Origin: Candidatus Onthoplasma faecipullorum
GTDB taxonomy: Bacteria > Bacillota > Clostridia > Christensenellales > UBA1242
DNA length: 64,000 bases
Assembly: GCA_019120295.1 (NCBI GenBank)
Contig: DWVI01000004.1
Location: 102,201-166,200, forward strand
Reading direction: 5' to 3'
Translations under genes and position numbers: made by a program
Shown here: one piece after another, positions 1 through 64,000 of the stretch
Layout: each line of letters begins with the position of its first letter
How positions within the stretch are numbered: position 1 is the stretch's first letter
The notes under the pieces: generated by a model
The model's input: only the letters and a program-made list of their open reading frames with translations
Told to the model about the DNA's origin: nothing
The model's database searches: none

Positions 1-640
1 GGGTTCCAACACCACTTGCATTGTTTCTAACCCATAAACCAAGTTTGTATTTCCCACTTAGTAGGTCGTAGACTGGGGTGGCGGTGGTTTCAATTATTTC
101 ATTACCGCGCCTTAAAGTTAGAGTTAATTCCTTTCCTGCGAAATTTGGTAGGTTTATTATTCTATCAATGTCCTGAATGCTATCAATTTCAATGCCTTCA
201 ATGTGAGTTAGTGCATCTCCGTCAACAATACCGCTCGTTTCAAGTGGATATTTTGTTCCTGTGTTGCTAACAACTGGATTTGCTCCAACGCAAATAACGC
301 CTTCACTAAACAAATTAAAACCAACCGTTTCGCCACCAATATATATGTCTGTGTCATTTAATAACTTAACATTAACTTTTTTTATTGTAAAAAGATTAAA
401 TAATTTAACACTCATTGTTGTTTCAGTTAATTCTTCGTCATTTGAAACAACTAAATTTTTAGGGAGCGTCAAGGTTATTGATTTAGAAAATTCGTCACGT
501 TCGTTGGCTTCAATGATGTCTTCATATGTAACCACCATGTCGTTTGGAAGGGCATTCACTCGCTTGATTTCAGGAAGCAAAAAAGCAAGTCCAAACAAAA
601 CAAAAATAACACTAAACGATAAAATTATAACTTTTTTCAT
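1..640 (-). CDS. spoIVB: SpoIVB-type sporulation serine peptidase (S55), N-terminal part; ORF runs off the window start
   Basis: Absent from the ORF track because it is open at the edge. My reverse translation from the ATG at 640-638 gives MKKVIILSFSVIFVLFGLAF (membrane anchor), then a PDZ-like GIVDGDALTHIEGIEIDSIQDI, then KLGLWVRNNASGVGT as at the start of the S55 domain. No stop codon down to position 1. Confidence 0.75.
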   Translation of the reverse strand, partial: MKKVIILSFSVIFVLFGLAFLLPEIKRVNALPNDMVVTYEDIIEANERDEFSKSITLTLPKNLVVSNDEELTETTMSVKLFNLFTIKKVNVKLLNDTDIYIGGETVGFNLFSEGVICVGANPVVSNTGTKYPLETSGIVDGDALTHIEGIEIDSIQDIDRIINLPNFAGKELTLTLRRGNEIIETTATPVYDLLSGKYKLGLWVRNNASGVGT

Positions 641-646
641 AATCAT

Positions 647-675
647 TAGTATGTATGAAATTTCAAATTTTATGT
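647..675 (-). promoter_or_regulatory. Possible forespore sigma (sigG/sigF-like) promoter for spoIVB
   Basis: On the minus strand: ACATA (675-671), a 17 nt spacer, then CATACTA (653-647), which matches the sigG -10 consensus. It lies only about 6 nt from the ATG and no RBS is visible. Confidence 0.3.
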
Positions 676-822
676 TTTTTAAATTTAACCAAAATTTACT
701 ATTTTAATGTTTATTGTCTGGTTGACTTATAATCTTAATGTAAAGTAAAACCACATCAAATTTTATTTAAGCATATTTAAGGTTTATGAAATAAATTTAA
801 TTTAAAACGTATTAAAAATTAG

Positions 823-854
823 CAAAAAACAACTTCCAATTGGAAGTTGTTTTA
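823..854 (-). terminator. Rho-independent terminator downstream of the collagen-like gene
   Basis: Stem AACAACTTCC / GGAAGTTGTT with loop AATT, followed on the minus strand by a T-run. Confidence 0.6.
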
Positions 855-901
855 ATTATAAAATAATTATACTGGCAATGTTTATAAAATTTTCTTAGAT
901 T

Positions 902-2222
<1,321 letters not shown>

Positions 2223-2359
2223 TAGGTGTTTCCACCTATTCCATGATATGTGAAAATAAAAAATATGTTAGTGTTTTAGAAGGATTTTTAAAAGATGTTT
2301 CGTAAACACGCTTTAATAAAAGTAAAAAAATAACAAAACCTAGCATATAAATTATAAAG

Positions 2360-2953
2360 ATGAATAATTTGTTTTCTAATTTATTCAGTCCTTTTAAACA
2401 AAATAAAGGGTTGGCCATATTTTTGATTATTGCCACAATAGTTGTTATTGCGCTTGGGATTTTTAGCGCTATTCAGTTTGATGATAGTGTGTTAATTATC
2501 GACCTTGAAAATGTTACCTACATTAGATACTTGAAAGGGGATAGTGGTTTTGGTGGCTTTTTATTCGGAACGCTTATTTCGGTGTTGATTTTTTATATTA
2601 TAATACTTTCATGTTGTTCAAAAAAATATTTATTGCCGTTTGCAGTGGTATTTTATCTTTATTTGGTTTATAGTCAATTTGTGATATTTACATGTGTTAT
2701 TTTAATATATGGCTTTTTCAACACTTTTATATTTTTATTATTGCTTTTAATTTATTTTTTAACTCTTTACTTTTTGTTTATACTCTTATTTTTAACTTTA
2801 ACTAATTTGTGTGGCCAAATTAATTTTTTTAGGTTGTGTTTTAATAGAAATTCAAATGTTTTAATTTTAACTATTTTATTTATATTATTAGTTTTATTGT
2901 TTTCTATAATTTTAATGTTTTTAAGAACATATATAATTTTATTAATTTATTAA
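2360..2953 (+). CDS. Hypothetical polytopic membrane protein
   Basis: 197 aa ORF that stays open in very AT-rich sequence, with several hydrophobic segments. No family recognised. Confidence 0.45.
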   Translation: MNNLFSNLFSPFKQNKGLAIFLIIATIVVIALGIFSAIQFDDSVLIIDLENVTYIRYLKGDSGFGGFLFGTLISVLIFYIIILSCCSKKYLLPFAVVFYLYLVYSQFVIFTCVILIYGFFNTFIFLLLLLIYFLTLYFLFILLFLTLTNLCGQINFFRLCFNRNSNVLILTILFILLVLLFSIILMFLRTYIILLIY

Positions 2954-3103
2954 AATTTTAAAAAATATAAAAAAATTAATAAAAAATACTAATTTTTAGC
3001 AAGTTTTTTAAAAAAATTTAAGCAAAAAATAATTTTTTTATTAAAATAAAAATAAAAAATACATAAAAATAAATTTTTGAAAAAAACTAAACTAGAGGTA
3101 ATC

Positions 3104-4258
3104 ATGAAAAAGATAATAACATTTAGTTTAGTTTTAATTTTAATCTTTGGAATATTTTTAATTTCAAGCAATGTAACGAGCGCTTACGCAAGTTCAAGTT
3201 TTGAGAGTAGCGTGGTTCACAAGTCAAGCGTACTAATTGAAAAAAATTCAGGCAAGATTTTATACGACAACAATTCTAGCGAACAACTACCAATAGCAAG
3301 TGTTACAAAACTTATGACAATTCTTTTAACCCTTGAAAAAATTGACGCTGGGGAAATTAGTTTAACAGATAAAGTGCATATAAGTGAAAATGCGAGTGGT
3401 ATGGGTGGAAGTCAAATATTCATTGATGCAAACCTAGATTATGAACTCGGCGAACTTTTAAAATCGGTAATTGTTGCAAGTGCAAATGACTCAAGTGTTG
3501 CCCTTGCTGAATATATTGCTGGAAGTGAAAGTAATTTTGTTAAAATGATGAACGAGAGAGCAAAAGAACTTAATTTGAAAAACACAAATTATGTGAATTG
3601 CACAGGTCTTCCTGCACCAGACGGCTATTCATGCGCGTATGACCAAGCGATTATTCTAAGCCACGTTTTGAATTATGACACTTACCACACATATTCTTCA
3701 ATTTGGCTAGAAGATTTTGTTCACCCAGATGGACGTACAACTCAAATGACAAACACAAACCGCTTATCACGTTTCTATGATGGTTGCATGGGCGGTAAAA
3801 CTGGCTCAACTAATCAAGCAAAATATTGCTTAGCAGTTGGTGCAAAACGCGGTGATATGGAACTCATTTCAGTGGTGCTTGGAGCAGATAATAGTAAGGA
3901 AAGATTTAAACTTGCAAGCGACTTATTAGATTATGGTTTTAATAATTTTGAATCAAAAACAATCTTTGACAATAATTCATTAAATGGAATGACAATTAGA
4001 ATAAAAGGTATGGATAGAGTAACACACCTTAAAGCAGAACGCAATTACACACTTGTAACGGACAAAAACGAACAAGTTAACGTTTCACTAAATTATAATT
4101 TACCTAATATGTTATCCGAAGTAAAAACCGACCAAGTGGTAGGAAATGTGGAAATTGTAATAGACGGAGTGGTGGTAGATAAAATCAACATATTATCCAC
4201 CGAAACACACAACCCAGCCACAATTTGGGACTACTTCAAAGAACTCACCAAAGCATAA
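3104..4258 (+). CDS. D-alanyl-D-alanine carboxypeptidase (S11, PBP5-type)
   Basis: Signal peptide plus the motifs SVTKLMT (SxxK), SANDS (SxN) and KTGST (KTG). GAGGT RBS before the ATG at 3104; the track start at 3077 is in frame upstream. Confidence 0.85.
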   Translation: MKKIITFSLVLILIFGIFLISSNVTSAYASSSFESSVVHKSSVLIEKNSGKILYDNNSSEQLPIASVTKLMTILLTLEKIDAGEISLTDKVHISENASGMGGSQIFIDANLDYELGELLKSVIVASANDSSVALAEYIAGSESNFVKMMNERAKELNLKNTNYVNCTGLPAPDGYSCAYDQAIILSHVLNYDTYHTYSSIWLEDFVHPDGRTTQMTNTNRLSRFYDGCMGGKTGSTNQAKYCLAVGAKRGDMELISVVLGADNSKERFKLASDLLDYGFNNFESKTIFDNNSLNGMTIRIKGMDRVTHLKAERNYTLVTDKNEQVNVSLNYNLPNMLSEVKTDQVVGNVEIVIDGVVVDKINILSTETHNPATIWDYFKELTKA

Positions 4259-4370
4259 ATTTTTGCAAGTTAATTATTAAAAGAAAAGTGTTTAAAACAT
4301 GTAAAAAAATGGGCTAATCAACGTGCTCATTTTTTGTATGAATATTTGTTTAAAAATTTGAAACATAATG

Positions 4371-5312
4371 TTATTTAAATATTTTTGCAACAAATTTGTT
4401 TCCTAAAAGTATAACCATTATAATTGTAATTATTAGAGATAAAGCATAGTTAAAATATATTGGAAAATGAAATATATCATAGTAGGCAAAAAGTTTTATG
4501 AAAAATCCATGTAAGAGATAAATAGAGTATGAATTATTATATTTTGATATAAATGAACATTCTTTGTTTGGAATAAGTACTATAACTGAAAATATTATTG
4601 CTAGGGCAAGTAATAACATTCTAGACCTATCTAGTATAGTGTAATTTGCATTGTTATAAGAGTATGAACCATATAATGCAAGCCTATTAGTGTTATATTT
4701 TATTGCCAATATGGAAGATATAATAAGTAAAATTAAAAACAATAGTTTTATAATAATTTTAGTTTTTCGAGTGGTTGAATTAAATTTATTTTCTAAAACT
4801 CTATACGAATTTTTAAAATAAACGCCTAGGATAAAAAATGGTAAAAACACAAATGTTCTAGAAAGGGAATATCTATATCCAACGTCATCTAAATATCCAA
4901 TAAGTAAACTTATTATTACGGATATGAGTAATATAGTAATTTTAAGATACTTATTTTTTACGTTTATGATTGGTAAAATCAACAAGTATATTGCAGAACT
5001 AAACAAATACCAAAGTAACCAATATGGTTGGTAAAATTGCATTGTTAAGTTATTGTGTAATATGTAATTTTCAAATAATATATACAAAACTTGAAAAATC
5101 ATATAGGGCAAAATGAATTTATTTAACAAATTCTTTATTTTAAATTTAGAGAAAAAACCAAATATAAATATAAAAAATGGCATATGGAAAGAATATATCC
5201 ATCTGTAAATTGCTCCGTTGGTGTCAAAAAGTTCTAACAAATGAGCAAAAACAACAAAAAAGATTAGCAAAAATTTTATATTATCGAATTTATATAACCT
5301 AACATTATCCAC
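4371..5312 (-). CDS. Acyltransferase family 3 membrane protein
   Basis: 313 aa and polytopic. The N-terminal FDNIKFLLIFFVVFAHL and FHMPFFIFIFGFF motifs are typical of acyltransferase_3. Confidence 0.7.
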   Translation of the reverse strand: MDNVRLYKFDNIKFLLIFFVVFAHLLELFDTNGAIYRWIYSFHMPFFIFIFGFFSKFKIKNLLNKFILPYMIFQVLYILFENYILHNNLTMQFYQPYWLLWYLFSSAIYLLILPIINVKNKYLKITILLISVIISLLIGYLDDVGYRYSLSRTFVFLPFFILGVYFKNSYRVLENKFNSTTRKTKIIIKLLFLILLIISSILAIKYNTNRLALYGSYSYNNANYTILDRSRMLLLALAIIFSVIVLIPNKECSFISKYNNSYSIYLLHGFFIKLFAYYDIFHFPIYFNYALSLIITIIMVILLGNKFVAKIFK

Positions 5313-5403
5313 TTTTTAATTATAAAGTATTTTGAGTTGCATTTCAACCATATTAACGCCCCAACAAAACATTTAATAGAGAATAACACCTTTTAAAGAT
5401 ATA

Positions 5404-5429
5404 AACAAAAAACTAGCCTAACGCTAGTT
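5404..5429 (-). terminator. Terminator-like hairpin
   Basis: AACTAGC / GCTAGTT stem followed on the minus strand by TTTTTT. Confidence 0.5.
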
Positions 5430-5434
5430 ATGTG

Positions 5435-5524
5435 TGGTAGTCCCAAGGGGCGAGTAGCGTAAAAAAACATACCCCAATGGGTATGTTTTAGCGTAACGAG
5501 TAACCCCTAGGGGTTCGATTCCCC
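5435..5524 (-). pseudogene. tRNA-Glu-derived fragment: 3' acceptor/T-stem copy with a hairpin insert of about 50 nt in the T-loop position, plus an inverted T-arm
   Basis: 5435-5450 (tggtagtcccaagggg) is identical to the 3' end of tRNA-Glu at 5552-5567. On the minus strand it reads GGGGTT[insert]CCCCTTGGGACTACCA. 5510-5524 is a T-arm (ggggttcgattcccc) in the opposite orientation. Confidence 0.6.
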
Positions 5525-5527
5525 ATT

Positions 5528-5549
5528 AAAAAATAGCACGCGTGTGCTA
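5528..5549 (-). terminator. Terminator immediately after tRNA-Glu
   Basis: TAGCAC / GTGCTA stem followed on the minus strand by TTTTTT, 2 nt after the tRNA CCA end. Confidence 0.6.
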
Positions 5550-5551
5550 TA

Positions 5552-5626
5552 TGGTAGTCCCAAGGGGAATCGAACCCCTGATCCCACCGTGAAAGGGTGG
5601 TGTCTTAACCGCTTGACCATGGGACC
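5552..5626 (-). tRNA. tRNA-Glu (anticodon UUC), CCA encoded
   Basis: Manual cloverleaf: acceptor GGTCCCA/TGGGACT, anticodon arm CCACC-CTTTCAC-GGTGG, T-arm AGGGG-TTCGATT-CCCCT, 75 nt. Confidence 0.9.
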
Positions 5627-6150
5627 GCGTGCCGACATCTCGGCTTTGTAATCGTTTTGCTTGTCGCAAAACTTCATTTGTGCCGAATGTCGGCACGTAT
5701 CCCACTGCGTGATATTCATCACTTGTGGGAGCCCTTGTAATTTTGCTTAAAATACTTTAGCTATTGCTAGGTTGCTTATTTCACGGCGCAACCGTTAGTC
5801 CTTTGCTCGGTTGCTCCTTAATTCCCACTGCGTACCTTACGGCACTCGTGGGAGCCCTGATGAACCCCATTTCGACTATGTCTTATGGGGACCCCTGTTT
5901 TAATCGACGTTGTAATCGTTTTGCTTATCGCAAAACTTCATTTGTGCCGAATGTCGGCACTTTTATGAAGGACAACCGCAGGTTTTCCTTCATGGCTTCT
6001 TTTCCTAATAGGTTTTGATTGAATGATTTTTATATGAGTCGAATAATGGGTACCCTACAAATGTTGGATAACACGCAGTAGGGAAAAGGAGTGGTCGACC
6101 AAAAGGTCTATATTCGAGCTAGCAAATTGACAATGGGTCGTACCACGACG
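5627..6150. ncRNA. ORF-free, G+C-enriched, hairpin-dense spacer between the two tRNAs; candidate structured RNA(s) or tRNA-associated element, strand unresolved
   Basis: Contains two copies of a 51 nt module (5646-5696 and 5910-5960, 1 mismatch). Hairpin families occur at 5701-5734, 5824-5857 and 5863-5895, and inverted at 6048-6083. The track ORFs here overlap tRNAs and hairpins and look spurious. Confidence 0.45.
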
Positions 6151-6234
6151 TGGTGGCGATGGCTCTCTTTGAACCTTGATTATCTGCCAACAAAGTTGTC
6201 AGGGAGATGCGTTGGTTCTCTTTGCCATCGCACC
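6151..6234 (-). pseudogene. tRNA-Met-derived 84 nt rod-like hairpin ending in CCA (degenerate tRNA copy or tRNA-like minihelix)
   Basis: The 5' GGTGCGATGGC and 3' GGTTCAAAGAGAGCCATCGCCACCA ends resemble the ends of tRNA-Met (GGCGATGTGGC ... GGTTCGATTCCACCCATCGCCACCA). The interior folds as one long stem, not a cloverleaf. Confidence 0.55.
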
Positions 6235-6238
6235 TTAA

Positions 6239-6314
6239 TGGTGGCGATGGGTGGAATCGAACCACCGATCTATCGGGTATGAACCGATCGCTCTAACCGC
6301 TGGGCCACATCGCC
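6239..6314 (-). tRNA. tRNA with CAU anticodon (elongator Met, or the Ile2 lysidine type), CCA encoded
   Basis: Manual cloverleaf: acceptor GGCGATG/CATCGCC, anticodon arm ATCGG-TTCATAC-CCGAT, T-arm GGTGG-TTCGATT-CCACC, 76 nt. The G1-C72 pair argues against an initiator tRNA. Confidence 0.85.
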
Positions 6315-6479
6315 TTATGCGAATTTATTATATCCAATAAAATAGTCATTGTCAAGTTATTTTTACAAAATTTTAGTATTTTTAGGTTATTATGTAACGT
6401 TTTTATGAAATTTTATTGTTATAAGCTAAAATAATCGCATAATTTCTTTGTTGTGTTTTGCGGTGGTGTGTTTTTGGTT

Positions 6480-7313
6480 TTACAAATTGTCTGTCATGCC
6501 TGAAAGTTTATCATACTCGTCAGGTGTGCCAATATCGTAGAAGGTTCCGTGATGTGGGAAGGTGAAAGATTTTGTGTTTTGAACAAGGTAATTTATAAAG
6601 TAGCCAAGGCTATCGCGTTCCTTTTTGTTATCTTGCTTTAATGTCAAGTAGTGGTCAAGTAGAGCAAAGTCGTGGCGATTGAATAAATATAGAGCGAGTG
6701 AAACGTTATTTGATTTGCAATTTTCAATTCCTGGTTTTTCGTCCAATGAAAGAATGTGATTTTCTGCACCTAGATTTAAAATGCCAAAGTTTTTAGCAAT
6801 GAACTCACGGTCACTATCTGGGTAAACTTTTGAAACAACCAAGTTAGAAGGTCCGTGCATAATTTCTTTATATTGACCATAGATAAGAAAATCGTCAAGG
6901 TCGAAATCAAAATAATTGTCGCTAGCCATAACTAAGATGTGTTCTTCTGAATTAGGCGAGATGTAACGGTTGGCTAAATTCATGTCCATATTAGCGCCAA
7001 TGGCTTCAGATTTATTTTTAGAACCATCATTTAAAATTGTAAATAATAATTCACCATTTTTTCTTGGATTGTTTACCTTCCATTCTTTGCACGCTTCTTT
7101 TATTTGATTGTAATACTTTGCGTTTGTTACAACGATAATTTCGCTAATATCCTTTACTGTTTGTATTTGATTGATTTTATCTAATATAAAATATAAAATT
7201 GGTTGAGTTTTTCCTTCAACTGTAATTGGAAGCAGAGTTTTTGCAACTTCTCCGCCGTTTGTTCTACTTTCTAATCTTGTGGCATATCCACCTGCTAAAA
7301 TAACTATTTTCAT
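6480..7313 (-). CDS. Sugar-phosphate nucleotidyltransferase family protein
   Basis: The N-terminal MKIVILAGGYATRL matches the GxGtRL NTP-transferase signature; 277 aa. Confidence 0.7.
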   Translation of the reverse strand: MKIVILAGGYATRLESRTNGGEVAKTLLPITVEGKTQPILYFILDKINQIQTVKDISEIIVVTNAKYYNQIKEACKEWKVNNPRKNGELLFTILNDGSKNKSEAIGANMDMNLANRYISPNSEEHILVMASDNYFDFDLDDFLIYGQYKEIMHGPSNLVVSKVYPDSDREFIAKNFGILNLGAENHILSLDEKPGIENCKSNNVSLALYLFNRHDFALLDHYLTLKQDNKKERDSLGYFINYLVQNTKSFTFPHHGTFYDIGTPDEYDKLSGMTDNL

Positions 7314-7575
7314 GTGTTCTCCTTAAAATGCGTGAATAGATATTAGCATAGTTTTTTAACTTTGTAAAGAGAAGAAATAAAATTTTAAAAAATAATTGTC
7401 GAGATTATTGTTTTGAGTTTAGTTTAGTTGTATTGTAAAAATTTAGTTTTCCGCATTTGATTAAGGGAAGTGGGGAATATACTAAAATGCCATATAAATT
7501 TTTAATGTTAAAAATGTGAATTTTATAAGGTGTGTGGGCTACATAAGAAAATATGTGCGTTCAAATTCGCCGTTA

Positions 7576-7603
7576 TAAAAAAGGCGGAACATTTCCGCCT
7601 TTT
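7576..7603 (-). terminator. Terminator downstream of ftsK (bidirectional shape)
   Basis: AAAAAAGGCGGAA-cat-TTCCGCCTTTT. Confidence 0.7.
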
Positions 7604-7652
7604 AAAGTGGTTATATCTATATGAAATAGTATAGATTTTAAAGTTATTGAGT

Positions 7653-10640
7653 TTAATTTTCGTCGTCACCAAAGATTTGTTTGTATTCGTCCATGGTGAT
7701 TAACACTTGACGTGGTTTTGAGCCTTCTTGCGGACCAATAAAGCCTGCTCGTTCCATTTGGTCCATAATACGGCCCGCTCTATTAAAGCCCACTGAATAA
7801 CGCCTTGAAATCATACTACCACTTGCCTGTTTTGTTTGAATAAACATTCTAAGTGCATCTTTCAATACTGGGTCAAACTCCATATCGCGCTCATTAGTTG
7901 CACCGCCACCAGAGTGACCACCATTTCCTTGATGTGGATTTTTAATTGCGCGACCTGCGTTTTCGTCATAAACAGGGTTATTGTGTTGTTTAATATATTC
8001 AACCACTTTTGCAATCTCAGGGTTAGACACAAACGCACCTTGCACACGCCTTGGTTCAGGTTTATCTTGTGGTTTAAACAACATATCACCTTTACCAAGC
8101 AATTTTTCAGCACCGCCACCGTCAAGCACAGTTTTACTATCCATGTAGTTTGTAAGTGCAAACGCAATACGGCTTGGAAGGTTTGCTTTAACTGTACCTG
8201 TAATAACGTCCACACTAGGGCGTTGAGTTGCAAGCACTAGGTGAATACCAGCAGCACGCGCTTTGGCGGCTAATTTTGCAATTCTATCTTCAATTTCGCG
8301 CTTTGCTTCAAGCATTAAATCTGCAAGTTCGTCCACAACTATAACGATGTAAGGCAATTTGTCTTCTTTTTTAGATTTAACAATATCTGATTTATTAAAT
8401 TCATTTATGTTAACAACGTGATTTTTAGCAAACAATGCATATCTTCGTTCCATTTCCTTAATTGCCCAATCTAGTGCATTAACAGCCATATCCTTATTTG
8501 TTATAACTTCTGGGATAAGAAGATGTGGAAGACCGTTATAGGTTGTGAACTCCACCATTTTAGGATCAACTAGAATTAAGCGGATATCTTGTGGACCTGC
8601 TTTATAGCACATGCTAAGTAACATTGTGTTTAAACATACCGATTTACCACTACCTGTTGAACCAGCAACAAGAAGGTGTGGCATTTTGTCAAGGTTACAG
8701 AAAATAATATCACCATTTATATCTTTACCAAGCACGAATGAAAGTGGGTTTCCACGTTGACGGAATTCGTTGCTATCAATTAGTTCGCGCAAACTTACTG
8801 ACGCAATGTTTTTATTCGGAACTTCCACTCCAACTAAGTTTTTACCAGGGATTGGTGCTTCCACGCGGATAGAACCGTTACTAGCAAGCGTCATAGCGAT
8901 ATCGTTAGACATCTGAGCAATTTTATTAACTGAAATTCCTGGTGGCATAGAGATTTCATATCTAGTTACCGCTGGGCCAACCTGAACATTTTTAACTTTG
9001 GCAGGCACTTTGAAGTCTTCAAGCACTTGTTCAAGTCGGTCAATATTTTCTTGCAATTCGTCGTCTGTTATTTGTGTTGGGTTATCTAAATAATTTAACA
9101 AATCAACAGGTGGAGCAACATAAGGCGGAATGTTTAATTTTTGTGGAGTTGTTGGGGCAGGTTTTTCTTCCACTAAACTGTGTTGATTTTGATTTGGAAG
9201 GTGGAATTTTGATATATCCACACTAGGACGAACCACTTCCGTTTCAACAGTTGAACCAAGTTTAACGCTGTTTGAATAATCGTCCAAATATTCGGTTTTG
9301 TTTAGATTTGGAGTTATTTCAACGCTATTAAGTGATGTGGTGTTATCTGAATTTGATAAGTCTTGTAACTCTTCTTCCTGCTCGTTAGGTTGGTCGACTT
9401 CTTCTTCGTCGACATCTACTGCGTTATTTTCAAAATCATCAGTTGTTTCATCTTCGCTAGAAACATTATCTTCTTCATAAATATCTTCAAAATTATTTTT
9501 ATCTTCATCGTGAGAATTATTTTCAGCATTATCACTTGCGCTTGAAATTTCACTATAATCTTCAGCGTTATCAACAAATAAATTGTCGTCTGAATTAAGG
9601 TCTTCACTATATAATGAGGTTTGCTCAACTGTTGGAATATTCGGTTTAACTTCTTGTTGGGTTGGGGTGGCGGGTAATTCATTTTGAACAAAAGGTGTGG
9701 CAGGTTTAATTTCTTCCGCGTTCTCTGCTTTTATGTCTTCATCAAAATTGGTTTTTTGAGGACGTTTTGGTTTTGAATAACCTGTTGTGTCGTCCTGAAA
9801 TATGCTTTCTTTGCTTGCGGTAGGAATAACTGGGTCAAGTGGGGTTAAAATATAATCACGTTTACTAATTGGCCTGCTCTCTGGTGCGCGACTACCTAAA
9901 TTTAGATTGGGCATATTGCTTGAAATTATTGTTGTTTCACCCTTTGTTAAACCAAGGCGCTGTTTTGCAATTGTTTTTTGTTGTTCTTCTTTACTTATTG
10001 GTTTAGTTGGCTCTTCGTTTATTTCAAAATCTTCAATATTTTTAAAGTCAAATTTCATTTTAACTTCTTTTTTTTCGCCAGACTTGTCCAGATACATATA
10101 ATCAATAATAAGACCCACAAATATAGCAAGTGCGATTGCCGAAAAGATGTATGCGCCAACAATAGTTAAAAGTTTGACAACTGGGTAAGATATTAAACTA
10201 AACAGTAACCCACCAGCAGTGGTTTTTGCGTGGTAAGTGTCAACTAAAAATTGACCATAAGAATTGAGTGGAATGCGTGACGTTAAAATTAAATGGAAAA
10301 TAAACCATACAATAAATAAGCTTATAGATAAGTAAACGACGTATTTCTTTTTAATTGTATACGTTTTGCCACGGAAGAACATTAGTGAAAAGAAAAAGCC
10401 AATGAGTGTGATTGGATAGACGCTAAGACCCATCACACCTAAAATCACGTTGCGCATAAAGTTAGGGAACAAGCATAAAACAAATATAACCGCGCAAACT
10501 ATTAAAAACACAAGTGAAGGTTTAACTCTGCTTTTTACTTTAGCTTTTTTTTCCTTCGCAGGCTTTACTTTTTCGACTTTAACTTTTTCTTTTTTTTCTG
10601 GTTTTTTATTGCTATTAAAAGATGATTTATAAATAGACAT
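7653..10640 (-). CDS. ftsK: DNA translocase FtsK/SpoIIIE
   Basis: 995 aa. N-terminal TM segments are followed by a long acidic low-complexity linker. The C-terminal motor has Walker A GSTGSGKS and the VIVVDELADLM and ATQRPSVDVITG motifs, plus a gamma-like winged helix. Confidence 0.92.
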   Translation of the reverse strand: MSIYKSSFNSNKKPEKKEKVKVEKVKPAKEKKAKVKSRVKPSLVFLIVCAVIFVLCLFPNFMRNVILGVMGLSVYPITLIGFFFSLMFFRGKTYTIKKKYVVYLSISLFIVWFIFHLILTSRIPLNSYGQFLVDTYHAKTTAGGLLFSLISYPVVKLLTIVGAYIFSAIALAIFVGLIIDYMYLDKSGEKKEVKMKFDFKNIEDFEINEEPTKPISKEEQQKTIAKQRLGLTKGETTIISSNMPNLNLGSRAPESRPISKRDYILTPLDPVIPTASKESIFQDDTTGYSKPKRPQKTNFDEDIKAENAEEIKPATPFVQNELPATPTQQEVKPNIPTVEQTSLYSEDLNSDDNLFVDNAEDYSEISSASDNAENNSHDEDKNNFEDIYEEDNVSSEDETTDDFENNAVDVDEEEVDQPNEQEEELQDLSNSDNTTSLNSVEITPNLNKTEYLDDYSNSVKLGSTVETEVVRPSVDISKFHLPNQNQHSLVEEKPAPTTPQKLNIPPYVAPPVDLLNYLDNPTQITDDELQENIDRLEQVLEDFKVPAKVKNVQVGPAVTRYEISMPPGISVNKIAQMSNDIAMTLASNGSIRVEAPIPGKNLVGVEVPNKNIASVSLRELIDSNEFRQRGNPLSFVLGKDINGDIIFCNLDKMPHLLVAGSTGSGKSVCLNTMLLSMCYKAGPQDIRLILVDPKMVEFTTYNGLPHLLIPEVITNKDMAVNALDWAIKEMERRYALFAKNHVVNINEFNKSDIVKSKKEDKLPYIVIVVDELADLMLEAKREIEDRIAKLAAKARAAGIHLVLATQRPSVDVITGTVKANLPSRIAFALTNYMDSKTVLDGGGAEKLLGKGDMLFKPQDKPEPRRVQGAFVSNPEIAKVVEYIKQHNNPVYDENAGRAIKNPHQGNGGHSGGGATNERDMEFDPVLKDALRMFIQTKQASGSMISRRYSVGFNRAGRIMDQMERAGFIGPQEGSKPRQVLITMDEYKQIFGDDEN

Positions 10641-10892
10641 ATCATTTACCTTAATAAAAGTATATAAAAAATTTATAAAAAATTCAAATGATTTTTTAAA
10701 AATTTGAATTATACATAAAAAATAATCAATAAAAAAATATCGAAAAATATTAAAAAATGCTGAAAAATGCTATTTAAAAGGCAAAAATCAATAAAATACA
10801 AAGAAAATTCCTTTATAAATTGGTTAAATCGTTTGAAAATTAAATTTTAATATGTTACTCTTTTATTAAGATGATAATTTAGGGGTATAAAT

Positions 10893-11693
10893 ATGAACGA
10901 GAATAGTTTAGTTCATGTTATTGAGAATAATTCGAGCAAAACAACATTAACAGCACGTTTTGTTTCTGTTTTGGAGCGTTATGTTGGTGCTGATTATTAC
11001 CAATATTTGTATTTGGCGTTTTCTTCTCTTGAAGAACTTAAAAATAAAAATTTACTGCTCAGGCAAAAAATCAATGAAAACAATTTGCTTTTAGAAAATT
11101 ATGAGAATGGTGTGGAAAACTCACGCAAGAAAATTGGCGATATTAAAAAAACATATCTTAAAGAAATTGAAAGTTTGATAAATATAAAATATGACGAAAA
11201 TTTAAAGCAAAAAGTTGAACAGATAAAAGCAAAAATTGATGTGGCGTTAAACGATTTGCTTGATGCAAACAACGCTTTAAAACCAAGCGAAGAATTAGAA
11301 GCGGAGATTGCAAACATAAAATCTGAGATTAAAGAGATTTACCAGGATATAAATTTTGCTTACGATGGGCTTCGTTCGCTTGGAAGGCTTAAAATTTATG
11401 AAAGTCAAACCAAACAAGAGTGTAGAGCTGATTTTTTCAATTCAATAAATGAAGATAATGCGGAAATAAAATATAATTTAGTTTTTGAAAAACTTTATAA
11501 CCTTGCCGTAAACGAAGCAAATGGTTTAAATAAAATTGCGAATATGGCAAAACAAATCACTTTAAAATACACAACAGGTCTGGAAGAATTTGACAAGGAA
11601 GATATTAAAAAAATTGAACTTGCAATAAATGAATATGATAATAATTTTAGTAAACTTTCAACTGTAACCGACCAAGAACTAATGAATAATTAA
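10893..11693 (+). CDS. Hypothetical coiled-coil protein
   Basis: 266 aa, K/E/N-rich with heptad-like character. No family recognised. Confidence 0.5.
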   Translation: MNENSLVHVIENNSSKTTLTARFVSVLERYVGADYYQYLYLAFSSLEELKNKNLLLRQKINENNLLLENYENGVENSRKKIGDIKKTYLKEIESLINIKYDENLKQKVEQIKAKIDVALNDLLDANNALKPSEELEAEIANIKSEIKEIYQDINFAYDGLRSLGRLKIYESQTKQECRADFFNSINEDNAEIKYNLVFEKLYNLAVNEANGLNKIANMAKQITLKYTTGLEEFDKEDIKKIELAINEYDNNFSKLSTVTDQELMNN

Positions 11694-11754
11694 TGTTGCA
11701 ACATGTTTTAAACACGGCTGATTGCTCAAAATTTTTCAACTAAATATATAAATT

Positions 11755-11793
11755 AACGAAAATCTTGCGCGTTTTCGTTTCCTTTTTCTTTTC
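11755..11793 (+). terminator. Terminator after the 10893-11693 ORF
   Basis: AACGAAAA / TTTTCGTT stem followed by a T-rich tract. Confidence 0.5.
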
Positions 11794-11878
11794 AATGTGT
11801 TATAATTATGTGGTTATTTATAATAATTAATTTATTCATATTAACTCAATTTGGTAATTTATAGTTTAAGGAGAAACA

Positions 11879-13960
11879 ATGCAAGAGAAGATTTACAAAA
11901 CAAAAATTGGTGAAAGAGATGTAAGTGTTGAAATTGGTAAGTACTGTATGCAAGCAAGCGGACATTGTATTGTCCGTTGTGGTGAAACTGTTGTGATGGT
12001 CAACACTGTTATGTCTAAGGCTCCACGTCCAGGTATGGATTTCTTTCCATTAAGCGTGGATTATGAAGAAAAGATGTATAGCGTGGGTAAAATCCCAGGC
12101 GGTTGGAAAAGGCGCGAAGGTCGCCCAGCAGACTCTGCAATTTTAAAATCAAGATTGATTGATAGACCACTTCGCCCACTTTTCCCAAAAGGTTTTTATA
12201 ATGATGTAACAATAGTTGCAACACCTTTATCAGTGGAACAAGATGTTAGCCCAGAACCACTTGCTATGCTTGGTTCTTCAATAGCACTTTCTATTAGTGA
12301 AATACCATTCGAAGGCCCAACTGGAACGGTTAAAGTTGGCATGGTTGACGGCAAATTCATTATTAACCCAACCGAAGCAGAGAGCGAAAAAAGTGTTATG
12401 GACGTAACTGTTTCAGGCACGAAAGATGCAGTTATGATGGTTGAAGCGGGAGCAAAAGAAGTTAGCGAAAAAGAGATGTTGGACGCTATAATGTTTGCTC
12501 ACGAAGAGATTAAAAAACAAGTTGCTTTCCAAGAAGAAATTGTTAAAGATTTAGGTGTTGAAAAAGCACACATTGATTTTGAAACAATTCCAGAAGAAAT
12601 TGATAAAGCGGTTAGAGAGTATGCAAATGATAAAATGGATAAACTTCTTGAAATCTATGATAGGCATGTTAGAAACGACCTAGAAGACCAATTAGACCAA
12701 GAAGTGAACGAGCATTTTACAGAAATTTATCCAGACGAATTAAAATTTGTTAGCCTTGTGCTATACAATATGAAAAAAGAAAAAGTTCGCCATAAAATTT
12801 TGTTTGAAGGCATTCGCCCAGACGGAAGAAAAACAAACGAAATTCGCCCTATTTGGTGTGAAGTCGGTCTTCTTCCAAGAGTGCATGGTTCAGGCGTGTT
12901 CACACGTGGTGAAACGCAAGTTTTGTCTACTTGCACACTTGGTATGCTTTCAGACGCGCAAGAATTGGAAGGTCTAGACGGAGAAGAAGAAAAGCGTTAT
13001 ATGCACCAATACAATATGCCGGGTTACACAACAGGCGAAGCAAAACCTTTGCGTTCAGCAGGAAGGCGTGAAATTGGTCATGGAGCCCTTGCAGAACGTG
13101 CACTAGAACCAGTTATTCCAAGCGAACAAGAATTCCCTTATGCTATCCGTGTGGTTAGTGACGTATTGAGTTCAAACGGTTCAACTTCAATGGCTTCAAC
13201 CTGCGGTAGCACATTGGCTTTAATGGACGCAGGCGTTCCAATCAGTTCACCAGTTGCAGGCGTTGCAATGGGGCTAATGAAAGATAAAGAAACAGGCAAA
13301 GTTGCAGTTTTAACAGACATTCAAGGGCTTGAAGACTTCTTCGGTGATATGGACTTTAAAGTAACAGGCACTGAAAAGGGAATAACCGCAATTCAAATGG
13401 ATATAAAAATTCACGGAATTGATAGAGAAATTTTAGAAACAGCGCTAGAACAAGCGCGCCTTGGTAGGCTTGAAATTTTAAAGAAAATGCTTGAAGTAAT
13501 TCCTGCACCAAGAAAAGAACTTTCAAAATACGCACCAAAGATTGTAACCTTTAAAATTGACCCAGACAAAATTCGTGAAGTTATTGGTAGTGGCGGTAAG
13601 GTTATCAACCAAATTATTGACGCAACAGGCGTTAAAATTGACATTGAAGATAATGGCGACGTGTTTGTCTCTTCAACAGATAGTGAAATGATTGAAAAAG
13701 CTCGCAAAATGATTGAAACAATTGCAACCGACTTTGAACTTAATTGTGAATACACAGGCACAGTTGTTCGCACCACTCAGTTCGGTGCATTTGTTGAAGT
13801 TGCACCAGGCAAGGAAGGAATGATACACATCAGTAAACTAAGCAAAGAGCGCGTTGAAAAAGTTGAAGATGTTGTTAATGTTGGCGACAAGGTGCTTGTT
13901 AAAACAATAAAAATTGACGAGCGCGGTCGCGTTGATATGAAATTAATTCAAAAATTATAA
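11879..13960 (+). CDS. pnp: Polyribonucleotide nucleotidyltransferase (PNPase)
   Basis: 693 aa with two RNase PH-like domains, a KH domain (GSGGKVINQI) and a C-terminal S1 domain (GTVVRTTQFGAFVEV). AAGGAG RBS. Confidence 0.95.
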   Translation: MQEKIYKTKIGERDVSVEIGKYCMQASGHCIVRCGETVVMVNTVMSKAPRPGMDFFPLSVDYEEKMYSVGKIPGGWKRREGRPADSAILKSRLIDRPLRPLFPKGFYNDVTIVATPLSVEQDVSPEPLAMLGSSIALSISEIPFEGPTGTVKVGMVDGKFIINPTEAESEKSVMDVTVSGTKDAVMMVEAGAKEVSEKEMLDAIMFAHEEIKKQVAFQEEIVKDLGVEKAHIDFETIPEEIDKAVREYANDKMDKLLEIYDRHVRNDLEDQLDQEVNEHFTEIYPDELKFVSLVLYNMKKEKVRHKILFEGIRPDGRKTNEIRPIWCEVGLLPRVHGSGVFTRGETQVLSTCTLGMLSDAQELEGLDGEEEKRYMHQYNMPGYTTGEAKPLRSAGRREIGHGALAERALEPVIPSEQEFPYAIRVVSDVLSSNGSTSMASTCGSTLALMDAGVPISSPVAGVAMGLMKDKETGKVAVLTDIQGLEDFFGDMDFKVTGTEKGITAIQMDIKIHGIDREILETALEQARLGRLEILKKMLEVIPAPRKELSKYAPKIVTFKIDPDKIREVIGSGGKVINQIIDATGVKIDIEDNGDVFVSSTDSEMIEKARKMIETIATDFELNCEYTGTVVRTTQFGAFVEVAPGKEGMIHISKLSKERVEKVEDVVNVGDKVLVKTIKIDERGRVDMKLIQKL

Positions 13961-13961
13961 A

Positions 13962-13986
13962 AATCAGCACATGCTGATTTTTTTGT
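13962..13986 (+). terminator. pnp terminator
   Basis: ATCAGC-acat-GCTGAT followed by TTTTTTT. Confidence 0.7.
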
Positions 13987-14176
13987 ATTTTTGTTGTTGG
14001 TTACAATATTTTTAACAAATTTATTTGTTTTCAAATTATAAAAAATATATTGAATTTTCACTATTTTTTAGTATTTTTGCAAATATTAGAAATTTTATTT
14101 TAATAATTATGAAATAATTATTTAAAAAAGTCGTAATTTATTTGGAAATTTTTATATTTTTGGTTAAAATATATGT

Positions 14177-15076
14177 ATGGAGAATTTTGATGTTGTGATT
14201 ATAGGGGCGGGTCCAGCAGGTTTAACTGCAGGAATTTTTACAACGCGAGCAGGCTTAAAAACTCTATGTTTAGAAAAGTTGGCTGTTGGTGGTCAAGCAT
14301 CACTATCATATAGCATTGAGAATTTCCCAGCATATAACTCTATTTCAGGTTTTGATTTAGCAAGCAAAATACTAGAGCAGGCAAAACTTAGTGGTATGGA
14401 GTTAAGAGAAGAAAATGTTTTAAGTTTAACAAAAAAGCGTGGTGTGTTTATTATTGAAACAAAGTCAAACACGTACCAATCTAAAAAAGTGATTTTAGCA
14501 TGTGGCAACAAGGCTAGAAAACTTGGGCTAGAAAACGAAGAGCAACTTATTGGTCGCGGTATAAGTTATTGCGCGAGTTGTGATGGTGGCTTTTTCAAAG
14601 GGAAAGAAGTTGCCGTTGTTGGTGGCGGAGATACAGCAGTTGACGATGTTGAGTATTTAACACGCGTTGCAAGCAAAATTTATTTAATCAACAGAAGCGA
14701 AAGATTTAAAGCAGGAAAAAGAAAAATTGAAGAGATAAGTAAATTAAAAAATGTTAAAGTTTTAACCAATGCAAAAGTTACAAAATTAATCGGAAATGAT
14801 AAATTAGAAGCAATAAATGTTGATGTCGCAGGGAAAAATAAAAAATTAAAAATTGAAGGGCTATTTGTTGCTATAGGTCATATTCCTGATTTATCATTTT
14901 TAAAAATTGATATTAAGTTAGATAACGCTGGCTACATAGTTGTGAATGAAGATATGCAGTCAAGCGAGAAAAATCTATTTGCAGCAGGCGACATTGTAAG
15001 TAAAAAGTTTAAACAAGTTATAACCGCATGTAGTGATGGAGCGATTGCTGGCAATTCTTGCATAGGAGAAAAATGA
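14177..15076 (+). CDS. trxB: Thioredoxin-disulfide reductase family flavoprotein
   Basis: Contains GAGPAG (FAD binding), the redox-active CASC and a second GGGDTA dinucleotide motif. The usual HRRxxxR NADPH patch reads NRSERFK. Confidence 0.8.
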   Translation: MENFDVVIIGAGPAGLTAGIFTTRAGLKTLCLEKLAVGGQASLSYSIENFPAYNSISGFDLASKILEQAKLSGMELREENVLSLTKKRGVFIIETKSNTYQSKKVILACGNKARKLGLENEEQLIGRGISYCASCDGGFFKGKEVAVVGGGDTAVDDVEYLTRVASKIYLINRSERFKAGKRKIEEISKLKNVKVLTNAKVTKLIGNDKLEAINVDVAGKNKKLKIEGLFVAIGHIPDLSFLKIDIKLDNAGYIVVNEDMQSSEKNLFAAGDIVSKKFKQVITACSDGAIAGNSCIGEK

Positions 15077-18000
15077 GAAAAAGAATTAGTTGTATCTTCA
15101 CATTTGTTTTAGTGATATGTTCACTAATCTTTGTTGCGCCACTTGGTGGAACATATGCTTACGAACCAACCGACATTGTGGATAGTAAATATTTAATAAC
15201 CACAGATATTGGAGATAATCAAGTCTATTTATCAAACGAAGTTGCAGGAAAAACTTCTGGTTATGGTAGATTTGTTATTGATGCGCAAAACGTAACCTTA
15301 TCAACCACCGCCGAGCAAGGTTATAGCGTTGCAGGCTGGAATATTACATATGTGGACGAAGATAGGTCTGAATTTGTTAACGCAAATGATGCAGTGCTTG
15401 GCGAAAATAATGTATACACTCAAACAGTTGATATAGATAGCAATTATAACGTCAATATCACAATCAATTATTTCGACGAATATAGTAACGGAGTTTTTAA
15501 CTATTCAACATTCACAATATCACGTGTGTTCGGCGATTTACAGGTTGAGCCTGTGTTTAAATATAATTATTACAAAGTTCAAGTGGACGACGCGCTAACT
15601 ATTGGAAACATCACCGAATTAGATAATATAAATTTATCTGCTAGCGAAACATTGTATTATGAAAATTCAAGCGTGGCAGACGGCGTCACATATTACACTA
15701 ATTCATATATTTATTCAGACGAAGGCTTATTTTACTTTGGCGATTTGTATAGTGAAAACCAAATCATTACAAGTGGAGACATAAGTGAAAGTTTAACTAG
15801 ATATTACACATTGCATTACAGTTCTTCACTTGTAGGTTCAAGTGAAAAAGTAGATTACTCACTTGGCGCATATAGAATTGGCGAAAATGTAAATTATAAT
15901 CTAAATATTGCATTATCTAGCGCGATTGAAGATAGTGTAAACATTGAAATAACTGCAACAAATTTAATAACGAGTGAAGGTACAACAGCGCTTCCTAACA
16001 CAGGGGAGTCAAACTATTATTCAGTTGAAAGTGATAGTTTTTTAAGAAGTTCTTCATATTATGTAAATTTTGTGGTTACACATTCGTCCAATCTAATAAA
16101 TACAGTTGATATAGTTTACAACAATTTGTATTTAGTTACATTAGTTGCAAGGATAGACGGCGAAGTTGTAACAGATGTGCAAGAAACAGACGTTTTAAAT
16201 GTAGTTTCTGTGTTATATCAATATTCACAGATAAATAATAAACAATATTTTGCAAAATCACAGGAAAATAATGACGGTTTTGCGTTCCGTGTTTCAACAA
16301 TAGATGTAATTTCTAAAATGATTGACGGCAGAGTTTACAACTATTATGAGTTTGATAGTTTAGACGGAGATAATCAACTTTATAAAACATATCCGACGAT
16401 TAACAACAATTTTGAAATTACAATAGATTATGTTTCAATAGATTACACAGTAGATTTTGCTTTTGCGGTTAACCACAATGGCACACTAAATGTATTAGAA
16501 GGAAATTATAATCTTGAAAGTCCGATTACGGCAAACCGTGGAGACGAATTGCAAATCAATAAAACCGACATTTCAAACAATATTGGTTACGATTTTTATG
16601 GCTTCACCTTAACTACCACGTCCTTCCAAGAGAACGATTCAATTACCATAGAAATTGATGAAGAAAGACCAGAAAATGTAACAGTTATAATGGTTTATGA
16701 GTTGATAGATTATACGATAAATATTCGTAATTTTGACCAAATAACTTTAATAAATGGTGAGCAAACGATTTATCCTATAACAAGGATAGATTACACTCAC
16801 ACAAGGGAATCGTCAAGCAATACATATTCAATATATGACCAAGATTTAAGGTCGGCGGAAAATAATAGCATTAGCCTTTCAGTAACGGCAAATTTAAATG
16901 ATAGTATATCGCTAAGTACTTATGTTAATAATGGTTTCAGCATTCTAGGTTATAGATTGAGTGAGTTAGATAATCTTAGTTCAGGTAGTACGTTCAGTTT
17001 AAACATTTCACAAGATATAATCAGTCAGTTTGCGGACGGAACGAATATAAATATTTACATATATGAAGATTTCGTTAGATATACAAGCACCTTCTATATA
17101 GACCCAAGCCTAGACACAAACACAAATCAAATGGTTGTCATGGCAGATATTGACGTTACCGCGCCAGAATATGCCGTGGTTAATAAGAGTTTTGTTGTGG
17201 AAACAGGAGATGTTGATTATTCAGTAAGACACACAATCGTTGTAAGCAACTTAAAATTATACGATCAAGTTAGTATGAATTCGGTTGGTAGAGAAATATC
17301 AAACGACCAAGGCGAAAGTTACCGCTACATATTTGTTAGATTTACTGAAAATGGTCTTGTAAATTTAGATTACACACTAAATGAAGACACAAACACCTAT
17401 ACACACACTTCTCAAATAATTCGAGATAACAGCATTAGCGTTGTTTACTCAATGGAAAGTTCTAAGTTGTATGTTTCAACAAACAGAGCGGACGCTTATG
17501 ATTTATCATTAGTTACATTTATGCGTAACGGCGAAGTGGTTGAGAAAAATGAAGACGGCACTATCGACGCAGAAGAAGGGGAACTCACTGTTGTGTTAAA
17601 CCCTATGAGCGAAGATAGAACGTTTGCATTTGGTTATAGTTTTGTTGGTTACACTTTCATAAAGGGCGGAGTTAGTGAAACTGTTCAAAGTTTAAACACA
17701 ACTTTCGTGCTTCAAACGATTGGTAGTAGTGTTCAATATCTAGAATTGAATTTTATTGAACTAGAATATCGTTTGCAAGTTAGCCAATATGGCGGTGATT
17801 ATGACGGTGAATTGGTGGAATTTGAAGAAAATCAAACTTACACATCTCTTGATATTACCGATTTAACATTAGAGTTTGAAAAACCAACGGGTTACTATGT
17901 AAGTGCAACATATTTTGTTAGCAATGTGGAAAATCTTTATCCTGAAATTGTTGAGTCTAATAGCAACGTAACATATACATTCAGTTATACATTTAACCTA

Positions 18001-21000
18001 ACTCAATGGGAAGATATTGTTGAAACATACGGCGTTGAAGTGGAAGACGAAAATTACATTCGCGTTGATATGCGCGTGTTATATTCAATTTACACTTTTG
18101 ATGTTGTGGTAAATTATGAATTAACTAACCCTAAAAATAATAGTTATGATTTGCTTGTTCCATATCCTAGCATAAATTTGGTGTATGTTTTAAATGGTGT
18201 TAGTGAAACGGCAAATTTCACAAGAGTTGATAACGTTTTAACGTTCACAGGCGTTCCATATGGCGCACAGGTTAGTTTAAATGTTGGCAATATTCCTTCT
18301 GGTTTTTCAGCACTCACAAACTGGACGGACGAACGAGATTTCCAACTAACATCACCATATGTTGCTAGTGCAAGTCAATTGTCGTTCTCAAACATAACAA
18401 GCAATCAAGTATTTAAATATAAATTGGACTACTTATCATACGAAATTAGATTAAATTACCAAAATCAAGGTAGCCCAACAGTGGAAGTAAATAACGTTTT
18501 ATCAAATTCAATCACGCTTTATGATAGTTTAAGAATCACAATGAATGCTAACAAAGCGAGTGGTTTTAGATTTGAAAATATGTACTATTATAGGCAAGAG
18601 TATGTGCAATATACTTACGACGAAAACACATGGAACTCTCAGGCACTCAATTTATACATTTTCTTAAATAACACATACGTTAGAAACGACTCATATGTTT
18701 ACGACGAAAATCAAACTTATTATTCACTTGAAGATGTGATTGTAAACTTTGCAGAAAACACAACATTCACAGATAGTTTATTTAATATTTCAAATTATAA
18801 AAACGAAAATGGCGTAATCAACTTCTATATTGAATATGCTTACATTGAAGTTTTAATCAACAACGTAAATTCAAATTATGCAGATTCACCTAGTTTAAAT
18901 AGGGGCGATTTAACGATAATGCCAGAAGATTACACCACTTATTCAGTGTCAGTGTATTCTAATGGAATTGAAACTGAAATTGAACCAGGTGAAACGGTTG
19001 ATTATAGAGATAGAGTTATAATTCGCATTTCATTTAATAGCGTTGAAATTGATGGTCAATCGTTTGATTTAGGTCGCGGAATTGAATTAGTATTAGTAAA
19101 TTTCTTAACCTTTGATTCGTACACTTTTGAACGAATTGACGACGAAGAATACACTTATCTTTTAGTGATAAACATTAGCGATATAATCGCAAACATTCCA
19201 GATAGTGGCGAACTCACAATAAATTATTATTATAGAGTTAAAACTGTTAACACCACCATAACAACAAATATCACTTCAAGTTCGTTTTATTACACTGACA
19301 ATGGAAGAGTGTTCTATCTTCAAGCAAACGGTATTGAAGGCGGTTTTGGTGGAATTATTTTAGGTATTGGTGATAGAGATTTATCTCTTACATATCCATT
19401 CCAATTTTTAGGCACTGTTTCGTTTGATTATTGGTTTATTGACTCAAATTATTCCAATTACTTTAAAATCACAGGCATTAGACTGTATGATAGCACAGGT
19501 CGAGAACTAGAAAATTTTGCAGACTATGGAATTTATCCGCAGTACGACGGTGAAATTCTAGAAAGCGTGCGCACTAGATACGTTGAAGATGTGACAATTC
19601 ACTTAATAGTTCAACCGATTATACTATTTAATGGTGCAACTGTTGTTAATGGTGACTACGTTTTCACAAGCATGTTTATATGTAACAATGAAGGTATAGG
19701 AAGTCCACAAGAATTAACTATTGGTAGCACGCAAGCATACCAAATTCAAACGAGTGAATTGATTTTATCCACACTCCGCGATGAACTTGGAATTTATAAT
19801 ATTTATTACACAAATTCAAATTCAGTTAGAGTTCAACCAACAAACGTTGGTAGATATGAACTTCACTTTGTGTTCAATTCAAGCGGTGATTTTGAGTGGA
19901 TAAATGAATTAAATTTAAATTACCGAGTTTATTTAGATATAATACCGAGAGACGTGCAAATAACTTATGATATATCACGAACATTTAGTAAAACGTATGA
20001 TGGCAATTCAACAGTCGACCCAGGGCTTGTTACACAATATCTAGTGATTACTGATAACGCCGGAATGAATTTAAATTATTCAACTCAATATAATTTTGCC
20101 TTGGCTTCCACAATAACTGGAAGAATAACCTACACAGATAGGGGTCAAGAAGTTGAAACAAGCAGAGCAAATGAAGATGTGTATTACAATATCTATTTGT
20201 CCGGTTTGGCATTTACCAACACAGCGTTTAGCAACAACTTTAACTTAACCAATTCAACTTTAACAATAATCGGTGTTATGCGAATAAATCGCAAACCAAT
20301 TGATATTGTTGGAATTGTTGCGGACGATAAAGTTTATGACGGCACAAATGCAGTTACATTAAGTGGAACAGAAAATATCAATTTACGCGGAATTGTTGCG
20401 GACGACGATGTAAGTTTGTTATTAGATAACATGGTTATAACGTTTGAAAACGCAGATATTGGCGCAAATAAAGATATTGGTGTTGTGTCTGATAACACAC
20501 TAACTGGTGAAGATGCAAGCAATTATGTGTTAAACCCAGTAACAGGAATAACTGCTAGCATTTATCCATACCAAGTTAGCACAACTATTGAAGGTTTTGG
20601 TGAAATCACAGTAATTAATGAGCGCGGTTTAACTGATAAATCAAAAGTTTCACTCATTCCAATAGGCGCAACGCTAAGCGTATATTCGTTTGTAAATGAT
20701 AGTCAAGATTATTTAAATATTTACAACCTAATAGCAAGTTATCTATCAAATGGTAGAGTGTTTGAAATTGGTATTGAACTTCATTTTGTTCAAAATGGAG
20801 TTGAATTAAATTTATCTAATGATTTATATATTTCTTTACCAAAAGTGGATAGATTAACAGGTGTTGTTTATTTAACAGGTGAAAACACAGGCGAGTTGAC
20901 TTACACTGAGCAAGAAAACACAATTTTAGTTGATTTAAGCCAGTTTGAAGCAGATGTTAACACATTGTTTATCACAAGGCAACGAGTGTTGCTCGAATTG

Positions 21001-21117
21001 TGGCAAATCATTTTGATTGTAATATTCTCATTGCTACTATTAATAGCAATAATCATTATAATTGTAATCTCTCGTAAGAGAAAGAAAGAGCGTTACAGCA
21101 TAAATGATAGAATTTAG
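15073..21117 (+). CDS. Giant cell-surface protein (about 2014 aa) with signal peptide, N/Y/T/S-rich beta-type repeats, C-terminal YDG-motif (MBG/adhesin-like) repeats and a C-terminal TM anchor
   Basis: AGGAG RBS before the ATG at 15073, which overlaps the trxB stop codon (ATGA). Signal peptide MRKRISCIFTFVLVICSLIFVAPLGGTYA. KTYDGNSTV and KVYDGTNAVT repeats lie near the C-terminus, followed by a hydrophobic anchor and RKRKKE. Confidence 0.8.
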   Translation: MRKRISCIFTFVLVICSLIFVAPLGGTYAYEPTDIVDSKYLITTDIGDNQVYLSNEVAGKTSGYGRFVIDAQNVTLSTTAEQGYSVAGWNITYVDEDRSEFVNANDAVLGENNVYTQTVDIDSNYNVNITINYFDEYSNGVFNYSTFTISRVFGDLQVEPVFKYNYYKVQVDDALTIGNITELDNINLSASETLYYENSSVADGVTYYTNSYIYSDEGLFYFGDLYSENQIITSGDISESLTRYYTLHYSSSLVGSSEKVDYSLGAYRIGENVNYNLNIALSSAIEDSVNIEITATNLITSEGTTALPNTGESNYYSVESDSFLRSSSYYVNFVVTHSSNLINTVDIVYNNLYLVTLVARIDGEVVTDVQETDVLNVVSVLYQYSQINNKQYFAKSQENNDGFAFRVSTIDVISKMIDGRVYNYYEFDSLDGDNQLYKTYPTINNNFEITIDYVSIDYTVDFAFAVNHNGTLNVLEGNYNLESPITANRGDELQINKTDISNNIGYDFYGFTLTTTSFQENDSITIEIDEERPENVTVIMVYELIDYTINIRNFDQITLINGEQTIYPITRIDYTHTRESSSNTYSIYDQDLRSAENNSISLSVTANLNDSISLSTYVNNGFSILGYRLSELDNLSSGSTFSLNISQDIISQFADGTNINIYIYEDFVRYTSTFYIDPSLDTNTNQMVVMADIDVTAPEYAVVNKSFVVETGDVDYSVRHTIVVSNLKLYDQVSMNSVGREISNDQGESYRYIFVRFTENGLVNLDYTLNEDTNTYTHTSQIIRDNSISVVYSMESSKLYVSTNRADAYDLSLVTFMRNGEVVEKNEDGTIDAEEGELTVVLNPMSEDRTFAFGYSFVGYTFIKGGVSETVQSLNTTFVLQTIGSSVQYLELNFIELEYRLQVSQYGGDYDGELVEFEENQTYTSLDITDLTLEFEKPTGYYVSATYFVSNVENLYPEIVESNSNVTYTFSYTFNLTQWEDIVETYGVEVEDENYIRVDMRVLYSIYTFDVVVNYELTNPKNNSYDLLVPYPSINLVYVLNGVSETANFTRVDNVLTFTGVPYGAQVSLNVGNIPSGFSALTNWTDERDFQLTSPYVASASQLSFSNITSNQVFKYKLDYLSYEIRLNYQNQGSPTVEVNNVLSNSITLYDSLRITMNANKASGFRFENMYYYRQEYVQYTYDENTWNSQALNLYIFLNNTYVRNDSYVYDENQTYYSLEDVIVNFAENTTFTDSLFNISNYKNENGVINFYIEYAYIEVLINNVNSNYADSPSLNRGDLTIMPEDYTTYSVSVYSNGIETEIEPGETVDYRDRVIIRISFNSVEIDGQSFDLGRGIELVLVNFLTFDSYTFERIDDEEYTYLLVINISDIIANIPDSGELTINYYYRVKTVNTTITTNITSSSFYYTDNGRVFYLQANGIEGGFGGIILGIGDRDLSLTYPFQFLGTVSFDYWFIDSNYSNYFKITGIRLYDSTGRELENFADYGIYPQYDGEILESVRTRYVEDVTIHLIVQPIILFNGATVVNGDYVFTSMFICNNEGIGSPQELTIGSTQAYQIQTSELILSTLRDELGIYNIYYTNSNSVRVQPTNVGRYELHFVFNSSGDFEWINELNLNYRVYLDIIPRDVQITYDISRTFSKTYDGNSTVDPGLVTQYLVITDNAGMNLNYSTQYNFALASTITGRITYTDRGQEVETSRANEDVYYNIYLSGLAFTNTAFSNNFNLTNSTLTIIGVMRINRKPIDIVGIVADDKVYDGTNAVTLSGTENINLRGIVADDDVSLLLDNMVITFENADIGANKDIGVVSDNTLTGEDASNYVLNPVTGITASIYPYQVSTTIEGFGEITVINERGLTDKSKVSLIPIGATLSVYSFVNDSQDYLNIYNLIASYLSNGRVFEIGIELHFVQNGVELNLSNDLYISLPKVDRLTGVVYLTGENTGELTYTEQENTILVDLSQFEADVNTLFITRQRVLLELWQIILIVIFSLLLLIAIIIIIVISRKRKKERYSINDRI

Positions 21118-21125
21118 GAGTTACG

Positions 21126-21665
21126 ATGTTTGAATGTAAATATAAAATTGAAGAAAAAGATTGTGTCACATGCGCAAAGTACGTGTACAAATCTCAAAAA
21201 CGCAAACAAGATAAGATTATAGCAGTGCTTATTCCTATATTGTTTGTGGCAATTATTGCTATGCTTATTTATAACGCATGCACTGGTCAATCGGTGGTTT
21301 GGGAAATAATCATGGCGGTTGCGCTTGTCGTTTTGGAAGTATTTTATCTTCTTATTCCTGTTATGCTTGTTAGGTCGCAGAAAAAGTCGTTCAAACAACA
21401 AAAATTAGACGAAATTGACTATTTGCAAATTGTTATAGACGGTCCTAATTGCGTTGAAACACTTGTTAAAGACGGAAAAGAAATTGCAAAAAATGTGCAC
21501 GGACTAAGAAGTTTAACAAGTTACCTAGAAGACGGCGAAAGGTTAGTGCTTGTGTTTAATAAAGTTGAGTTTGTGTGCATTAGAAAAAGCGAACTAACAG
21601 GTGGGCTTGAAAAATTAAAGGCACATTTAGAAAAAATGATGAGCAAGTCAACCGCAAAAAAATAA
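21126..21665 (+). CDS. Small membrane protein (possibly YcxB-like)
   Basis: 179 aa with two central TM helices and a soluble C-terminal domain. The family call is tentative. Confidence 0.5.
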   Translation: MFECKYKIEEKDCVTCAKYVYKSQKRKQDKIIAVLIPILFVAIIAMLIYNACTGQSVVWEIIMAVALVVLEVFYLLIPVMLVRSQKKSFKQQKLDEIDYLQIVIDGPNCVETLVKDGKEIAKNVHGLRSLTSYLEDGERLVLVFNKVEFVCIRKSELTGGLEKLKAHLEKMMSKSTAKK

Positions 21666-21711
21666 ATCAAAACAATATGCGATTGTAAATTTTCAAACTA
21701 TATTTTAATGA

Positions 21712-21745
21712 AAAATAAAAAACCACTTAAAAGTGGTTTTTTTGT
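21712..21745. terminator. Bidirectional terminator between convergent genes
   Basis: AACCACTT-aa-AAGTGGTT, flanked by an A-run on one side and a T-run on the other. Confidence 0.7.
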
Positions 21746-21812
21746 TTGAACTTGATATAAATAAAGATTAAAATTTTTATTCAAATTTTATTATAAAGAT
21801 AGTTGAGTATTT

Positions 21813-22916
21813 TTATTTTGCATGTGATTTTTTAAGGTATTCGTTGATAAATGGGGTAAGGTCGCCGTCCATAACCGCTTGCACATTGCTCGTTTCATAA
21901 TCTGTTCGGTGGTCTTTAACCATAGTGTAAGGTTGGAACACGTAACTTCTAATTTGGCTTCCCCATTCAATGCGCTTTAATTCGCCTTTAATATCCTGCA
22001 TATTTTTGCGCGCCTTTTCTTCTTCAAGAGCAACGAGTTTACTTGTTAAAATTTTCATAGCAAGTTCGCGGTTTTGAAGTTGACTGCGCTCATTTTGGCA
22101 AGTTACAACAATACCTGTTGGTATGTGTGTAATTCTAACAGCAGTTTCCACTTTGTTCACATTTTGACCACCTGCACCACCGCTTCGGTATGTGTCTATT
22201 TTCAAATCTTCATTGTTGATTTTCACAGTGGTTTCTTTGCTAATTGCAGGCACAACTTCAACGGAAGCAAAACTAGTATGCCTACGTTTGTTGCTATCAA
22301 ACGGACTAATTCTAACTAATCTATGAACGCCCATTTCACCTTTTAGTTTTCCGTAGGCATAATCACCCTTTATCCATAAAACGGCGGTTTTTAGCCCAAT
22401 GTCGTTTCCTTCAACTTTGTCCACAGCAGAAAACTCAAAACCATTTTTGCTAGCGTACATCTTATACATTCTAACTAGCATAACCACCCAGTCCTGTGCT
22501 TCCGTTCCGCCTGCACCTGAATGAATTGTTAAAATGGCGTCGTTATTATCATATTTTTCGTCAAGTAGGGTACGGACGTTTAAGTTTTCCACTTTATCTT
22601 TTAACTCTAACATTTCATCGAATGCAAGGTTTAACATTTCAATATCAGTGTTTTTTTCTAACTCTTTAACTGTTGCAATAAGGCTAGACAATTCGTTTTG
22701 CAAACTAGTAACATCATTAAATAATTCTTGCAGTGCTTTAATTTCCTTATTTGTTTGCATTGCATAATCTAAATTATTCCAAAAAGAAAGAGACTCTCTC
22801 TCTTTTAACAATTTATTTAATTGCTCTTGTTGGGCTTCCAAGTGCAAGCAACTTTTTGTTAACTCAAACTTGTTAACCAAAAAGGACAATTCTTCGCTAA
22901 TGTTTTCAATATTCAT
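21813..22916 (-). CDS. prfB: Peptide chain release factor 2
   Basis: 367 aa with the SPF tripeptide (RISPFD) and the GGQ motif ([20 protein letters not shown]). It is a single uninterrupted frame. Confidence 0.93.
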
Positions 22917-23007
22917 AATCGTATTATAACAAAAAAACTTTATTTAATCAACTTTTTTATAAACACAATAAAACTTTAAAAGTTATATAAATTTTGAATT
23001 TAATTTA

Positions 23008-23037
23008 AAAATAAAAAACACACCATGTGGTGTGTTT
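23008..23037 (-). terminator. Terminator after rpsR
   Basis: AACACACCA / TGGTGTGTT stem followed on the minus strand by a T-run. Confidence 0.65.
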
Positions 23038-23051
23038 GTAAAATTTTTATT

Positions 23052-23348
23052 TTAGTCACCGCTAAATGGAAGCAATGCCATATTTCTTGCGCGCTTAATT
23101 GCAACGGTCAATTCACGTTGGTGACGAGCGCATGTTCCAGTTTGACGTGAAGGGATAATTTTACCTTTTTCTGTTACAAACTTTTTAAGCCTGTTAACAT
23201 CTTTGTAATCAATAGGTTTTTTATCTTCACAGAAAGCGCAAACTTTTTTCTTAGACTTTGCATGTTTGAAAAACTTTTTCTTTTCTTGAACAGGTTTTGC
23301 ACTTTCTTCAACAACTGGTTGATTAACAACTTCTTTTTCGTTTTCCAT
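23052..23348 (-). CDS. rpsR: 30S ribosomal protein S18 (with an N-terminal extension of about 30 aa)
   Basis: C-terminal [50 protein letters not shown]. Confidence 0.92.
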
Positions 23349-23419
23349 GTTTTTCTCCTTTATAATATTTTCACATTAAATTGTAAATTTTATCAAATAA
23401 TTGTAAATTATTTAAATGA

Positions 23420-23827
23420 TTAGAATGGTAAACTATCATCGTCAACAGGTTGCAAGTCGCTAACAGGAGCGCCTGAACTTGTTGTAACACCTGATTCAGT
23501 TGAACCATCGTTTCTAGTTGATAAAAATTCAACTTCGTCTGCAACAATGTCTACTGCAAAACCTTTTGTGCCGTCACTCTTTTCATAATTTCTTGTTTGA
23601 ATAGAGCCAACAACAGCAATTTTGCTACCTTTCTTCAAATATTTAGCGCAATTTTCAGCGGTTGCACGCCAAGCGGAAACATTGAAGAAATCTGTATCTC
23701 TTCCGCCGTCCGCATTAGCAAAACGACGAGACACAGCAATAGACAACCTGCACACAGACACACCACTAGTGGTTGTTGATAATTCAGGGTCCCTAGTTAG
23801 ATTACCAATTAAATACACTTTGTTCAT
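23420..23827 (-). CDS. ssb: Single-stranded DNA-binding protein
   Basis: OB-fold N-terminus MNKVYLIGNLTRDPEL and acidic tip DDDSLPF. It sits in the conserved rpsF-ssb-rpsR arrangement. Confidence 0.92.
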   Translation of the reverse strand: MNKVYLIGNLTRDPELSTTTSGVSVCRLSIAVSRRFANADGGRDTDFFNVSAWRATAENCAKYLKKGSKIAVVGSIQTRNYEKSDGTKGFAVDIVADEVEFLSTRNDGSTESGVTTSSGAPVSDLQPVDDDSLPF

Positions 23828-23926
23828 ATTAATTCTCCTAACACTTTACTTAAAAATTGGAGAGATTTATAATTTTTCAACCAATTTTAAGTTAAATAGA
23901 AATCATAAATGTTTCTTATTTTAATA

Positions 23927-24208
23927 CTATTTTGCAACAATCATGTAACGCATTATGTTGTTAGTGATTGATAGCAAAGCACCAAGCCTGTTTGGAACAT
24001 TGGCGTCTGTTGAAAAGTTTGTTAACACGTAGAAACCTTCGCGCTTTTTATCAATTGGGTATGCAAGTTTTTTGTTTCCAATGCGCTCAACAGATTCAAT
24101 TTTTCCGCCGTCTTTTTCAATCATTCCGTTTACAAGAGCAATAAGAGCTTCTTTTTCTTCATCAGTAGATTGACTAGGAATGATATACATCAACTCGTAA
24201 TTTTTCAC
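23927..24208 (-). CDS. rpsF: 30S ribosomal protein S6
   Basis: MKNYELMYII... is typical of S6. GTG start with an AAGGAGG RBS. Confidence 0.9.
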   Translation of the reverse strand: MKNYELMYIIPSQSTDEEKEALIALVNGMIEKDGGKIESVERIGNKKLAYPIDKKREGFYVLTNFSTDANVPNRLGALLSITNNIMRYMIVAK

Positions 24209-24357
24209 ATTAACCTCCTTGTGGACTATTGACCTAAAAATTAGGTAAGGAACGCTTTAAGCGTCAAGTGGCATTTCAAATCGACTTAAAATTAGCCACT
24301 TGTGTTAAAATTAACTTTTAACGCTTGCATTATAACATATAAAAATAAAAAAAGCAA
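24209..24357 (-). promoter_or_regulatory. rpsF promoter plus a structured 5' leader of about 110 nt (candidate S6:S18 autoregulatory leader)
   Basis: On the minus strand: TTGCTT (24357-24352), 17 nt spacer, TATAAT (24334-24329). The leader contains the AAGTGGC...GCCACTT and GACGCTT/AAGCGTT hairpins. Confidence 0.4.
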
Positions 24358-24491
24358 TAATTATTTTAAAAATTTATTTAGAGAATGAATGCACCAAACC
24401 TACATTTTGTTTTTAAATCAGCAATTTAGACAAAATTGTCACTAAAAATATTGCCTAATAATACAAAATTTTTCCAATTTCTTAAAATTAT

Positions 24492-24520
24492 TTTACAAAA
24501 CACATTGTTTATATTATAAT
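24492..24520 (+). promoter_or_regulatory. SigA-type promoter for glnS
   Basis: TTTACA, 17 nt spacer, TATAAT, located 40 nt upstream of the ATG. Confidence 0.6.
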
Positions 24521-24560
24521 AAAAACGTAAAAAGTTAAAATGGTTTTAGGAGTATTTTAA

Positions 24561-26192
24561 ATGGAAAATATAACACCTTCAAATTTTATAGAACAAGCAA
24601 TAGTGGAAGATATTAAGGAAAAAGGTTTAAAGAAAATAGTAACTCGTTTTCCGCCTGAACCTAATGGCTACACACACATTGGTCACTGCAAGGCAATATG
24701 TATAGATTTTTTAACGGCTGAAAAGTTTAAAGGTTACACAAATCTTAGAATGGACGACACAAACCCAAGCAAAGAGAGCGAAGTGTACGTAAAAGCACTT
24801 ATGGACGACATTAAATGGCTCGGTTTTAAGTGGAAAAATTTATATTACGCTAGTGATTATTATGATTTTCTATATAACTGCGCAATCGACTTAATAAAAC
24901 AAGGTAAGGCATATGTTTGTGATTTGTCGGCGGACGAAATATCTCAAACTCGCGGAACTTTAACTGAACCGGGTAAAGAATGTCCATATAGAAATAGGTC
25001 GATTGAAGAAAATTTGCGCTTGTTTGAAGAAATGAGAGCAGGGAAGTATGCAGACGGCGAAAAGACCTTGCGAGCAAAAATAGATATGGCAAATCCAAAC
25101 ATCAATATGCGTGACCCTGTTATATATAGAATTATGCACGTAACGCATTATAGGCAAGGGGATAAATGGTGCATTTATCCAATGTACGATTTTGCACACC
25201 CACTTAGCGACGCACACGAAGGAATTACACATTCACTTTGTAGTTTAGAGTTTGAAGACCACAGACCACTTTACAATTGGTTTGTTGATAATTGTAGATT
25301 GATTACAGGTGTAAAACCACGTCAAATAGAGTTTGCTAGATTAAACATTGCAGGCACAGTTATATCAAAACGTTACTTTATTGAGTTGGTTGACGGCGGA
25401 TATGTTGACGGCTGGGACGACCCACGCCTTCCAACGCTTGCTGGTTTTAGAAGAAAAGGTTACACTGCTAGTGCTATTAAGGAATTTTGCACTCGTATTG
25501 GTGTTGCTAAATCTAATAGTTTAGTTCAACCACATATTTTGGAAGCATGCATTCGTGAAGAGTTAAATAAAACCGCTTTACGCGTCATGGCTGTTCTCGA
25601 CCCAATAAAAGTGGTTTTAACAAATTATGATAGTAAAAAAACAGAAGACGTTGAGATATCAAACAATCCAACCATTGAAAAAAGTAAGAAACACACAGTA
25701 AAATTTTCAAACGAACTATACATTGAACGAGAAGATTTTATGGAAATCCCTGCGCCAAAATTTTTCCGTTTAACTCCAAACGGTTATGTGCGTTTAATGG
25801 GCGCTTACGTAATTAAATGCGACGAAGTTGTGAAAAACAAATCAGGCGAAATTGATTACTTAAAATGTTCAATCGTGTACGACGCAAAAGAACAAGGCAT
25901 TAAACCAAAGGGCACAATTCACTGGTTAAGTGTTAAACATTCAGAAAAAATTCGCACACGTAAATTTAATAGTCTGCTAAAAGAAGGCGAAGTGTACGAA
26001 CAAGGAATGCTTGATAAAATTATCAACCCTAACTCAATGGAAGAGCGCGTTTCATACATCGAACCATTTGCACTAAAACAAAAAGGCAATATGCAATTCG
26101 TTAGAAATGGTTATTATATTGAAGATTGCGTTTTAAGTAAAAAGAACGATAGAGTTTATTTGGAAACTGTTGGTTTGAAAGATAGTAAATAG
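24561..26192 (+). CDS. glnS: Glutaminyl-tRNA synthetase
   Basis: 543 aa. HIGH motif (PNGYTHIGHCKA) and a KMSKS-like VISKR, with overall GlnRS architecture. Confidence 0.9.
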   Translation: MENITPSNFIEQAIVEDIKEKGLKKIVTRFPPEPNGYTHIGHCKAICIDFLTAEKFKGYTNLRMDDTNPSKESEVYVKALMDDIKWLGFKWKNLYYASDYYDFLYNCAIDLIKQGKAYVCDLSADEISQTRGTLTEPGKECPYRNRSIEENLRLFEEMRAGKYADGEKTLRAKIDMANPNINMRDPVIYRIMHVTHYRQGDKWCIYPMYDFAHPLSDAHEGITHSLCSLEFEDHRPLYNWFVDNCRLITGVKPRQIEFARLNIAGTVISKRYFIELVDGGYVDGWDDPRLPTLAGFRRKGYTASAIKEFCTRIGVAKSNSLVQPHILEACIREELNKTALRVMAVLDPIKVVLTNYDSKKTEDVEISNNPTIEKSKKHTVKFSNELYIEREDFMEIPAPKFFRLTPNGYVRLMGAYVIKCDEVVKNKSGEIDYLKCSIVYDAKEQGIKPKGTIHWLSVKHSEKIRTRKFNSLLKEGEVYEQGMLDKIINPNSMEERVSYIEPFALKQKGNMQFVRNGYYIEDCVLSKKNDRVYLETVGLKDSK

Positions 26193-26199
26193 AAAATGA

Positions 26200-26228
26200 A
26201 AAATCGCGTTATGCGGTTTTTTATTTTT
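26200..26228 (+). terminator. glnS terminator
   Basis: AATCGC-gttat-GCGGTT followed by a T-run. Confidence 0.55.
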
Positions 26229-26388
26229 TAAATTTACAAAAATATTTTTTAAAATTCAAAAAAAATACTAAAAATAAGCAAATTTATTAAAATTTTTAAT
26301 TATTTTTAATAAAATTATTTATTTTTTAAAATTTTTTAATATGTTTATTTTATTTTTAAAATTGTATTTTTTGTGATATAATTTAATT

Positions 26389-27072
26389 ATGAACGCAAGA
26401 GCAAAACGAATAGGCATGAATGTTCTTTCGTCAATCATTGTGATTTTCATAATGGTTGTTTCTTTTTTTGCACTAATAAACATTGTTTTTAATTTTGTGT
26501 ACATCAAAACGCCTGTTCGTGGCTTTTCAATGCAACCAACTTTCAATGCGTCTGTAAGCGACCCAAATATTGATGGTGACACAGCGTATGTAAATCGCTA
26601 TTCGTCTTACAACGTAAACGATATTGTTGTGGCGAGTGTTAGTTGGTGGGATAAGGGAACAATTATCAAACGTTTAATTGCAAAACCGGGGGATAATTTT
26701 AAGATTGTTGAAAATGATAATTCTTATTCGTTAATTGTGAATGGAACTTTACTTTATTCAATAGAAAAAAACGGAAACACTATTCATGATTTAGAATTGG
26801 AAAACTATTACAATTATTACACTTCCTATGTGGACGCTAGGCGAGGAACAGCGTCTATCCAACTTGATAGCGAAGGGCAGGAAGTTGTTGTGATGCAAGA
26901 AAATGAATATTTTCTAATGGGAGATAATTGGCTAGAGAGTGAAGATTGTTTACTTCATGGACCAGTTACAGCAAACGAAATAATAGGAAGAGTGGAAATG
27001 GTTATAAAATATGGTGAAAATAGAGTTTTTAGTTTAATGCAACAAATGTTAAGTATAGCGTTTTCAGTGTAG
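26389..27072 (+). CDS. lepB: Signal peptidase I
   Basis: TM anchor, catalytic Ser box GFSMQPT, Lys box IKRLIAKPGD, and GDNWLESEDC. Confidence 0.88.
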   Translation: MNARAKRIGMNVLSSIIVIFIMVVSFFALINIVFNFVYIKTPVRGFSMQPTFNASVSDPNIDGDTAYVNRYSSYNVNDIVVASVSWWDKGTIIKRLIAKPGDNFKIVENDNSYSLIVNGTLLYSIEKNGNTIHDLELENYYNYYTSYVDARRGTASIQLDSEGQEVVVMQENEYFLMGDNWLESEDCLLHGPVTANEIIGRVEMVIKYGENRVFSLMQQMLSIAFSV

Positions 27073-27078
27073 GTGAAT

Positions 27079-27786
27079 ATGGAATTAATTAAAGAAAAAT
27101 GGACAAAATCGGACGGAATTGAATTTCAAAACTATTTAAAAATTAGGCAAAATGAAAAAAAACAAGATTTTTCAAGAAAAATCGCAAACACAAATTTTCC
27201 TGTGCTTGGAATAATGACACCCGAATTAAAAAAGATTGCAAAAAAGATATGTAAGGGCAATTTTATATCATTTTTAGATTTAAATTTAACTGAATATTAT
27301 GAAAATTTACTTATAAATGGCTTTTTGATTGCAAACATAAAAGATTTTAACGAATTTAAAACTAGATTATATGATTATGGAAAAATTGTTGATAGTTGGG
27401 CGTGTTGTGATTTATTAAAATTTGATATTAAAGAAAAAGATAGAAATAATTTTTTAAATTTATCACTTGAGTACATAAAAGATAATCATATTTTTATTAG
27501 GCGCATAGGTGTGATACTTTGGTTTGGTTTGTTAAAGTTCGACGATTGCTTTGAAAAAATTTCGAAGAATATTGGAACGTTAAAAAATGAAAATGAATAT
27601 TACGTAAATATGGCGCTAAGTTGGTTTATTGCAGAATGTTTTATAAAGCGAAGAAATGAAACAATTAAACTTTTTAATTCAAACGTTTTAAACACTTTTG
27701 TAACAAATAAATCAATACAAAAAATTAGAGAAAGTTTTCGGGCAAGTGATAGTGATAAACAAATGCTCTTAAAATATAAAAAATAA
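27079..27786 (+). CDS. DNA alkylation repair (AlkD-like HEAT-repeat) family protein
   Basis: The N-terminal pattern and length match the DNA_alkylation family. The track start at 27073 is a GTG two codons upstream. Confidence 0.65.
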   Translation: MELIKEKWTKSDGIEFQNYLKIRQNEKKQDFSRKIANTNFPVLGIMTPELKKIAKKICKGNFISFLDLNLTEYYENLLINGFLIANIKDFNEFKTRLYDYGKIVDSWACCDLLKFDIKEKDRNNFLNLSLEYIKDNHIFIRRIGVILWFGLLKFDDCFEKISKNIGTLKNENEYYVNMALSWFIAECFIKRRNETIKLFNSNVLNTFVTNKSIQKIRESFRASDSDKQMLLKYKK

Positions 27787-27892
27787 ATTTATAAAAAATA
27801 GTTAAAAAATTATTAAAAAATAAAAAAATGTGCAAAAAAATTAAAATTATTTTTAAAAATTTATTAAAAAATAATTTCACAATTTAATTTTT

Positions 27893-27930
27893 ATAAAAAA
27901 ATAAAACGCGTGGCACGTTTTATTTTTTAA
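27893..27930. terminator. Bidirectional terminator
   Basis: ATAAAACG-cgtggca-CGTTTTAT, flanked by A and T runs, between convergent genes. Confidence 0.6.
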
Positions 27931-27934
27931 TTTA

Positions 27935-28594
27935 TTATTCTGCTTTTTTATTTTCTATTGTTTCTGCTTCAATTTTTGTGTTTAAGTTTTCTTCTGGTTT
28001 TTCAGCGTTATTATTTTGTGAGTTAGACATATTTGTTAGAAGCGCGCGAATATCTTTTAAGATATCTTCTTGACTTTCAATTTTAACAGTTGGTGCAGGC
28101 TGAACGATTGCTTCTTCTTCCACGCCTTGTTTTTTCAACTCTTTTTTCATTTTTCTAGATAATTTTTGTATACCACGTTGAGAGTTAACTATTATTCGCA
28201 AAATTATAAATATGGTTAGCGCAATTATTAAAAAGTCAATTATCGCCTGTATGAATGTGCCATATGCAAGGACAACTTCAGCGGTGGTTTCGGTTGCTGG
28301 AGTTATCACCCATTTCCAGTCTTCAACACTTACTCCACCTGTGCAAAGCGAGATAAGTGGCATTATAATATCATTAACAAGAGATGTTACAATTTTGTTA
28401 AACGCTGTACCAATAACCACGGCAACTGCTAAGTCTAAAATGTTACCTTTTGATATGAATTTTTTAAAATCAGAAAAGAAGGTACTGCTTTTTTTCTTAA
28501 TTTTTTCTTTGCACTCTTTCTTTTTTGTTTCCTTGTCTTCAACGACAACTTCTTCTTTTGTTTGAACAACTTTTTCTTCCATGTTTTTCTCCAT
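27935..28594 (-). CDS. mscL: Large-conductance mechanosensitive channel with extended charged N- and C-termini
   Basis: Core [39 protein letters not shown]. It is 219 aa, against roughly 130-150 aa for typical MscL. Confidence 0.85.
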
Positions 28595-28813
28595 AATTAT
28601 TACACATCTATTGTATCAAATTGTTTTAAATGAAGCAAGTGTAAACAAATAAAAAGTAAACATATTTAATTATCACATTTTAATTTTAAAAAATTAACTA
28701 TAATTTAATTTTCAAAAAACAATTATTTAAATAATATTTATCAAATTCGTTCAAATTAATTTGTTAAAAATAAAAAATTTTGTTATACTATAAATATATT
28801 TAAGGGGGTATTT

Positions 28814-29641
28814 ATGTGGAGCACTGTTGCTATGTGGGGTGGTGTTGCAGGATTGTTTATATCAATTTTTGCAATCATTATTCTTTATTTAACAAGAAAA
28901 AATATTTTGGATATTCTAGATAAGGACGTTATTTTATTTGGTAGAAATTTTGAAATTAAAAAGAAAACTATAACTGATGCTTTTCAAATAATTGACGAAA
29001 TTGCTGAAACTAACGGAAGGGTTAAGAATAACCCAAATTTTGTTGAACGCGCAAAGATGTGTTATAATGATTTATTGTGTGTGATTAGCGACATAAGAGT
29101 GGCAGACGAATTTTATTCATTAGCACTTGAAGATGTTGATTTTTCTTTAACTCGCATTGCACAATTTAAGATTATGTGCAGAAAAGATATAGGGCTTAAA
29201 ACTAAAAATGCTAAGGCAGTAAAACGCGTTATGCAAAATTCTGAGAAAGTGAATGTTTCAAATGAAACACGTTCAAATTTTTCAAATCAACAACCAAATA
29301 TAATTAAGCCAGAAATAAAAGAAAATAAGGTGGCAACTAATGTTGAAAATTTGAATTCTCAAGCACAACCGAACATCGCACAAAACGAAACAAGTCAATC
29401 AAACGCACCTTCAAAAGTTTCACCAAGCGTGGCACCAAATGTTACTATGGTACAAAGAAGAGTTGCGCCAACTAATACATCAACACAACAAACTGCTGCA
29501 CCAAGTGCTCCATCAAATGGCAACTCAACTCAAAGTGCCACTGCACTAAGGCGTCCAGGTAGACCACCAATTAGGTCTAACGCAATTCCTGCGAACACAC
29601 AAATTCGTAGACCATATCCAATCGACGAAGGCAATGAATAG
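28814..29641 (+). CDS. Hypothetical membrane-anchored protein with a Q/N/S/P-rich tail
   Basis: N-terminal TM segment and GGGGG-containing RBS region. The C-terminal roughly 110 aa are low complexity. Confidence 0.5.
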   Translation: MWSTVAMWGGVAGLFISIFAIIILYLTRKNILDILDKDVILFGRNFEIKKKTITDAFQIIDEIAETNGRVKNNPNFVERAKMCYNDLLCVISDIRVADEFYSLALEDVDFSLTRIAQFKIMCRKDIGLKTKNAKAVKRVMQNSEKVNVSNETRSNFSNQQPNIIKPEIKENKVATNVENLNSQAQPNIAQNETSQSNAPSKVSPSVAPNVTMVQRRVAPTNTSTQQTAAPSAPSNGNSTQSATALRRPGRPPIRSNAIPANTQIRRPYPIDEGNE

Positions 29642-29695
29642 TAAAACCTATTAAAAATAAAAAATGTTTAAAACTCGTAATGAACAGAAAAAATT

Positions 29696-31405
29696 ATGGC
29701 AAAAACAAAAGAAATTATAGATAAAAGCGAAAATATATTTAAGCGTTGGTACAAACTTTGTGAGCCAAACAAGGTTTATTGGTTTTTGCAAATTCTGTTT
29801 TTCTCAATATATACTAGTTTGCTTGCAGTAATAATAATATTTGCCGCAAGAACTATAAGTGCAATGTACGCCGAAAATTGGCGTATTGCTTTTTTAAATT
29901 TAGGTATTGAACTTATCACAATCGCTGTTAGAACTTTAATGTTACATTTTGAATATCTCGTTTATGGTAAACAAATAAAACATATTAGATTAGTTGTGGC
30001 AAATAAGGTGTATGATAAAATTTTGTCTAGCGATAACAAACAAGTTAGTCAAATGACCAAAGATAAAATGTTAAATATAGTATTGAATAATTTGGAAAAT
30101 TTAAGTGAATTTCCAGATTCTGTGGCAAGTTTTTTTGCTTATTCAATTTTGGTAATAATTTCATTAACGTCAATCTTTACTGCTAATTTTTTTGCGGGTG
30201 TTCTTGTTACACTTCTTGGAATTGTAAATTTTATTGCATACTTTCTTTTTAACAAAAAATTAGGAAGAGTTATGTTAAAACGATTTGAAAAAAAAGATGT
30301 CATTTTAAATCAATTTTCTAAAGTTATAGACGGAAAACCTGTAATAAATGAACTTGGTGGTAGAGAAAGATACCTTGATAATGCCTTGAAAAGTGTTGCG
30401 GACTTTTCGGACGAGTACGCTAGATACTATAAAATATATTCAAGCAAAACAAATTTATGGTATATTTTTTGGAATGTTATTGTGTATGGAATAACTGCTT
30501 ATTTGTTATACACTGTATCACAGGGTACACTTTCAATGGAAAGTTACCTTATTGTTGTGCCGTATTTAACCACTTGCACTGAAAAATTGACCACGCTGTT
30601 TGATAAAACTACCGCGCTTGAAAATATGCGAGTTGATGTTGATAGGGTAAACCTTATTTTGTCGCTTACAGATAGGCAAATGATACAATATGGAAAAGTC
30701 AACACAATAGCAGAAGGCTATAATTTAGGTTTAATTGATGTTACATATGAAAATAGTGATAAAAATTATTCTCTAAAAGATGTGGACATTTCGTTTAAGA
30801 TGAAAGGCGTCAATCTTATAAAGGGTGAAAAGGGTAGCGGAAAACGAGTAATCTTTGATTTGTTAAGGCGAAAAATTGCACCACAATCAGGTATTATTCT
30901 ATTAGATAATTTAAATTTATATGACTACAACGAAAAAACGTTTAAAAACCACATTGATTATTGCGCTTCACACCCAATTTTCATAAAGGATAGCGTTAAA
31001 GAAAATTTATTGTTAGTTGAAAAAGATATAAACAAAATAAATAAACTAATTGACACAATTGGCATTCGAAATGACATCAATGACCTTCCAGCAGGAATTG
31101 ACACACAAATTTCGGATATAACAAACCCTGCAACATTATTCTTAATAGGTTTATTAAGGGCGTTACTCACAAATTGCAAAATTTTAATGATATACGAACT
31201 TCCAGAAAACACACCAAACACATTTAGAACAAAAATAAAACGCATACTTTCGAAATTTGAAGGTCAAAAGACTATTATTTTGTTCACTCACACAGATATA
31301 TACGACCCAATCGCAGATATGATTTACGAAGTTAAAAATCAAAAAGTTAAATTTGTTAAGATAAAATTTTCTAAAACTAAGTCAAAAACAAAAAAGCAAA
31401 AATAA
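29696..31405 (+). CDS. ABC exporter-type fused permease/ATPase with a degenerate nucleotide-binding domain
   Basis: Six-helix TMD followed by Walker A GEKGSGKR. I found no LSGGQ signature, and the Walker B region reads ILMIYELPE. Confidence 0.65.
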   Translation: MAKTKEIIDKSENIFKRWYKLCEPNKVYWFLQILFFSIYTSLLAVIIIFAARTISAMYAENWRIAFLNLGIELITIAVRTLMLHFEYLVYGKQIKHIRLVVANKVYDKILSSDNKQVSQMTKDKMLNIVLNNLENLSEFPDSVASFFAYSILVIISLTSIFTANFFAGVLVTLLGIVNFIAYFLFNKKLGRVMLKRFEKKDVILNQFSKVIDGKPVINELGGRERYLDNALKSVADFSDEYARYYKIYSSKTNLWYIFWNVIVYGITAYLLYTVSQGTLSMESYLIVVPYLTTCTEKLTTLFDKTTALENMRVDVDRVNLILSLTDRQMIQYGKVNTIAEGYNLGLIDVTYENSDKNYSLKDVDISFKMKGVNLIKGEKGSGKRVIFDLLRRKIAPQSGIILLDNLNLYDYNEKTFKNHIDYCASHPIFIKDSVKENLLLVEKDINKINKLIDTIGIRNDINDLPAGIDTQISDITNPATLFLIGLLRALLTNCKILMIYELPENTPNTFRTKIKRILSKFEGQKTIILFTHTDIYDPIADMIYEVKNQKVKFVKIKFSKTKSKTKKQK

Positions 31406-31429
31406 TAAAAAAATAAAATTAAAAATTAA

Positions 31430-31460
31430 AAAAATAAAACACGGCTTGCCGTGTTTTTTA
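31430..31460. terminator. Bidirectional terminator
   Basis: ACACGG-cttg-CCGTGT flanked by A and T runs. Confidence 0.65.
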
Positions 31461-31488
31461 CGTATTACTAAAATGTTTTTGCTTTTTA

Positions 31489-32184
31489 TTAAAGCTTCCA
31501 ACTATCAATCACTGTTTCTAGTGCGCCAAGTTCTTGTTTGTTTTCTTCTATTTCAAGTTGTATATCTGTTTTAGTTATTGTTGAATTTTCATTTTCAGAA
31601 TTATCGATTGATAAAAGTTCTTTGTATTTCTTTTCAATCATATTAGCAATTAAACTTTTATTTTTTGAAAGTTCATTTATTTTTATTTGTGATATCACTT
31701 CAAGTAAAACATCTTTAAATTCAGGGTATTTATTTGTCAACTCTCTCCATTCACGAGATTTATCTAACACACCGATTGTTCTTAAAAGAAATTTATCTAA
31801 TTTTACTAAAAATTTTGAGCTTGATGCTATGAAATTTCTGCGAACTGATTGGCTTGCCAACTTAAAATCATCAAAACTTGATGAGTTTTCGCGTTTTAAA
31901 CTCAACACAAAGTCCAGCCTTCTCTCTTCGTCTTTATCTGTGAAAGCGTGGTTTAAAATCTTAAATTCAGCATCAATATTGTATTTTGTTTTGAATATTT
32001 GCTTAATCATATCATTGAATTCTTTAACTGATATGGTTGGCACAGTTTCTAACATCTCGTCCATGTCTGAATTTAAAGATGATAAATAATCTTTAATCTT
32101 TTGTTCGTTTTGTCCGCTTCTGCTAATTTTGTCAAGTTCTTTAATTAGAACATCTCTTTCTTCAATCAATTCTTTTAATTTCAT
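31489..32184 (-). CDS. Hypothetical protein
   Basis: 231 aa, helical and charged. AGGAGAG RBS. Confidence 0.5.
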   Translation of the reverse strand: MKLKELIEERDVLIKELDKISRSGQNEQKIKDYLSSLNSDMDEMLETVPTISVKEFNDMIKQIFKTKYNIDAEFKILNHAFTDKDEERRLDFVLSLKRENSSSFDDFKLASQSVRRNFIASSSKFLVKLDKFLLRTIGVLDKSREWRELTNKYPEFKDVLLEVISQIKINELSKNKSLIANMIEKKYKELLSIDNSENENSTITKTDIQLEIEENKQELGALETVIDSWKL

Positions 32185-32365
32185 ACTCTCTCCTTAAACT
32201 AGTTAGATTTTATCATAGAAAGGGTAGAATGTCAATATTAAAATTTTTGTTTTATTTGTATTTTTAAGTTTTTACAGGAAACCAAAAAATGTTAATTTTA
32301 ACCAATATTTAAAGTTATAATTGCTATCACTTGAAATTTTTTGGTGGTTGATATATAATAGTGTT

Positions 32366-33376
32366 GTGAAAAAAGATTTTAAAATTTTAGCAATTGAAAG
32401 TAGTTGTGATGAAACGAGTTGTGCCGTCGTTGTGGACGGTAGAGTTTGTTTGTCCAATATAGTGTCTAGCCAAATTGATATACATACCAGATTTGGTGGA
32501 GTTGTGCCGGAAGTTGCAAGTAGAAATCATATAACTGCGATTGATAATGTGGTTAAACTTGCTCTCAGTACTGCGAATTTAACATTTAACGATATTGACG
32601 CAATTGCGGTAACATACGGCGCAGGGTTAATTGGTTCATTGCTTGTTGGAGTAAGTTACGCAAAAGGGCTTAGTTATGCGTTAAATAAACCTCTCATTGC
32701 GGTAAACCATATTTATGGGCATATTGCAGGAAATTATTTAACGTATAAAGATTTAACTCCGCCATTTATTTGTTTAGTTGTGAGTGGTGGTCACACTGCA
32801 ATAATTAGGGTGGACGATTATAATCACCATGAAATTATAGGTGAAACGTTAGACGACGCAGTGGGAGAGAGTTTTGATAAAGTTGCGCGCGTTTTGGGGC
32901 TTGGTTATCCAGGTGGGCCAAAGGTGAGTGCGCTTGCAGAGAATGGAAAAAATTTCATTGAGTTTACAAAACCAAATCACGAACTTGGTTATAATTTTAG
33001 TTTCAGCGGAAAGAAAACTGCAATTATAAATTACGTGCACACTTTACAGCAGGCTAATAAACCAATTCCAAAAGAAGATATTTGTTATAGTTTTGAAAAG
33101 AGCGCGGTGGACGAACTTGTTGAAAAAACAATAAATGCAACCAAAGAATATGGCTATAAAAAAATTGTGCTTGCAGGTGGAGTGAGTGCAAATAAAAGAT
33201 TGCGTGCAGAACTCACTCGTGCGGCGCGCGAAAATGGCATCGAATGTTATATTCCGAAAATGGAATATTGCACGGACAATGCTGCTATGATAGGAAGTGC
33301 AGGTTATTATGCTTTCATAAACGGTGTTGGCATTGCTGACTTGAACTTAGCACCAAACCCAAGTTTAAGTTTATAA
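32366..33376 (+). CDS. tsaD: tRNA N6-adenosine threonylcarbamoyltransferase
   Basis: ILAIESSCDETS N-terminus, the HIYGHI metal site and GGVSANKRLR. I prefer the GTG at 32366 to the track start at 32321, which adds 15 atypical residues. Confidence 0.88.
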   Translation: MKKDFKILAIESSCDETSCAVVVDGRVCLSNIVSSQIDIHTRFGGVVPEVASRNHITAIDNVVKLALSTANLTFNDIDAIAVTYGAGLIGSLLVGVSYAKGLSYALNKPLIAVNHIYGHIAGNYLTYKDLTPPFICLVVSGGHTAIIRVDDYNHHEIIGETLDDAVGESFDKVARVLGLGYPGGPKVSALAENGKNFIEFTKPNHELGYNFSFSGKKTAIINYVHTLQQANKPIPKEDICYSFEKSAVDELVEKTINATKEYGYKKIVLAGGVSANKRLRAELTRAARENGIECYIPKMEYCTDNAAMIGSAGYYAFINGVGIADLNLAPNPSLSL

Positions 33377-33389
33377 AAAGGAGAAATTT

Positions 33390-34058
33390 ATGCAAGAAAA
33401 AACAAGAATTTTAAAAATTACAGGTGAAGGAAAAACTTCAACCAGCCCAGACACAATTATCATCACTCTAACCATTTCAGGAGAAAACAAAGATTATCAA
33501 AAAGCAATGGCGGATGCCGACAATTCGGTTATGGATTTAAAAACTAGATTAGTTCGTGCAGGTTTTGACGAAAAGAAAATAACCACAGAAGATTTTAGAG
33601 TGCGAACAGTTAACAAGTACATCAAAAATTCAGGAGAAGAAAAAAGAGTTTTTGATAAATACGAAGCTTTACACGAATTGCAAATCAAATTTGAATTTAA
33701 CACACAAAAATTGGCACGTGTTGTTGACGTGATTGTTGAAAGTGTTGCGGAACCAAGTTTTAACATAAATTTCACATTGGAAAACACGGAAAAACTTAAA
33801 GAAGAAGCATTAAAAGATGCCGTTAAAAACGCTACAAATAAGGCAAAACTTTTATCAAAGAGTGCAGGGGTTGTTTTAGGCGAAATATTGTCAATTGACC
33901 ATAGTTTTAGTGAAGTTAATGTTTACACACCAAGATCGTTTAGAATGGCATATGATGGCGCTGGCTTCGTTCAAAAAGCAAGTGCTAGTATGGAAAGTTT
34001 AAATGTGCAAGACGTAACAGTTGATGCAACAGTCACAATAACATGGGGAATAAAATAA
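33390..34058 (+). CDS. SIMPL/DUF541 domain protein
   Basis: 222 aa. The pattern ILKITGEGKTSTSPDTIIITLTISGE ... LNVQDVTVDATVTITW is typical of SIMPL. Confidence 0.65.
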   Translation: MQEKTRILKITGEGKTSTSPDTIIITLTISGENKDYQKAMADADNSVMDLKTRLVRAGFDEKKITTEDFRVRTVNKYIKNSGEEKRVFDKYEALHELQIKFEFNTQKLARVVDVIVESVAEPSFNINFTLENTEKLKEEALKDAVKNATNKAKLLSKSAGVVLGEILSIDHSFSEVNVYTPRSFRMAYDGAGFVQKASASMESLNVQDVTVDATVTITWGIK

Positions 34059-34061
34059 ACT

Positions 34062-34397
34062 ATGAAACATTTTATGAAATTACAAAATGAACCTTTTACA
34101 AATATAAAAAAGGGTTTAAAAACTATTGAAATGAGATTGTTTGATGAAAAACGCCAACAAATTAAAGTGGGAGACACGATTGAATTTACAAACATGTTTA
34201 GTTCAGAAAAATTAAATGTAAAAGTGATAGGGTTACACAAATTTAAAAATTTTGAAGAACTTTATTCCCATTTTAATAAAAAACAATTAGGTTATAAGCA
34301 AACGGAAATAGCAAGTCCAAACGATATGAACCAATATTATACTAATGAAGACATTGAAAAATACGGTGTCGTCGGAATTGAAATTAAAACTTTTTAA
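34062..34397 (+). CDS. ASCH domain protein
   Basis: 111 aa. MKLQNEPFTNIKKGLKTIEMRLFDEKRQQIKVGD matches the ASCH N-terminal pattern. Confidence 0.6.
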   Translation: MKHFMKLQNEPFTNIKKGLKTIEMRLFDEKRQQIKVGDTIEFTNMFSSEKLNVKVIGLHKFKNFEELYSHFNKKQLGYKQTEIASPNDMNQYYTNEDIEKYGVVGIEIKTF

Positions 34398-34433
34398 TCT
34401 AAAATTACTAAAAATATTATTGTACAAAATATT

Positions 34434-34439
34434 TATAAT
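34434..34439 (+). promoter_or_regulatory. TATAAT box 15 nt upstream of the tRNA-Arg 5' fragment
   Basis: Exact TATAAT, but no convincing -35 element. Confidence 0.3.
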
Positions 34440-34454
34440 TTTGTACAAATATAT

Positions 34455-34726
34455 GCTTCCGTGGTGTAATGGATAGCACACGCAATACATCTGTGCGTTT
34501 TAATCGTTTACTCGAAACTCGTAAACTTCATTTATGCTTGATGTATTGCGTAACCCCACTTCGACATTGTCTTGTGGGGACCACAGAATAACCCCACTGC
34601 AACATTCGTTTTGTGGGGACCCCAGAATAACCCCACTGCAACATTCGTTTTGTGGGGACCCCGTGAACCATTGCGCTAAAAGATTTGCACGATTTCGAAT
34701 TATTCTAACATTTTAATATCAAATAT
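34455..34726 (+). ncRNA. Candidate structured RNA/element: a copy of tRNA-Arg positions 1-26 fused to about 245 nt of hairpin modules, directly upstream of the intact tRNA-Arg
   Basis: 34455-34480 is identical to 34727-34752. 34481-34550 is homologous to 5629-5696 with compensated stems. Three hairpins of the CCCCAC..GTGGGGACC(CC) family follow, and GAACCATT (34665-34672) matches the tRNA anticodon-stem 3' side. Confidence 0.5.
34585..34662 (+). repeat. Perfect tandem duplication of a 39 nt hairpin unit
   Basis: agaataaccccactgcaacattcgttttgtggggacccc occurs twice, back to back. Confidence 0.9.
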
Positions 34727-34801
34727 GCTTCCGTGGTGTAATGGATAGCACAATGGTCTTCGGAACCATTAGTTCGGGTTCAAATCCTGACGGAAGCACC
34801 A
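34727..34801 (+). tRNA. tRNA-Arg (anticodon UCG), CCA encoded
   Basis: Manual cloverleaf: acceptor GCTTCCG/CGGAAGC, anticodon arm ATGGT-CTTCGGA-ACCAT, T-arm TCGGG-TTCAAAT-CCTGA, 75 nt. Confidence 0.88.
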
Positions 34802-34884
34802 ATGTTACTTAGATCTCTTTTCATTATTAAAGTTCTTTATTTTTAAACCATTTTGTGATATAATTATAAAATAAAAGGAGTGTT

Positions 34885-35472
34885 ATGACGGAAATTTGTG
34901 TGCAAGCATACACCGCTTTGGAAGAATTGCAAAGAAAACTAGAAAATGCGGGGTTTGAATTTGTAGAAAATTACAACAATTCGGACACTTATTTTTCAAT
35001 TCTCAATGAAAACGATGTTGAAAATGTTGATTATAAAACGCTTTTAGATAGTTCGTTAATTGTGCGTCATATTGTGGGAGATAGTTGCGACATCAAAAAT
35101 TTAGTGTATAAAAAGAAAACACTGGACGAAAACGGTAATGTTATCAAAGAAATTAAAACAAAATTAAAAATTGACGATATTGATAAGGCTAAACAAATGT
35201 TTTCAAGTTTAGGACTAACTTGCTGGTGTGATTATATAAATCACAATTACGAATACAAGAAGGGCGAGATATCTATAATCGTGCAATATGTGGATAGTTT
35301 AGGCTTGTTTATAGAAATTGAAGAGTTTAATTCAATCAAAGATAAATCAGATAAAGAAAAGTTTGCTATATTAAAGGATATCGTTAACTCTTTAAATCTT
35401 CCACTTGGTTCAGATTTTAGTTGTAAAAAACCTTATATGTATTTAAACAAAACAAAAGAGCATCATGTTTAA
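34885..35472 (+). CDS. CYTH-like (class IV adenylate cyclase / triphosphatase fold) protein
   Basis: 195 aa. LIVRHIVGD...LVYKKKT...IIVQYVDSLGLFIEIE matches the CYTH beta-strand pattern, but the N-terminal ExExK motif is not canonical. Confidence 0.5.
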   Translation: MTEICVQAYTALEELQRKLENAGFEFVENYNNSDTYFSILNENDVENVDYKTLLDSSLIVRHIVGDSCDIKNLVYKKKTLDENGNVIKEIKTKLKIDDIDKAKQMFSSLGLTCWCDYINHNYEYKKGEISIIVQYVDSLGLFIEIEEFNSIKDKSDKEKFAILKDIVNSLNLPLGSDFSCKKPYMYLNKTKEHHV

Positions 35473-35630
35473 TTTAAGACATTAAAAAAGAAACTCAAAA
35501 GCGGGTCAAATAAAGTAATAACCCTTTTAATATGTTTTTTGAATTTATTTTCTAGTGTAAATAATTAAAATGTTTTATTCAATAAGTTGTCAAATATAAT
35601 AATATTTGAATATTTGATGCCTTGTTTTTT

Positions 35631-35706
35631 CGAGGTGTGGCGCAGTTGGTAGCGCGTATGGTTCGGGACCATAAGGCCGTGAGTTCGAGTCTCACCACTT
35701 CGACCA
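35631..35706 (+). tRNA. tRNA-Pro (anticodon CGG), CCA encoded
   Basis: Manual cloverleaf: acceptor CGAGGTG/CACTTCG, D-arm GCGC-AGTTGGTA-GCGC, anticodon arm TATGG-TTCGGGA-CCATA, T-arm GTGAG-TTCGAGT-CTCAC, 76 nt. Confidence 0.88.
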
Positions 35707-35804
35707 AAATTTTTTTAATTTTTTATTGTTATTTTTTTGTGTTTTATATTTTGATTATTTAAATAAAATTTTGCTAGCAACTTTTTATTAGTTAAAATAT
35801 TAAA

Positions 35805-36224
35805 TTATTTGTTGTTTTCAAGTTGTGATTTTAGATTTAAAATTTCATTTTTTAGCCTTACACATTCGGCTTGTTTTGCTTTTAGAGCGCGAGCAAGTTT
35901 ATCATAATTTAAGTTGATGTTTATAATTTCTGCACGAGATTCTAGTTCAATTTTTCGCCTTACAATTGACACAAGCCCTGAAAAAAGTGCGTTTATATCT
36001 TCGTCGCTAATTTGCGGGGGCATAACGTGAAGCCTGCAATTTATTTTACTTTTTTTGTTTTTTTCTTTATTTGTGCTAGTGCTAGAATTTGGGTCTATTT
36101 CATTATTTTCACATAATTTATTTGTGTTGATTTCCACATCTAAAAAATTCTCACACGAATTGTTTGAGTTTTTGTTTATGTTTGTGGGCGTTTTTTTTGT
36201 TTGGTTAGTTTTATCTTTTATCAT
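35805..36224 (-). CDS. Hypothetical protein (N/K-rich N-terminus, C-terminal coiled coil)
   Basis: 139 aa ORF. The start codon is uncertain. Confidence 0.4.
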   Translation of the reverse strand: MIKDKTNQTKKTPTNINKNSNNSCENFLDVEINTNKLCENNEIDPNSSTSTNKEKNKKSKINCRLHVMPPQISDEDINALFSGLVSIVRRKIELESRAEIININLNYDKLARALKAKQAECVRLKNEILNLKSQLENNK

Positions 36225-36339
36225 AATTTTATTTTTTACAAATATTGTGATTTTATTTTGCGAAAATTTAGTGATTTTGTTTAATTTCGTAGGTTTATGC
36301 GAAATTAAACACTTTTAATTAATTTCGTATTTTTATATG

Positions 36340-36547
36340 AAATAAACGTAAAATTTTGCGCCAGTAAAATTTTTACATCACATAGTTTATATTATCGGAA
36401 GGATTTGTCTGGAAGCGCTCGAGCAAAGCGCGAGTGTTTACAAGCAAATCCGATGTTAATTCTAACGTGATGCCACAATTCATTGTGGTGAATATGCAAA
36501 TAAACATGAAATTTTGCGTTAGTAAAATTTTACATCACAGTTTATAG
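36340..36547 (+). ncRNA. Structured element copy A: a core of about 110 nt flanked by two direct copies (about 50 nt each) of an AT-hairpin box
   Basis: The core (36386-36497) has GGATTTG...CAAATCC enclosing an 8x8 internal loop and a hairpin, then CCAC-loop-GTGG. The boxes at 36340-36391 and 36498-36547 contain AAATTTTGC-nnnn-GTAAAATTT followed by ACATCACA. An inverted homolog lies at 41541-41696. Confidence 0.5.
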
Positions 36548-36612
36548 TTTTATATGCTTTTTAATTATTTTGTGTTTGTAATCAAAAAATTTTTGTTTTC
36601 ATAAATAGTATT

Positions 36613-37479
36613 ATGATATATCTAGTGAGTAAATTTCCGTGTGTGATAGGCGGAAAAGAAAATTTTAAAATTGATAAAAATGTGAGATATTGTGTGGAAA
36701 ATGTGGATAACACACCACAAATTGTCTATCCAATGGATAAAAGTTTACCATTTTCAATATCTTTTATGGATATTTTAAACAATTTGCCACATGAAAACGC
36801 GCATAAAGTGGAAATTGGGCACAATCAGTACATATTTTTAAATTCAAATAGGTATTTAACGCCAAGTTTTACCGAGTTTAAATATTTAAATTTTGATGTG
36901 AATGTAACCTTATCGCAAACGTTAAATATACAAGTGAATGGCGAAACTTTATGCAATAATGATGTTGAAAATATTACATATTCACATTTTGAAGTGTTTA
37001 ATTCATATTGCGTGATTTTCTTTGAAGGAAAAAGAAATTATTTTGTTATAATTGACGGAAAAAATTTAAAATGTGCAGATTACTACGACGAAATCAACAC
37101 AGAAAAGGACGAAATGTATTTTTTAACTCGCGAGTGTGATAGTTTAAATCATGGCAAAGTGCGACACATAAAAAATAAAACTTACGAAGAATATAATGTA
37201 TATTTAGATAATGAAGAGATAAACATTTCAAATAAATTAAAGCACTTGGTGTTTTTAGATTGTTTAAAGGTTGGAAATTTAAATTATTGCAATTCAATGC
37301 TCTCCGATAGCATCAAACAAGAAGATAGTAAAAACATAAAAAACTTTTTTCCTGAATTTGACGATTATTATCCGATTGAAGATAATACCGTGGTGTTATT
37401 TAAAAAAAATGCCCTTTCGGGCAAATTTAGGTTTGAAATAAATTTAGATAAAATAGAAAACATAATTCATTTAGATTAA
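36613..37479 (+). CDS. Hypothetical protein
   Basis: 288 aa, no family recognised. It lies 65 nt downstream of element copy A. Confidence 0.5.
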   Translation: MIYLVSKFPCVIGGKENFKIDKNVRYCVENVDNTPQIVYPMDKSLPFSISFMDILNNLPHENAHKVEIGHNQYIFLNSNRYLTPSFTEFKYLNFDVNVTLSQTLNIQVNGETLCNNDVENITYSHFEVFNSYCVIFFEGKRNYFVIIDGKNLKCADYYDEINTEKDEMYFLTRECDSLNHGKVRHIKNKTYEEYNVYLDNEEINISNKLKHLVFLDCLKVGNLNYCNSMLSDSIKQEDSKNIKNFFPEFDDYYPIEDNTVVLFKKNALSGKFRFEINLDKIENIIHLD

Positions 37480-39872
37480 TTCGTGTTATTATGTGCGTGG
37501 TTTGGCAAATCAAAAAGTTTCAAGAATATCAAGTAAACTGGGTAAGCAGAGAAGCAAACTATAATTAAGAACATTTTATCAATATTTGATAAAGCAACGT
37601 ATTTAAATAGTTCAGGTATAGTTGTAACTAGAATTATACAAATAGATGCACACGCAACATACATAATTGATTTAAACCAGTTAAATGGCTTGCACATTCT
37701 AAACAGCGCAATAAAGCCAACCACAGTGATAGCAATTGAAGACATTGTTACAACAACTTCGCTTGTTACATTGGTAAACATCTGATAAATGTACATCGCA
37801 ATAGTGCTACCAACTAAACATATACCAGCAGGAATTGTGTTTTTTGCGATGTTGGACAAAAACTTTCCTTTAATAGGGTTGGTGTTTGGTTGAAGTGCAA
37901 GGAAGAACGACGGAAGACCAATTACAAACATTTCTAACATAATGAATTGAATAGGTGAGAATGGATATGTGCTATTCATGCAAAGCACAAATATTGAAAT
38001 ACATATAGCAAACATCGTTTTCATTAAGAATAACGAACTTGATTTCTGAACGTTATTAACAACACGTCTACCTTCTGCCACGACACTTGGCATTGAACTA
38101 AAATTGCTATCAAGTAGCACCAATTGGCTAACACTACGCGCTGCGTCACTACCTGCTGCAATAGCAATTGAACAGTCGGCTTCTTTTAATGCTAGTATGT
38201 CATTTACGCCATCTCCAGTCATGGCAACAGTTTTTCCTTGTGATTTTAAGGTTTTAACGAGTATTGCTTTTTGTTCAGGGCTAACTCTACCAAAAATTGT
38301 GTATTTATCAGCCGCTTCCATAACTTCGTTCGGGCTCATTCCTTGAAGACTGATATATTTATCCGCATTATCAACACCGCACCTACGCGCAACTTCACTA
38401 ACGGTTATTGGGTTATCACCTGAAATGATTTTTATATCAACTTCATTTTGTTTAAACCATTCAATAGTTTTTGGAGCGTCTTTTCTAATATTGTCTTGAA
38501 GAAGAATAAGGGCGATAGGTTTTGCGCTTGACGAACTAAATTTATCGTCGCACTCGGCAAGTAACAATACCCTAAAACCTTGAAAACTATACTCTTCGGC
38601 AAGGCGCTTAATTTCTTCCGTTGGTTTTTCCATAACGTATTCGTATGCGCCAAGTTTAAATGTTCCCACTTGCCTAAATTTACAGCCCATAAATTTTCGC
38701 TCACTCGAAAATGGAATGGACTTTTCAGCGGAGTATTGCGGTTTACCAAAATACGATTTTAGAGCAAGGGCAGTGTGGTTTGCATCGTGAAAACTTGCTA
38801 CCATGCTGCTAATTATTTTATCCACATCTTTTTCTGTTTTTTTGCCTGGTAACATCACAACTTCTTTCACACTCATTGAACCATTTGTGAGCGTTCCAGT
38901 TTTATCTAGGCATAACACATTTGTACGCGCTAGCATTTCAATGCAATAAAGGTCTTGTACAAGGGTTCGCTTTTTAGCAAGGCGAATTACACTCACCGCC
39001 AAAGCAACCGAAGTTAGTAAAAACATTCCTGCTGGTATCATTGCAATGATGCAACCAGCCGTTTTTGTGATAACCATGTAGAGTAGTGAGTAGTCCTGCG
39101 CTGGGTTTGCCGTGTAATAAGTGTAGTTGTTATAACACATCAAAATGGCAATAGGCACCATAAATATTGAAATTATTTTAATTAGCGCACGAAGGCTAGA
39201 AAGTAACTCACTTTTTGCAGACTTAAATTGTTTTGCTTTGGCAGTTAGGTCTGAAATGTAGTTGTCGTCACCAATTTTATCAACTCGGGCATAACAGGTA
39301 CCACTGGATATAAAACTACCACCAAGCAGAGCGTCCCCTTTTGATTTTTTAATTGGTTGGCTTTCACCTGTTAGCAAACTTTCGTTAACTTCAACTTGAC
39401 CGTCAAGCACCACACTATCACACGCTATTTGCATGCCTGGGTTTAGGGATAAAACATCGTCTAACACAACTTCGGTTTTGTAAATCTCTTCTTCTTCGCC
39501 ATCACGCACAACTTTTGTGAAATTTGAGTTGGTTAGAGAGAGTTTGTCCATAGTCTTTTTCGACCTAATTTCTTGAATTATTCCAATCGCTGTGTTGCAT
39601 ATCACAATGACCATAAATAACATATCAGAATATGCATTCACAACCATTAGTGCGATTGCAACAAGTAAACACGTCATATTAAAAAATGTGAATATATTTT
39701 TAACAAAAATGCTACCAATAGATTTATTGGTTTTAACTGTTGAAACGTTTACTAGATTTTCCTTTGTGCGCTCCTCAACTTGTGCGCTTGTTAAACCAAC
39801 TTCTGGTTTTGGGTTAAATCTAGTAATACTTGTTTTTTTATTTTTTTCTTTTTTCTTTTTAGTTTTTGCCAT
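37476..39872 (-). CDS. Cation-transporting P-type ATPase (P2/Ca-Mg-like)
   Basis: 798 aa with TGES, CLDKTGTLT, MTGDGVNDILALKEAD and about 10 TM segments. Confidence 0.88.
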   Translation of the reverse strand: MAKTKKKKEKNKKTSITRFNPKPEVGLTSAQVEERTKENLVNVSTVKTNKSIGSIFVKNIFTFFNMTCLLVAIALMVVNAYSDMLFMVIVICNTAIGIIQEIRSKKTMDKLSLTNSNFTKVVRDGEEEEIYKTEVVLDDVLSLNPGMQIACDSVVLDGQVEVNESLLTGESQPIKKSKGDALLGGSFISSGTCYARVDKIGDDNYISDLTAKAKQFKSAKSELLSSLRALIKIISIFMVPIAILMCYNNYTYYTANPAQDYSLLYMVITKTAGCIIAMIPAGMFLLTSVALAVSVIRLAKKRTLVQDLYCIEMLARTNVLCLDKTGTLTNGSMSVKEVVMLPGKKTEKDVDKIISSMVASFHDANHTALALKSYFGKPQYSAEKSIPFSSERKFMGCKFRQVGTFKLGAYEYVMEKPTEEIKRLAEEYSFQGFRVLLLAECDDKFSSSSAKPIALILLQDNIRKDAPKTIEWFKQNEVDIKIISGDNPITVSEVARRCGVDNADKYISLQGMSPNEVMEAADKYTIFGRVSPEQKAILVKTLKSQGKTVAMTGDGVNDILALKEADCSIAIAAGSDAARSVSQLVLLDSNFSSMPSVVAEGRRVVNNVQKSSSLFLMKTMFAICISIFVLCMNSTYPFSPIQFIMLEMFVIGLPSFFLALQPNTNPIKGKFLSNIAKNTIPAGICLVGSTIAMYIYQMFTNVTSEVVVTMSSIAITVVGFIALFRMCKPFNWFKSIMYVACASICIILVTTIPELFKYVALSNIDKMFLIIVCFSAYPVYLIFLKLFDLPNHAHNNTN

Positions 39873-40059
39873 AATATCCTTTTTGGAAATTAGTTTTATT
39901 ATATTTTAATATATTAACATATTTATTTTAAATTAACAAATCAATTTTAATTTGTTTTTTGTTGAATTTAAAAAAATATAAATAAATTCAGTATAAAAGT
40001 TTGCACAAGAATTTATTTTCTAACATAAATAAAAAAAGAAAATAAAATATGGAGGGAAG

Positions 40060-40578
40060 ATGGATTTAGATAACTTTCAAGTTAGAGTGGACAAAAAATA
40101 CCCTGAAATAACCAATGCAAAGAATGACCCTAACACCGTTGCAATTTTAAAAAATTTGGCGTCCAGTGCAAACGCGAGTGAACTCCTTGGCATTCTCACT
40201 TACGTTTTTCAATCGGTTGTTGCAGATAAATCGGCAGAAGATATAGCAAAAGTTTTAGAAGAAATATCGGTTGTGGAAATGACACATTTAGATATGCTAC
40301 TTCATGCAATAACCGAATTTGGTGGCGTGCCAAAATATGAAGACGCTATGGGAAGACAGTTTCACGCAAATTACATAAATTACAACTTGCGCTTAAAAGA
40401 TATGTTAGACCAAAACATCATGGCTGAAACGCGAGCGATTGAAAACTATTCCAATGCGATAAATAAAGTTAGCAATGAAAGTTTAAAAGCGCTTTTTGCT
40501 CGAATTATTGAAGACGAAGAATGCCATATAAAAATATTTAAATATCTAAAAGATAGCGTGCAATTTTTATCATGTTAA
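40060..40578 (+). CDS. Ferritin-like di-metal protein (CotJC/Mn-catalase-like fold)
   Basis: Two ExxH motifs (EISVVEMTHL and IEDEECHI) in a four-helix-bundle-sized 172 aa protein. GGAGGGA RBS. Confidence 0.6.
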   Translation: MDLDNFQVRVDKKYPEITNAKNDPNTVAILKNLASSANASELLGILTYVFQSVVADKSAEDIAKVLEEISVVEMTHLDMLLHAITEFGGVPKYEDAMGRQFHANYINYNLRLKDMLDQNIMAETRAIENYSNAINKVSNESLKALFARIIEDEECHIKIFKYLKDSVQFLSC

Positions 40579-40692
40579 ATTAAATAAAAATAAAAATTTT
40601 TAAAAAAATAACAAAAAAATTAAAAAAATATAAAAAATTATAAAAAATAGCGAATTTTTTAAAAAAAATTAAATTTTTTTTGTTTTTTATGA

Positions 40693-40730
40693 AAAATCTT
40701 ACGTGTTTTGTAAGATTTTTTTTATTTATT
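40693..40730. terminator. Bidirectional terminator
   Basis: ATCTTAC-gtgtttt-GTAAGAT flanked by A and T runs. Confidence 0.55.
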
Positions 40731-41487
40731 TTGAAAATAGCATTAGTTCTCTTAATTTTCCATATTTATTAATTTCTTTTAAATTTTTCTTATTTATTAT
40801 TCCGTGCGCTTTGATTAAAATTTCGTTATTAAAATTGAATATGTCTTTTGTGCAAACTCTACCAAGTAAGAAATCGGCATTTTGAGTTTCTTTTTTCTCG
40901 TCGATTATAACGGCGTTTGTTTTTTCATTTGTTTCAACTTTTTCTATAATTTCTTCTTGTTTTGTTTGATAGTCAATAGGCATAACATTTGCGATTGTTG
41001 GTTTAGGTGTTTTAAAAATTTTAGGTGTTTTATTTGGAACGAATTTATGTACATTAACGCTACCTAACTGGTCATAGAAAATAATGGTATTTTTTCCACT
41101 TGATGCTAGGTTTTTAATTTCTAGTGTTGTACCGTTATCAAGGACAAATTTTTCTGTTAAAAATTTCTCTGATAAACTTATCTCTTTAACCACACCTAAA
41201 AATTCGCCTTTAATTGAATAGGCTTTAAAATTTAGTGGGGCAGGGTTTAACGCACTTTCTTCCACTTTTAGGCTTACCGCTTGATTGTTTTTCACCGTAA
41301 TTGCATTTTTGCCAATGTGATAAATATTTTTAGTTGGAAGTCTTAATCGTGTGTCATTTTCACCAATTAGTTCTATCTCCATAAGTTTTTTTAGTTTTTT
41401 ATCAAAATAAAGCTTGTCCACCACGCCAAGCAGTTCACCTTCATACAATGACAAAACTGAAATATTCAACAATTCACTTAAATTCAT
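40726..41487 (-). CDS. PRC-barrel domain protein (YlmC/YmxH-like N-terminus, duplicated)
   Basis: MNLSELLNISVLSLYEGELLGVVDKLYFD matches the YlmC/YmxH PRC-barrel start, and there is a second similar segment around GEFLGVVKEISL. Confidence 0.6.
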   Translation of the reverse strand: MNLSELLNISVLSLYEGELLGVVDKLYFDKKLKKLMEIELIGENDTRLRLPTKNIYHIGKNAITVKNNQAVSLKVEESALNPAPLNFKAYSIKGEFLGVVKEISLSEKFLTEKFVLDNGTTLEIKNLASSGKNTIIFYDQLGSVNVHKFVPNKTPKIFKTPKPTIANVMPIDYQTKQEEIIEKVETNEKTNAVIIDEKKETQNADFLLGRVCTKDIFNFNNEILIKAHGIINKKNLKEINKYGKLRELMLFSK

Positions 41488-41540
41488 AATTACTCCTAAA
41501 ATAATGTATGTTTTAAATTTTCAATTATTACATATATAGA

Positions 41541-41696
41541 CTAGTGATGTTAAAATTTTACTAACGCAAAATTTTATATTTGTTTCACAAACTCCACGTT
41601 TCACGTGGCATCACGCTTGAATTATCTCGGATTTGCTTGTAACCACACCGCTAACGCTTGTGTGCTTCCAGACAAATCCTTTAAGATAATATAACA
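41541..41696 (-). ncRNA. Structured element copy B (inverted homolog of 36386-36547)
   Basis: The reverse complement aligns end to end with copy A. The single-stranded parts and the box TTTTGCGTTAGTAAAATTTT are near-identical, while both hairpins differ with paired changes. It lies 56 nt upstream of the PRC-barrel gene. Confidence 0.5.
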
Positions 41697-41736
41697 TATT
41701 TGAATTTATTTTTTTAATGCGGTAAATTTGCTAAAT

Positions 41737-41777
41737 TGTCGAATTTAATTGATTTATATATTATTTTTGGGTATAAT
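41737..41777 (+). promoter_or_regulatory. SigA-type promoter preceded by an exact Spo0A-box heptamer
   Basis: TGTCGAA (41737-41743), then TTGATT (41749-41754), a 17 nt spacer, and TATAAT (41772-41777). Confidence 0.5.
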
Positions 41778-41817
41778 AAATACAAATAAATTTAACTTTA
41801 AATTTATAAGGGGTAAT

Positions 41818-44800
41818 ATGAAAAAGTTTAAGGCGCTATTGCTTTTAATAATATTTTGTGTTCCGCTAATTTTTGCAGGTTGCAGAAACACAAATCAAAA
41901 CACTATGAACACGCCAACCGAATTAACGGTTTCGTCTGGCGGGTTTATTAGTTTTGCGCGTGTTGAAAATGACGAATATTATGTTATTTCAATAAATGAT
42001 ATAGAATTTAATATTTTAGTTGAAAATTCTAGCCCTTATATAGAACTATACAACAGAGATAATGTAAATTATTTAAGATACGACGCTTCGCGTTTCTTTT
42101 CCCTTGGTGAGAGTTATAACGTTAAAGTGAAAGCGTGTGCACAGGATAAAGTAGATAGTGCCTACACACAAACTGTAACCTATATGCACACAAAACCAGT
42201 TGATAAACCAAGCAATATTCAAATTGTTGGCACAGTGTTAACATGGGATTCAGTGGAATATGCATCTTTATATGCTGTTAAAGTTATCACTCCAAGTGAC
42301 ACCGAAATTCGCGATTATTCAGGCAACATAATTCAGTCGGACGACGCTGAAAGCATTGCCAATGCCGACCTTACAATGTATCAATTCAGCACAAATAGAT
42401 TTGATTTTTCTTCAATTTTATCACGCGCTGGTGAATACAAATTTTATATAAATGCGGTAAGTGCGTCTAACGTCTATTCAGATAGTGGATACACTTATAA
42501 AACGGTTTATAAACATGTGGTAGATTTATCCACTCCTGTGGTTGGCGAAATTCACAAGGTTAGTGAATACGACCAAACAAGTGAACAATATGTTGATAAC
42601 TTCCACTTGGTGGCGGTTGTTGACGTGAACACAACGGCTATTGAAATTATTTGCAACACAACAAGCAAAGTAATTGAACTCAACAATTCAGTCGATTATG
42701 TAACAAAGCAAGATAATTTAATTGATATTAACTTGTCAAAATACTTCATATCAGAAGGAATTGATTTAAGTGTTTTGGGTGATTATTCATTTAGAATTCG
42801 TTCGGTTGACCTAACTGAAAATAGTGAAAATCGTTATTATAATAATTCTGAATTTAGCGAAACGGTGAATTTAACTGTAAGTGGCAAACTAAGTCCTGCC
42901 GATGTTGAAATTACATATAGTGAATTAAATAATAGTTATGTTTTAACTTGGAATGAAGGCGAAAATAGTGTGGACAATATTGCAGGCTACGCAGTTTACG
43001 TGTTAACCACAAGTGGTGTTGATAGATATGAATATTCACAAAGTTCAACTCTTTCACTTCCTGAAAACTTCATTTCAGCAAGCGTGCAAGTGATATCAAA
43101 GGGTAATTACATTTCGTCTAGTTTAAGTGAATTTTTGAGTGTGTTAGACCAAGAAATTATAGAAAACATCACACTTGAAACATCAGGCACAAATATTGTT
43201 TGGACAAATGTTGACGGCGCAACATACGTCGTTGAAATTGACGGAAACATTTTAGTTCAATCAGAAAATTATGTTGATTTATTAAATTACGATAAAATAG
43301 ATAGTTTCACTGTAACAATCGTGTTAGACGGATATATTCCACTTAAAAAAGAGTTCGAAATTGATTATTATATTCCGCTTGCCACTCCAACAATTGGTCC
43401 AAATCAAGGATTTGTTGATGTTAACACGTATCTTCTAACTTTCTCACCAGTTGAAGGTGCAATCGGTTATTATGTTTACCTTTTAGGGGATGGAATGAGT
43501 GAAGCAATGCGCATTCCAAGAGTGTTCACATCAACCACTATAAATTTAAGCCAATACATAATAAATCAAGGTGAGTACATCAATTATCAAGTGCAAATTC
43601 AAGCGGTTGCGGACCCATACTCAGCAAGGTCTAACTCTGCATTGACAGCTCTTGGTTTACTACAAGTTAGCCATTCAAGAGTGTTAAGCGTTCCAGAGTT
43701 TAGGAAAAATGATTTAGGTCAAGATGCTCCAATAGAAAAAGTTGGCACAGGAAATGATGCAAGGTATTATCTAAATTTCTATGGGGTAACTTACGCAGAT
43801 AGTTATGAAATAATGATAAATTTCAACAGGCTTACTCAATCAAACACTGCTGGAAACGGCTTGTATAGAATAGATGTAACTAGGTATATGGCGAGCGCCA
43901 ATAGTTACACAATAATGGTGCGTGCTCTTCCTGCTAGCACAGATCAAAACGTGAAAGCGAGTGAATACAATGTTTATGAATATGTGTTGACCATGCAATT
44001 AGATGTGGTTACAAATATTCGTGTTGCTGAAAATGATGGGGTTTACACTTTGTCGTTTGACATGCAGGAAAATGCAGCAAGTTATAGAGTGAGAATAGTT
44101 AAGTTAAATGACGGTAATTATTCAGAATACTTAAATTCTAGGGGGCTAGAAAACCCATTTGAAGTAATTCAATCAGCCGACATCACTGAGTATGTTCGTG
44201 AAGCGGGTGAATATTATATTTATGTCACAGCATTGGCAAACAAAGACGGCGGATATTATGGCGACTCGGACGAGTCTAGCACATATGGAGTTGTAAATAA
44301 ATTATCCACTTTAAACACTCCCACTAATATTCAATATAACAACGAGTCAGGTTCAAGTTTTGTGGTGCGTTGGACTGGGGACGAGCATGCCGATTATTAC
44401 ATAATCAACGTTACCGACCCTAATGGTAAAACGCAAGAATATATGTCGCTTACTAATCAACAAAACATAAATTCTAGCATAACAGTTGAAGGAAATTATA
44501 TTGTGAATGTTAAAGCGCAAGTTAATTCAACTGGTGAAAATGCCATGAATTATATGTCTAGCCCAACAAGTGAAGATTATCAAATCACATATGAATACAC
44601 CAACGATTATGATTATGCGCGATATAGTGTGTACATATTTGGTGAACAACAAAACTTTATAATTTCAGATATAAACGACCTTAAAAATATACTTTGGTAT
44701 CACTATCTATTTGGCGTAAATGAAAATTATTATCTAAATTTATATTTAGATTTGCAAGGCGACTCAGCATATGATGCTATAATGAGTTTAGCGCAATCTT

Positions 44801-46260
44801 CAACTGACGAATTGATTTATGATTTTTCAACTGACTCAAATTGGCTCAGTATGACAAGTGTTTCAAGCGAAGGCACATTGTTTGCATACATTTGCACAAA
44901 GATACTTGAACTTTACCCTGAAATGGCGGTGCTTGATAATGTTCAAGTTATGTTGCACTCAACTGGTAGCCCTGTGTTTAAAATAATGTATAGTAACACA
45001 TTAGATGGCGAGAAGATTTCAACCACATCGCAATTTATATCACAAGCAAGAGATTATGGTAATGATTATAATTATCTAGGTGCTTATGAAAGAAGAAGCG
45101 CGAACGCAAGTTTCAATATTGATTCACTTCCTACTATGGACGTTGAAACAACTGAACAATTATTGCACGCGGTTCAATATGGAAGAAAACCTAATTTTGT
45201 GGGAGATAGTCAAATTGCTGAAACAGTTTACTATAATGCTCGCTCGGTTTTAACAGCAATAGTAAATAACAATATGAGCGAAGTTGAAAAAGTGACACGC
45301 ATATTTGATTGGCTTGAATATGCACTTAACTTTAACTACTATGCTGAATACACGGTTGTTGGAAGTGATTTGGTTCGTGGTGATGTTGAAGACTATGGAA
45401 TGAGAAGCGAATTTTATTTAGAAGGATTGTTTTTAAATATAACAAATTCTTCTAACGGCGGTTACGACGGCGAATTCTATCTAGGAAACAGGCTTGCAAC
45501 TAATCAGTTGTACGCCAAAGCGTTCACCTTGCTATGTTCAATCGAAGGAATTGAAACTAGAAAGATAAACGGCACCGTTTCAACTGAAAACACAACAATT
45601 ATTGGAAATCACACTTGGAATAAAGTGTATATAGATGTGGCAGGCAACGGAAACTATGCTTGGTATTCATGTGATTTAACATATTCAGATAACAGAGTGT
45701 TAAGTTATAGTATTGCACAAAGTTATGGAATAAGTTCACACTTGTATTTCCTAGTTTCAGACGATAAGTTGTATTCAGATTTAGGTTCGGTTGAAGATTC
45801 ACTGCTAGTTAGTGAAAAAGCAACACAATCATACAATTATTATTCAAATACAACATTCAGTATGAGTGTGGACGATATAAATTACGCTATAAATGAAAAC
45901 AATGCGGGTTCATTTGATAGTTTTGCTTATAGTTTGATGTACACGGACGACATTAATAATCCATATCAACTATATAGTAGCACATCGCAAATGGGTCAAA
46001 TTCAAGCATACATTCTAAACACAATGTTCTACACTGCATATAACCTAAAGAACAATAGTTCAGGAGTTGCAAGTTTTGAGTTTAGAATAAGCGTTGAAGA
46101 TATGGGTGGTTCAATCTTAACAACGCCTAATAGAATTGAAGATGTTTTAACATATATGAATAGGTATTATTTGGATAGAACTGAACAGTATAGCGTTAAT
46201 GTATATAGTGTGTATGACAGTGCATCTGAAACCACAACTTATATTTACACATTAGAATAA
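41818..46260 (+). CDS. Giant lipoprotein (about 1480 aa) with repeated Ig/Fn3-like modules and a C-terminal transglutaminase-like region
   Basis: GGGG RBS and ATG at 41818, since the track start at 41749 lies inside the promoter. Lipobox LIFAGC. Modules recur around VLTWD / VLTWNEG / VVRWTGDEH. The C-terminal GNHTWNKVYID...YSCDLTYSD resembles the His/Asp part of a transglutaminase core, but the Cys position is not obvious. Confidence 0.75.
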   Translation: MKKFKALLLLIIFCVPLIFAGCRNTNQNTMNTPTELTVSSGGFISFARVENDEYYVISINDIEFNILVENSSPYIELYNRDNVNYLRYDASRFFSLGESYNVKVKACAQDKVDSAYTQTVTYMHTKPVDKPSNIQIVGTVLTWDSVEYASLYAVKVITPSDTEIRDYSGNIIQSDDAESIANADLTMYQFSTNRFDFSSILSRAGEYKFYINAVSASNVYSDSGYTYKTVYKHVVDLSTPVVGEIHKVSEYDQTSEQYVDNFHLVAVVDVNTTAIEIICNTTSKVIELNNSVDYVTKQDNLIDINLSKYFISEGIDLSVLGDYSFRIRSVDLTENSENRYYNNSEFSETVNLTVSGKLSPADVEITYSELNNSYVLTWNEGENSVDNIAGYAVYVLTTSGVDRYEYSQSSTLSLPENFISASVQVISKGNYISSSLSEFLSVLDQEIIENITLETSGTNIVWTNVDGATYVVEIDGNILVQSENYVDLLNYDKIDSFTVTIVLDGYIPLKKEFEIDYYIPLATPTIGPNQGFVDVNTYLLTFSPVEGAIGYYVYLLGDGMSEAMRIPRVFTSTTINLSQYIINQGEYINYQVQIQAVADPYSARSNSALTALGLLQVSHSRVLSVPEFRKNDLGQDAPIEKVGTGNDARYYLNFYGVTYADSYEIMINFNRLTQSNTAGNGLYRIDVTRYMASANSYTIMVRALPASTDQNVKASEYNVYEYVLTMQLDVVTNIRVAENDGVYTLSFDMQENAASYRVRIVKLNDGNYSEYLNSRGLENPFEVIQSADITEYVREAGEYYIYVTALANKDGGYYGDSDESSTYGVVNKLSTLNTPTNIQYNNESGSSFVVRWTGDEHADYYIINVTDPNGKTQEYMSLTNQQNINSSITVEGNYIVNVKAQVNSTGENAMNYMSSPTSEDYQITYEYTNDYDYARYSVYIFGEQQNFIISDINDLKNILWYHYLFGVNENYYLNLYLDLQGDSAYDAIMSLAQSSTDELIYDFSTDSNWLSMTSVSSEGTLFAYICTKILELYPEMAVLDNVQVMLHSTGSPVFKIMYSNTLDGEKISTTSQFISQARDYGNDYNYLGAYERRSANASFNIDSLPTMDVETTEQLLHAVQYGRKPNFVGDSQIAETVYYNARSVLTAIVNNNMSEVEKVTRIFDWLEYALNFNYYAEYTVVGSDLVRGDVEDYGMRSEFYLEGLFLNITNSSNGGYDGEFYLGNRLATNQLYAKAFTLLCSIEGIETRKINGTVSTENTTIIGNHTWNKVYIDVAGNGNYAWYSCDLTYSDNRVLSYSIAQSYGISSHLYFLVSDDKLYSDLGSVEDSLLVSEKATQSYNYYSNTTFSMSVDDINYAINENNAGSFDSFAYSLMYTDDINNPYQLYSSTSQMGQIQAYILNTMFYTAYNLKNNSSGVASFEFRISVEDMGGSILTTPNRIEDVLTYMNRYYLDRTEQYSVNVYSVYDSASETTTYIYTLE

Positions 46261-46294
46261 GAATAAATTTGCATCAACTAGTTAAACTAGGAAT

Positions 46295-47749
46295 ATGTTA
46301 GTTGATGCAGTGAACACTTTTAATGAAATAAAAACCAAACTGCACGATAGTTCAGATTTAAAATCTAGGCAAGTGCAGTTTTTTGGCACGGATATTACAA
46401 TTTGTTATATAGCACCTATAACCGATAATAATTTACTCAATGATTGCATTCTATTTCCAATGACTAGCGAACAAAATAAACCAAAGGAAGATATAGCCAA
46501 TTATTTGAAGCATAGCGTGTTATCTAGCATTGAAGTTACAGAAATTTTAGATATAGACCAGGCCGTCACCAAACTATTAAATGGTCAAACTGTCATTTTG
46601 GTGGATAAAGCCGATAAAATTCTGTCATGTGACACTGAAAAAATCACAGTCCGCGCAGTTGCTGAACCGCCAACAAGCGTGGTTATTAAAGGTCCGAGAG
46701 AAGGTTTTACTGAAAGTATAAAATATAACTTGGCTCTAATTAGAAAACGAGCAAGGTCGGACGATTTAGTTGTCAACATGATGGAAATTGGAAAACTCAC
46801 TAAAACGCAGGTGGCGGTTGTGTATTTTGATAGCGTTGCAGATAAATCGGTTGTTAAACAGATAACGAAAAAACTTAAAGCCATTAAAATTGACGGAGTT
46901 CTTGATAGCCATTATTTAGTGAGTTATCTTCAAAAAAATCCACATTCACTATTTAAACAAATAGGAGATACAGAAAAGCCAGACATATTAGTTGGCAAGA
47001 TGCTTGAAGGGCGCGTTGGAATAATCGTGGACGGAAGCCCGATTGTTTTAACACTTCCATTTATTTTAATTGAAGACTTGCAAAATTCAGACGATTATTA
47101 TAGCCAACCAATTCGCGTAACTTTTGTTAGAATTTTGCGTTTTGTTGGTGTGGTGCTTGCTGTGTTGCTCCCAGGCATTTACATCGCACTTGAAAAATAT
47201 CACTATAAAATTTTACCAACCGAATTTTTGGTAACTATTATGAACACCACACAAGGAATACCATTTTCACCATTTATGGAAATTTTGTTTGTGGTGCTGT
47301 TGTTTGAAATTTTATATGAAGCCAATTTACGTATGCCACAATATTTTGGTATGGCAATGTCTATTGTTGGTGCGTTAATTTTAGGTGAAACGGCTGTAAA
47401 CGCAGGGCTTGTTAGCCCGCCTGCTGTAATGATTGTGGCACTATCCGGTATAACATTTTATATAATTCCAAGCCAAGCGGCACAATTTAGCATACTGAGA
47501 TTGCTTGCTATTGTGGTTGGTGCATGTTTAGGGCTTTATGGGGTGCTGTTGTTTTGTGTATTTGTACTTTCTTATCTATCTAGTTTTGATAGTTATAAAT
47601 CTGCATATCTTGCGCCAGCAACACCATTCATTGAGAGCGACCAAGAAGATTTTTACATGCGGAAAACTATAAGCGAAATGAAAAAACGGCCTAAATCTAT
47701 CGCCAATAATCACAACAACATGATTAGGAGGGGTGAGAATGAAGATTAA
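46295..47749 (+). CDS. gerAA: Spore germination protein, GerA family A subunit
   Basis: 484 aa: a soluble N-terminal domain followed by a C-terminal TM bundle, with the GerA-family pattern (VRAVAEPPTSVVIKGPREGFTE). Confidence 0.85.
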   Translation: MLVDAVNTFNEIKTKLHDSSDLKSRQVQFFGTDITICYIAPITDNNLLNDCILFPMTSEQNKPKEDIANYLKHSVLSSIEVTEILDIDQAVTKLLNGQTVILVDKADKILSCDTEKITVRAVAEPPTSVVIKGPREGFTESIKYNLALIRKRARSDDLVVNMMEIGKLTKTQVAVVYFDSVADKSVVKQITKKLKAIKIDGVLDSHYLVSYLQKNPHSLFKQIGDTEKPDILVGKMLEGRVGIIVDGSPIVLTLPFILIEDLQNSDDYYSQPIRVTFVRILRFVGVVLAVLLPGIYIALEKYHYKILPTEFLVTIMNTTQGIPFSPFMEILFVVLLFEILYEANLRMPQYFGMAMSIVGALILGETAVNAGLVSPPAVMIVALSGITFYIIPSQAAQFSILRLLAIVVGACLGLYGVLLFCVFVLSYLSSFDSYKSAYLAPATPFIESDQEDFYMRKTISEMKKRPKSIANNHNNMIRRGENED

Positions 47750-48905
47750 TTATAGGCAGTTATCTATTTTGGTATTTATGAGTTTTGTCTCACTTAAACT
47801 TCTTGCACTTCCAAGTTTGCTTTACGTTGATAGCGGCAACATGAGTTGGTTGGTGGCACTTGTCCTTATGATTGTTGATGCACTCTATGTGTTTTTGATA
47901 CTAGATTTAATGAAAAAGTGTGAAGAAAAAAACATTTTGGAATTTATGAAAAAATGTTTAGGACCAGTTTTATCGCGCGTTTTCTTGGCAATATACATTC
48001 TAAAATACGCATTAGTTATAGCAAACATTTCAAAGGGGCTTGAATTTTTTGTTGTGGAAAATTTTTATAATGAATTTAATTGGCTAGTTTTTATTCTCCC
48101 ACTTATGGCGCTGATTGGATATATGACATATAAGGGCATTCGTAATATTGCGCGTGTCAGTGAAATGATAAATTTAGCAATTGTAATAGGTTGTTTATAT
48201 ATTGCTTTTCAGTCTGTTGGCAGTGCAGACCCAACAGCGTATATTCCAATGTTTAAAGACGGAGTTGTGCCTTTATTTGAAAGCGGTTTTAAACATTTAA
48301 GTTGGTTTGGTTCGGCTTCTTTTATGATGTTGCTTTTTGGCAAAGTTGATTTTAAAGAAGAAAAAAAGTGGACAATGATAAAGTATCTTATTTTTGCAAT
48401 AGTACTTGTTCAAATAATGTATTATGTGTTTTATGGAATTTTTGACAACATTTCTGCAACTCACAATTTTTGCATAAGTGATATCAGCCAATTTTCTAGC
48501 CAAGAGTCTAGCATAAACGAATTGTCCTGGTTAATTGTGGCACTTTGGGTGGTTGCGCAGGCTGTTCAACTAGCGCTGTATAGTTACTGCATGATGCAAG
48601 CAATTAAATTTACATTTAATATAAAAAACAACACAATTCCAATTATTGTGGTTATGGTATATGTTTTAATTTGGAGTTTAGTTGGTGAAAACACTATAGG
48701 TTTGGAACGACTATTTTTCACTCCATTTGCATCAATTATAACTATACTTGCGCAATACGTGATACCTTTAGTGCTTTATATTGGTTTTTATATGCAAAAC
48801 AGACGAAAAAAGATTTTTAAATCTAAAAACTTTATTAAAAACAGGATAGAAATAGCGCCGAATGTAAGTGTTAATAAGTTTAAGATGTTGCGGGGTGAAA
48901 AATGA
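47733..48905 (+). CDS. gerAB: Spore germination protein, GerAB-type permease subunit
   Basis: 390 aa with about 10 TM segments. INYRQLSILVFMSF is typical of the family. It overlaps both neighbouring genes. Confidence 0.82.
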   Translation: MRMKINYRQLSILVFMSFVSLKLLALPSLLYVDSGNMSWLVALVLMIVDALYVFLILDLMKKCEEKNILEFMKKCLGPVLSRVFLAIYILKYALVIANISKGLEFFVVENFYNEFNWLVFILPLMALIGYMTYKGIRNIARVSEMINLAIVIGCLYIAFQSVGSADPTAYIPMFKDGVVPLFESGFKHLSWFGSASFMMLLFGKVDFKEEKKWTMIKYLIFAIVLVQIMYYVFYGIFDNISATHNFCISDISQFSSQESSINELSWLIVALWVVAQAVQLALYSYCMMQAIKFTFNIKNNTIPIIVVMVYVLIWSLVGENTIGLERLFFTPFASIITILAQYVIPLVLYIGFYMQNRRKKIFKSKNFIKNRIEIAPNVSVNKFKMLRGEK

Positions 48906-50167
48906 AAAAAGTTAAATCATTGTTTACACCTAAAAAATTGGTTATTTGGATAGCGATTATCTTACTTTTCTTTACATTACCAACAATAAACAAACCTGCA
49001 ATGAGTGAAACGCAGGCGATTGTCACCATGCTTTGTTTGGATAAAGACGAAGATAAAATAAAAGCGGTTGTAACAGTGTTAAGCCCAGGGCAAGATAAGC
49101 AGGCAAAATATGAAGTGTTTTCAGCAACTGGGGATACACTCGCATCAACTGTAGACTCTATCGCACTATCAATAGGTAAAGAAATGGGGTTTGCGCAGTG
49201 CGAAATCATGGCAATAGGTGAAAAATTAAGTGAAGATAACATTATGAAAACGCTTGATTATATGACTCGCACAAAAAAAGTGGGAACAAATGCAATACTT
49301 ACTTACTTTGAAGGTGATATTGAAGAATTTGCCAAATCAATAACCACACTTGCTATGGAAAAATCACTGAAACTTGAAAAAATCATTAATTTTGATAAAG
49401 AGTATATTTTAGCCCAAGATAGCAATATTGAATCTTTTTATAAAGGCTTTTTTAGCGATGTATCAATAGGTATAATGCCAAAGATTGAACTAACGGGCGA
49501 ACAAAAAAGTAACGCAATAGAAGTGAGTTCTAGTTCAGGGGGTTCGTCTAGCGGCGGTTCGTCGAGTTCGTCAGGGTCGGCAAGTTCAGGGGGTTCACAA
49601 GAAGGCTCGTCAGGCGAAAAGAAATATATTGTAACAAACGGAAGCACAGTTGTTTTCAAGCATGGTAAAAAATATTATGAATTATCCCCAAGTGAAGTGC
49701 AAAAAGTTAATTTGTTTACTAACTCGTCTGACAAGGGAACATTAATTGTTGAAGGAATAACCGACCACGTGTACGACAATGCAAAAGTGGTTGTGGATAT
49801 ACTTGAAAAAGATTCCAAAATCAAAGTTTCATTTGATGGAGACACGCCAGTTTATTCGGTAGATGTAAACCTAATTGTATTTATAGACGAAGTTATTCAA
49901 GATGAACCAACCGATAAATTTTTAATAAGACATCAAGATTTTTTCACGGATGCCTTAGTTGAAAAATTAAAAGAAAAGGTTTTATCAAATTTAAACGAAG
50001 CGGTTGAGTTGTGCAAATCAGAAAACATGGATATTATAAATTTATACAAAGCATTTAATAGAAAACAATATAAAAATTTTAGAGCCTATTTAGAACGTGT
50101 GGGAATAGATAACTATTTGCAAGGAGTTAGATTTGATTTTAATGTTGAAATCAATAATGAGTACTAA
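48902..50167 (+). CDS. gerAC: Spore germination protein, Ger(x)C-type subunit with an internal Ser/Gly-rich insert
   Basis: Third gene of the operon, with an ATGA overlap, and 421 aa. The N-terminus is hydrophobic but has no Cys lipobox. There is an insert of about 30 aa, SSSSGGSSSGGSSSSSGSASSGG. Confidence 0.7.
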   Translation: MKKVKSLFTPKKLVIWIAIILLFFTLPTINKPAMSETQAIVTMLCLDKDEDKIKAVVTVLSPGQDKQAKYEVFSATGDTLASTVDSIALSIGKEMGFAQCEIMAIGEKLSEDNIMKTLDYMTRTKKVGTNAILTYFEGDIEEFAKSITTLAMEKSLKLEKIINFDKEYILAQDSNIESFYKGFFSDVSIGIMPKIELTGEQKSNAIEVSSSSGGSSSGGSSSSSGSASSGGSQEGSSGEKKYIVTNGSTVVFKHGKKYYELSPSEVQKVNLFTNSSDKGTLIVEGITDHVYDNAKVVVDILEKDSKIKVSFDGDTPVYSVDVNLIVFIDEVIQDEPTDKFLIRHQDFFTDALVEKLKEKVLSNLNEAVELCKSENMDIINLYKAFNRKQYKNFRAYLERVGIDNYLQGVRFDFNVEINNEY

Positions 50168-50280
50168 TAAATATAGAAATTTAAAATGCAAAAAAATTTA
50201 AAACATAAAATCAAAAATAAAAAATAAAACAAAGATAAAATTAAAAAAATATAAGAAAAAATATAAAATTATAATAAAAA

Positions 50281-50316
50281 AACAAAAAATCTTGTTAAAT
50301 ACAAGATTTTTTTATT
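50281..50316. terminator. Bidirectional terminator
   Basis: AATCTTGT-taaat-ACAAGATT flanked by A and T runs. Confidence 0.6.
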
Positions 50317-50353
50317 TGTAAAATATTTTTTAATAAAAATAATTAATTTTTAA

Positions 50354-50785
50354 TTATTTTGTGCCGGTTGAGCCAATTCCACCACGGTCTTTTCCGGTTA
50401 GGTGAGTAACTTTTGTGATAACATTTTCTGGTTGGTGAGAAAGAAGCCTAAATTGGCAAATTCTATCATTTTTCTTTATAACGGTGTCCCGCATAGCAAG
50501 GGCTGGAAAACGCCACATATCATTATCACCGCAGTAACTTTCGTCTATGATACCAATGCTATTTGCTTGAATTATACCATAATTTTTAAAAGTGGAACTG
50601 CGTGGTGCAACTATTGCTTCATATCCCTTTGGAAGTTCCACCGCAATGCCAAGTGGAATAAGTTTAAATTCGCCTGCTTTTAATTCAACATCTTCGCTCG
50701 CACGAAGGTCATACCAATCGCTTTTGTTTTCAATGTTGATGATTTCATCAATATCTGTAAAATATTTAACTTTAATTTCTACCAT
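50354..50785 (-). CDS. dut: dUTP diphosphatase
   Basis: 143 aa with the [10 protein letters not shown] and RGGIGSTG motifs. Confidence 0.88.
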
Positions 50786-50903
50786 AATTTCTCCTAAGTA
50801 AATTTTAACAAATTTTTAAAAATTTTCAAAATAATTTTAATATTTTACTAAAAATTAAATAAATTTTTGAAAAAAATACTATTTTTTATTTATTTTTTGA
50901 TTT

Positions 50904-51632
50904 TTAATTAGAAACAAAAATAATTTTTGCTTTTAATTTTTTAGTTTTATTTAATCTTTTGCACTCTTCTATAACTAAATGAGTAACAAGTTTATTATCA
51001 TAACAGGAAGGAAACTCTAAATTTACGGAAATTGTTTTTAAGTTGTTTTGCTTTGCATAATCAAACACCTTTTCTAGATTATAGATAAGTGTGTTTTTAA
51101 ATTCAATGCTCATTTCACCAGAAATCACTGGCATCAATACTTTTGCCACACGTTTACATGCAAGGTTATAACCATTCACAATGTATGGAATGATGTAAGA
51201 TAAAACTTGGCCATTTTCAACAAAGATTTTTGATAAATCTTCTTTTATTTGCAAACCACCATACTTTATAATGTTGTTATCAATACAACAGTCAAGTGGG
51301 TTTGAATTGTTTAACAAATTGTTTGAAAACACAACTGCTAAATCACTTGGCACAAAAGCAATGTTGCCGTTTATTGTTGCGGTGTTTTTTCTAAACTTAA
51401 TATTTGATATATCTATAATGTTGCCGTCGTTTTCTTTAAACAACAATTTGTCCTGCAATTTAAGTAAACTTTCGTTTAAATCGCCACACGAACGAATTAA
51501 AATATACGCGTCAATAAAAAACCTTTTATCTTGAATAGATAGATTTTTTGGTAATTTTTGTTCATTGTCCTTTGATAACATTTCTAGCAAATTATCAATT
51601 AGTTCTATATCCTGCTTTGTGTATTCATACAT
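50904..51632 (-). CDS. Macro-domain protein (protein-ADP-ribose hydrolase-like), possibly degenerate
   Basis: An N-terminal helical extension is followed by CIDNNIIKYGGLQIKED and GYNLACKRV, which resemble CxDxxIHxAAGxxL and GYxLxAKxV. The Gly-rich loop is not canonical. Confidence 0.45.
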   Translation of the reverse strand: MYEYTKQDIELIDNLLEMLSKDNEQKLPKNLSIQDKRFFIDAYILIRSCGDLNESLLKLQDKLLFKENDGNIIDISNIKFRKNTATINGNIAFVPSDLAVVFSNNLLNNSNPLDCCIDNNIIKYGGLQIKEDLSKIFVENGQVLSYIIPYIVNGYNLACKRVAKVLMPVISGEMSIEFKNTLIYNLEKVFDYAKQNNLKTISVNLEFPSCYDNKLVTHLVIEECKRLNKTKKLKAKIIFVSN

Positions 51633-51860
51633 ATCACTATTATAGTCTAAATAGGATAAATTTCAAAATCAATTTCAAAAATTTTATTAATTTGACAAAT
51701 TTTTTTACAATTTTTAATTTTAAACAAAACCTTTTATATCTGTTTTAATACGCAAAATTTAATCATTGCAAAAATTAAATAATGTTTGTTAACATTGATT
51801 ATTATTTAATTATTATTAAATTAGTTGTAAAAAACGTAAAAATTGTTTATAATTTAAAAA

Positions 51861-53579
51861 ATGAAAATGTTGTGGGGGTATTTAAAAAAATATAAGTGGT
51901 ACGTAATTTTCGGACCATTTTTCAAACTCCTTGAAAGTTTACTTGAACTTTGTAACCCACTAATAGTCGCAGAAATTATAGATGTTGGCGTTAAAAATAG
52001 CGATATTGATTACATCATTCGTTACGGTTTAATTATCCTTGCAATAAATATAATTAGTTTTGGTTTTAGTTTAATAAGTCAAAAATGTGCTTCCCTTGCA
52101 AGCACAGGTGTTTCCACCAGTATGAGAGCGGACCTTTATAAAAAAATAACCGAGTTTTCACATGCCGAACTTGATAATTTTGGCACGGCTTCACTTGTAA
52201 ATAGAATTATAAATGACGTAAACCAAGTGGAAAATGCGGTTGGAGTTTCGTTAAGACTTCTTATAAGAGTTCCGTTTTTGTTGATTGGTGCGTTTGTTAT
52301 AAGTTTGGTTATCAACCCTAAAATGTCGATTGTATTTTTGATTTTAATTCCGATTGTGTGTTTAATTTTGTGGATATACACTAAAAAGACTTCACCACAC
52401 TTCGTAATCATGCGTGAAAAATTGGATACGGTTAGTAAAATCACACGTGAAAACTTAGAAGGCACACGTGTAATTCGTGCATTTAACAAGCAAGAAGATG
52501 AAAAGAAAAGGTTTGAACTTTCAAGCGAAGATTACACAAAAACTAGCATTCGCATATCAAAAATTTCGTCACTGCTTAGCCCAATGGTCTTTTTGATAGT
52601 GGATATTGCAACCATTGCAATCTTAATTTTAGGCGGTTGGCAGATAAATATTGGCGGTATGGAGCAAGGTGAAGTTTTAGCGTTAATTGACTATGTCTCA
52701 ATTATCACTATTTCGCTCTTACTTATGTCGCAACTAATTGTTATGATTGTTAGAACAAATGCAAGTTTGCATAGAATTAATGAAGTTATGGTTACCACTC
52801 CAAGCATACAAGATAAACCAAATGCAATAAAAACAGATAAATTAAAATATAACGCTTTAATGGAATTTAAAAACGTTTCGTTTAACTATTCAAGTGATTT
52901 AACAAACGAGTCGTTTATCAAAAACTTGTCATTTTCAATCTATCCTAATCAAACAATAGGTATTATTGGCGGAACAGGTAGTGGTAAAACAACGATTGCA
53001 AATTTAATGACGCGTTTTTATGACGCCACACAGGGTGAAATTTTATTTAAAGGGAAAAATATAAAGAACATTTCGCTTGAAAGTTTAAGGCGTGATATTA
53101 GTATTGTTCAGCAACGTAGCGCGCTATTTAGTGGAAGTTTAAGGGAAAATTTAAGTTTAAGAGACCCAAACGCTAGCGACGAAGAAATGATTGAAGCGTT
53201 AAAGATTAGCCAAGCCTACAGTTTTGTTTCCACCTGGAAAAATGGGCTAGATTATCAAATTATGGCAGGCGGAAAAAACGTAAGCGGTGGTCAAATGCAA
53301 AGATTAACCATTGCTCGTGCACTTATTAACAAACCAGATTTATTGATTTTAGACGACAGTAGTTCAGCACTTGACTTTTTAACGGATAGCAATTTAAGAA
53401 AAGCGTTAAAGACGTTGGACACAACCCTTGTTATAATTTCACAACGTGCCACGTCCATTCAGTCGGCTGACCTTATAATTGTGCTAGATAACGGAAATGT
53501 GGTTGGAATGGGAAAACATAAAGATTTAATTAAAGATTGTAACATTTATAAAGAAATATATGAGTCGCAAGCGAAATAG
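51861..53579 (+). CDS. ABC exporter, fused permease/ATPase (heterodimer partner 1)
   Basis: TMD followed by Walker A GGTGSGKTT, signature VSGGQ and Walker B LLILDD. Confidence 0.88.
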   Translation: MKMLWGYLKKYKWYVIFGPFFKLLESLLELCNPLIVAEIIDVGVKNSDIDYIIRYGLIILAINIISFGFSLISQKCASLASTGVSTSMRADLYKKITEFSHAELDNFGTASLVNRIINDVNQVENAVGVSLRLLIRVPFLLIGAFVISLVINPKMSIVFLILIPIVCLILWIYTKKTSPHFVIMREKLDTVSKITRENLEGTRVIRAFNKQEDEKKRFELSSEDYTKTSIRISKISSLLSPMVFLIVDIATIAILILGGWQINIGGMEQGEVLALIDYVSIITISLLLMSQLIVMIVRTNASLHRINEVMVTTPSIQDKPNAIKTDKLKYNALMEFKNVSFNYSSDLTNESFIKNLSFSIYPNQTIGIIGGTGSGKTTIANLMTRFYDATQGEILFKGKNIKNISLESLRRDISIVQQRSALFSGSLRENLSLRDPNASDEEMIEALKISQAYSFVSTWKNGLDYQIMAGGKNVSGGQMQRLTIARALINKPDLLILDDSSSALDFLTDSNLRKALKTLDTTLVIISQRATSIQSADLIIVLDNGNVVGMGKHKDLIKDCNIYKEIYESQAK

Positions 53580-53585
53580 GAGAGT

Positions 53586-55334
53586 ATGAAGAAAAACAAA
53601 ACCAACTTTAAACAATTACTATCTCAACTTATGCCATATGTGCGTCCGCATAAGGTTGTGTTTTTCCTGTCTGTTATTTTTGATTTAATTGCAATAGTTT
53701 TAAACATGCTAATTCCAATGTTTTCCGGCTTTGCGCTAGACACAATGATAGGTGTAAACAATGTTAATTTTACACTTTTGTATGAATATCTAGTGTTGAT
53801 TGGAATTCTAACCGTTGCAAGTTCATTGTTTGATTGGCTTGGCACATATAATATGAATATTTTAACTTACCGCACTGGGCAATCGATTAGAAGCGCTATT
53901 TATGACAAACTAATAAATGTGCCTATACGTTATATTGATAACACGGCGCATGGTGATATAATGAACACCATGATTGCAGATGTTGAAAATGTAACAGACG
54001 GCTTACTCAGCGGTTTTAAGTCGGTTGTAAGCGGAATATTCCAAATTTTGATTGTTATGGTTATAATGTTTGCGCTCAATTGGTCACTTGCGCTTATTGT
54101 GGTGATTATGGCGCCACTTTCACTAGTCCTTGCAATCGTCATAACAAAAAAGAGCAAAAAATTGTATAAAGCGCGTGTTGAAAGGCAAGGAGATATAAGT
54201 GGTTACACAGAAGAAATGATAACCAATATGAAAATTATTAAAGCGTACAACAACGAAGAAAAATCAAATAAAAATTTCAATGTAATCAATAAAGATTTGT
54301 ATGTTGCTAGTGAAAAATCAATGTATTACGCTTCTCTTGCAAACCCAACGTCTCGAATAGTGAACGGAATTTTAAATGGAATTGTGTGTGTGGCTGGTGC
54401 AATTATGGCGGTTAACGGTTTGGTTTCCGCTGGTAGAATTTCTTCATTTTTGAATTATAGTGAAAACTTCACTAAGCCATTCAACGATTTAACAAGCATT
54501 TTTGCAGATTTAAATATAGCAATTGCAAGTGCAGGAAGGGTGTTTGAATTGTTAGCGCAAGAAAATGAAGTGGACGATAGTAAAAATATAAATCTTCGTA
54601 AGTGCAATGGCGAAGTTAAACTTCAAAACGTGTATTTTAGTTATGAACCAACCTTTAAACTTATTGAAAATCTAAATCTAGATGTTAAAAAGGGTCAAAG
54701 AATTGCAATTGTTGGCCCAACCGGTTGCGGAAAAAGCACTATTATAAACTTACTAATGCGCTTCTATGACGTTAACGACGGAAGCATAAAGGTTAGTGGT
54801 CGAGATATTAGAAAAGTAACAAGAAAATCATTTAGAAGTTTTTATGGTATGGTGTTGCAAGAAAGTTGGTTATATAATGCGTCCGTTAGAGATAATGTTG
54901 CGTATGGAAAACCTGATGCTAGTATGGACGAAATTGTTGAAGCATGTAAACTTGCAAACGCTCATCAATTTATTGAGAAATTACCGCAAGGATATGACAC
55001 GATAATTACTGAGCGCGCAGACAATATAAGTGCAGGTCAAAAGCAGCTTTTATGTATTGCACGTATTATGCTTCTTCGCCCACCAATAATGATTTTAGAC
55101 GAAGCAACAAGCAATATTGACACTCGCACTGAAATGAAAATTCAGCAAGCGTTAGATATAATGATGGAAGGAAAAACCTGCTTTATTGTGGCACACAGAT
55201 TGTCCACAATAGAAAATGCGGACTCCATTTTGGTTATGAACAAAGGTCATATTATAGAGCAGGGAACACATAAAGAATTATTAGAGAAAAAAGGCTTTTA
55301 TTACGAACTTTTCACATCACAATTTGGAACATGA
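53586..55334 (+). CDS. ABC exporter, fused permease/ATPase (heterodimer partner 2)
   Basis: TMD followed by Walker A GPTGCGKST, signature ISAGQ and Walker B IMILDEATS. Confidence 0.88.
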   Translation: MKKNKTNFKQLLSQLMPYVRPHKVVFFLSVIFDLIAIVLNMLIPMFSGFALDTMIGVNNVNFTLLYEYLVLIGILTVASSLFDWLGTYNMNILTYRTGQSIRSAIYDKLINVPIRYIDNTAHGDIMNTMIADVENVTDGLLSGFKSVVSGIFQILIVMVIMFALNWSLALIVVIMAPLSLVLAIVITKKSKKLYKARVERQGDISGYTEEMITNMKIIKAYNNEEKSNKNFNVINKDLYVASEKSMYYASLANPTSRIVNGILNGIVCVAGAIMAVNGLVSAGRISSFLNYSENFTKPFNDLTSIFADLNIAIASAGRVFELLAQENEVDDSKNINLRKCNGEVKLQNVYFSYEPTFKLIENLNLDVKKGQRIAIVGPTGCGKSTIINLLMRFYDVNDGSIKVSGRDIRKVTRKSFRSFYGMVLQESWLYNASVRDNVAYGKPDASMDEIVEACKLANAHQFIEKLPQGYDTIITERADNISAGQKQLLCIARIMLLRPPIMILDEATSNIDTRTEMKIQQALDIMMEGKTCFIVAHRLSTIENADSILVMNKGHIIEQGTHKELLEKKGFYYELFTSQFGT

Positions 55335-55446
55335 CATAAGTTTGTAAAAATTAGATTATAGTTATGTTACAGATTATTGAATTACACACATGAGAATTAT
55401 ATTTATGTTAATAAATTTTCATTGCTATTTAAAATTATTTGAAATA

Positions 55447-55475
55447 TTGACAAACCAACGTAAAAGTGATAGAAT
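55447..55475 (+). promoter_or_regulatory. Near-consensus SigA promoter placed for a leaderless transcript
   Basis: TTGACA, 17 nt spacer, TAGAAT. The ATG at 55482 starts 6 nt after the -10 element, and there is no RBS. Confidence 0.55.
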
Positions 55476-55481
55476 AAAAGT

Positions 55482-55994
55482 ATGAGTATAGATAGAAAAA
55501 CAGCCATGGAAATTTTATATGGCAATAAGAACAAACAAAAAAGAGAAAAAGAAACCATAACAAGAGAGCAAGCAAGAGCAGTTTTATTTGGTAGCAATGG
55601 TAAAGTAAGTCACTATGTAAGGTTTTATTATTTCACTCACCCTGAACTAGACACTCCTGAGTGCTATGAAACTTATCGCATACCTAGTCGCAATTTGGAA
55701 GATATAATTTTGCCATCATATTGCCAAAAGTTTGAAATATTTGACGCGGTGGACGATTTCCGCCCAGTTGACGGAAAACTTGTAAATTTTGCGCGCCCTA
55801 AAAATGTGCAAAGATATTTTGTTGCAGATGTTGAAGAGATAATTAATTCAACAGATAGAAAAGGTGGGCTTTTAATTTCAGCGGTAACAGGCGATGGCAG
55901 GTTAGTTTACGCGTATGAAACGGATATTTTAATTAGTCCACGCAATGTGATTGATGGTCATATTATAATAAATCAAATAAATAAAGGTCTTTAA
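55482..55994 (+). CDS. Hypothetical protein
   Basis: 170 aa, no family recognised. Confidence 0.5.
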   Translation: MSIDRKTAMEILYGNKNKQKREKETITREQARAVLFGSNGKVSHYVRFYYFTHPELDTPECYETYRIPSRNLEDIILPSYCQKFEIFDAVDDFRPVDGKLVNFARPKNVQRYFVADVEEIINSTDRKGGLLISAVTGDGRLVYAYETDILISPRNVIDGHIIINQINKGL

Positions 55995-56007
55995 AAATAG
56001 AAAATTG

Positions 56008-56034
56008 CCACAAGTTAATGCTTGTGGTTTTTTA
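56008..56034 (+). terminator. Terminator
   Basis: CCACAAG-ttaatg-CTTGTGG followed by TTTTTT. Confidence 0.7.
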
Positions 56035-56086
56035 TTTTATAATATTTTTATATCACAAATTGGAGCTTTTTTTCATACTGATTAAT

Positions 56087-57187
56087 ATGGAAAATAAAAT
56101 ATGTGTATATGCAATAGCAAAAAATGAAGAAAAATTTGTGGATAGGTGGTTCAATTCAGTTAAAGAAGCGGACTATATTGTGGTGTTAGACACGGGTAGC
56201 ACGGATAACACGGTTAGCGAACTGAGAGACCTAGGAGTAAAAGTTGAAACGAAAAAATATAATAAATTTCGTTTTGACGAGGCGAGAAATGATAGTCTAA
56301 AACTAGTGCCTGTTGACGCCAACATATTAGTTTGTGTGGATATAGACGAAATGTTTGAACCAGGTTGGAGTAAAATTCTAAAAGAAAACTGGACTGAAAA
56401 AGTGGGGCGTGCTAGGTACCGTTACACGTGGAATTTTAACGAAGACGGAAGCGAAGGCATTGTTTTTATGGCTGATAAAATTCATAGAAACGGTCTTTTT
56501 AAGTGGACGCATCCAGTGCATGAAGTGTTATCACCTATTCAAAATGTTGAGTACGACACATTATATCTACCCAATATTCAGTTAAATCACAGGGCGGATA
56601 ACAAAAAGTCTAGAAGCAATTATTTGCCACTACTTGAATTAAGCGTCAAAGAAGACCCAAGCGACGATAGAAATATGCACTACCTAGGTCGTGAATATAT
56701 GTTTCACGGTGAATACAATAAAGCAATTAAAACATTGAAACGCCATTTAAAATTACCGCGTGCCACTTGGAACGAAGAGCGCGCTGCAAGTATGCGTTAT
56801 ATTGCCGATTGTTATGGTTACCTTGGTAAATATAAAAAGCAAGAAGAATATTTGCTTCGTGCCATTTTGGAAGCAAACCATGTTCGCGAACCTTACTATC
56901 AACTTGCAGTTTTCTACTATAATAGGAAAGACTATTTAAAAAGTGCAGTCTATTTTAATGAGATGTTTAAGATAACAAATAGGGAATTAAATTATATGTC
57001 TTCTCCAGCATGTTGGAGCGCCACACCGTATGATTTGCTCTCGCTTTGCTATTATTATTTAGGCGAATATAAAAAGGCAATTATTGCAGTTAACGAAGCA
57101 ATAAGTTTAAGTGACGAGCCAAGGCTTAAATCAAATCGAGATTTTTATTTAAACAAGTTAACGGAAAATTTTGGCAATAAAAAATAA
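56087..57187 (+). CDS. Family 2 glycosyltransferase with C-terminal TPR repeats
   Basis: ICVYAIAKNEEKFVDRW...VVLDTGSTDNT...CVDIDE form a GT2 core with a DxD-like motif, followed by TPR-like YLGREYMFHGEYNKAI repeats. The track start at 56018 lies inside the upstream terminator. Confidence 0.7.
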   Translation: MENKICVYAIAKNEEKFVDRWFNSVKEADYIVVLDTGSTDNTVSELRDLGVKVETKKYNKFRFDEARNDSLKLVPVDANILVCVDIDEMFEPGWSKILKENWTEKVGRARYRYTWNFNEDGSEGIVFMADKIHRNGLFKWTHPVHEVLSPIQNVEYDTLYLPNIQLNHRADNKKSRSNYLPLLELSVKEDPSDDRNMHYLGREYMFHGEYNKAIKTLKRHLKLPRATWNEERAASMRYIADCYGYLGKYKKQEEYLLRAILEANHVREPYYQLAVFYYNRKDYLKSAVYFNEMFKITNRELNYMSSPACWSATPYDLLSLCYYYLGEYKKAIIAVNEAISLSDEPRLKSNRDFYLNKLTENFGNKK

Positions 57188-57259
57188 TCGTAATTTTGTA
57201 ATGTTATCATAGGTTTGTCAGTAAGATGATAAACCTTATTTTTATAAGGAAATAACCTG

Positions 57260-57292
57260 TAGGTTCGTCTTATTGACGAGCCTATTTTTTTT
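57260..57292 (+). terminator. Strong terminator preceding the phage-like module
   Basis: TAGGTTCGTC-ttatt-GACGAGCCTA followed by TTTTTTTT. Confidence 0.7.
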
Positions 57293-57310
57293 GTTAAAAG
57301 GAGGGAAGTT

Positions 57311-57493
57311 ATGGTTGAAGAAGCAGCTACAACAAAGAGAAAATCTATTTGTATTGGCGTCTATGTTTCTCCTGATATGCACAACAAGCTTAAGAAATAC
57401 TCAAAAGAAAGCGAAACAGTGCACGGCGTTAAATACACAATCAGCGACGTAGTTAGGCTGGCTTTGAAAAATTTTTTTGATAAGAACAAATAG
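57311..57493 (+). CDS. Small ribbon-helix-helix-like protein
   Basis: 60 aa. KSICIGVYVSPDMHNKL...VVRLALKNFF fits a beta-strand plus two helices. Confidence 0.45.
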   Translation: MVEEAATTKRKSICIGVYVSPDMHNKLKKYSKESETVHGVKYTISDVVRLALKNFFDKNK

Positions 57494-57503
57494 GAGGTAT
57501 GTT

Positions 57504-57803
57504 ATGAGAAAACAACTTAAAGAAGTCGTTAAATGCGTTACAGAAGAATTGAGAACAAATTACTCAGCACGAACAAATGATAATGAACTCATTCTTGGAG
57601 TTATGAGAAGACTTGGAGTTGACACTAACATACCATTTTCAGAGCTTATACATAGCGGCAACTTGCCAACAAGCTTTGAATCAATTACAAGAGCACGAAG
57701 AAAGGTGCAAGCACAGAATCCTATATTAAAAGATAAACCTACAGCAGATTTAAGGCAAGAGCAGGAGGAAGTGTATCGAAAGTTTGCTAAAGAAAATTTA
57801 TAA
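57504..57803 (+). CDS. Hypothetical phage protein
   Basis: GGAGG RBS before the ATG at 57504. The track start at 57477 would overlap the previous gene. Confidence 0.5.
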   Translation: MRKQLKEVVKCVTEELRTNYSARTNDNELILGVMRRLGVDTNIPFSELIHSGNLPTSFESITRARRKVQAQNPILKDKPTADLRQEQEEVYRKFAKENL

Positions 57804-57814
57804 GGGAGGATACA

Positions 57815-58066
57815 ATGATAATTTACGGTCTTTACTACTATACCCCTAATGCACAAGGGTTTATTGCAAAAAGAACGGCAATTGAAAGGGAAGAAGAATT
57901 TACCAAAATTAAAGACTTACTGAAAAATTTAGCTGAATCAGAATATGGAGCTGAATATTCAGAAGAACAACTAAGATTTGACTTATATATTCCTTGCGAA
58001 GATTGTTGCTATGATGGGCAACATTACTGGGTTGAACTTATTGATATTAACACGAATGAAATCTAA
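57815..58066 (+). CDS. Hypothetical phage protein
   Basis: 83 aa, GGGAGG RBS. Confidence 0.5.
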   Translation: MIIYGLYYYTPNAQGFIAKRTAIEREEEFTKIKDLLKNLAESEYGAEYSEEQLRFDLYIPCEDCCYDGQHYWVELIDINTNEI

Positions 58067-58090
58067 CAAGTTTTAATTAGGAGGTAAAAT

Positions 58091-58750
58091 ATGAATAAAT
58101 TTGAAAGATTAAAAGAAATGAGCACACTTGATGCAAAGAAGCTTATTGAAAGTTTGGTTGGCGAAGAAGCTGCTAAAAAGTTTTTTGAAGAAGAAAGAAA
58201 AACTATTTCAATAAGTGAAGTTGAAGTGGGCTCTTTTATTGTTTATGGTGGTTTGGAATGGGTAGTTTTAGACAAAACAACCAAAGGTGTGAAAGTATTA
58301 TCAAAACATAGGCTCTATAACAGAGCGTTTGACACGGATAGCCACAATAATTGGGCAGCATCTACTTTACGAAATGAATTAAATAATTTTAATAAGTGTG
58401 GTTGGTGCTGTGCTTACGAAAACACATCGCAAATAAACAAAAAAGACCTTGTTGAATTTGAAAGAGACTTAACTACTGATGATGGAATGACAGATTACGG
58501 AAAATGCAGAGATTATATATCGTTGTTGACTTGTGAAGAGTATCGCAAATATAGGAAATTGATACCGCTTGCAGATGACTGGTGTTGGACTATAACTGCA
58601 GATAGCTTGGTTTACGATTCTTACGTTCGCAGTGTCTACTCGGGCGGTGTCCTGGGCGGCAACGATGCGTATAGCGGTAACAGCGGCGTGCGTCCGCTTT
58701 GTATTCTGAAATCTGAAATCGAGGTAGAAGTATGCGACGAGAAAGTGTAA
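58091..58750 (+). CDS. Phage protein with a DUF6273/DUF1566-like C-terminal region (WxW...GVRP motif)
   Basis: 219 aa. DDWCWTITADS...GNSGVRPLCIL resembles the WWLRS...GVRP pattern. The last roughly 30 codons form a G+C-rich run of NNC codons. Confidence 0.5.
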   Translation: MNKFERLKEMSTLDAKKLIESLVGEEAAKKFFEEERKTISISEVEVGSFIVYGGLEWVVLDKTTKGVKVLSKHRLYNRAFDTDSHNNWAASTLRNELNNFNKCGWCCAYENTSQINKKDLVEFERDLTTDDGMTDYGKCRDYISLLTCEEYRKYRKLIPLADDWCWTITADSLVYDSYVRSVYSGGVLGGNDAYSGNSGVRPLCILKSEIEVEVCDEKV

Positions 58751-59106
58751 TTTTAGCAATATCAAATGACAAATACGAGTTACCAACAATGCAATTTGAA
58801 TCTACAAGAGAAATGTCTAAAACACTTGGTATATCAATGAAGCATTGTAACTCAATTCTGTCAAAACAAACAGTTTTTAGAGAACTAAATTGCAGGTTTA
58901 TAAGAGTCTATTTAGACGAAGAAAATTCAACAAAAGGAGGTAGTGATATGTCTCAAAATTGCAAAAAAGGAATAATTTCAAAGCTACTTAACAGCACTAA
59001 GGCAGAGGTTGAAAAATTCTTTAAAAGTATTTCTGAGGAAGAACGTGAAAGTTATGTTTCTGCACTATGGAACGCTTATCACAAACTTTCATATAAAGGA
59101 GCTTAA
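58732..59106 (+). CDS. Hypothetical phage protein
   Basis: 124 aa. An internal AAAGGAGG plus ATG near 58948 could mark an alternative start. Confidence 0.4.
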   Translation: MRRESVILAISNDKYELPTMQFESTREMSKTLGISMKHCNSILSKQTVFRELNCRFIRVYLDEENSTKGGSDMSQNCKKGIISKLLNSTKAEVEKFFKSISEEERESYVSALWNAYHKLSYKGA

Positions 59107-59107
59107 G

Positions 59108-59761
59108 ATGCTTGAGAAGATAAAGTTAAAACACAACACTCCTGAATGGCTGCAGTTTAGAAAAACTGGCATCGGAGGATCTGATGCAGCTGCAATACTT
59201 GGTATTAGTCCATTTAAAACAAATATAGAAGTTTGGGAAGAAAAAGTTGGAATAAAAGAGCCTGAAGATATTTCAGATAAGCCTCAAGTTGAATATGGAA
59301 AGAAATCAGAAGAATTGTTATTAGAATTATTTGCACTTGATTTTCCTCAATTTGAAGTTAAAGCAAATAAAAATGTTGTTTATAAAAGAGGTTTTATGTT
59401 TGCTTCCTTAGACGGAGAACTAACCGACAAAACAACTGGAGAAGAGGGAATATATGAGGGCAAAACAACCGAAATTCACAATCACAATTTGCTATCAAAA
59501 TGGACCAAACAAATACCTGATTATTATTACACTCAAATATTACACTATTTACTTGTTACAGATAGAAAATTTGCTTGTTTAAAAGCACAAATAAAACTTA
59601 TAGGACAAGATGACAACGTTGAAATAATAACGAGACATTATATGTTCTACAGAAAAGACTTAATTGAAGATTTAAAATATCTTTATTTAAAAGAAAAAGA
59701 GTTTTGGGAGTTTGTGGAGAAAAAACAAAGACCACCACTCATACTTCCAAGATTAGATTAA
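59108..59761 (+). CDS. YqaJ-type viral recombinase exonuclease
   Basis: AAAGGAG RBS and ATG at 59108. The N-terminus NTPEWLQFRKTGIGGSDAAAILGISPFKT is diagnostic of the YqaJ family. Confidence 0.85.
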   Translation: MLEKIKLKHNTPEWLQFRKTGIGGSDAAAILGISPFKTNIEVWEEKVGIKEPEDISDKPQVEYGKKSEELLLELFALDFPQFEVKANKNVVYKRGFMFASLDGELTDKTTGEEGIYEGKTTEIHNHNLLSKWTKQIPDYYYTQILHYLLVTDRKFACLKAQIKLIGQDDNVEIITRHYMFYRKDLIEDLKYLYLKEKEFWEFVEKKQRPPLILPRLD

Positions 59762-59779
59762 AAATGGAGGATAAAAAAT

Positions 59780-60583
59780 ATGTCAGAATTAGAACTTATT
59801 TTGAAAACACCAGTAGAGGAATTGATTCCAAAAATGCTTGCTTGGAATAATTCAGAACTTTTAGCTCAGGTAGAGGAAAAACTGAAACACTATGAAAACG
59901 TCAATTATGACGATTCTACTATTGATATTGCAAAAAAAGATAGGGCTCAATTAAACGCATTTTGCAAAGCGTTAAATGATGAGCGTATCCGAATAGGAAA
60001 GGTATATAGCTCGCCTTACGACAAGTTTAAATCAGAAGTGGATGGCGTTATAAATAGAGTTAAAGAAGTTTCTGAAAAAATATCTACACAGGTGCAGGCT
60101 TACGAATTAAAAAAACAAGAAGAAAAACAGCAAGCAGTTATTGAATATTTTAAGGAAGCTATAGGAGAATTTTCAGGCTTAATTCCTTATGAAAAAGTTC
60201 ATCAAGCAAGATGGCTTAACGTAAGCGTCAGTATGAAATCAATTAAAGCTGATATAGACACAATTGTTTCAAATGCAAGAGCTGCAGTGGTTGCTATAGA
60301 AGCTTTAAAGTCAGAAGACGAAGAAACACTTAAAGCGTTTTATTTCAGGACTTTAAACCTCTCTGAAGCTCTTATGGAGAATGAGAGATTAAAACAAGAG
60401 AGAACAAAAATTGCTGAATTAAAACCAAAGCAAGAGGAAGAAAAACCTGAAGAAAAAGCAAATGCAACAAATATTCAAATAGTCAAGTTCCAAGTAGAGG
60501 GAACAATAGAACAATTAAAACAATTACAGCACTTTTTAAGAGAAAATCAAATAAAATTTACAGCCATAAAGGAGGGAAAATAA
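59780..60583 (+). CDS. DUF1351-family phage protein
   Basis: 267 aa, located between the exonuclease and RecT as is usual. The N-terminal pattern is LILKTPVEELIPKMLAWNN. Confidence 0.6.
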   Translation: MSELELILKTPVEELIPKMLAWNNSELLAQVEEKLKHYENVNYDDSTIDIAKKDRAQLNAFCKALNDERIRIGKVYSSPYDKFKSEVDGVINRVKEVSEKISTQVQAYELKKQEEKQQAVIEYFKEAIGEFSGLIPYEKVHQARWLNVSVSMKSIKADIDTIVSNARAAVVAIEALKSEDEETLKAFYFRTLNLSEALMENERLKQERTKIAELKPKQEEEKPEEKANATNIQIVKFQVEGTIEQLKQLQHFLRENQIKFTAIKEGK

Positions 60584-61519
60584 ATGGCAAATAGTATAAC
60601 AACAACAAATCAAAGAAGTTTATCAACAAATCAACCTAAATTTTCAGTATTTATGAGCCAAGAAAATATTAAAAATTTAGTTCAACAAGCGGTAGGGCAA
60701 AACGCACAAAGCTTTACTACAGCAATCATATCTGCAGTAAGCAACAACCCCGAATTGCAGAAATGTAATCAATCTTCAATTTTGGCAGCAGCCCTGCAGG
60801 GCGAGGCTTTAAAATTAAGTCCAAGTCCACAGTTAGGGCAATATTATATGGTGCCTTTTAACAAAAAAGATAAACAAGGAAACATTATATCAACTTCAGC
60901 TCAATTTATTTTGGGTGCTAAAGGTTATAAGCAACTTGCTATGAGGTCAGGTCAATATCTTGATATTGATGTTTTAGAAATCAAAGAGGGCGAATATAAA
61001 GGGCGTGATAAATTAACAGGGAAGCAATTATTTGAATTTATTGCCGATGACGATGAGAGAGAAGCTAAACCAACAATCGGTTATATGGCTTATTTTGAAT
61101 TGCTTAATGGCTTTAGAAAAACTGTTTATTGGACTAAGAACAAAATGATAAAACACGCAGATACCTATTCTCCAGCATTTAGTGCTGACAAATATGATGA
61201 TTATATCAATGGCAAAATACCACAAAAAGAACTCTATAAATATAGCAGTTTTTGGTATAAAAACTTTACGGAAATGGCTTACAAAACACTTTTAAGATAC
61301 TTAATCTCTCAATGGGGAGTTATGAGTATTGAAATGCAAAAAGCTATTGATATTGACAATTCTGTTATCAATGAAAATGGAGAACCAAGCTATGTCGAGT
61401 TTGACGGCGGTGTAGAGGCTAATCAATCTGAAGTGGAACAAGAGCCTGTTGAAATTACTCCTGAAGAGGCGGAAGAGTTTGACTTCTTTGCAGAAGAGAA
61501 AAAAGGGAGTGAGGAATAA
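60584..61519 (+). CDS. recT: RecT single-strand annealing protein
   Basis: 311 aa with the ILGAKGYKQLAMRSGQY core and an acidic tail. Confidence 0.85.
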   Translation: MANSITTTNQRSLSTNQPKFSVFMSQENIKNLVQQAVGQNAQSFTTAIISAVSNNPELQKCNQSSILAAALQGEALKLSPSPQLGQYYMVPFNKKDKQGNIISTSAQFILGAKGYKQLAMRSGQYLDIDVLEIKEGEYKGRDKLTGKQLFEFIADDDEREAKPTIGYMAYFELLNGFRKTVYWTKNKMIKHADTYSPAFSADKYDDYINGKIPQKELYKYSSFWYKNFTEMAYKTLLRYLISQWGVMSIEMQKAIDIDNSVINENGEPSYVEFDGGVEANQSEVEQEPVEITPEEAEEFDFFAEEKKGSEE

Positions 61520-61521
61520 AT

Positions 61522-61938
61522 ATGGTATTTGAAATCGTTGGTGCTCCAGTCGGCAAGAGACGACCAAAATTCTCAACTATACACGGTTACGCACAAGCTA
61601 TAAAACCTAAGGAAGATGCAATTTATGAAAACCTTGTAAAGTTAAGTTTTCAATCAAATAAACCACAGGAATACAGCTTGTTTGAAAAACCTATAAAAAT
61701 CAAAATAGAAGCATATTTTGCGATACCTAAATCATTTTCAAAAAAGAAAATCAATATGGCTGTTGAGGGTGTTATAAACCCTCAAACAAAGCCTGATGCA
61801 GATAATATAGCAAAGATTATATGTGATGCCTTAAATAATGTTGCTTATAAAGACGACACACAAATAATAGAGCTAACGGTTGTAAAAAGATATGCTTTAG
61901 AACCAAAGGTTAAAGTTACTCTAAATGAGTTTATTTAG
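61522..61938 (+). CDS. rusA: RusA-family Holliday junction resolvase
   Basis: 138 aa with PVGKRRPKFS and KPDADNIAKIICDALNNVAYKDDTQI. Confidence 0.85.
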   Translation: MVFEIVGAPVGKRRPKFSTIHGYAQAIKPKEDAIYENLVKLSFQSNKPQEYSLFEKPIKIKIEAYFAIPKSFSKKKINMAVEGVINPQTKPDADNIAKIICDALNNVAYKDDTQIIELTVVKRYALEPKVKVTLNEFI

Positions 61939-61947
61939 GAGGATAAA

Positions 61948-62808
61948 ATGGCAAGGAAAAGAATGATTGACCCTGCAATATGGAACTCGGAAGATTTTTC
62001 AGAATTATCTGAGTTTGCTCAGCTTGTTTGGATAGGGCTTTTCTCTCAGGCGGATGATCAGGGCAGAGGAAAAGCTAAGCCCGCCTATTTAAAGTCAATT
62101 CTTTTCCCTTACAGCGAAGATGCAAAGCTGGTTAAAAAGGTTGATTTTGCATTAAATGAGATAGCAAAAAATATGTCTGTTGTCTTTTATCAAATTGATA
62201 ACAATGAATATTATCAGCTTGAAAATTGGGCTAAGTGGCAAAAGGTAGACAAACCACAAGCAAGCAAAATTACACCTTATTCAGATAAAGCGAAGATTAT
62301 TCGTAAACCATTCGGGGAACATTCGGCGAATAGTAGTCGAAAGATAAGCGAACAATCGTCAACTAATCAACAAACACTCTCGCCTAATAAGAATAAGAAC
62401 AAGAATGAAATAGAACAAGAATATAAAGAGAACGAGAATAAACAGGCGTGCGTGTGTGATGATTTATTAAATAAATTTAGTTTTAATGAATTATTGCAAG
62501 TTTGCGAATCTGAAAGTCCAGTTTTAATTAAACGCCATAGGGAAGATCCAAACGGAGACTATAAGTTAGGCTTAATTTATGACGAGATTGCAAAGTTTCA
62601 CACTTTAGACGAAGTTAGAACTTTAATAAAGCACGCAAACAAAACTTATGTTGTGCAGCCTAAATATAACACACTTGATTTGTGTTGGGTGCTTAACAAT
62701 TGGCAGTCAGTTGAAAGTGCAAGTGAAATAACAGTGCAACATCAGCAATCTCAGCAAACAAAAGAAAAAGTGTCAGAAATGGAGGCAAGAGTATGGAAGA
62801 ACAAATAA
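61948..62808 (+). CDS. Phage replisome organizer (DnaD-like N-terminal domain)
   Basis: RMIDPAIWNSEDFSELSEFAQLVWIGLFSQADDQGRG is the characteristic N-terminus. Confidence 0.75.
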   Translation: MARKRMIDPAIWNSEDFSELSEFAQLVWIGLFSQADDQGRGKAKPAYLKSILFPYSEDAKLVKKVDFALNEIAKNMSVVFYQIDNNEYYQLENWAKWQKVDKPQASKITPYSDKAKIIRKPFGEHSANSSRKISEQSSTNQQTLSPNKNKNKNEIEQEYKENENKQACVCDDLLNKFSFNELLQVCESESPVLIKRHREDPNGDYKLGLIYDEIAKFHTLDEVRTLIKHANKTYVVQPKYNTLDLCWVLNNWQSVESASEITVQHQQSQQTKEKVSEMEARVWKNK

Positions 62809-63686
62809 ATTCTCTAAGCAGATTTGACCATAGCAGAGATTACAGCGAAGAAGAGGAATTGGTTTGCAGGAAAAAATTCTTTGAGAATTACAAGCTCAAG
62901 CAGGACGAGATATTGACAGCAAACAGTGAGCTGATTTGTTCAAAATGTCGAAACAAAAGATATTTTCAAAAAAATGATTTTGTAGTTATCTGTAATTGCA
63001 AATGTCAAACTGAAGCTATAAAACAGGCTGAAGAAGAAAGAAAAGCTAAAGAACGTATGAGAAGTTTAGAAAGGCTAAAGGAAATGAGTTTGTTGGGTAA
63101 AAAATACGAAGATGCAAACTTTGAAAACTTAGACCTTAATCGCCCTAAAGACTTTTTAAAAGCAGTAGAAAGATGTAAAAAATATTGCGAAAAGTGGAAC
63201 GAGGTTAAGAATCAGGGCTTAGGAATTTACTTATATGGAGACGTTGGAACAGGGAAAAGCTTACTGACTGCTTGTATAGGGAATTATTTACTTTCAAAAT
63301 TTGTAACAGTGCTATTTACAAACTTCTTTGAGATTGCAAAGCAAATAAAGAAAACCTTTTCAGACTATTCAATGACAGAAAGTGCATTTATAGATAGACT
63401 TACACAAGTTGATCTTCTGATAATTGACGATATAGGAACAGAAATTGTAGTCAAAAATGGAGAAAAAACTTGGATACAAGACAAAATCTACGATGTAATA
63501 AACAGCAGATACGTAAATCTTAAACCAACAATATTTTCAAGCAATGAAAGCCTTGTGGAGCTTGTTGAAAAATGTGGCTTAATGAAAAAGACTGTGGATC
63601 GAATTGCTGCAATGTCAACCGCAAAAATAGAGTTGAGAGGAAGTAGCTATAGATTGACAGAACAAACAAAAAATTCAATTTTTTAA
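62793..63686 (+). CDS. DnaC/IstB-like AAA+ helicase loader
   Basis: Walker A GDVGTGKS, Walker B LLIIDDIG, and an N-terminal Cys-cluster. Confidence 0.8.
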   Translation: MEEQINSLSRFDHSRDYSEEEELVCRKKFFENYKLKQDEILTANSELICSKCRNKRYFQKNDFVVICNCKCQTEAIKQAEEERKAKERMRSLERLKEMSLLGKKYEDANFENLDLNRPKDFLKAVERCKKYCEKWNEVKNQGLGIYLYGDVGTGKSLLTACIGNYLLSKFVTVLFTNFFEIAKQIKKTFSDYSMTESAFIDRLTQVDLLIIDDIGTEIVVKNGEKTWIQDKIYDVINSRYVNLKPTIFSSNESLVELVEKCGLMKKTVDRIAAMSTAKIELRGSSYRLTEQTKNSIF

Positions 63687-63699
63687 TTTGGAGGATAAA

Positions 63700-64000
63700 A
63701 TGATAAACAAAAATAATAAGGCGTTTGTTGCTGGAGAAATTATAACGGAACCAACGGAATATGAGTGCTGTGGAGAAAAGTTTTATTCATTTGTTATTGC
63801 TTCGGCAAGAGAAAGTGGAGTTAAGGATGAAATTCCTGTAAATATTTCAGCTTACTTATTGAAAGACGCAAAACAAGGAGATAAAGTGGCTATTACAGGA
63901 CAAATAAGAACTTATAACAAAATGCAAAACGAAAAAAACAAACTGATTATAGTTTTCTTCGGGCAGGTTGTTGAAAGTTATACAGAAGATTCTAATCAGG
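63700..64000 (+). CDS. OB-fold SSB-like phage protein, partial (open at the window end)
   Basis: Not in the track. GGAGG RBS and ATG at 63700. My translation MINKNNKAFVAGEIITEPTEYECCGEKFYSF...VAITGQIRTYN has no stop codon up to 64000. Confidence 0.5.
   Translation, partial: MINKNNKAFVAGEIITEPTEYECCGEKFYSFVIASARESGVKDEIPVNISAYLLKDAKQGDKVAITGQIRTYNKMQNEKNKLIIVFFGQVVESYTEDSNQ

Follow-up and report, generated by a model that had tools for sequence, protein, structure and literature searches.

Hairpin modules in a tRNA-Met/tRNA-Glu spacer and their recurrence beside other tRNA genes of gut Christensenellales

The tRNA-Met and tRNA-Glu genes of Candidatus Onthoplasma faecipullorum are separated by a spacer of 612 nt (5627-6238) that is rich in G+C and dense in hairpins, and this raises the question whether it encodes one large ornate RNA, as the original prediction from the sequence had suggested, or is assembled from smaller parts. 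Positions refer to the window, the whole stretch of 64,000 nucleotides that was analyzed. The spacer reads as pieced together from conserved short hairpin repeats and from pieces of tRNAs, and not as one large ornate RNA. We lean, with no great confidence, towards regarding these repeats, termed modules A, B/C and D, as a new family of mosaic hairpin repeats, present in few copies and linked to tRNA genes, that forms a structured spacer and has spread by recombination. Note that the host group, gut Christensenellales, has barely been studied by experiment.

Organization of the tRNA-Met/tRNA-Glu operon

The locus is laid out as one minus-strand operon in which a consensus promoter, tRNA-Met, the spacer, tRNA-Glu and a terminator follow one another (Table 1). 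In the relative L004 an equivalent promoter, TTGACA-17-TATACT, precedes a tRNA-Met that is 100% identical to the one in the window. Consensus scans identified G+C-rich hairpins with a T run behind them, located 3' of a gene and on its transcribed strand, at 5550-5533 and 5429-5411 (-), and these are the only terminators predicted on the minus strand. Inside the spacer neither a promoter nor a terminator was predicted on this strand, and an internal promoter for tRNA-Glu was rejected on these grounds. As the promoter precedes tRNA-Met and no minus-strand terminator intervenes before tRNA-Glu, the island should be co-transcribed with both tRNAs.

Every element of the minus-strand order originally read from the sequence (tRNA-Met, rod, hairpins, tRNA-Glu, terminator, tRNA-Glu 3' fragment and second terminator) is present, and the accompanying hand counts of G+C were exact, with 3/60 at 40621-40680, 24/60 at 5701-5760 and 33/60 at 5821-5880. 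The G+C content amounts to 47.5% for 5435-6314 versus 32.9% for the window. Among the 29 internal stretches of the window without ORF coverage, at an ORF cut-off of at least 110 aa, none is as long as the gap at 5313-6479 (1167 nt) or as rich in G+C (41.9%); a 260-nt stretch cut by the window start has 40.0% G+C, and most other gaps have 6-28%. Two further G+C-richer gaps, 22917-24560 and 57188-58090, were set aside, their small genes being ribosomal proteins S6 and S18, SSB and short phage-like ORFs. The statement that the only ORFs at the locus are implausible ones overlapping tRNAs needs a minor correction, as an 84-aa ORF at 5764-6018(+) overlaps no tRNA. It is without Pfam support (best E = 0.07), and for want of such support coding potential was rejected for this ORF as well as for 6091-6282(+) and 5507-5722(-). 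The predicted strong structure of the island was borne out by folding, as the minus strand of the 612-nt spacer reached a minimum free energy (MFE) of -224.8 kcal/mol versus -150.2 +/- 4.1 kcal/mol in shuffles, a z of -18.2.

Table 1. Features of the tRNA-Met/tRNA-Glu locus, in order of the minus strand, and of the second module array in the window.
Feature	Positions	Strand	Evidence
Sigma-70-type promoter, TTGACA-17 nt-TATAAT, ~12 nt upstream of tRNA-Met	6327..6355	-	consensus scan, 12/12 matches
tRNA-Met (CAU), CCA encoded	6239..6314	-	ARAGORN; Rfam tRNA, 67 bits
Rod, 84-nt hairpin, 3' strand copying tRNA-Met T-arm and acceptor 3' end (...GGTTCAAAGAGAGCCATCGCCACCA)	6151..6234	-	repeats D5, D7; fold
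Species-specific hairpin (GUCGUGGUACGACC...GGUCGACCAC)	6091..6146	-	fold; unmatched outside the same species
B-type hairpin (CCCTAC...GTAGGG), orientation opposite to B1 and B2	6048..6083	-	covariance model R1, 45.9 bits; inverted repeat I1; fold
Species-specific hairpin (CAUGAAGGAAAACC UGC GGUUGUCCUUCAU)	5965..5993	-	inverted repeat I10; fold
Module A2, A core (GTTTTGC-N5-GCAAAAC hairpin, conserved flanks) and one outer hairpin	5904..5960	-	repeat D1; nhmmer; fold
Module C, short B-type hairpin (CCCCAT...ATGGGG)	5865..5895	-	R1, 23.3 bits
Module B2, outer stem CCCAC/GTGGG, inner stem GTACC/GGCAC	5823..5858	-	R1, 57.7 bits
D-like segment	5736..5822	-	degenerate A 3' end (GCAAAATTACAA), GGAGCAACCG...CGGTTGCGCC hairpin, TCGGTTGCTCC motif
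Module B1	5700..5735	-	R1, 58.6 bits; missing from strain L001
Module A1, complete, abutting tRNA-Glu 5' end	5628..5697	-	inverted repeat I14; fold -41 kcal/mol; missing from L001
tRNA-Glu (UUC), CCA encoded	5552..5626	-	ARAGORN; Rfam tRNA, 64 bits
Predicted intrinsic terminator of the operon, ATAGCACACGCGTGCTAT then TTTTTT	5533..5550	-	consensus scan
Element after tRNA-Glu: inverted-loop T-arm, T-stem with hairpin in loop, tRNA-Glu acceptor 3' strand and CCA	5435..5524	-	repeats I3, I11, D3
Second predicted intrinsic terminator, AACTAGCGTTAGGCTAGTT then TTTTGTTT	5411..5429	-	consensus scan
Second array of the same family	34451..34665	+	tRNA-Arg 5' fragment, A variant, three B/C hairpins; intact tRNA-Arg at 34727-34801
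Three B/C hairpins of the tRNA-Arg array	34554-34584, 34592-34623, 34631-34662	+	R1 matches

The spacer contains a two-tier long hairpin (module A), two-stem hairpins (B/C) and a D-like segment, with A and B each occurring twice and one further B in inverted orientation. In A1 a 17-bp outer stem with one bulge surrounds conserved U/A-rich internal loops and a 7-bp apical hairpin; A2 is 95% identical to A1 and lacks the 5' outer strand. Homologues of module C were found in L004, L008, L012 and L017, and B2 is 89-95% identical to copies in L004, L008, L009, L011, L012 and L013. The TCGGTTGCTCC motif also stands 5' of B in L009 and L011, and 5807-5862 is matched by L009 in BLAST. For 5961-6238 and 5736-5806, together more than half of the spacer, no homologue was found outside the species.

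Two pieces of the locus resemble their neighboring tRNA genes. The rod terminates in the tRNA-Met 3' sequence GCCATCGCCACCA (repeat D5), is present in the strains L001 and L022 and finds no match in the other loci; it is a species-specific partial duplicate of tRNA-Met. The element that follows tRNA-Glu copies the last 16 nt of this tRNA plus the T-stem, so that a 16-nt repeat flanks 101 nt. It consists of an inverted-loop T-arm (GGGGAATCGAACCCCT), a T-stem (AGGGG...CCCCT) with a terminator-like hairpin in its loop and the tRNA-Glu 3' fragment CCCCTTGGGACTACCA at 5435-5450, the insert lying upstream of the fragment. The element is conserved in L004 and L023, where the inner hairpin carries compensatory changes, and is absent from L027 and L030-32. 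Units that copy a tRNA 3' end also include 69-nt tandem copies in L004, where the repeat continues for 60 nt beyond the tRNA and into the terminator, so that it looks like a tandem duplication and not like an att core.

In the second array of the window, the truncated tRNA-Arg comprises positions 1-26 plus 4 nt upstream, and a 30-nt direct repeat (34451-34480 = 34723-34752) brackets the 242-nt array. The outer stem of its A variant is formed by CGCAATACATC/GATGTATTGCG. L037 to L039 do not differ from the window here and consequently offer no empty site.

Distribution and conserved structure of the modules

All copies of the modules found so far come from one subgroup of uncultured gut Christensenellales, represented by a few MAGs, and every array whose context can be seen is next to a tRNA gene. 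The modules directly follow tRNA-Gly(CCC) as tandem units of ~371 nt in L004-L007, flank tRNA-Leu on both sides in L008 and L012, follow tRNA-Arg in L009, and in L017 precede tRNA-Gly and follow both tRNA-Gly and tRNA-Arg; in L011 and L013 the sequence ends cut off the context. L012 also has a 26-nt 5' fragment of tRNA-Leu, broken at the same tRNA position as the tRNA-Arg fragment. The conserved pieces that recur are modules of 30-110 nt, and their order, copy number and orientation differ among the window, L004, L005, L008, L009, L012 and L017. Note that the terms 'low copy' and 'only beside tRNA genes' cover 64 kb of the genome and short pieces of its relatives and are not genome-wide counts.

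An unfiltered search of the 64 kb with the B/C covariance model yielded 7 hairpins (E < 0.01), all within the two tRNA-linked regions, and two weaker matches (E 1.6 and 5) were opposite-strand readings within the same arrays. Across sources, the model gave 29 matches in 9 that bear modules and 0 in 7 related module-free loci. In a scan of 185,579 species the strict B pattern matched no more than one locus per genome; L010, retrieved by the genome scan, was dismissed as a chance match in an Actinomyces coding sequence. Two of the nine matches of a metagenome scan are real (L017 and L022), the others being G+C-rich chance matches. The modules are 85-95% identical between genomes, while the neighboring NTP-transferase protein is only ~57% identical. 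Such conservation is higher than expected of passive spacers or junk repeats, which counts against the favored reading, and it implies that the modules either serve a specific function or have recently spread horizontally.

Covariation among the copies speaks for conserved structure at the level of the individual hairpins. In the B/C alignment 94% of cells are paired, and both helices covary, with 34 two-sided changes versus 10.7 +/- 2.3 in shuffles (0/500 shuffles reach 34); sliding the partner by 1-3 columns left pairing at only 28-54%. The sequence of the internal loop is conserved. Module A has an 11-bp basal helix that pairs without a mismatch in four versions of unrelated sequence, and its architecture of 11 bp, a bulge, 4-5 bp, conserved loops and an apical hairpin is kept despite a complete change of the stem sequence. 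The A core GTTTTGC-N5-GCAAAAC was also considered as a DNA operator. In the tRNA-Arg array, the variant GTTTAC-N9-GTAAAC keeps the pairing while sequence and spacing change, which points to a hairpin and not to a sequence-specific duplex site, and the operator reading was rejected. Pairing of B reaches 97.7% in the tRNA-sense orientation of the window versus 93.9% on the other strand, with 7 G-U pairs that are A-C mismatches there, and the apical loops of A are mostly of the type G...A in the same orientation (GACAA, GATAA, GATTA, GAATA).

The spacer as a whole behaves differently. Five relatives keep the tRNA-Met/tRNA-Glu pair with unrelated, module-free spacers of 116 nt (L027), 180 nt (L023), 211 nt (L030), 240 nt (L034) and 277 nt (L004), so that the spacer is not conserved as a unit, and in a comparison of the Met-Glu spacers no full-length element with long-range covariation was found in relatives. 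Within the species, L022 (99.6% identical) has the full spacer, and L001 (98.5% identical) is without ~125 nt that include B1 and A1 and retains the leader GCGAGAGTTGCGACGT, which is also seen in L027. Comparing the filled site of the window with the empty one of L001, 8 nt are replaced by 127 nt with no target-site duplication. Array copy number likewise changes within a species, L005 having one unit versus approximately three in L004, and in L005 a 120-nt hairpin-rich segment is nested inside module A.

Scanned at the Rfam gathering threshold, the whole window contains only 4 tRNAs. A permissive scan of 5300-6450 (E <= 10, 4227 families) retrieved no large RNA family, with nothing useful for ROOL, GOLLD, raiA, HEARO or OLE, and the tmRNA-type matches (9-18 bits) lie on T-arm-like pieces; permissive scans of L004 7000-9700 and 34300-34900 gave tRNAs and weak matches that are tRNA-derived or due to chance.

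Polarity of the modules and competing explanations

In consensus scans, terminator-like sites appear only in the window-plus orientation of the modules, with 4 vs 0 in the spacer of the window and 5 vs 0 in the L004 array. This orientation is T-rich in 11 of 12 arrays and the remaining one is neutral. In L004 the first hairpin of a plus-orientation A unit directly after the tRNA is GGCGAAATATCGCC followed by ATTTTTTT, and by sequence the first hairpin of such a unit also directly follows tRNAs in L012 and L017. On this evidence the modules are polar, placing their T-run, terminator-like orientation downstream of tRNA genes and the T-run-free orientation upstream of or inside transcription units. 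Note that the array at tRNA-Arg lies upstream of the intact gene yet in terminator-type orientation, and there the rule holds only relative to the truncated tRNA copy.

Under the favored reading of a mosaic repeat family, module arrays and partial duplicates of neighboring tRNAs would have enlarged the spacer and the 3' flank of the operon. As the array at the Met-Glu locus is oriented without T runs, transcription should pass through it and yield a long and highly structured spacer RNA, which would be cut away once RNase P cleaves at tRNA-Glu and the 3' end of tRNA-Met is trimmed. These roles of the modules, as structured spacer, processed segment or, in the other orientation, terminator, are suggested by their position and polarity. 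Recombination would expand and contract the arrays and carry them from one tRNA locus to another, and the evidence points to unequal crossing-over and flank replacement as the probable means of spread, and not to cut-and-paste transposition.

The foremost alternative, which we nevertheless consider unlikely, is that the modules are non-autonomous mobile DNA targeting tRNA genes, be it CIME-like elements, att remnants or MITE-like units. The spacer would then be a graveyard of insertions, and its structure would be incidental in RNA or serve recognition at the DNA level. CIMEs are integrase-less elements bounded by att sites, and direct repeats of parts of a tRNA do flank short inserts here (16 nt at tRNA-Glu, 30 nt at tRNA-Arg). 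Partial tRNA duplicates at array borders also include the 26-nt tRNA-Leu piece and the rod, and in L027 a phage integrase gene lies directly 3' of tRNA-Glu. The presence or absence of the A1-B1 unit between strains, copy-number variation within a species, the nesting of modules in one another and the high identity between genera, which fits horizontal spread, all point the same way. However, no recombinase gene adjoins any of the examined arrays, the inserts (100-240 nt) hold no genes, most module arrays are without a flanking tRNA repeat, and complete A units begin 1-5 nt outside the tRNA and not at a crossover within it. The copies share no terminal inverted repeats, as the outer stems of A differ completely from one to the next, and the strain indel came without target-site duplication; the modules accordingly do not conform to MITEs. 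Insertion of the IS200/IS605 type 3' of a fixed target was rejected as well, the bases before complete A units being GACC, GGCA, CCGC, TCCA and ACCA. BLASTN of the locus against phage and plasmid collections matched only the two tRNAs. When 2.9 million viral contigs were scanned with two patterns, no genuine copy emerged, as the B pattern had 0 matches and the single A-core match, which lies in a coding region and has neither a tRNA nor similarity in its flanks, was attributed to chance. One locus per genome for the strict B pattern indicates, moreover, that the modules have not proliferated.

Slightly less probable again is that the modules are functional RNA elements selected beside tRNAs, either hairpins for protein binding or processing or sRNAs freed by RNase P, RNase Z or RNase III, of which an array would supply several copies per transcript. 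The covarying helices and conserved internal loop of B/C, the constant architecture of A on changing stems and a conservation across genera that approaches that of the tRNAs themselves are in line with this proposal. So are the slightly better pairing of B and the G...A loops in tRNA-sense orientation, and the location between two tRNAs, whose processing would excise the spacer. On the other hand, modules occur in both orientations relative to the neighboring tRNA, so that no single transcribed strand fits all loci, and copies downstream of tRNAs sit behind a terminator-like hairpin. An RNA that is required would not usually vary among strains from 0 or 1 to 3 copies, one inherited change may account for the G-U bias, and no Rfam family resembles the modules.

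A bolder proposal, which we rate as speculative and a little less probable than the preceding one, holds that A and B/C, possibly with D, form an undescribed structured class dedicated to the boundaries of tRNA genes. Its members would be recognized by a protein, such as an RNase III-type enzyme or a recombinase, as RNA, single-stranded DNA or cruciform, would relocate between tRNA loci and genera, and would have a directional terminator or insulator built in. Conservation close to that of tRNAs across genera, the A end facing the tRNA and the recurrent break at tRNA position 26/27 would be the signatures of such a mechanism, if it is real.

Finally, a single large structured RNA of the ROOL, GOLLD or OLE kind would fit the size of ~610 nt, the G+C enrichment within an A+T-rich Bacillota genome, the tRNA neighbors, the z value and a 29-nt long-range helix that closes a ~320-nt domain in the MFE structure, but we regard it as largely refuted and very improbable, as this helix is merely B1 paired with the oppositely oriented B hairpin at 6048..6083, L001 lacks one of its arms, no covariance model of a large family matches at E <= 10, the same tRNA pair has unrelated spacers in five lineages, more than half of the spacer is confined to the species and the repeated modules also occur separately.

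Relation to known repeats and significance

The closest parallels to the favored family of mosaic repeats are found among modular intergenic repeats. The BOX elements of Streptococcus pneumoniae are built as boxA-boxB(n)-boxC (Croucher et al. 2011, PMC3049150). Both systems combine short intergenic modules in variable number (A-B-B-B here), have extensive secondary structure, are co-transcribed with neighboring genes (presumably so here), are limited to a narrow group of related species and show a slow, recombination-like turnover. BOX, however, is dispersed over the chromosome in more than 100 copies, whereas the tRNA-linked modules are low-copy and lie beside tRNA genes only in the DNA examined; identity of modules between genera is high here, and we noticed no evident likeness to BOX sequences. 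The REP/BIME elements of enterobacteria are palindromic units in alternating orientation, joined with other conserved motifs, that are extragenic and form hairpins in transcripts, where their effects on termination and RNA stability depend on orientation. REP sequences reach hundreds of copies in a genome and go together with a REP-associated transposase. Mosaic extragenic hairpin units in mixed orientation are common to both, but the modules are low-copy and tRNA-linked, their stem sequences vary, and no such transposase was seen in the examined DNA. Relative to both BOX and REP/BIME, structured intergenic modules of variable order and number are found here and high-copy dispersal over the chromosome is not, as far as 64 kb and the pieces of relatives extend.

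In the E. coli tyrT operon, the rtT (rttR) RNA is encoded by repeats downstream of a tRNA gene, each of which includes a copy of the tRNA 3' end and is transcribed with the tRNA (Bosl and Kersten 1991, as cited in PMC3318445). A tRNA 3' end is likewise carried by the rod, the tRNA-Glu element and the 69-nt tandem copies of L004. Repeats that contain part of the adjacent tRNA are, in the window, the rod, the tRNA-Glu element and the tRNA-Arg fragment at 34451-34480. Modules A, B, C and D, in contrast, have no tRNA sequence and are common to different tRNA loci and genera, while the tyrT repeats are confined to one operon. We found no sequence similarity to them, and no rtT RNA match was obtained among the 4227 Rfam families at E <= 10.

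For the search for new RNAs these observations imply a caution, as G+C-rich, ORF-free islands in A+T-rich genomes may be repeat arrays, whose extremely stable folding is due to the hairpin repeats in them and not to a single RNA. Comparing relatives and other strains, as at the Met-Glu locus, separates the two cases. The habit of the family is unusual in combining low copy number, high conservation across genera, boundaries at tRNA genes and a consistent polarity. Should the modules prove to be dedicated to such boundaries, they would be a bacterial counterpart of tRNA-gene-targeting elements. If a function lies behind this habit, be it in termination, in insulation or in the processing of very highly transcribed tRNA genes, or else a targeted mobility, the family would represent a new type of accessory element for bacterial tRNA operons.

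The predicted tRNA operon and its structured spacer

The island is best read as a tRNA operon in which tRNA-linked mosaic repeats of hairpin type, together with partial copies of the tRNAs, fill the spacer and flank. Both tRNA genes named in the original prediction were recovered, and the neighbouring genes (FtsK, PNPase and D-Ala-D-Ala carboxypeptidase) identify the locus as bacterial chromosome. In consensus scans the first terminator on the minus strand lies 3' of tRNA-Glu, and neither a promoter nor a terminator was found on this strand between the two tRNAs, so that tRNA-Glu should need read-through of the entire spacer from the predicted promoter of this putative operon.

Features of the Met-Glu locus and of the second array (A, two-tier long hairpin; B/C, two-stem hairpin)
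Feature	Position	Strand or orientation	Basis or remark
Predicted promoter, TTGACA-17-TATAAT, perfect match	6355-6327	-	Consensus scan; just 5' of tRNA-Met
tRNA-Met(CAU)	6239-6314	-	ARAGORN and Rfam
tRNA-Met-like rod, 84 nt	6151-6234	-
Third B-like copy	6048-6083	Inverted relative to B1/B2	Internal repeat
A, 57-nt unit, two copies	5640-5696 and 5904-5960	Minus-strand spacer	95% identical
C, shorter relative of B	5865-5895	Minus-strand spacer	Repeat comparison and covariance-model search
B, 36-nt unit, two copies	5700-5735 and 5823-5858	Minus-strand spacer	Internal repeat
tRNA-Glu(UUC)	5552-5626	-	ARAGORN and Rfam
Predicted terminator, first on minus strand, 3' of tRNA-Glu	5550-5533	-	Consensus scan
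tRNA-Glu 3'-half-like element, 3' of tRNA-Glu	5435-5524	-
Second array of the hairpin family	34451-34665	+	26-nt tRNA-Arg 5' fragment, A variant, three B/C hairpins
Intact tRNA-Arg	34727-34801	+	62 nt beyond second array

The G+C content is 47.5% in 5435-6314 versus 32.9% in the whole window, and the earlier hand counts of 3/60, 24/60 and 33/60 were exact. Outside ORFs of at least 110 aa the window has 29 internal stretches, of which 5313-6479 ranks first in length (1167 nt) as well as in G+C content (41.9%); most others have 6-28%. The ORFs, previously dismissed as implausible and overlapping the tRNAs, indeed lack family support, but one of them, at 5764-6018 (84 aa), overlaps no tRNA. The rod, the tRNA-Glu terminator, the tRNA-Glu 3' fragment with its insert and the second terminator are each present in the sequence. 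Elsewhere in the window, a 435-aa ORF at 902-2209(-) has 52-62% G+C in a 33% G+C genome because of its Gly, Pro and Thr codons; its product is collagen-like, with long G-x-T and G-P-T triplet runs and a non-repetitive C-terminal domain.

The spacer itself is assembled from repeats in mosaic fashion. On the minus strand its 612 nt fold with a minimum free energy of -224.8 kcal/mol, versus -150.2 +/- 4.1 for shuffles (z = -18.2), and the long-range helix closing a 320-nt domain in this fold is B1 paired with the inverted B copy.

A family of hairpin modules at tRNA genes

The modules are bona fide structured elements. In the B/C hairpin, which has two stems and a conserved internal loop, 94% of cells are paired across the 25 distinct copies of the main covariation test (a separate set of 12 copies was also analysed). 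Both sides had changed in 34 cells versus 10.7 +/- 2.3 in shuffles, a value reached by 0/500 of them, and sliding the partner by 1-3 columns left a pairing of only 28-54%. In complete A units the outer stem is 16-17 bp long and interrupted by a single bulge, always at the same position; inside it are T-rich internal loops, which are conserved, and an apical hairpin of 7 bp. The basal 11 bp pair perfectly in four versions without shared sequence, and the apical stem covaries (GTTTTGC/GCAAAAC versus GTTTAC/GTAAAC).

Wherever context is visible, the modules accompany tRNA genes; they constitute a family that is lineage-specific and of low copy number. When a strict B pattern was run against 185,579 species, five real loci emerged, one per genome and all from uncultured Christensenellales or Clostridia MAGs; a metagenome scan added L017 and L022, the latter from the window's species. 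Arrays with visible context either adjoin a tRNA gene or tRNA fragment directly or are at most about 100 nt away from it: tRNA-Leu in L008 and L012, tRNA-Arg in L009, tRNA-Gly and tRNA-Arg in L017. Long pyrimidine-rich tracts, mutually similar (e.g. TTTTTCTTTTCATTTTTCACTTTTATTTTTTC), follow the last B hairpin at L009 6680-6810 and L013 7850-7925. In the whole 64 kb, an unfiltered covariance-model search found seven B/C hairpins (E < 0.01), all in two tRNA-linked regions, and just two further, weaker matches (E 1.6 and 5), both of them opposite-strand readings within the same arrays; seven related loci without modules gave no hits.

The second region is the array before tRNA-Arg, where a 30-nt direct repeat (34451-34480 = 34723-34752) flanks a 242-nt insert. 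It is identical in three further assemblies of the species (L037-L039). Both module-bearing regions are the two most G+C-rich gene-free gaps of the window, and the remaining G+C-richer gaps contain small genes. In the relative L004, tandem units, each of about 371 nt, begin immediately 3' of tRNA-Gly(CCC) and are built from modules that match those of the window at about 74-93% identity (match lengths 28-92 nt); the sister strain L005 has a single unit only. Note that these strains are 96-97% identical, with identical NTP-transferase proteins, and that the array differs by about 600 nt (L004 7160-8015, about three units, versus L005 7160-7383, one unit); within module A of L005, about 120 nt of hairpin-rich sequence sit between the core and the 3' outer strand.

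Orientation and turnover

With plus orientation defined as the window's plus strand, terminator-like sites number 4 in plus versus 0 in minus orientation in the window spacer and 5 versus 0 in the L004 array, and T-richness in plus orientation is seen in 11 of 12 arrays, with the twelfth neutral. Modules 3' of a tRNA are plus-oriented, with the first hairpin of A and its T run 1-3 nt past CCA (L004, L012, L017), and those 5' of a tRNA or within a tRNA operon are minus-oriented (window tRNA-Glu, tRNA-Leu in L008 and L012, tRNA-Gly in L017). For the tRNA-Arg array this rule holds only if the truncated tRNA copy is taken as the reference. The simplest reading is that the rule reflects selection, in that modules in the terminator-bearing orientation would be counter-selected wherever they separate a tRNA from its promoter. 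B pairing is 97.7% in minus versus 93.9% in plus orientation, seven G-U pairs being A-C on the other strand, and the apical loops of A mostly have the form G...A in minus orientation; both are a weak signal as to which strand, if either, would act as RNA, and could be inherited features.

Orthologous regions were retrieved through the NTP-transferase gene next to the locus. The ancestral order is NTP-transferase, tRNA-Gly(CCC), tRNA-Met, tRNA-Glu; tRNA-Gly(CCC) occupies this position in L004, L027 and L030-L035, and unlike in these relatives it is absent from window 6315-6480. The Met-Glu spacers of L027 (116 nt), L023 (180 nt), L030 (211 nt), L034 (240 nt) and L004 (277 nt) are all rich in hairpins and contain no modules. 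Those at L004 8880-9156, L030 11250-11460 and L034 7996-8235 are mutually homologous, with GATTACAA..TCCTTTTATCCTA, a GACC..GGTC hairpin and GTACCGAC..GTCGGTA in common; as they too are hairpin-dense, structured tRNA spacers may be general within this group.

Within the window's species, L022 (99.6% identical) has the full spacer, and L001 (98.5% identical) is without B1 and A1. In their place a leader, GCGAGAGTTGCGACGT, lies directly 5' of tRNA-Glu and closely resembles the leader GCGAGATTTGCGACGT of the distant L027; A1-B1 was therefore gained recently. The module-free spacers of relatives and the absence of A1-B1 from L001 rule out a single conserved large RNA. Rfam searches of the spacer, the L004 array and the second window array returned tRNAs and tRNA-derived noise only, so that the island matches no known RNA family; the suggested single ornate RNA of the ROOL/GOLLD kind, with no Rfam family match and a spacer not conserved as a unit in relatives, is not supported. 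Phage and plasmid collections match the locus at the tRNAs alone.

tRNA fragments and the possible role of the modules

The rod copies the T-arm and acceptor 3' end of tRNA-Met. The element 3' of tRNA-Glu comprises, in order, an inverted-loop T-arm, a T-stem with a terminator-like hairpin in its loop, and the acceptor 3' strand with CCA. It is common to three lineages (window, L004 9290-9383, L023 19109-19231), with compensatory changes in its inner hairpin, and is not present in L027 and L030-32; the surrounding terminators differ between the three. Possible identities are an att remnant, the product of a tandem duplication and a functional mimic of a tRNA. In L004 the repeat runs 60 nt past the tRNA in three to four copies and looks like tandem duplication. 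Truncated tRNA-Arg (window 34455-34480) and tRNA-Leu (L012 6722-6750) both end after position 26, the end of the D-arm, with plus-oriented modules between fragment and intact gene. In L027 a phage-type integrase gene (16762-17922) lies directly 3' of tRNA-Glu, followed by small phage-like genes, so that integrative elements do use the tRNA-Glu site in this family. No recombinase genes were found beside any examined array.

Pneumococcal BOX elements (PMC3049150) and enterobacterial BIMEs are among the closest known analogues of the module family, and the E. coli tyrT/rtT repeats (PMC3318445, citing Bosl and Kersten 1991) are an analogue of the tRNA-derived pieces. Unlike these, the modules are tRNA-specific, of low copy number, polar and strongly conserved between genera. 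This conservation keeps two readings in play, as the modules may have a dedicated RNA or DNA function or may undergo targeted mobility. In the window's Met-Glu operon the repeats lie in the non-terminating orientation and would be transcribed as a structured spacer RNA that is then removed via tRNA processing.

Follow-up and report, generated by a model that had tools for sequence, protein, structure and literature searches.

Covarying structured modules in a tRNA operon spacer of Candidatus Onthoplasma faecipullorum, possibly acting as a recombining spacer RNA

RNAs derived from tRNA operon spacers of E. coli include 3'ETS-leuZ and the metZWV internal spacer, and in the MALAT1/mascRNA system RNase P makes the 3' end of MALAT1. 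The BOX repeats of Streptococcus pneumoniae consist of boxA, a variable number of boxB, and boxC; no transposase belonging to them is known. Among gut bacteria, the Christensenellales are heritable and associated with health, and to our knowledge almost no RNA biology has been described for them. ROOL and GOLLD are non-coding RNAs of Bacillota that often adjoin tRNA genes and may be co-transcribed (PMC5737381; PMC12286853).

The locus described here lies in a 64-kb stretch of DNA (the window) from Candidatus Onthoplasma faecipullorum (Christensenellales). It resembles ROOL and GOLLD in that a non-coding RNA would lie beside tRNA genes, but its module family has no covariance-model match. By analogy with 3'ETS-leuZ, metZWV and MALAT1, an RNA with an RNase P-defined 3' end would be released from a tRNA precursor; those, however, are single-locus RNAs without a multi-copy covarying motif. 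Like BOX, the elements are modular, strongly folding, multi-copy intergenic repeats with variable internal hairpins and possible co-transcription with their neighbours. Unlike BOX, whose copies within one genome are nearly the same, the elements here have stems that vary and covary and loops that are fixed; in addition, the sequences are unrelated, BOX is not known to abut tRNA 5' ends precisely, and the host clade here is Christensenellales. REP/BIME (RAYT) elements are likewise short palindromic extragenic hairpins, clustered and in both orientations, but here there is no conserved GTAG head, no nearby RAYT gene and no conservation of stem sequence, and a G-U bias points to a strand-specific RNA rather than a symmetric DNA hairpin.

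Among the Rfam 15 families, ROOL, GOLLD, T-box, riboswitches and small ribozymes included, only tRNAs passed the gathering thresholds in the whole window and in 18 related loci, and at E<=10 nothing lay over the modules of positions 5300-6400 except tRNA-derived matches. Phage and plasmid collections gave no match to the whole spacer in distant-mode blastn, and no account of the family turned up in the literature, whether looked for by topic or by core sequence string. A metagenome scan with the core pattern returned 63 loci, of which only L119, L147 (the window's own strain) and L156 are convincing, all in ENA assemblies. The weaker model matches in that scan look like chance, as do four viral-contig pattern matches, which lack both helices of the module. 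As far as sequence comparison can tell, these folded RNA building blocks form a family, spread over a group of gut bacteria, that has not been catalogued.

Locus 1 is a 612-nt spacer within a minus-strand operon that runs from a consensus promoter through tRNA-Met, the spacer and tRNA-Glu to a terminator. Four domain types recur in it (core module, X/Y hairpin, H1/H2 and L), and most of it (5627-6040) is co-linear and co-oriented with the operon. Its features are:

6327-6355, minus strand: sigma-70-type promoter of the tRNA operon (TTGACA, 17-nt spacer, TATAAT; 12 of 12 consensus positions)
6239-6314, minus strand: tRNA-Met (CAU), first gene of the operon
6151-6234, no strand assigned: 84-nt imperfect palindrome of a duplicated tRNA-Met 3' end (TGGTGGCGATGG) and its complement
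6048-6150, plus strand: inverted type-2 variant element (covariance model 20.7 bits, E=0.034)
5965-6012, minus strand: type-1 5' domain (H1/H2), a purine-rich hairpin domain (inverted repeat I8)
5890-5967, minus strand: core module copy 2 (covariance model 43.2 bits, E=2.8e-7)
5863-5895, minus strand: Y1 hairpin (GGGGUCCCCAU…AUGGGGUU), an X/Y family member by alignment and covariance model
5824-5857, minus strand: X2 hairpin (GGGCUCCCAC…GUGGGA), by alignment and covariance model
5736-5822, minus strand: L domain (GGAGCAACC…GGUUGC…GCAACCUAGCAAUAGC) and linker
5701-5734, minus strand: X1 hairpin, by alignment, covariance model and folding
5627-5759, minus strand: strain-polymorphic block of 133 nt (linker, X1 and module copy 1)
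5627-5700, minus strand: core module copy 1, complete (covariance model 61.8 bits, E=1.7e-11)
5552-5626, minus strand: tRNA-Glu (UUC), final gene of the operon
5533-5550, minus strand: intrinsic terminator, a hairpin then a T run, directly 3' of tRNA-Glu

ARAGORN and Rfam RF00005 call only the four annotated tRNAs in the window, and the modules are not tRNA-like. Several other known classes were considered. The minus strand has no intrinsic terminator inside the 612-nt spacer. The repeats are not a CRISPR array: the Y hairpins of the second locus have no spacers between them and locus 1 has no tandem periodicity. Nor do they show the hallmarks of REP/BIME: the stems differ and covary, near-identical palindromic units are missing, and the GTAG head (as GTAGGG) is carried only by the X3 hairpin (6048-6083).

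The core module is a two-helix motif, P1 – AAAUGAAG – P2 – CGAUUA – P1', in which a conserved A-rich internal loop joins a variable closing helix (P1) to a variable hairpin (P2): 5'-AAAUGAAG…CGAUUAaaaag-3'. It had been noticed from the sequence alone as a 51-nt repeat, and the two copies (5646-5696 and 5910-5960) do differ only at the g/a loop base reported; the repeat extends to 57 nt (5640-5696 and 5904-5960) at 95% identity. In copy 1, P1 has 16 bp with palindromic arms and P2 has 7 bp (predicted MFE -38.2 kcal/mol), and the 3' end lies 1 nt ahead of tRNA-Glu base +1. The long-range pairing suggested for this copy is real at the level of complementarity, which is perfect between 5628-5638 and 5687-5697 (inverted repeat I12). 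Copy 2 consists of a local hairpin from the 5' arm, followed by AAAUGAAG, P2 and CGAUUA, and lacks (5904-5960) the 3' arm of P1, the long-range helix. A third copy at 34482-34551, absent from the earlier account, has other stems and the same loop sequences. Chance cannot explain the module and hairpin repeats, because the degenerate module and hairpin patterns are expected only 0.10 and 0.11 times, respectively, per shuffled 64-kb window.

A structural switch between the long-range helix and local hairpins had also been proposed. It has some comparative backing: in tRNA-abutting type-1 modules both P1 arms are palindromic, in at least four unrelated sequence versions, and the residues that would form the local hairpin loops still covary to keep the long-range helix. 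Equilibrium, however, favours the long-range helix of copy 1 by about 10 kcal/mol, and any switch would therefore be kinetic. The P1 arms were also considered as a target-site duplication of a palindrome, and this was rejected because the residues at their centres complement each other instead of being the same (in the window CAU/AUG, in L028 CUU/AAG). Compared by eye with consensus sequences, the internal loop showed no canonical fit to a kink-turn, loop E or T-loop.

Homologues were retrieved by an exact 20-nt core pattern, and the core of alignment A1 is therefore invariant in part because of how its members were selected. About 40 module copies from related gut genome assemblies show strong covariation. 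In an unfitted MAFFT alignment of 36 modules, 14 of 18 pairs have compensatory changes and 91.4% of cells are paired, versus 35-50% when the partners are slid; both-sided changes fill 181 cells versus 56.7±6.6 in shuffles (none of 500 shuffles reaches 181). Copies found by the model outside the exact pattern still pair (GAAG/CGAUUA changed to GAAA/UGAUUA in L019 and L034), and the X hairpin is 96.4% paired across homologues. The observation that stems change and hairpins are kept thus reflects true covariation.

The sequence-only reading had described these structures on the plus strand. The minus strand, which bears the tRNAs, is most likely the functional one, as G-U wobbles exceed A-C mismatches on it by 46 to 13 (binomial p=2e-5, with sequences that are not independent). 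In X2, for example, an inner-stem G-U on the minus strand corresponds to an A-C mismatch on the plus strand. Modules that do not abut a tRNA show a weak strand bias (G-U 17 versus A-C 10). The copies are oriented both ways relative to neighbouring ORFs. The exception to a minus-strand RNA is the inverted hairpin X3, which heads the plus-strand variant element.

The X and Y hairpins, reported as two families, are present where they had been placed, but align as one family, GGGNUCCCAC…GUGGGR. Its covariance model finds exactly seven copies in the window (E 9e-12 to 5e-5):

5693-5742, 5816-5857 and 5858-5902, minus strand: X/Y matches, locus 1
6041-6090, plus strand: X/Y match, locus 1
34547-34591, 34592-34618 and 34624-34669, minus strand: X/Y matches, locus 2

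At the 5' side of the core module, H2 is a hairpin (AUGAAGGA…GGUUGUCCUUCAU, 5965-5993) whose helix is also supported by covariation, and the purine-rich H1 tract (GGAAAAGAAG, 5994-6012) lies 5' of it. Pairing of the H2 3' strand (CUUCAU) with AAAUGAAG of the core was rejected for want of covariation. A small ORF in H2, with AUGAAGGAAAAC… as its start, was likewise rejected since frames and start codons vary (AUU or ACU in L017, L028 and L051). The L domain has a homologue in L030, likewise placed between two X hairpins; in other strains GAGAGUUGCGACGU closes the domain immediately ahead of tRNA-Glu.

Clustering at tRNA genes, anticipated from the window, holds there and elsewhere. Every copy in the window sits at two of its three tRNA loci. 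Among 53 modules, 11 abut the 5' end of a same-strand tRNA (Glu, Gln, Lys, Gly, Leu or Ser) within a few nucleotides, and two more abut a tRNA that is truncated or interrupted by the end of its contig; roughly a fifth of the modules end 0-7 nt ahead of a same-strand tRNA base +1. Of the DNA sampled, only about 1% is tRNA genes. About three quarters of copies adjoin no tRNA. The position is conserved: a type-1 module lies directly before tRNA-Glu and 3' of tRNA-Met in the window, L028, L045 and L048, and the P1 differences among these four are compensatory. With both tRNA association and covariation, the family departs from the generic REP-like repeat, lacking both, that had been named as the outcome which would refute the earlier reading.

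The locus also recombines, as had been suggested, by the 57-nt internal duplication and by a replacement between strains. In L082, L083 and L084, 14 nt (GAGAGUUGCGACGU) stand in place of the 133-nt block at 5627-5759, a net length difference of 119 nt at the spacer between conspecific strains. The same composite of X, L, X and module lies upstream of tRNA-Gln in L030, and the tandem arrays of L018, L008 and L051 likewise speak for turnover. Of the idea of a mobile or recombining module, the modular and recombining part stands, but we found no transposition signature: the sampled neighbourhoods contain no target-site duplications of transposon size, and the sampled neighbours (Pfam labels and the window's own strain included) contain no transposase, RAYT-like gene or integrase. 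A single collinear RNA and a recombining module had been set against each other; because 5627-6040 is co-linear and co-oriented with the operon, they are not alternatives.

At locus 2 the module lies antisense to its neighbouring tRNA gene, and we detected no promoter of its own there:

34452-34481, plus strand: duplicated tRNA-Arg 5' fragment (4 nt upstream and tRNA bases 1-26), identical to 34723-34752
34482-34551, minus strand: core module copy 3 (covariance model 53.5 bits, E=1.2e-9), with P1 and P2 unlike copies 1 and 2 and identical loops
34551-34669, minus strand: three tandem Y hairpins of 39-nt period, 5' of copy 3
34727-34801, plus strand: tRNA-Arg (UCG), intact

The Y hairpins previously seen at this site form a head-to-tail array (34551-34662, 2.9 copies).

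Judged from these patterns, the best reading of the region is an internal transcribed spacer built from what appear to be autonomous structured RNA domains of gut Christensenellales. More specifically, we give about even credence to a co-transcribed, modular, structured spacer RNA that is turned over by recombination and whose function we infer. The spacer domains would be transcribed together with the tRNAs, and RNase P, cutting at the tRNA 5' end, may release the spacer or its last element. As the last P1 helix would end 0-7 nt before tRNA base +1, this cleavage would leave a base-paired 3' end, and such a fully paired, hence exonuclease-resistant, end would make the released RNA stable. The RNA may act through its conserved internal loop, probably as a site for protein binding or RNA docking, and any function in trans is likewise a prediction. 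In tRNA-abutting type-1 copies the palindromic P1 arms could, while being transcribed, fold instead into two local hairpins. The array would change by duplication and by ectopic recombination between repeated modules and between tRNA genes, rather than by classical transposition.

The serious rival, which we consider possible though less than probable, is a selfish or neutral structured intergenic repeat like pneumococcal BOX, REP/BIME or MITEs. Modules would spread and shuffle within genomes and persist where insertions are tolerated (tRNA and operon spacers, terminator regions), and the hairpins, as RNA or DNA, would serve only the propagation or stability of the element. Copy number is high, with up to eight exact-core loci in one genome assembly; composition is modular, with a variable number of X/Y hairpins 5' of the terminal core module, and tandem arrays occur (L018, L008, L051). 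Both orientations are found within one locus, whole blocks are present or absent among strains, and copies lie in operon spacers such as nrdD-nrdG and, in several homologues, directly 3' of a convergent gene's own terminator. No protein family recurs within 2.5 kb of 38 copies, the only recurrent context being orthologous synteny (nrdD-nrdG). Upstream of 29 non-tRNA copies there is no promoter enrichment (six promoter-like sites on the proposed strand, six on the other). Within a genome, however, stems differ and loops are fixed, the reverse of what recently copied MITE or REP units show, and different species show compensatory changes at one and the same genomic position. Nor do the sampled neighbourhoods hold the target-site duplications, transposase or RAYT-like gene of such elements, and it would need a further explanation why 11 of 53 copies abut tRNA base +1 precisely and on the same strand.

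A bolder version of the RNA reading, which we regard as doubtful, makes the module a new class of tRNA leader: a bistable helix-loop-helix at the RNase P site, whose A-rich loop would bind a factor or dock on the tRNA body. Such a leader would link maturation of the tRNA 5' end to a signal, or set free a stable regulatory RNA, and would be swapped between loci with tRNA genes as recombination handles.

It is improbable, in our view, that the modules are cargo or end-pieces of small tRNA-targeting integrative elements (att-flanked, integrase-less, CIME-like), with the tRNA duplications as attL/attR scars. As in CIMEs, direct repeats of tRNA ends surround a seemingly foreign segment at locus 2, where the identical 30-nt tRNA-Arg repeats bracket 241 nt with the inverted module and Y array (34452-34752), and in L057, where direct repeats of about 50 nt (tRNA-Asn 3' end and terminator) flank an X-plus-module element. 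In L033 a truncated tRNA-Arg, its 5' half, comes after the module, the complete gene lies 340 nt further on, and locus 1 contains duplicated 3' ends of tRNA-Met and tRNA-Glu (repeats D4 and D3). The bracketed segments are, however, non-coding and very small (88-340 nt), the sampled neighbourhoods of the copies contain no integrase gene, and most modules lack tRNA fragments at their flanks. The covariation and the G-U bias indicate selection on RNA folding, something an att site would not need, and the scars are accounted for just as well by ectopic recombination between tRNA genes.

Still less likely is a working plus strand, on which the module would be a stack of intrinsic terminators against antisense or convergent transcription. 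The plus strand of locus 1 does have four weak terminator-like hairpin-plus-T sites versus 1.4 expected, coinciding with the P1 arms and P2, and the homologues just after convergent terminators would suit this role. The T tracts are short, though, and broken by conserved non-T bases (TAATCG, CTTCA) that no terminator needs, the G-U versus A-C bias favours the minus strand, and there is no plus-strand gene leading into locus 1. A single large ornate RNA like ROOL or GOLLD, similar in length (ROOL mean 581 nt) and tRNA-adjacent position (PMC5737381), is effectively refuted, since no Rfam model matches even at E<=10, the spacer, a chain of independently recurring hairpin domains, includes an inverted element and an internal duplication, its length differs by 119 nt between strains, and the tRNA-Met/tRNA-Glu spacer is only 177-290 nt in related genomes.

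If the spacer RNA reading is true, this would be a multi-copy Christensenellales RNA family that covaries, is absent from Rfam, is fused to the tRNA 5' processing site and is reshuffled between strains. It would add to the cases in which a tRNA operon spacer encodes functional RNA, and would make RNase P-defined 3' ends and folding switches during transcription accessible to study in a tractable system. If the modules are instead selfish repeats, a BOX-like modular repeat system is documented in a new clade. Such repeats are also of practical relevance, as they break metagenome assemblies, as seen here.

The promoter-proximal part of the spacer holds the inverted element and the palindrome. 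The inverted element (6048-6150) is composed of the X3 hairpin, aaaaGGAG, a frame helix of GUGGUCGACC (6091-6100) paired with GGGUCGUACCAC (6135-6146), and GACG (6147-6150), with a non-canonical insert instead of the core. Its presence in the same spacer as a copy 2 without half of P1 fits decay and shuffling as well as function. The palindrome at 6151-6234, which gives no tRNA call in ARAGORN or Rfam, folds into a single long hairpin on either strand, and a weak promoter-like site (6019-6047) lies just upstream of the inverted element.

The repeats between tRNA-Met and tRNA-Glu in Candidatus Onthoplasma faecipullorum, a Christensenellales species from the chicken gut, are real and non-trivial. 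They are best described as an uncatalogued modular family of structured RNA repeats of gut Christensenellales, embedded in tRNA transcripts. The family is probably processed out of these transcripts and is reshuffled by recombination.

Features of the tRNA-Met/tRNA-Glu region and of a second site near tRNA-Arg
6355-6327, minus strand: promoter (perfect TTGACA-17-TATAAT) ahead of tRNA-Met
6239-6314, minus strand: tRNA-Met
6048-6150, plus strand: frame element with a non-canonical insert (20.7 bits)
5965-6012: type-1 hairpins H1/H2, ahead of core module copy 2
5736-5822: L domain, another frame insert
5693-6090: four X/Y hairpins, one on the plus strand (covariance model R2)
5552-5626, minus strand: tRNA-Glu
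5550-5533, minus strand: hairpin and T run after tRNA-Glu
34547-34669: three X/Y hairpins (covariance model R2)

Because there is a promoter 5', a terminator 3' and, in a terminator scan, no minus-strand terminator inside the 612-nt spacer, the spacer is most simply read as belonging to a single tRNA-Met/tRNA-Glu primary transcript. Directly after tRNA-Met lies an imperfect 84-nt palindrome (6151-6234) whose start duplicates the tRNA-Met 3' end in antisense (TGGTGGCGATGG) and whose end is the complement of that copy; it folds as a single long hairpin and gave no tRNA call. A weak plus-strand promoter-like site (6019-6047; TTGAAT, 17-nt spacer, AATAAT; 9/12) is directly upstream of the inverted hairpin X3 and, if active, would make transcription convergent with the tRNA operon. 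Downstream of tRNA-Glu (5405-5550) are three terminator-like hairpins in succession and, at 5509-5524, a 16-nt duplicate of the tRNA-Glu T arm in inverted orientation. The tRNA-Glu 3' end (TGGTAGTCCCAAGGGG) occurs twice, 5435-5450 matching 5552-5567 over 16 identical nt; both lie in the 30-nt repeat D3 (5421-5450 / 5538-5567). Such an arrangement suggests a scar of recombination or integration.

The sequence-only reading had described the repeats accurately in every feature. Its 51-nt copies (5646-5696 and 5910-5960) differ at a single base, and the long-range pairing it proposed is present, 5687-5697 being the perfect complement of 5628-5638 (inverted repeat I12). The repeat can be prolonged to 57 nt (95% identity between copies), and a third copy, missing from that reading, occurs at 34482-34551 with identical loop sequences and different stems. 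The X and Y hairpins align as a single family (consensus GGGcUCCCAC-loop-GUGGGA). With R2, trained on the window's own hairpins and six from other genomes, we identified seven in the 64-kb window, none of them outside the two sites. The chance expectation is ~0.1 per shuffled window for each degenerate pattern (module and hairpin). Y hairpins at 34551-34662 constitute a 39-nt tandem array. In L094 and L091 (Logan contigs, run ERR3414586) the short-read assembly of this strain is broken within the array; thus, such repeats fragment metagenome assemblies.

Homologues of the core module (a closing helix, P1, and a hairpin, P2) were sought in one genome per species, using two conserved stretches with a variable gap between them. 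The scan returned 76 loci, about half of them chance matches and ~38 clear homologues, from gut assemblies labelled Ca. Onthoplasma, Christensenella/Christensenellaceae, "Clostridia" or "Bacilli" (hosts: rabbit, sheep, deer, buffalo and chicken). Taken on the strand that carries the neighbouring tRNA, the module reads 5'-[P1 5' arm]-yAAAAUGAAG-UUU[P2]AAA-CGAUUAaaaag-[P1 3' arm]-3'. In an unfitted MAFFT alignment of 36 copies, 14 of the 18 consensus pairs have compensatory double changes, and 91.4% of cells are paired, vs 35-50% when partners are shifted by 1-3 columns. Changes on both sides occur in 181 cells (56.7±6.6 in shuffles; observed value reached in 0 of 500). Core invariance in this alignment is by construction, as the exact 20-nt core served to retrieve the homologues; altered-core copies were also recovered by R1, the covariance model of the module. 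In two of three altered-core cases (homologous loci L019 and L034) GAAG/CGAUUA becomes GAAA/UGAUUA and the first P2 pair is kept. L018 has a variant core, GAAGUCC…GACGAUUA.

On its own strand, the module is preceded by one of two recurrent arrangements. Type 1 has two hairpins, the purine-rich H1 (often …GGAAAAGAAG) and H2 (AUGARGGRaaa…GGUKKYCCYUCAU), the latter also showing covariation. In type 2, aaaaGGAGC follows one or several X/Y hairpins and opens a P1 "frame" that is closed by GCGAC-GU and can accommodate the canonical core or other inserts. The GGA…GAC ends of the frame could form tandem G·A pairs. An X-L-X-module composite lies upstream of tRNA-Glu in the window, with a counterpart upstream of tRNA-Gln in L030.

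G-U wobbles and A-C mismatches counted on the tRNA-bearing strand
Core module: G-U 22, A-C 11
H2 hairpin: G-U 12, A-C 2
X hairpin: G-U 12, A-C counted as 0, not tallied (5 unpaired cells of unlisted type)
Total, all three elements: G-U 46, A-C 13 (X hairpin A-C entered as 0)

The total (46 vs 13) gives a binomial p = 2e-5, the sequences being non-independent. Modules without an abutting tRNA show less bias (17 vs 10). The inner stem of X2 contains a G-U when read on the minus strand (GUGCC/GGUAC) and an A-C mismatch when read on the plus strand. X1 and X2 had earlier been placed on the plus strand; the counts favour the tRNA-bearing strand, and that assignment was wrong.

A structural switch had also been proposed for copy 1 (5627-5700). 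Both of its P1 arms are palindromic (GUGCCGA-CAU-UCGGCAC and GCCGA-GAUG-UCGGC), as are those of further type-1 copies that abut a tRNA and are unrelated in sequence (GUGGGCA…UGCCCAC, GACCGAAAUUUCGGUC, UGAGC…GCUCA). At their centres the two arms are complementary to one another, not identical, which rules out a target-site duplication and means that the long-range helix itself is under selection. Predicted energies for copy 1 are -38.2 kcal/mol for P1 plus P2 vs -28.3 kcal/mol for three local hairpins; thus, the alternative fold could matter only during transcription. For copy 2 (5890-5967), which lacks the 3' arm, a local hairpin is predicted.

All copies in the window are at two of its three tRNA loci. 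The model gave 53 hits in 318 kb of sampled DNA, selected for the motif rather than for tRNAs; 11 of these modules end 0-7 nt ahead of base +1 of a same-strand tRNA; tRNA genes make up ~1% of this DNA. The tRNAs abutted are Glu (four times), Gln (twice), Lys, Gly, Leu and Ser, and two further modules abut an incomplete tRNA, one cut by the contig end (L030) and one truncated (L033). A type-1 module directly 5' of tRNA-Glu in the tRNA-Met/tRNA-Glu spacer is common to the window, L028, L045 and L048, and the P1 differences among them are compensatory (e.g., CACU/AGUG vs CGAU/AUCG). Copies away from tRNAs are in tandem arrays, in the nrdD-nrdG spacer or beside the terminators of convergent genes. 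L018 (1300-1800, plus strand) has a four-module tandem array (period ~130 nt) of alternating canonical and variant cores (variant: AAAAGAAGUCC…GACGAUUAAAGAGG), antisense to both flanking ORFs. The nrdD-nrdG spacer (anaerobic ribonucleotide reductase and its activase) holds an X hairpin and a module in L038, L061 and L064, with the nrdG start codon right after the P1 3' arm.

We identified no Rfam 15 family in the window or related loci, no match in phage and plasmid records, and no description in literature searched by topic and sequence string; a metagenome scan contributed just a few more copies, of gut origin. ROOL and GOLLD also lie next to tRNAs, but neither their covariance models nor their architecture match. 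The main rival is a BOX-like selfish repeat. BOX and REP repeats are likewise modular or palindromic and multi-copy, but lack variable covarying stems with fixed loops, strand bias and fusion to tRNA base +1. Our preferred mechanism, to which we give about an even chance, is that RNase P would release a stable spacer RNA.

The sequence-only reading had called the module mobile or recombining. Half of this holds: the data show recombination but not transposition. No transposase, integrase or other recurrent protein was found among the neighbours of the copies. Contigs with an identical neighbouring protein have two spacer forms. L081 and L086 have the form of the window, whereas L082, L083 and L084 lack 5627-5759 (133 nt: linker, X1 and module copy 1) and have in its place 14 nt, GAGAGUUGCGACGU, which closes the L-domain frame directly ahead of tRNA-Glu. 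Simple insertion or deletion cannot link the two forms, and replacement (e.g., gene conversion from another locus) is required. Other signs of turnover are the 57-nt duplication, tandem duplications in L008, L018 and L051, and partial tRNA duplications beside modules in the tRNA-Met/tRNA-Glu region (3' ends of both tRNAs), near tRNA-Arg, and in L057 and L033. Near tRNA-Arg, a perfect 30-nt direct repeat (34452-34481 / 34723-34752; bases 1-26 of tRNA-Arg(UCG) and the 4 nt before them) brackets a 241-nt block containing three Y hairpins and an inverted module. Of the plus-strand promoter-like sites, the best (34378-34405) is upstream of the tRNA-Arg fragment, not of the intact gene. In L057 (4050-4460, minus strand), ~50-nt direct repeats (the last 21 nt of tRNA-Asn and its terminator) surround one X hairpin and one core module, an arrangement that is att-like or a tandem duplication. 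In L033 (7000-7560, minus strand) the module abuts a truncated 5' half of tRNA-Arg(ACG); ~340 nt downstream there is a complete tRNA-Arg(ACG), whose acceptor stem differs.

Elsewhere in the window, a 435-aa ORF (902-2209, minus strand) encodes largely collagen-like G-X-T triplets (GPT/GAT) and a non-repetitive C-terminal domain, and its product resembles BclA-type exosporium or surface proteins. The ORF is an island of 56-60% G+C (genome ~32% G+C).

Follow-up and report, generated by a model that had tools for sequence, protein, structure and literature searches.

What is the 84-nt sequence that follows the tRNA-Met gene of this locus so closely and, like the tRNA, ends in CCA? It could be the remains of a second tRNA gene, a tRNA-like minihelix that is still processed, or a product of recombination at the tRNA 3' end. 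The sequence, referred to here as the rod, lies on the minus strand of the window, which is the whole 64,000-nt stretch of DNA that was analysed. We describe its setting, fold and composition, its counterparts in relatives and the recombination around it, and then weigh the explanations against each other.

Results

Setting of the rod

The genes neighbouring the locus are chromosomal and encode FtsK, an NTP-transferase, PNPase, DacA and an acyltransferase. The FtsK of the window matches a protein from a MAG of Candidatus Onthoplasma faecipullorum (order Christensenellales) with 100% identity. The rod runs from position 6234 to position 6151 and has GCCATCGCCACCA as its 3' terminus, and the gap between the CCA of tRNA-Met and the rod consists of four nucleotides, TTAA (6238..6235). 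The minus-strand sequence reads GGTGCGATGGC-AAAGAGA-ACC...GGTTC-AAAGAGA-GCCATCGCCACCA, exactly as the preliminary description gave it, and the placement of the 84-nt hairpin 4 nt after a bona fide tRNA-Met was confirmed. The features of the locus are listed in Table 1.

The sole strong minus-strand promoter is located upstream of tRNA-Met. The first terminator-like site on this strand (5550..5533) lies past tRNA-Glu, and no other promoter-like site and no terminator was found on the minus strand from the promoter to tRNA-Glu. The two tRNA genes are separated by a hairpin-rich spacer of 612 nt (5627-6238). With a single promoter and no terminator ahead of tRNA-Glu, the rod and the spacer would most simply be part of one tRNA-Met/tRNA-Glu primary transcript, as we infer from these signals. 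An ORF on the plus strand (6091-6282, 63 aa) is antisense to the tRNA and was set aside.

Table 1 Features of the tRNA-Met/tRNA-Glu locus in the window.
Feature	Position	Strand	Basis or remark
Promoter, sigma-70-type, TTGACA-17-TATAAT	6327..6355	minus	12/12 consensus match
tRNA-Met(CAT), encoded CCA	6239..6314	minus	ARAGORN; Rfam RF00005, 67 bits
TTAA spacer	6235..6238	minus	Loop of alternative hairpin between tRNA 3' end and rod 5' arm
Rod	6151..6234	minus	Predicted fold; with TTAA, the 88-bp indel relative to L019
Rod 5' arm, GGTGCGATGGC	6224..6234	minus	Inverted repeat of tRNA-Met 3' end, complement of GCCATCGC(C)ACC
Rod central hairpin, AUCU-CC-GACA...UGUUGG-AGAU	6182..6208	minus	Predicted fold
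Degenerate tRNA-Met copy, T-loop to CCA, 25 nt	6151..6175	minus	In-register alignment
Rod 3' arm	6151-6163	minus	Includes exact 12-nt direct repeat 6151-6162
Trailer module 'B' (CGTCGTGGTACGACC...TTATTCGAC)	6038..6150	minus	Adjoins tRNA-Met CCA in L019
tRNA-Glu(TTC)	5552..5626	minus	ARAGORN; downstream gene of the inferred unit

Within a single species, the spacers of this tRNA operon turn over from strain to strain, and the spacer cassettes vary even among same-species contigs. In L003 and L018, the tRNA-Met/tRNA-Glu spacer measures 493 nt compared to 612 nt in the window, a length difference that corresponds to a 14-nt leader (GAGAGTTGCGACGT) versus ~133 nt of hairpin modules just upstream of tRNA-Glu. 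Short dispersed hairpin modules also occur near tRNA genes at 5640-5960 and 34545-34660 of the window and at 4160-5020 of L013. They form the families GTGCCGACATTCGGCAC plus GTTTTGCGAnAAGCAAAAC, GGGCTCCCAC...GTGGGA, and GGGGTCCCCAT...ATGGGGTT, none of which matched an Rfam family. In L013 the modules are reversed in orientation, with two ~370 nt super-repeats after tRNA-Gly, and several modules on the plus strand of the window resemble intrinsic terminators. Elsewhere in the window, a minus-strand ORF of 435 aa (902-2209) consists mostly of collagen triple-helix (G-X-Y) repeats (PF01391, E = 1.7e-37), visible in the DNA as 9-nt periodic repeats.

Predicted fold and repeats

RNAfold folds the rod into a single long hairpin of -30.4 kcal/mol. 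Dinucleotide shuffles of the same sequence gave a mean of -17.05 kcal/mol (sd 2.98; z = -4.48), and none of 200 was as stable, in agreement with the earlier proposal of a rod rather than a cloverleaf. The symmetric 7x7 AAAGAGA/AAAGAGA internal loop that was proposed with it has to be revised, however, since GAACC pairs with GGUUC in the best fold and leaves an internal loop of 5x7 (AAAGA/AAAGAGA). At the base of the hairpin, the 5' GGU pairs with the 3' ACC with one C bulged, so that the final A alone is unpaired.

The repeats of the rod exceed chance. The 13-mer GCCATCGCCACCA, with up to two mismatches, occurs three times in the window against an expectation of 0.41, and two of the three occurrences are the tRNA-Met end and the rod end. 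The 8-mer CAAAGAGA occurs four times on both strands of the 64 kb, twice inside the rod at symmetric positions, while the 5' arm GGTGCGATGGC has a single occurrence in the window. This symmetric CAAAGAGA repeat, which flanks the terminal helix, is non-random, and a scar model alone does not account for it.

Composition of the rod

In its last 12 nt (6151-6162), the rod repeats the 3' end of tRNA-Met (6239-6250) directly and exactly. The agreement extends in register over the last 25 nt, where GGTTC-AAAGAGAG-CCATCGCCACCA of the rod is aligned with GGTTC-GATTCCAC-CCATCGCCACCA of tRNA-Met, and where the rod departs from the T-loop, one whole block is exchanged (2 of 8 positions match) between perfect matches. 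The 5' arm of the rod is the reverse complement of its 3' arm at 11 of 12 positions, including GGT opposite ACC, and matches this reverse complement better than the tRNA 5' end. Both termini of the rod come from tRNA-Met sequence, as had been proposed, and they do so as a direct copy (12 nt exact, 25 nt in register) at the 3' end and an inverted copy at the 5' end.

The interior did not resemble a tRNA in any comparison. Alignment of the rod interior to tRNA-Met revealed no similarity (global z = -1.3, local z = -0.1), the Rfam tRNA model had no match on the rod even at E<=10, and ARAGORN called no tRNA on the rod strand with default settings or with relaxed thresholds of 30-90%. An Rfam scan matched the rod to no family, including RtT, tRNA and mascRNA. 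The suggested decayed tandem copy of the tRNA is not borne out by these values, and the relaxed ARAGORN check, which had been proposed for a pseudo-tRNA, returned nothing on this strand. A tRNA or pseudo-tRNA reading of the rod was therefore dropped, given the missing Rfam and ARAGORN matches and an interior no better than shuffled sequence. By these alignments, the tRNA-derived part of the rod is confined to its ends.

Weak matches to the permuted (two-piece) tmRNA model RF04321 were obtained at 6226-6266 of the window (minus strand; 17.9 bits) and at 5626-5670 of L016 (23 bits), both below the gathering score of 47, and ARAGORN found no tmRNA in the window. These matches result from the arrangement of T-arm, acceptor 3' strand, CCA, loop and complementary strand; a permuted tmRNA was rejected, and the likeness is a structural resemblance only.

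Presence and absence in relatives

The syntenic locus was compared in three lineages, using MAG contigs and fetched loci. Contigs of the same species or subspecies, defined by exact NTP-transferase matches or an FtsK 92-93% identical, carry an identical rod (L001-L008, L010, L017, L018 and L039), and all 14 rod copies recovered are identical. Over the 716 nt compared within the species, 8 SNPs were found; none lies in the rod where about one was expected, so this invariance is uninformative on conservation. With 14 of 14 copies identical, no compensatory changes in the rod stems are demonstrable. Contigs L011, L020 and L038 were too short and fell outside the comparison.

In L019, a strain of the sister species (FtsK 82% identical overall), an identical tRNA-Met is followed directly by CGTCGTGGTACGACC... 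with no rod. Alignment of the window to L019 placed an 88-column gap exactly between CCACCA and CGTCGTGG, and L019 therefore holds a precise 88-bp empty site for the rod together with TTAA. The trailer of L016 (GTDB MAG CALWOU010000002.1), which belongs to the same species as L019 (FtsK 99% identical, 591 aa), is homologous to the 5' 60 nt of the rod (z = 6.8), with GGTGCGA..AGAGAACCA(A/G)CGCATCT followed by a hairpin that AGAT closes. This trailer shares the 5' arm GGTGCGATGGC with the rod, and the base of the central hairpin stem (CATCT/AGAT) as well, while the upper part of this hairpin differs. The L016 trailer is without the 3' arm and without the second CCA copy, and its antisense arm reaches the T-stem 3' strand, with GGTGG opposite CCACC. 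Tandem module-A units in L016 were considered and discarded, the second unit scoring z < 0. In the more distant L013 (NTP-transferase 57% identical), the trailer is unrelated and there is no rod. The tRNA-Met itself is 100% identical in the window, L013, L016 and L019.

A functional minihelix had been put forward for the rod; at its position, L019 and L013 have nothing and L016 has the 5' half only, which, together with the lack of demonstrable compensatory changes, is the outcome that had been named beforehand as its refutation; the minihelix is not supported in that form. Synteny walks with NTP-transferase and FtsK homologues lost the tRNA locus below ~76% FtsK identity. A GTDB scan with the full 76-nt tRNA-Met returned L016 only and retrieved neither the window species nor L013, so that the collection is incomplete for this clade, and a metagenome scan with the module-A pattern returned a same-species contig only.

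Folding competition in the precursor

The tRNA 3' end, TTAA and the rod 5' arm can form an alternative hairpin of -15 kcal/mol. In the tRNA plus rod precursor, the cloverleaf with the rod (-58.2 to -59.0 kcal/mol) and the antisense-hairpin fold (-58.7 kcal/mol) have similar predicted energies. In L016, which is without the second copy, an antisense hairpin of -20 kcal/mol displaces the cloverleaf in the predicted best fold. These predictions suggest that the duplicated 3' end may neutralise the antisense trailer.

Recombination around the locus

Several features mark the tRNA-Met/tRNA-Glu locus as a hot spot of recombination. One of them is an element in L016, with L019 as its empty site, that lies between two direct copies of a 25-nt sequence, GGTTCGATTCCCCTTGGGACTACCA, covering the tRNA-Glu T-loop to CCA. 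This integrative element of 5.06 kb (362-5444, minus-strand orientation) lies inside tRNA-Glu and encodes a tyrosine integrase (4168-5316), a phage-type repressor (459-956) and small ORFs. In L019, a 21-nt direct repeat, GCCACCACGTCGTGGTACGAC, flanks module B (6841-6861 and 7023-7043) and consists of the tRNA-Met 3' end plus the palindromic start of the trailer (ACCACG-T-CGTGGT). A B-like sequence was also seen at another L013 locus (~5035-5095).

Downstream of tRNA-Glu lies a 74-nt element, 'E', at 5435-5527 of the window (minus strand), 6290-6383 of L013 and 7215-7276 of L019. It contains an inverted T-arm, GGGGAATCGAACCCC, and behind it a terminator-like hairpin enclosed by the closing helix AGGGGU/GCCCCU; the 3' end of tRNA-Glu, CCCCTTGGGACTACCA, then recurs in a second, exact copy (window 5435-5450). 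The architecture of 'E' is RtT-like and its conservation exceeds that of the rod: in genomes with an NTP-transferase identity of only 57%, 'E' is still ~92-95% identical, a very high conservation that is unexplained. 'E' is absent from L016, although L016 and L019 are the same species. In L013, three tandem units of ~69 nt follow tRNA-Glu (6371-6530), each of which starts with the last 9 nt of tRNA-Glu (GGACTACCA) and continues with the same terminator hairpin.

Discussion

Origin of the rod

The anatomy of the rod, the empty site, the partial homologue in L016, the hot-spot context and the folding energetics lead us to infer that the rod is probably a recombination-generated, lineage-specific duplication of the tRNA-Met tail beside an older antisense trailer, and neither a degenerate tRNA nor a conserved tRNA-like RNA. 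The indel would consist of two parts, namely an older trailer module 'A', which opens with the tRNA-Met 3' end in inverted form and is present in the sister species, and a second copy of the 3' segment of tRNA-Met (25 nt in register, the last 12 exact), which adjoins the ancestral trailer 'B'. An inverted and a direct copy of the same 12 nt yield a hairpin with an acceptor-stem-like base and CCA. The duplication may have arisen by site-specific (att-type) recombination at the tRNA 3' end, or by short-homology unequal exchange between A-type and B-type alleles, and such a repeat-flanked palindrome could be precisely lost again, as L019 would exemplify. With three lineages compared, the event may have been an insertion or a deletion.

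At the RNA level, the duplication next to the antisense trailer would be transcribed as spacer RNA and perhaps trimmed to a CCA-ended by-product. The rod would be co-transcribed with tRNA-Met and tRNA-Glu, and the second 3'-end copy would pair with the antisense trailer segment that otherwise competes for the tRNA acceptor strand. Trimming by 3' exonucleases, possibly with RNase P, could leave a CCA-ended RNA of ~84 nt, comparable to E. coli RttR from the tyrT trailer.

Against an origin by recombination at the tRNA end stand the mere 76 nt between the direct repeats, which contain no ORF, and the lack of an integrase or cargo. A tblastn search with the L016 integrase detected no integrase homologue in the window, and neither the phage nor the plasmid collection had a blastn match to the rod and module B. 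When viral sequences were scanned for the tRNA/rod junction, the module-A core, the module-B start, the 'E' core and the T-loop to CCA segment of tRNA-Met, any matches were chance ones in high-GC coding DNA, and some of the scans had none. The centre of the inverted repeat (ATTAA) falls outside the direct repeat and thus fits poorly to a simple core-site crossover, which weakens a reading of the inverted repeat as an integrase core site. The remnant of a nearly precise transposon excision was rejected because the insert termini are not inverted repeats of each other.

Alternative explanations

The rod could instead be a functional, RtT-style tRNA-like minihelix that is matured from the tRNA-Met/tRNA-Glu precursor and serves as a handle, sink or decoy, which we consider unlikely. 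Cleavage by RNase P would then fall after GGU, the CCA-bearing helix would halt the exonucleases, and the product could free the tRNA-Met 3' end in the 612-nt spacer, act as a sink for the antisense trailer, or be a decoy for CCA-binding enzymes. The stable fold, an acceptor-like helix of 8 bp that has U at -1, G at +1 and (C)ACCA at its 3' end, the probable co-transcription, the energetic offset of the antisense arm by the second copy and the non-random CAAAGAGA loops are all consistent with such a role, as is the E. coli analogue RttR, an annotated RNA that ends exactly at a duplicated CCA. The rod is nevertheless dispensable, since L019 and L013 do without it and L016 has a truncated form; it has no T-arm or elbow mimic, its CCA is mostly base-paired in the predicted fold, and it joins none of the Rfam families scanned. 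A broader version of this idea, which we judge decidedly unlikely, would unite the rod, 'E' and module B of L019 in an undescribed class of Christensenellales trailer units that function like RtT. Such small cassettes, which would insert or duplicate at a tRNA 3' end and contain antisense and sense copies of it, would be matured by tRNA-processing enzymes into a stable CCA-ended RNA that modulates the maturation of the upstream tRNA, as an anti-antisense or as an RNase P handle.

The same three sequences could belong together as miniature non-autonomous mobile elements (MITE-like or mini cis-mobilisable) that target tRNA 3' ends and are moved in trans by an integrase or transposase. All three are hairpin-rich inserts between tRNA 3'-end repeats (the rod with 76 nt between 12-nt repeats, module B with 21-nt and 'E' with 16-nt repeats), their presence differs between strains, and the identity of 'E' across genomes with strongly diverged NTP-transferases would suit a mobile unit. 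This origin is nonetheless very improbable. The 64 kb contain one rod copy, only the orthologous site matches among the fetched loci, and genome, metagenome and viral scans match nothing beyond the window species and L016. No dispersed copies with terminal inverted repeats (TIRs) and target-site duplications were found in the window or the fetched loci; the terminal inverted repeat of the rod contains one of the direct-repeat copies, unlike a TIR with a target-site duplication, and no cognate recombinase was found nearby. There is an equally slim chance that the whole tRNA-Met gene was duplicated in tandem and that the rod descends from the second copy, whose D, anticodon and T arms have since been exchanged or removed; in the relatives, homologous recombination between the two genes would have eliminated the second one. 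Both ends of the rod match tRNA-Met, its GGTTC is in register with the T-loop, and the empty site of L019 fits the loss of one tandem copy equally well. What speaks against this descent, besides the shuffled-like interior and the lack of any tRNA or pseudo-tRNA call, is the nature of the 5' arm, whose GGT complements the discriminator and CC and is found in no tRNA 5' end. The GGTGG opposite CCACC in L016 is likewise antisense to the 3' end and not a sense 5' end, and the T-loop difference is one replaced block and not scattered decay. A recombination-made trailer hairpin thus remains our preferred explanation of the rod.

Comparison with known systems

Plant mitochondrial t-elements and mascRNA (MALAT1) mimic the acceptor, T-arm and elbow of a tRNA; they are conserved, and their cleavage has been experimentally shown. 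The rod shares with them an acceptor-like helix with a CCA-type end in a longer transcript, which could recruit RNase P or 3' processing enzymes, but it is without a T-arm and is not conserved, and the mascRNA-menRNA model gave no match. The armless mitochondrial tRNAs of enoplean nematodes consist of an acceptor helix, a double bulge, a distal stem-loop and a CCA end, and so resemble the rod in overall shape. The rod differs from them in its 4-nt apical loop in place of a 7-nt anticodon loop, its extra helices and its bacterial origin; with this loop, these helices and this origin, it is not a decoding tRNA.

Tyrosine-integrase elements that insert in tRNA genes are known to leave displaced tRNA fragments (attR/attL) behind (Islander, PMC4383910; PMC9897764). 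As in such att scars, a direct repeat of the tRNA 3' part lies beside the intact tRNA and a relative has an empty site, and a genuine case is found in the neighbouring gene, with the 5.06-kb integrase element of L016 and its 25-nt repeat. The rod departs from this pattern in having 76 nt between the repeats, with no integrase, cargo or phage/plasmid attP match, in having an inverted copy of the tRNA end beside the direct one, and in an exact identity of just 12 nt. If the rod is only a scar, it provides a well-bounded case in which recombination at a tRNA 3' end yields tRNA-like hairpins that are able to fool annotators.

The closest known analogue of the rod is RtT/RttR (RF00391). In the tyrT-tyrV operon of E. 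coli K-12, the last 19 nt of tRNA-Tyr recur downstream at 178-nt spacing, and the annotated sRNA RttR starts 8 nt after the tyrV CCA and ends exactly at the duplicated CCA. In the RtT model, which scores 133-137 bits on E. coli, the complementary sequence GGGGAAGGAU lies upstream and pairs with the duplicated 3' part of the tRNA to form the closing helix, with a CCACCA tail. RttR has been described as taking part in the processing of the tyrT transcript and as likely to modulate the stringent response by a mode of action that is unknown (bioRxiv 10.1101/2024.07.17.603846). The rod, too, belongs to a tRNA operon, where a tRNA gene precedes it at a distance of 4 nt, and it ends in a duplicate of the tRNA 3' end with CCA that is closed by an upstream complement. 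It differs in being a single unit, compared to tandem 178-nt units in E. coli, in its length of 84 nt versus ~130-171 nt, and in pairing the acceptor strand and ACC where RtT leaves CCACCACCA single-stranded; it occurs in Christensenellales and not in Enterobacteria, and no tpr-like ORF lies by it. RF00391 gave no match at E<=10 in positions 5300-6700 of the window. The rod is thus not a member of RF00391, but it resembles the RtT trailer repeats of E. coli more than a working mini-tRNA. If it were processed like RttR, trailer RNAs with a duplicated tRNA 3' end would be present in a second, distant phylum, which would help to address the function of RtT-type RNAs, long obscure, and the locus would offer a simple natural experiment on whether a duplicated acceptor 3' strand protects tRNA folding against an antisense trailer.

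Follow-up and report, generated by a model that had tools for sequence, protein, structure and literature searches.

The sequence at 34451-34726 of the window, that is, of the whole stretch of 64,000 nucleotides that was analysed, is interpreted with a probability of roughly 0.55 as a mosaic in which a DNA-level repeat of the REP/BIME/BOX type lies inside a partial copy of a tRNA-Arg gene. It begins with an older partial duplicate of tRNA-Arg(TCG), made up of the 5' flank and positions 1-26 and followed by relics of the anticodon arm. One lineage-specific repeat unit has inserted into the anticodon-arm hairpin of this remnant, replacing positions 27-36; the unit consists of a palindromic module of ~72 nt, here called F, and a companion hairpin, Y, which has been amplified to three 39-nt copies. 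The family to which it belongs is modular, has several copies per genome and forms tandem arrays. F is probably a new repeat family acting at the DNA level, and the F copy of the Arg locus is probably not a dedicated RNA gene. The features of this locus are as follows.

34434-34439, plus strand: TATAAT hexamer inside an AT-rich palindrome (34414-34454), of uncertain status as a promoter.
34451-34480, plus strand: first copy of the direct repeat, left over from an older partial copy of the gene, 100% identical to 34723-34752.
34480-34551, no strand assigned: F module, a hairpin of ~72 nt (covariance-model match of 68 bits, E 1.4e-16).
34551-34662, plus strand: three tandem Y hairpins, CCCCAC..GTGGGG, with a short ACC(A/C)C tail after each.
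34665-34678, plus strand: anticodon-arm relic of the partial tRNA copy, with a direct match (GAACCATT) and an inverted match (ACCATTGCGCTA).
34679-34722, plus strand: decayed spacer holding TTCGAAT, homologous to the TTGACA-17-TAAAAT region 5' of the intact tRNA-Arg in the related locus L125.
34723-34801, plus strand: second copy of the direct repeat (34723-34752, repeat finder) and intact tRNA-Arg(TCG) (34727-34801; ARAGORN; Rfam, 64.9 bits).

The genes around the tRNA-Arg locus encode TsaD, SIMPL, ASCH, and a 195-aa protein of no assigned function. The repeat finder reports an exact 30-nt direct repeat at a spacing of 272 nt, comprising positions 1-26 of tRNA-Arg(TCG) and 4 nt of its 5' flank, beyond which the similarity of the flanks reaches about 8-10 nt with a TA indel. 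The first-pass annotation, made from the sequence alone, had placed the duplicated 5' edge of the gene 272 nt upstream, covering positions 1-26 and about 6 nt of flank. Neither ARAGORN nor Rfam calls a tRNA in the fragment 34455-34480 or in the sequence beyond it, where there is no complete cloverleaf with its T-arm and the 3' strand of the acceptor stem. Further downstream, the 8 nt of GAACCATT at 34665-34672 match 34763-34770, positions 37-44 of tRNA-Arg, exactly, as had been noted earlier. The overlapping ACCATTGCGCTA (34667-34678) is an inverted copy of positions 20-31 (11/12 complementary), a better match than any direct copy past position 44; the corresponding site in L125 reads GAACCATTGTGC. 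The TTCGAAT that had been taken for a degenerate T-loop corresponds in the alignment to the -35 region (TTGACA) of the L125 promoter and not to a T-arm.

Comparison with relatives supports the insertion of F and Y into the remnant. In L121 the same partial tRNA-Arg copy runs unbroken through position 41 and is followed by the same downstream modules, with no F at the orthologous site, while in both the window and L125 the copy is interrupted by F-Y, from which it follows that F-Y inserted into the anticodon arm. The earlier proposal that the element sits in a former tRNA-Arg copy in place of its anticodon arm is borne out by the uninterrupted copy that L121 retains. L125 has extra modules relative to the window, and has the promoter TTGACA-17-TAAAAT just 5' of its intact tRNA-Arg. 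F is absent from L140, a relative at 90% identity, which has a decayed old tRNA-Arg beside a different tRNA-Arg(TCG) gene. At another site, the Leu-Gln spacer, L031 has 3 nt and L004 has 31 nt, and L039, where the element is present, has 238 nt.

The long stem of F varies in sequence and carries a bulge of one base, the internal loop is near-invariant, and the inner hairpin is short and variable. In the Arg copy the outer stem pairs 34480-34491 with 34540-34551 (12/12 complementary), the second stem pairs 34495-34498 with 34534-34537, the internal-loop strands are TTTTAATC (34498-34505) and CTTCATTT (34526-34533), and the inner hairpin spans 34506-34526; TAATCGTTT lies at 34501-34509 and AACTTCATTT at 34524-34533. 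This copy aligns with two others in the window, both at the Met-Glu locus, the features of which are given here.

5627-5698, no strand assigned: F module, flush with position +1 of the minus-strand tRNA-Glu (5552-5626), 72.9 bits.
5699-5894, plus strand: further mosaic modules, three of them Y hairpins (from 5701, 5824, and 5866) and one an F-like module that lacks the core (about 5764-5819).
5891-5964, no strand assigned: partial F copy that has lost its 5' arm, the 3' 57 nt being 95% identical to 5640-5696.

The complete copy lies in the spacer between tRNA-Met and tRNA-Glu, where it is the reverse complement of F that is transcribed, the promoter TTGACA-17-TATAAT is at 6355-6327 on the minus strand, and a terminator is at 5550-5533 on the same strand. 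The partial copy is followed by the hairpin ATGAAGGACAACC..TTTTCCTTCAT. Between the Arg and Glu loci, 6 positions of the outer 10 bp differ and the pairing is kept at all of them, so that the first-pass annotation was right in describing a homologous structured element with compensated stems at two loci; its further observation that the unpaired strands are conserved holds well beyond these two, in that TTTTAATC and CTTCATTT barely change across the F family. Under a covariance model built from the relatives, the complete Glu-linked copy reaches 72.9 bits (E about 5e-18), the Arg copy 68.0 bits (about 1e-16), and the partial copy 40.0 bits (about 1e-8). At the Glu locus, the inner hairpin with TTCATTT was flagged as terminator-like in both copies, the Arg copy being unflagged; the stems are rich in A and T, and other bases break up the T tract. 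In Rfam 15 at the gathering threshold only four tRNAs are found in the window, and E-value scans of 34380-34830 and 5320-6480 returned only sub-threshold chance matches. The F family has no entry in Rfam 15, and as a repeat family it is real and new. Readings of the internal loop as a K-turn, a loop E, or attC boxes were set aside on inspection of the alignment, which was not a formal test, as the consensus positions misfit; a small reverse-strand ORF (ATGAAG...) was likewise rejected, its frame varying between F copies.

Further homologues were recovered by the covariance-model search. Together with a pattern scan of species-representative genomes, the covariance model (R1) gave about 40 F copies in about 28 loci, and every convincing copy is from a gut MAG that bears the label Candidatus Onthoplasma or Clostridia. 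The comparison covered these loci of 8 kb or less each and the 64-kb window with its 3 copies. Across 42 copies, 84.9% of cells are paired and 22 of 23 pairs have changed on both sides, a covariation score that was reached by none of 500 shuffles and by no slid register. The F copies are intergenic throughout, with several per genome; the outer stems of copies within one genome differ, and subfamilies of outer stems are common to different loci and genomes. Paralogues in one genome can have 85% identity over 105 nt, and tandem arrays are present in L040 (four copies), L063, L042, and L115. In L029 and L054 the 3' arm of the rpsL-linked F pairs with the last rpsL codons, so that the stems of F can take in flanking host sequence.

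The Y hairpins following F, which the earlier annotation had counted as three, are found by the tandem repeat finder at 34551-34662 as an array of period 39 with 2.9 copies and 93% matches. There are three Y copies at the Arg locus of the window and two in L125. Within the window Y is found solely beside F and always on the plus strand, and at many loci, in other genomes also, it lies downstream of F. The family is modular in that F is accompanied either by Y or by a ATGAAGGACAACC hairpin and a CU-rich hairpin. The modules at 5699-5894 were compared with the F copy of L007.

The shared subfamilies, the tandem arrays, and the filled and empty sites together point to a repeat that is interspersed and modular, as REP, BIME, and BOX elements are. 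The compensation in the stems is compatible with an origin of the duplication type, given that outer-stem subfamilies are shared between loci and genomes. Like the REP, BIME, and REPIN sequences of the Proteobacteria, F is a short extragenic imperfect palindrome with complementary arms, which occurs in many copies, in mosaic or modular form and in both orientations, often after stop codons or between cistrons, and which can form a hairpin on either strand. REPs differ from F in being 20-40 nt long, conserved in sequence within a species, started by GTAG, and tied to a RAYT transposase gene. F has neither the 5' GTAG nor a palindrome conserved across its genome; its stems vary, its internal loop is near-invariant across species, and it has a flush antisense link to tRNA +1. 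True GTAG-type REPs that emerged from the metagenome scan are unrelated high-GC sequences. The BOX elements of Streptococcus pneumoniae (boxA-boxB(n)-boxC) resemble F-Y(n) in being modular and intergenic with a variable number of internal modules, in folding stably, and in lacking coding capacity. This likeness is one of architecture alone, BOX modules being conserved in sequence, with no conserved-loop variable-stem hairpin and no association with tRNA genes.

Mobility of F is deduced from comparison only, since neither the surroundings of the F copies nor the annotated regions of the window, the ORFs of which are housekeeping genes, yielded a transposase, RAYT, or integrase. An all-against-all comparison of the ORFs of 28 family loci gave only syntenic housekeeping genes and no recurrent transposase. 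There is no target-site duplication or conserved terminal repeat at the F junctions. No empty outer-stem hairpins were seen in the fetched loci, and the metagenome scan for them returned unrelated REP doublets and one variant with a truncated core. A MITE is not indicated, as the stems are not conserved and there is no short duplication at the junctions, the sole flanking repeat being the 30-nt piece of tRNA.

Two systems that act on folded single strands share features with F. The attC sites of integrons are recombination sites of 57-141 nt recognised in this form, and like F they have variable sequence, compensated arms, extrahelical bases, and an unpaired central spacer. The conserved parts of attC are the outer boxes, R'' (RYYYAAC) and R' (GTTRRRY). 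F has neither of them, and its own conserved part is the interior loop; the base of the F hairpin is variable, and around its inner hairpin the conserved GTTT..AAAC stands in the reverse order. F is accompanied by neither an integron integrase nor attI nor cassettes. The ends of IS200/IS605 elements and PATEs, which bear hairpins and have neither terminal inverted repeats nor target duplications, are comparable to F-Y, in which F (left) and Y (right, with its conserved tail) resemble joined left and right ends of elements that move as single-stranded DNA. Unlike these, F-Y has no tnpA or tnpB nearby and no conserved target tetranucleotide at the left junction, its two hairpins are dissimilar, and there is no Rfam match to IS605-associated RNAs. 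The orientation of F relative to the G-rich strand (26:16) and to the majority-gene strand (25:17) has no clear bias; the G-rich-strand counts speak neither for nor against single-stranded DNA transposition.

As a repeat of the REP/BIME/BOX kind, F would behave as a DNA-level palindrome, the arms of which are complementary on both strands. What maintains this complementarity may be selection acting on a hairpin intermediate of single-stranded DNA, correction by template switching or from arm to arm, or both, and the invariant loop strands would be a putative contact site of a trans-acting protein. When transcribed in either orientation, F would form a stable RNA hairpin, probably only a passive processing or stability structure. 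At the Arg locus it would most likely be part of a long 5' leader of pre-tRNA-Arg that RNase P removes. It is plausible that the upstream mosaic forms such a leader by co-transcription; no convincing promoter was found there. The TATAAT hexamer is present 15 nt before the tRNA-Arg fragment, as annotated, in a region 96% identical in L125, but its standing as a promoter is weakened by the absence of a -35 partner and by the consensus promoter scan, which called none at 34434-34439. The scan was also negative over the spacer 34679-34722, and the intact tRNA-Arg of the window has no good promoter of its own.

Some observations sit badly with a repeat. The window and L125 have 98.6% identity in F, against 58-73% at the third codon positions of the neighbouring genes, which counts against this reading, and the antisense bias and flush +1 junction at tRNAs are not explained by a passive repeat. 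In the covariance-model match set, 13 of the 14 F copies adjacent to a tRNA or tRNA fragment are antisense to it, so that the reverse complement is directly 5' of the tRNA, and 11 of these 13 abut position +1 within 0-2 nt. The sole copy in the sense orientation is the Arg copy of the window, shared with its L125 orthologue, and the idea that the element is linked to tRNAs in the same sense is therefore not supported. A promoter within the reverse complement of F, starting at tRNA +1, was considered and rejected, there being no consistent -10/-35 at the needed distance in the junction sequences.

These placements suggest another explanation, possible if on the whole unlikely, that F is a cis-acting processing or stability signal in the RNA of polycistronic transcripts, much as the RNase III sites of phage T7 are. 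Its reader would be an RNA-binding protein or nuclease specific to the lineage, the reverse complement flush with tRNA +1 would be the functional form, and the other copies, including that of the Arg locus, would be secondary or inactive. F is found inside tRNA operons downstream of good promoters in the window, L004, and L039, and its position is common to several species in the Met-Glu spacer (window, L065, L100, L107) and the rpsL-rpsG spacer (L029, L054); other sites are the rplJ leader and the nrdG start codon, which one copy abuts. This retention of the same spacers across species, together with the near-invariant core, suggests long-term function over selfish turnover. The reverse complement also folds better in 34 of 42 F copies (p = 2e-4), and in 10 of 15 Y copies. 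T7-type RNase III hairpins resemble F in their length of about 60-70 nt, in having a lower stem, a conserved internal loop, and an upper stem, and in lying between cistrons.

The likeness to T7 sites is however structural alone, as those are strand-specific RNA signals, while F occurs in both orientations with no G-U signature. Family-wide there are 22 G-U and 24 A-C combinations in the F pairs, and division by transcribed strand gives 13/14 and 9/8, so that there is no excess of G-U on the transcribed strand. This, with the greater stability of the reverse complement in most F and Y copies, gives no support to the earlier proposal of a plus-strand RNA. Of the marks of a strand-specific structured RNA, F has covarying base pairs and lacks a preference for G-U over A-C on the transcribed strand and a fixed orientation relative to transcription. 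Both orientations relative to flanking genes are seen. Next to protein genes close to half of the copies are transcribed in the opposite sense, where the loops would be U-rich and not A-rich, which means that one specific reader of the loop cannot serve both. In the window itself the Arg copy is sense to transcription and the Glu-linked copy is transcribed as its reverse complement. The tandem arrays and subfamilies look like those of a repeat. The contacts that RNase P makes with leaders suggest that a hairpin reaching right up to position -1 would impede the enzyme and not assist it.

It is improbable that the 30-nt repeats are attL/attR-type scars of a site-specific integration into tRNA-Arg, by an element that carried the 5' part of the gene, the 242 nt between them being what a deletion left and F-Y being cargo or a later addition. 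The insert is indeed flanked by exact direct repeats of a tRNA edge, as at genomic islands and prophages, and the nested fragments in L121 (1-6, 1-13, and 1-41, each with its own flank) resemble tandem accretion. The decayed tRNA-Arg of L140 beside a different tRNA-Arg(TCG), the partial duplicates of tRNA 3' ends at Glu and Met in the window and at Gly in L039, and the fresh promoter just before the intact gene of L125 are also in keeping with it. However, the insert is short and no integrase is in or near the Arg locus. BLAST against plasmids and phages gave no match, nor was there one in viral collections. The repeat is the 5' part of the gene, while integrases are reportedly found as a rule to exchange the 3' part. 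The acceptor-stem variant common to fragment and gene, GCTTCCG in the window and GCTTTCG in L125, fits gene conversion between old repeats over recent integration, and the F copies away from tRNAs and the family-wide structure are left unaccounted for. A phage or plasmid origin of F itself was rejected. In the viral contigs the core pattern has only weak partial matches, at 20-30 bits where real copies reach 50-83, and the patterns of the second hairpin and of Y gave nothing or matched high-GC DNA by chance.

The functional plus-strand small RNA of ~270 nt proposed at first, comprising tRNA-Arg 1-26, F, and Y, transcribed together with tRNA-Arg from the TATAAT box and released by RNase P, is very improbable: the region does fold far better than shuffled sequence (z-score -4.4 on the plus strand), it has a TATAAT hexamer 15 nt upstream, L125 matches the sequence upstream, the fragment, and F at 96-99% identity, and read-through from upstream into an intact tRNA with no good promoter is plausible, but the minus strand folds equally well (z-score -3.6), the Arg F folding equally on both strands as RNA and as DNA with no strand signature, the module is antisense at nearly all other tRNAs, the hexamer has no -35 element, and the architecture varies from L121 (no F) to L125 (extra modules and two Y) and L140 (no element).

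If F is simply a REP/BOX-like repeat, it would explain why contigs break and odd pieces of tRNA turn up in these gut MAGs, and a little-studied branch, which NCBI labels Christensenellales, would gain a repeat family. It would also be a caution that compensated stems between paralogous palindromes do not prove an RNA gene. The conserved internal loop with freely varying stems, the core common to many species, and the exact antisense placement at tRNA +1 in most of the tRNA-linked copies are unusual among interspersed repeats and point to a specific partner protein. It is a tentative and rather unlikely suggestion that the loop docks a structure-specific protein of the Onthoplasma-like lineage, either a single-stranded DNA recombinase or transposase or an RNA-processing factor. 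The former may place F at the foot or loop of existing hairpins (tRNA edge, anticodon arm, terminators, stop-codon hairpins); with the latter, the leader hairpin flush with tRNA +1 may be a new 5'-maturation signal. In either case F would be the cis element of a new system and not a passive repeat, and identification of the partner could reveal a mobile element that targets hairpins or a new mode of tRNA-operon processing. The literature on Firmicutes yielded nothing specific on a hairpin motif upstream of tRNAs or a mosaic repeat.

Partial duplicates of tRNA 3' ends are present in the window for Glu (5436-5451) and Met (6152-6163), and in L039 that of Gly is found five times.

The partial copy of tRNA-Arg, the hairpins that follow it, and the four tRNA genes of the window are placed as follows.

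34451-34480 and 34723-34752, plus strand: exact direct repeat of 30 nt, 4 nt of flank followed by tRNA-Arg positions 1-26
34480-34491 and 34540-34551: outer arms of F, the palindromic hairpin module, complementary at 12 of 12 positions
34551-34662, 3' of F: 2.9 tandem copies of Y, the 39 nt companion hairpin
34727-34801, plus strand: tRNA-Arg-TCG
35631-35706, plus strand: tRNA-Pro
5552-5626, minus strand: tRNA-Glu
6239-6314, minus strand: tRNA-Met

The arms of this F copy enclose TAATCGTTT, a 6 bp inner hairpin, and then AACTTCATTT, and 3' of the Y array is GAACCATT, which is tRNA-Arg positions 37-44. This F aligns with 5627-5698 and with a truncated copy at 5891-5964; 6 of 10 outer pairs differ between the Arg and Glu loci, with pairing kept in all. 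Given the exact repeat, the complementary arms, and this alignment, the first-pass annotation was correct in observing a homologous hairpin with compensated stems 3' of a copy of tRNA-Arg 1-26.

A pattern scan for TAATCGTTT-N(6-26)-AAACTTCATTT in one genome per species identified at least 117 loci, with the same long enclosing stem in about 30 of the matches listed. The covariance model R1, built from 25 F copies, scores the three window copies at 72.9, 68.0, and 40.0 bits and matches 42 F copies from 30 sources at E below 1e-4. In the alignment of these 42 copies, paired cells make up 84.9% (shuffles, 57.7%; slid registers, 32-44%), there are both-sided changes in 22 of the 23 pairs, and the covariation score was reached by none of 500 shuffles. 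The family and its structure are real. Conserved within it are a bulge of one base following about 11 bp, then a second stem of 4-5 bp, the G-C/T-A base of the inner hairpin, and the loop strands YTTTTAATC and CTTCATTTWT, the conservation of these strands being partly set by the search pattern itself, with copies found only by the model varying here (TTTATCA and TTTCTTTT). All convincing members are from gut MAGs labelled Candidatus Onthoplasma, placed by NCBI in the Christensenellales, or "Clostridia". The family is not in Rfam 15, literature searches found no description of it, the phage and plasmid collections have no match, and it is absent from the viral contigs searched, which gave only partial matches of 20-30 bits.

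Outer-stem subfamilies of F are common to several loci and genomes. One of these, GTGGGCGATTTGCCC, adjoins five different tRNAs, and there are two further groups, GCTCGAAGT and GTCGCA. Within one MAG, two paralogues are 85% identical over F and the next hairpin, both being directly 3' of terminator-like hairpins. The module regularly found 3' of F is either Y (YCCCAC..GTGGGR-RCCC-TA), of which the window has six copies, only beside F and all on the plus strand, or ATGAAGGACAACC..TTTTCCTTCAT with a CU-rich hairpin. Sites are seen both filled and empty, the orthologous Leu-Gln tRNA spacer measuring 3 nt (L031) or 31 nt (L004) when empty and 238 nt when it contains the element, in L039 (L-numbers are loci from relatives or metagenome sequences). 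The most probable reading, at roughly 0.55, is that F-Y, the combined unit, is a new modular palindromic interspersed repeat family, taken to work like REP/BIME or BOX elements, which would have spread through the tRNA operons and intergenic spacers of a single gut lineage, the Arg copy being an insertion into a tRNA-Arg remnant. The palindrome would be maintained at the DNA level, the invariant loop would have a protein partner, and F would be passive as RNA. No recurrent ORF neighbouring F copies was found, nor were "empty" hairpins, F stems without the core, including in a metagenome scan. The "empty"-hairpin pattern in that scan (L145-L175) gave classical GTAG-type REP doublets (GTAGGGTGGGCTTTTAGCCCACC...) of high-GC environmental bacteria, unrelated to this family.

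Several F stems have host sequence built into them. The 5' arm in L029 and L054 contains the last rpsL codons and the stop codon, to which the 3' arm is complementary, and in L040 and L077 a stop codon is inside the stem. Such stems suggest that part of the complementarity between arms arises or is lengthened in place, through template switching or arm-to-arm correction; this process would yield "compensated" differences without selection on RNA.

With the F strand defined as that reading TAATCG to CTTCATTT, F is antisense to the tRNA gene or fragment beside it in 13 of the 14 tRNA-adjoining copies among the R1 hits (Glu, Gln, Lys, Ser, His, Arg-TCT, Arg-ACG, Gly, and Leu), and in 11 of these 13 the outer stem begins 0-2 nt from tRNA +1. 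These copies are inside tRNA operons, as Met-[F]-Glu (the window, L065, L100, L107), Leu-[F]-Gln (L039), and Gln-[F]-His (L031). The Met-Glu unit of the window is bracketed by a perfect TTGACA-17-TATAAT promoter, 6355-6327, and a terminator, 5550-5533, both on the minus strand, which means that its RNA is the reverse complement of F; the arrangement in L004, 3' of a strong promoter, is the same. Elsewhere F is co-directional with flanking genes, directly 3' of rpsL in two species (L029, L054), in L077, L063, and L079, and in the four-copy tandem array of L040, or is opposite in strand to the genes on both sides (L053; L042; L054:611; L070, where it is in the leader of rplJ; L080, abutting the nrdG start codon). 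In L070 (~900-1011) the reverse complement in the rplJ (L10) leader is followed by a 6-codon mini-ORF, and in L080 (~1490) its stem overlaps the nrdG ATG and its loop AAAGG could be a Shine-Dalgarno sequence.

G-U pairs had been said to favour the plus strand. This argument finds no support, as F-strand pairs include 22 G-U against 24 A-C mismatches (13/14 and 9/8 after splitting copies by transcribed strand), and folding with RNA parameters gives the reverse complement the greater stability in 34 of the 42 F copies (p = 2e-4) and in 10 of the 15 Y copies. When DNA parameters are used, the two strands of F fold alike, and there is no clear replication-strand bias among F copies (26:16). F is without strand signature and in mixed orientation, and both the way it is oriented and its surroundings speak against an RNA gene on the plus strand. 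The main alternative is that F, read as its reverse complement in tRNA leaders, serves as a signal for RNA processing or stability. The 13:1 bias at tRNAs, the flush junction with tRNA +1, the conserved positions, and the more stable reverse-complement strand favour this alternative, which is nonetheless considered doubtful. The repeat-family reading does not explain why F abuts tRNA +1 exactly or why the loop strands are invariant across species.

Relatives of the Arg locus were found through the neighbouring SIMPL protein, to which the identities of L125, L121, and L140 refer. In L125 (70% amino-acid identity) the order Arg 1-26, F, two Y, GAACCATT is as in the window, after which come another F-like module, decayed, a Y hairpin, and, immediately 5' of the intact tRNA-Arg, a TTGACA-17-TAAAAT promoter. 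The second module was apparently later lost from the window by deletion. The window sequence TTCGAAT, which had been read as a degenerate T-loop, aligns with the -35 region of this promoter, and that reading is rejected. In L121 (66%) the orthologous partial copy is unbroken through position 41, with the same modules downstream, and there are shorter nested fragments, 1-6 and 1-13, the latter followed by an F-like module. The unbroken copy bears out the proposal that the element sits in a former tRNA-Arg copy in place of the anticodon arm; F-Y therefore inserted into the arm of a pre-existing partial copy, replacing 27-36. In the closest relative, L140 (90%), the locus (1130-1292) has no F, and 3' of a decayed window-type tRNA-Arg there is a tRNA-Arg(TCG) gene distinct from it; the gene has been replaced at this site. 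An integrase scar, an improbable reading, may account for the tRNA-edge repeats but not for F.

Within each genome, fragment and intact gene have the same acceptor-stem variant, GCTTCCG in the window (C in 34451-34480 and 34723-34752) and GCTTTCG in L125 (T in 4355-4384 and 4705-4734), which implies that the two are being homogenised by gene conversion between the repeats. Identity between the window and L125 is 73.5% for SIMPL, 87% for ASCH, 58-73% at third codon positions, and 96-99% for the upstream spacer, fragment, and F, a tract that could reflect constraint or recent recombination.

F-Y may plausibly be transcribed as a pre-tRNA-Arg leader. A scan of the upstream region found no -35 element for the TATAAT at 34434, and the sole promoter-like site there is TTGAAA-16-TAAAAT at 34378-34405. 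Release of F-Y by RNase P as a small RNA, as the first-pass annotation proposed, is the least supported reading and highly improbable.

In the spacer that separates ASCH from the tRNA-Arg fragment there is an AT-rich palindrome (34414-34454) with 17 nt arms (ATATTATTGTACAAAAT / ATTTTGTACAAATATAT), 96% conserved in L125 and also found in L140, which could be an operator, terminator, or promoter element.

Edges of other tRNA genes are also duplicated. The last 16 nt of tRNA-Glu (minus strand), including CCA (TGGTAGTCCCAAGGGG, plus strand), recur 3' of the gene at 5436-5451, separated from it by an insert of about 100 nt (within 5436-5551) with a terminator-like hairpin (5533-5550), an inverted T-arm-like GGGGTTCGATTCCCC (5513-5527), and another hairpin. 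The same kind of duplication as at Glu and Arg is seen at tRNA-Met, whose 3' terminal 12 nt (6239-6250; TGGTGGCGATGG, plus strand) are repeated at 6152-6163, within the Met-Glu spacer and some 75 nt 3' of the gene. In L039 (4770-4930), directly 3' of tRNA-Gly, are five tandem units of about 31 nt, each with the last 9 nt of the tRNA (CCCGCTCCA); the related L074 does not have these.

The window is chromosomal, low-GC (about 33%) DNA with housekeeping genes, including TsaD, SIMPL, ASCH, FtsK, PNPase, RF2, SSB, GlnRS, and GerA, and its contig is also present in public chicken-gut assemblies (ERZ4883056 NODE_2, 506 kb). Two very large ORFs have TTG starts, 15058-21117 (2019 aa) and 41749-46260 (1503 aa), and a 435 aa ORF on the minus strand (902-2209), largely of 9 nt period repeats, encodes a bacterial collagen-like protein matching the collagen triple-helix repeat (Pfam PF01391, E 1.7e-37).
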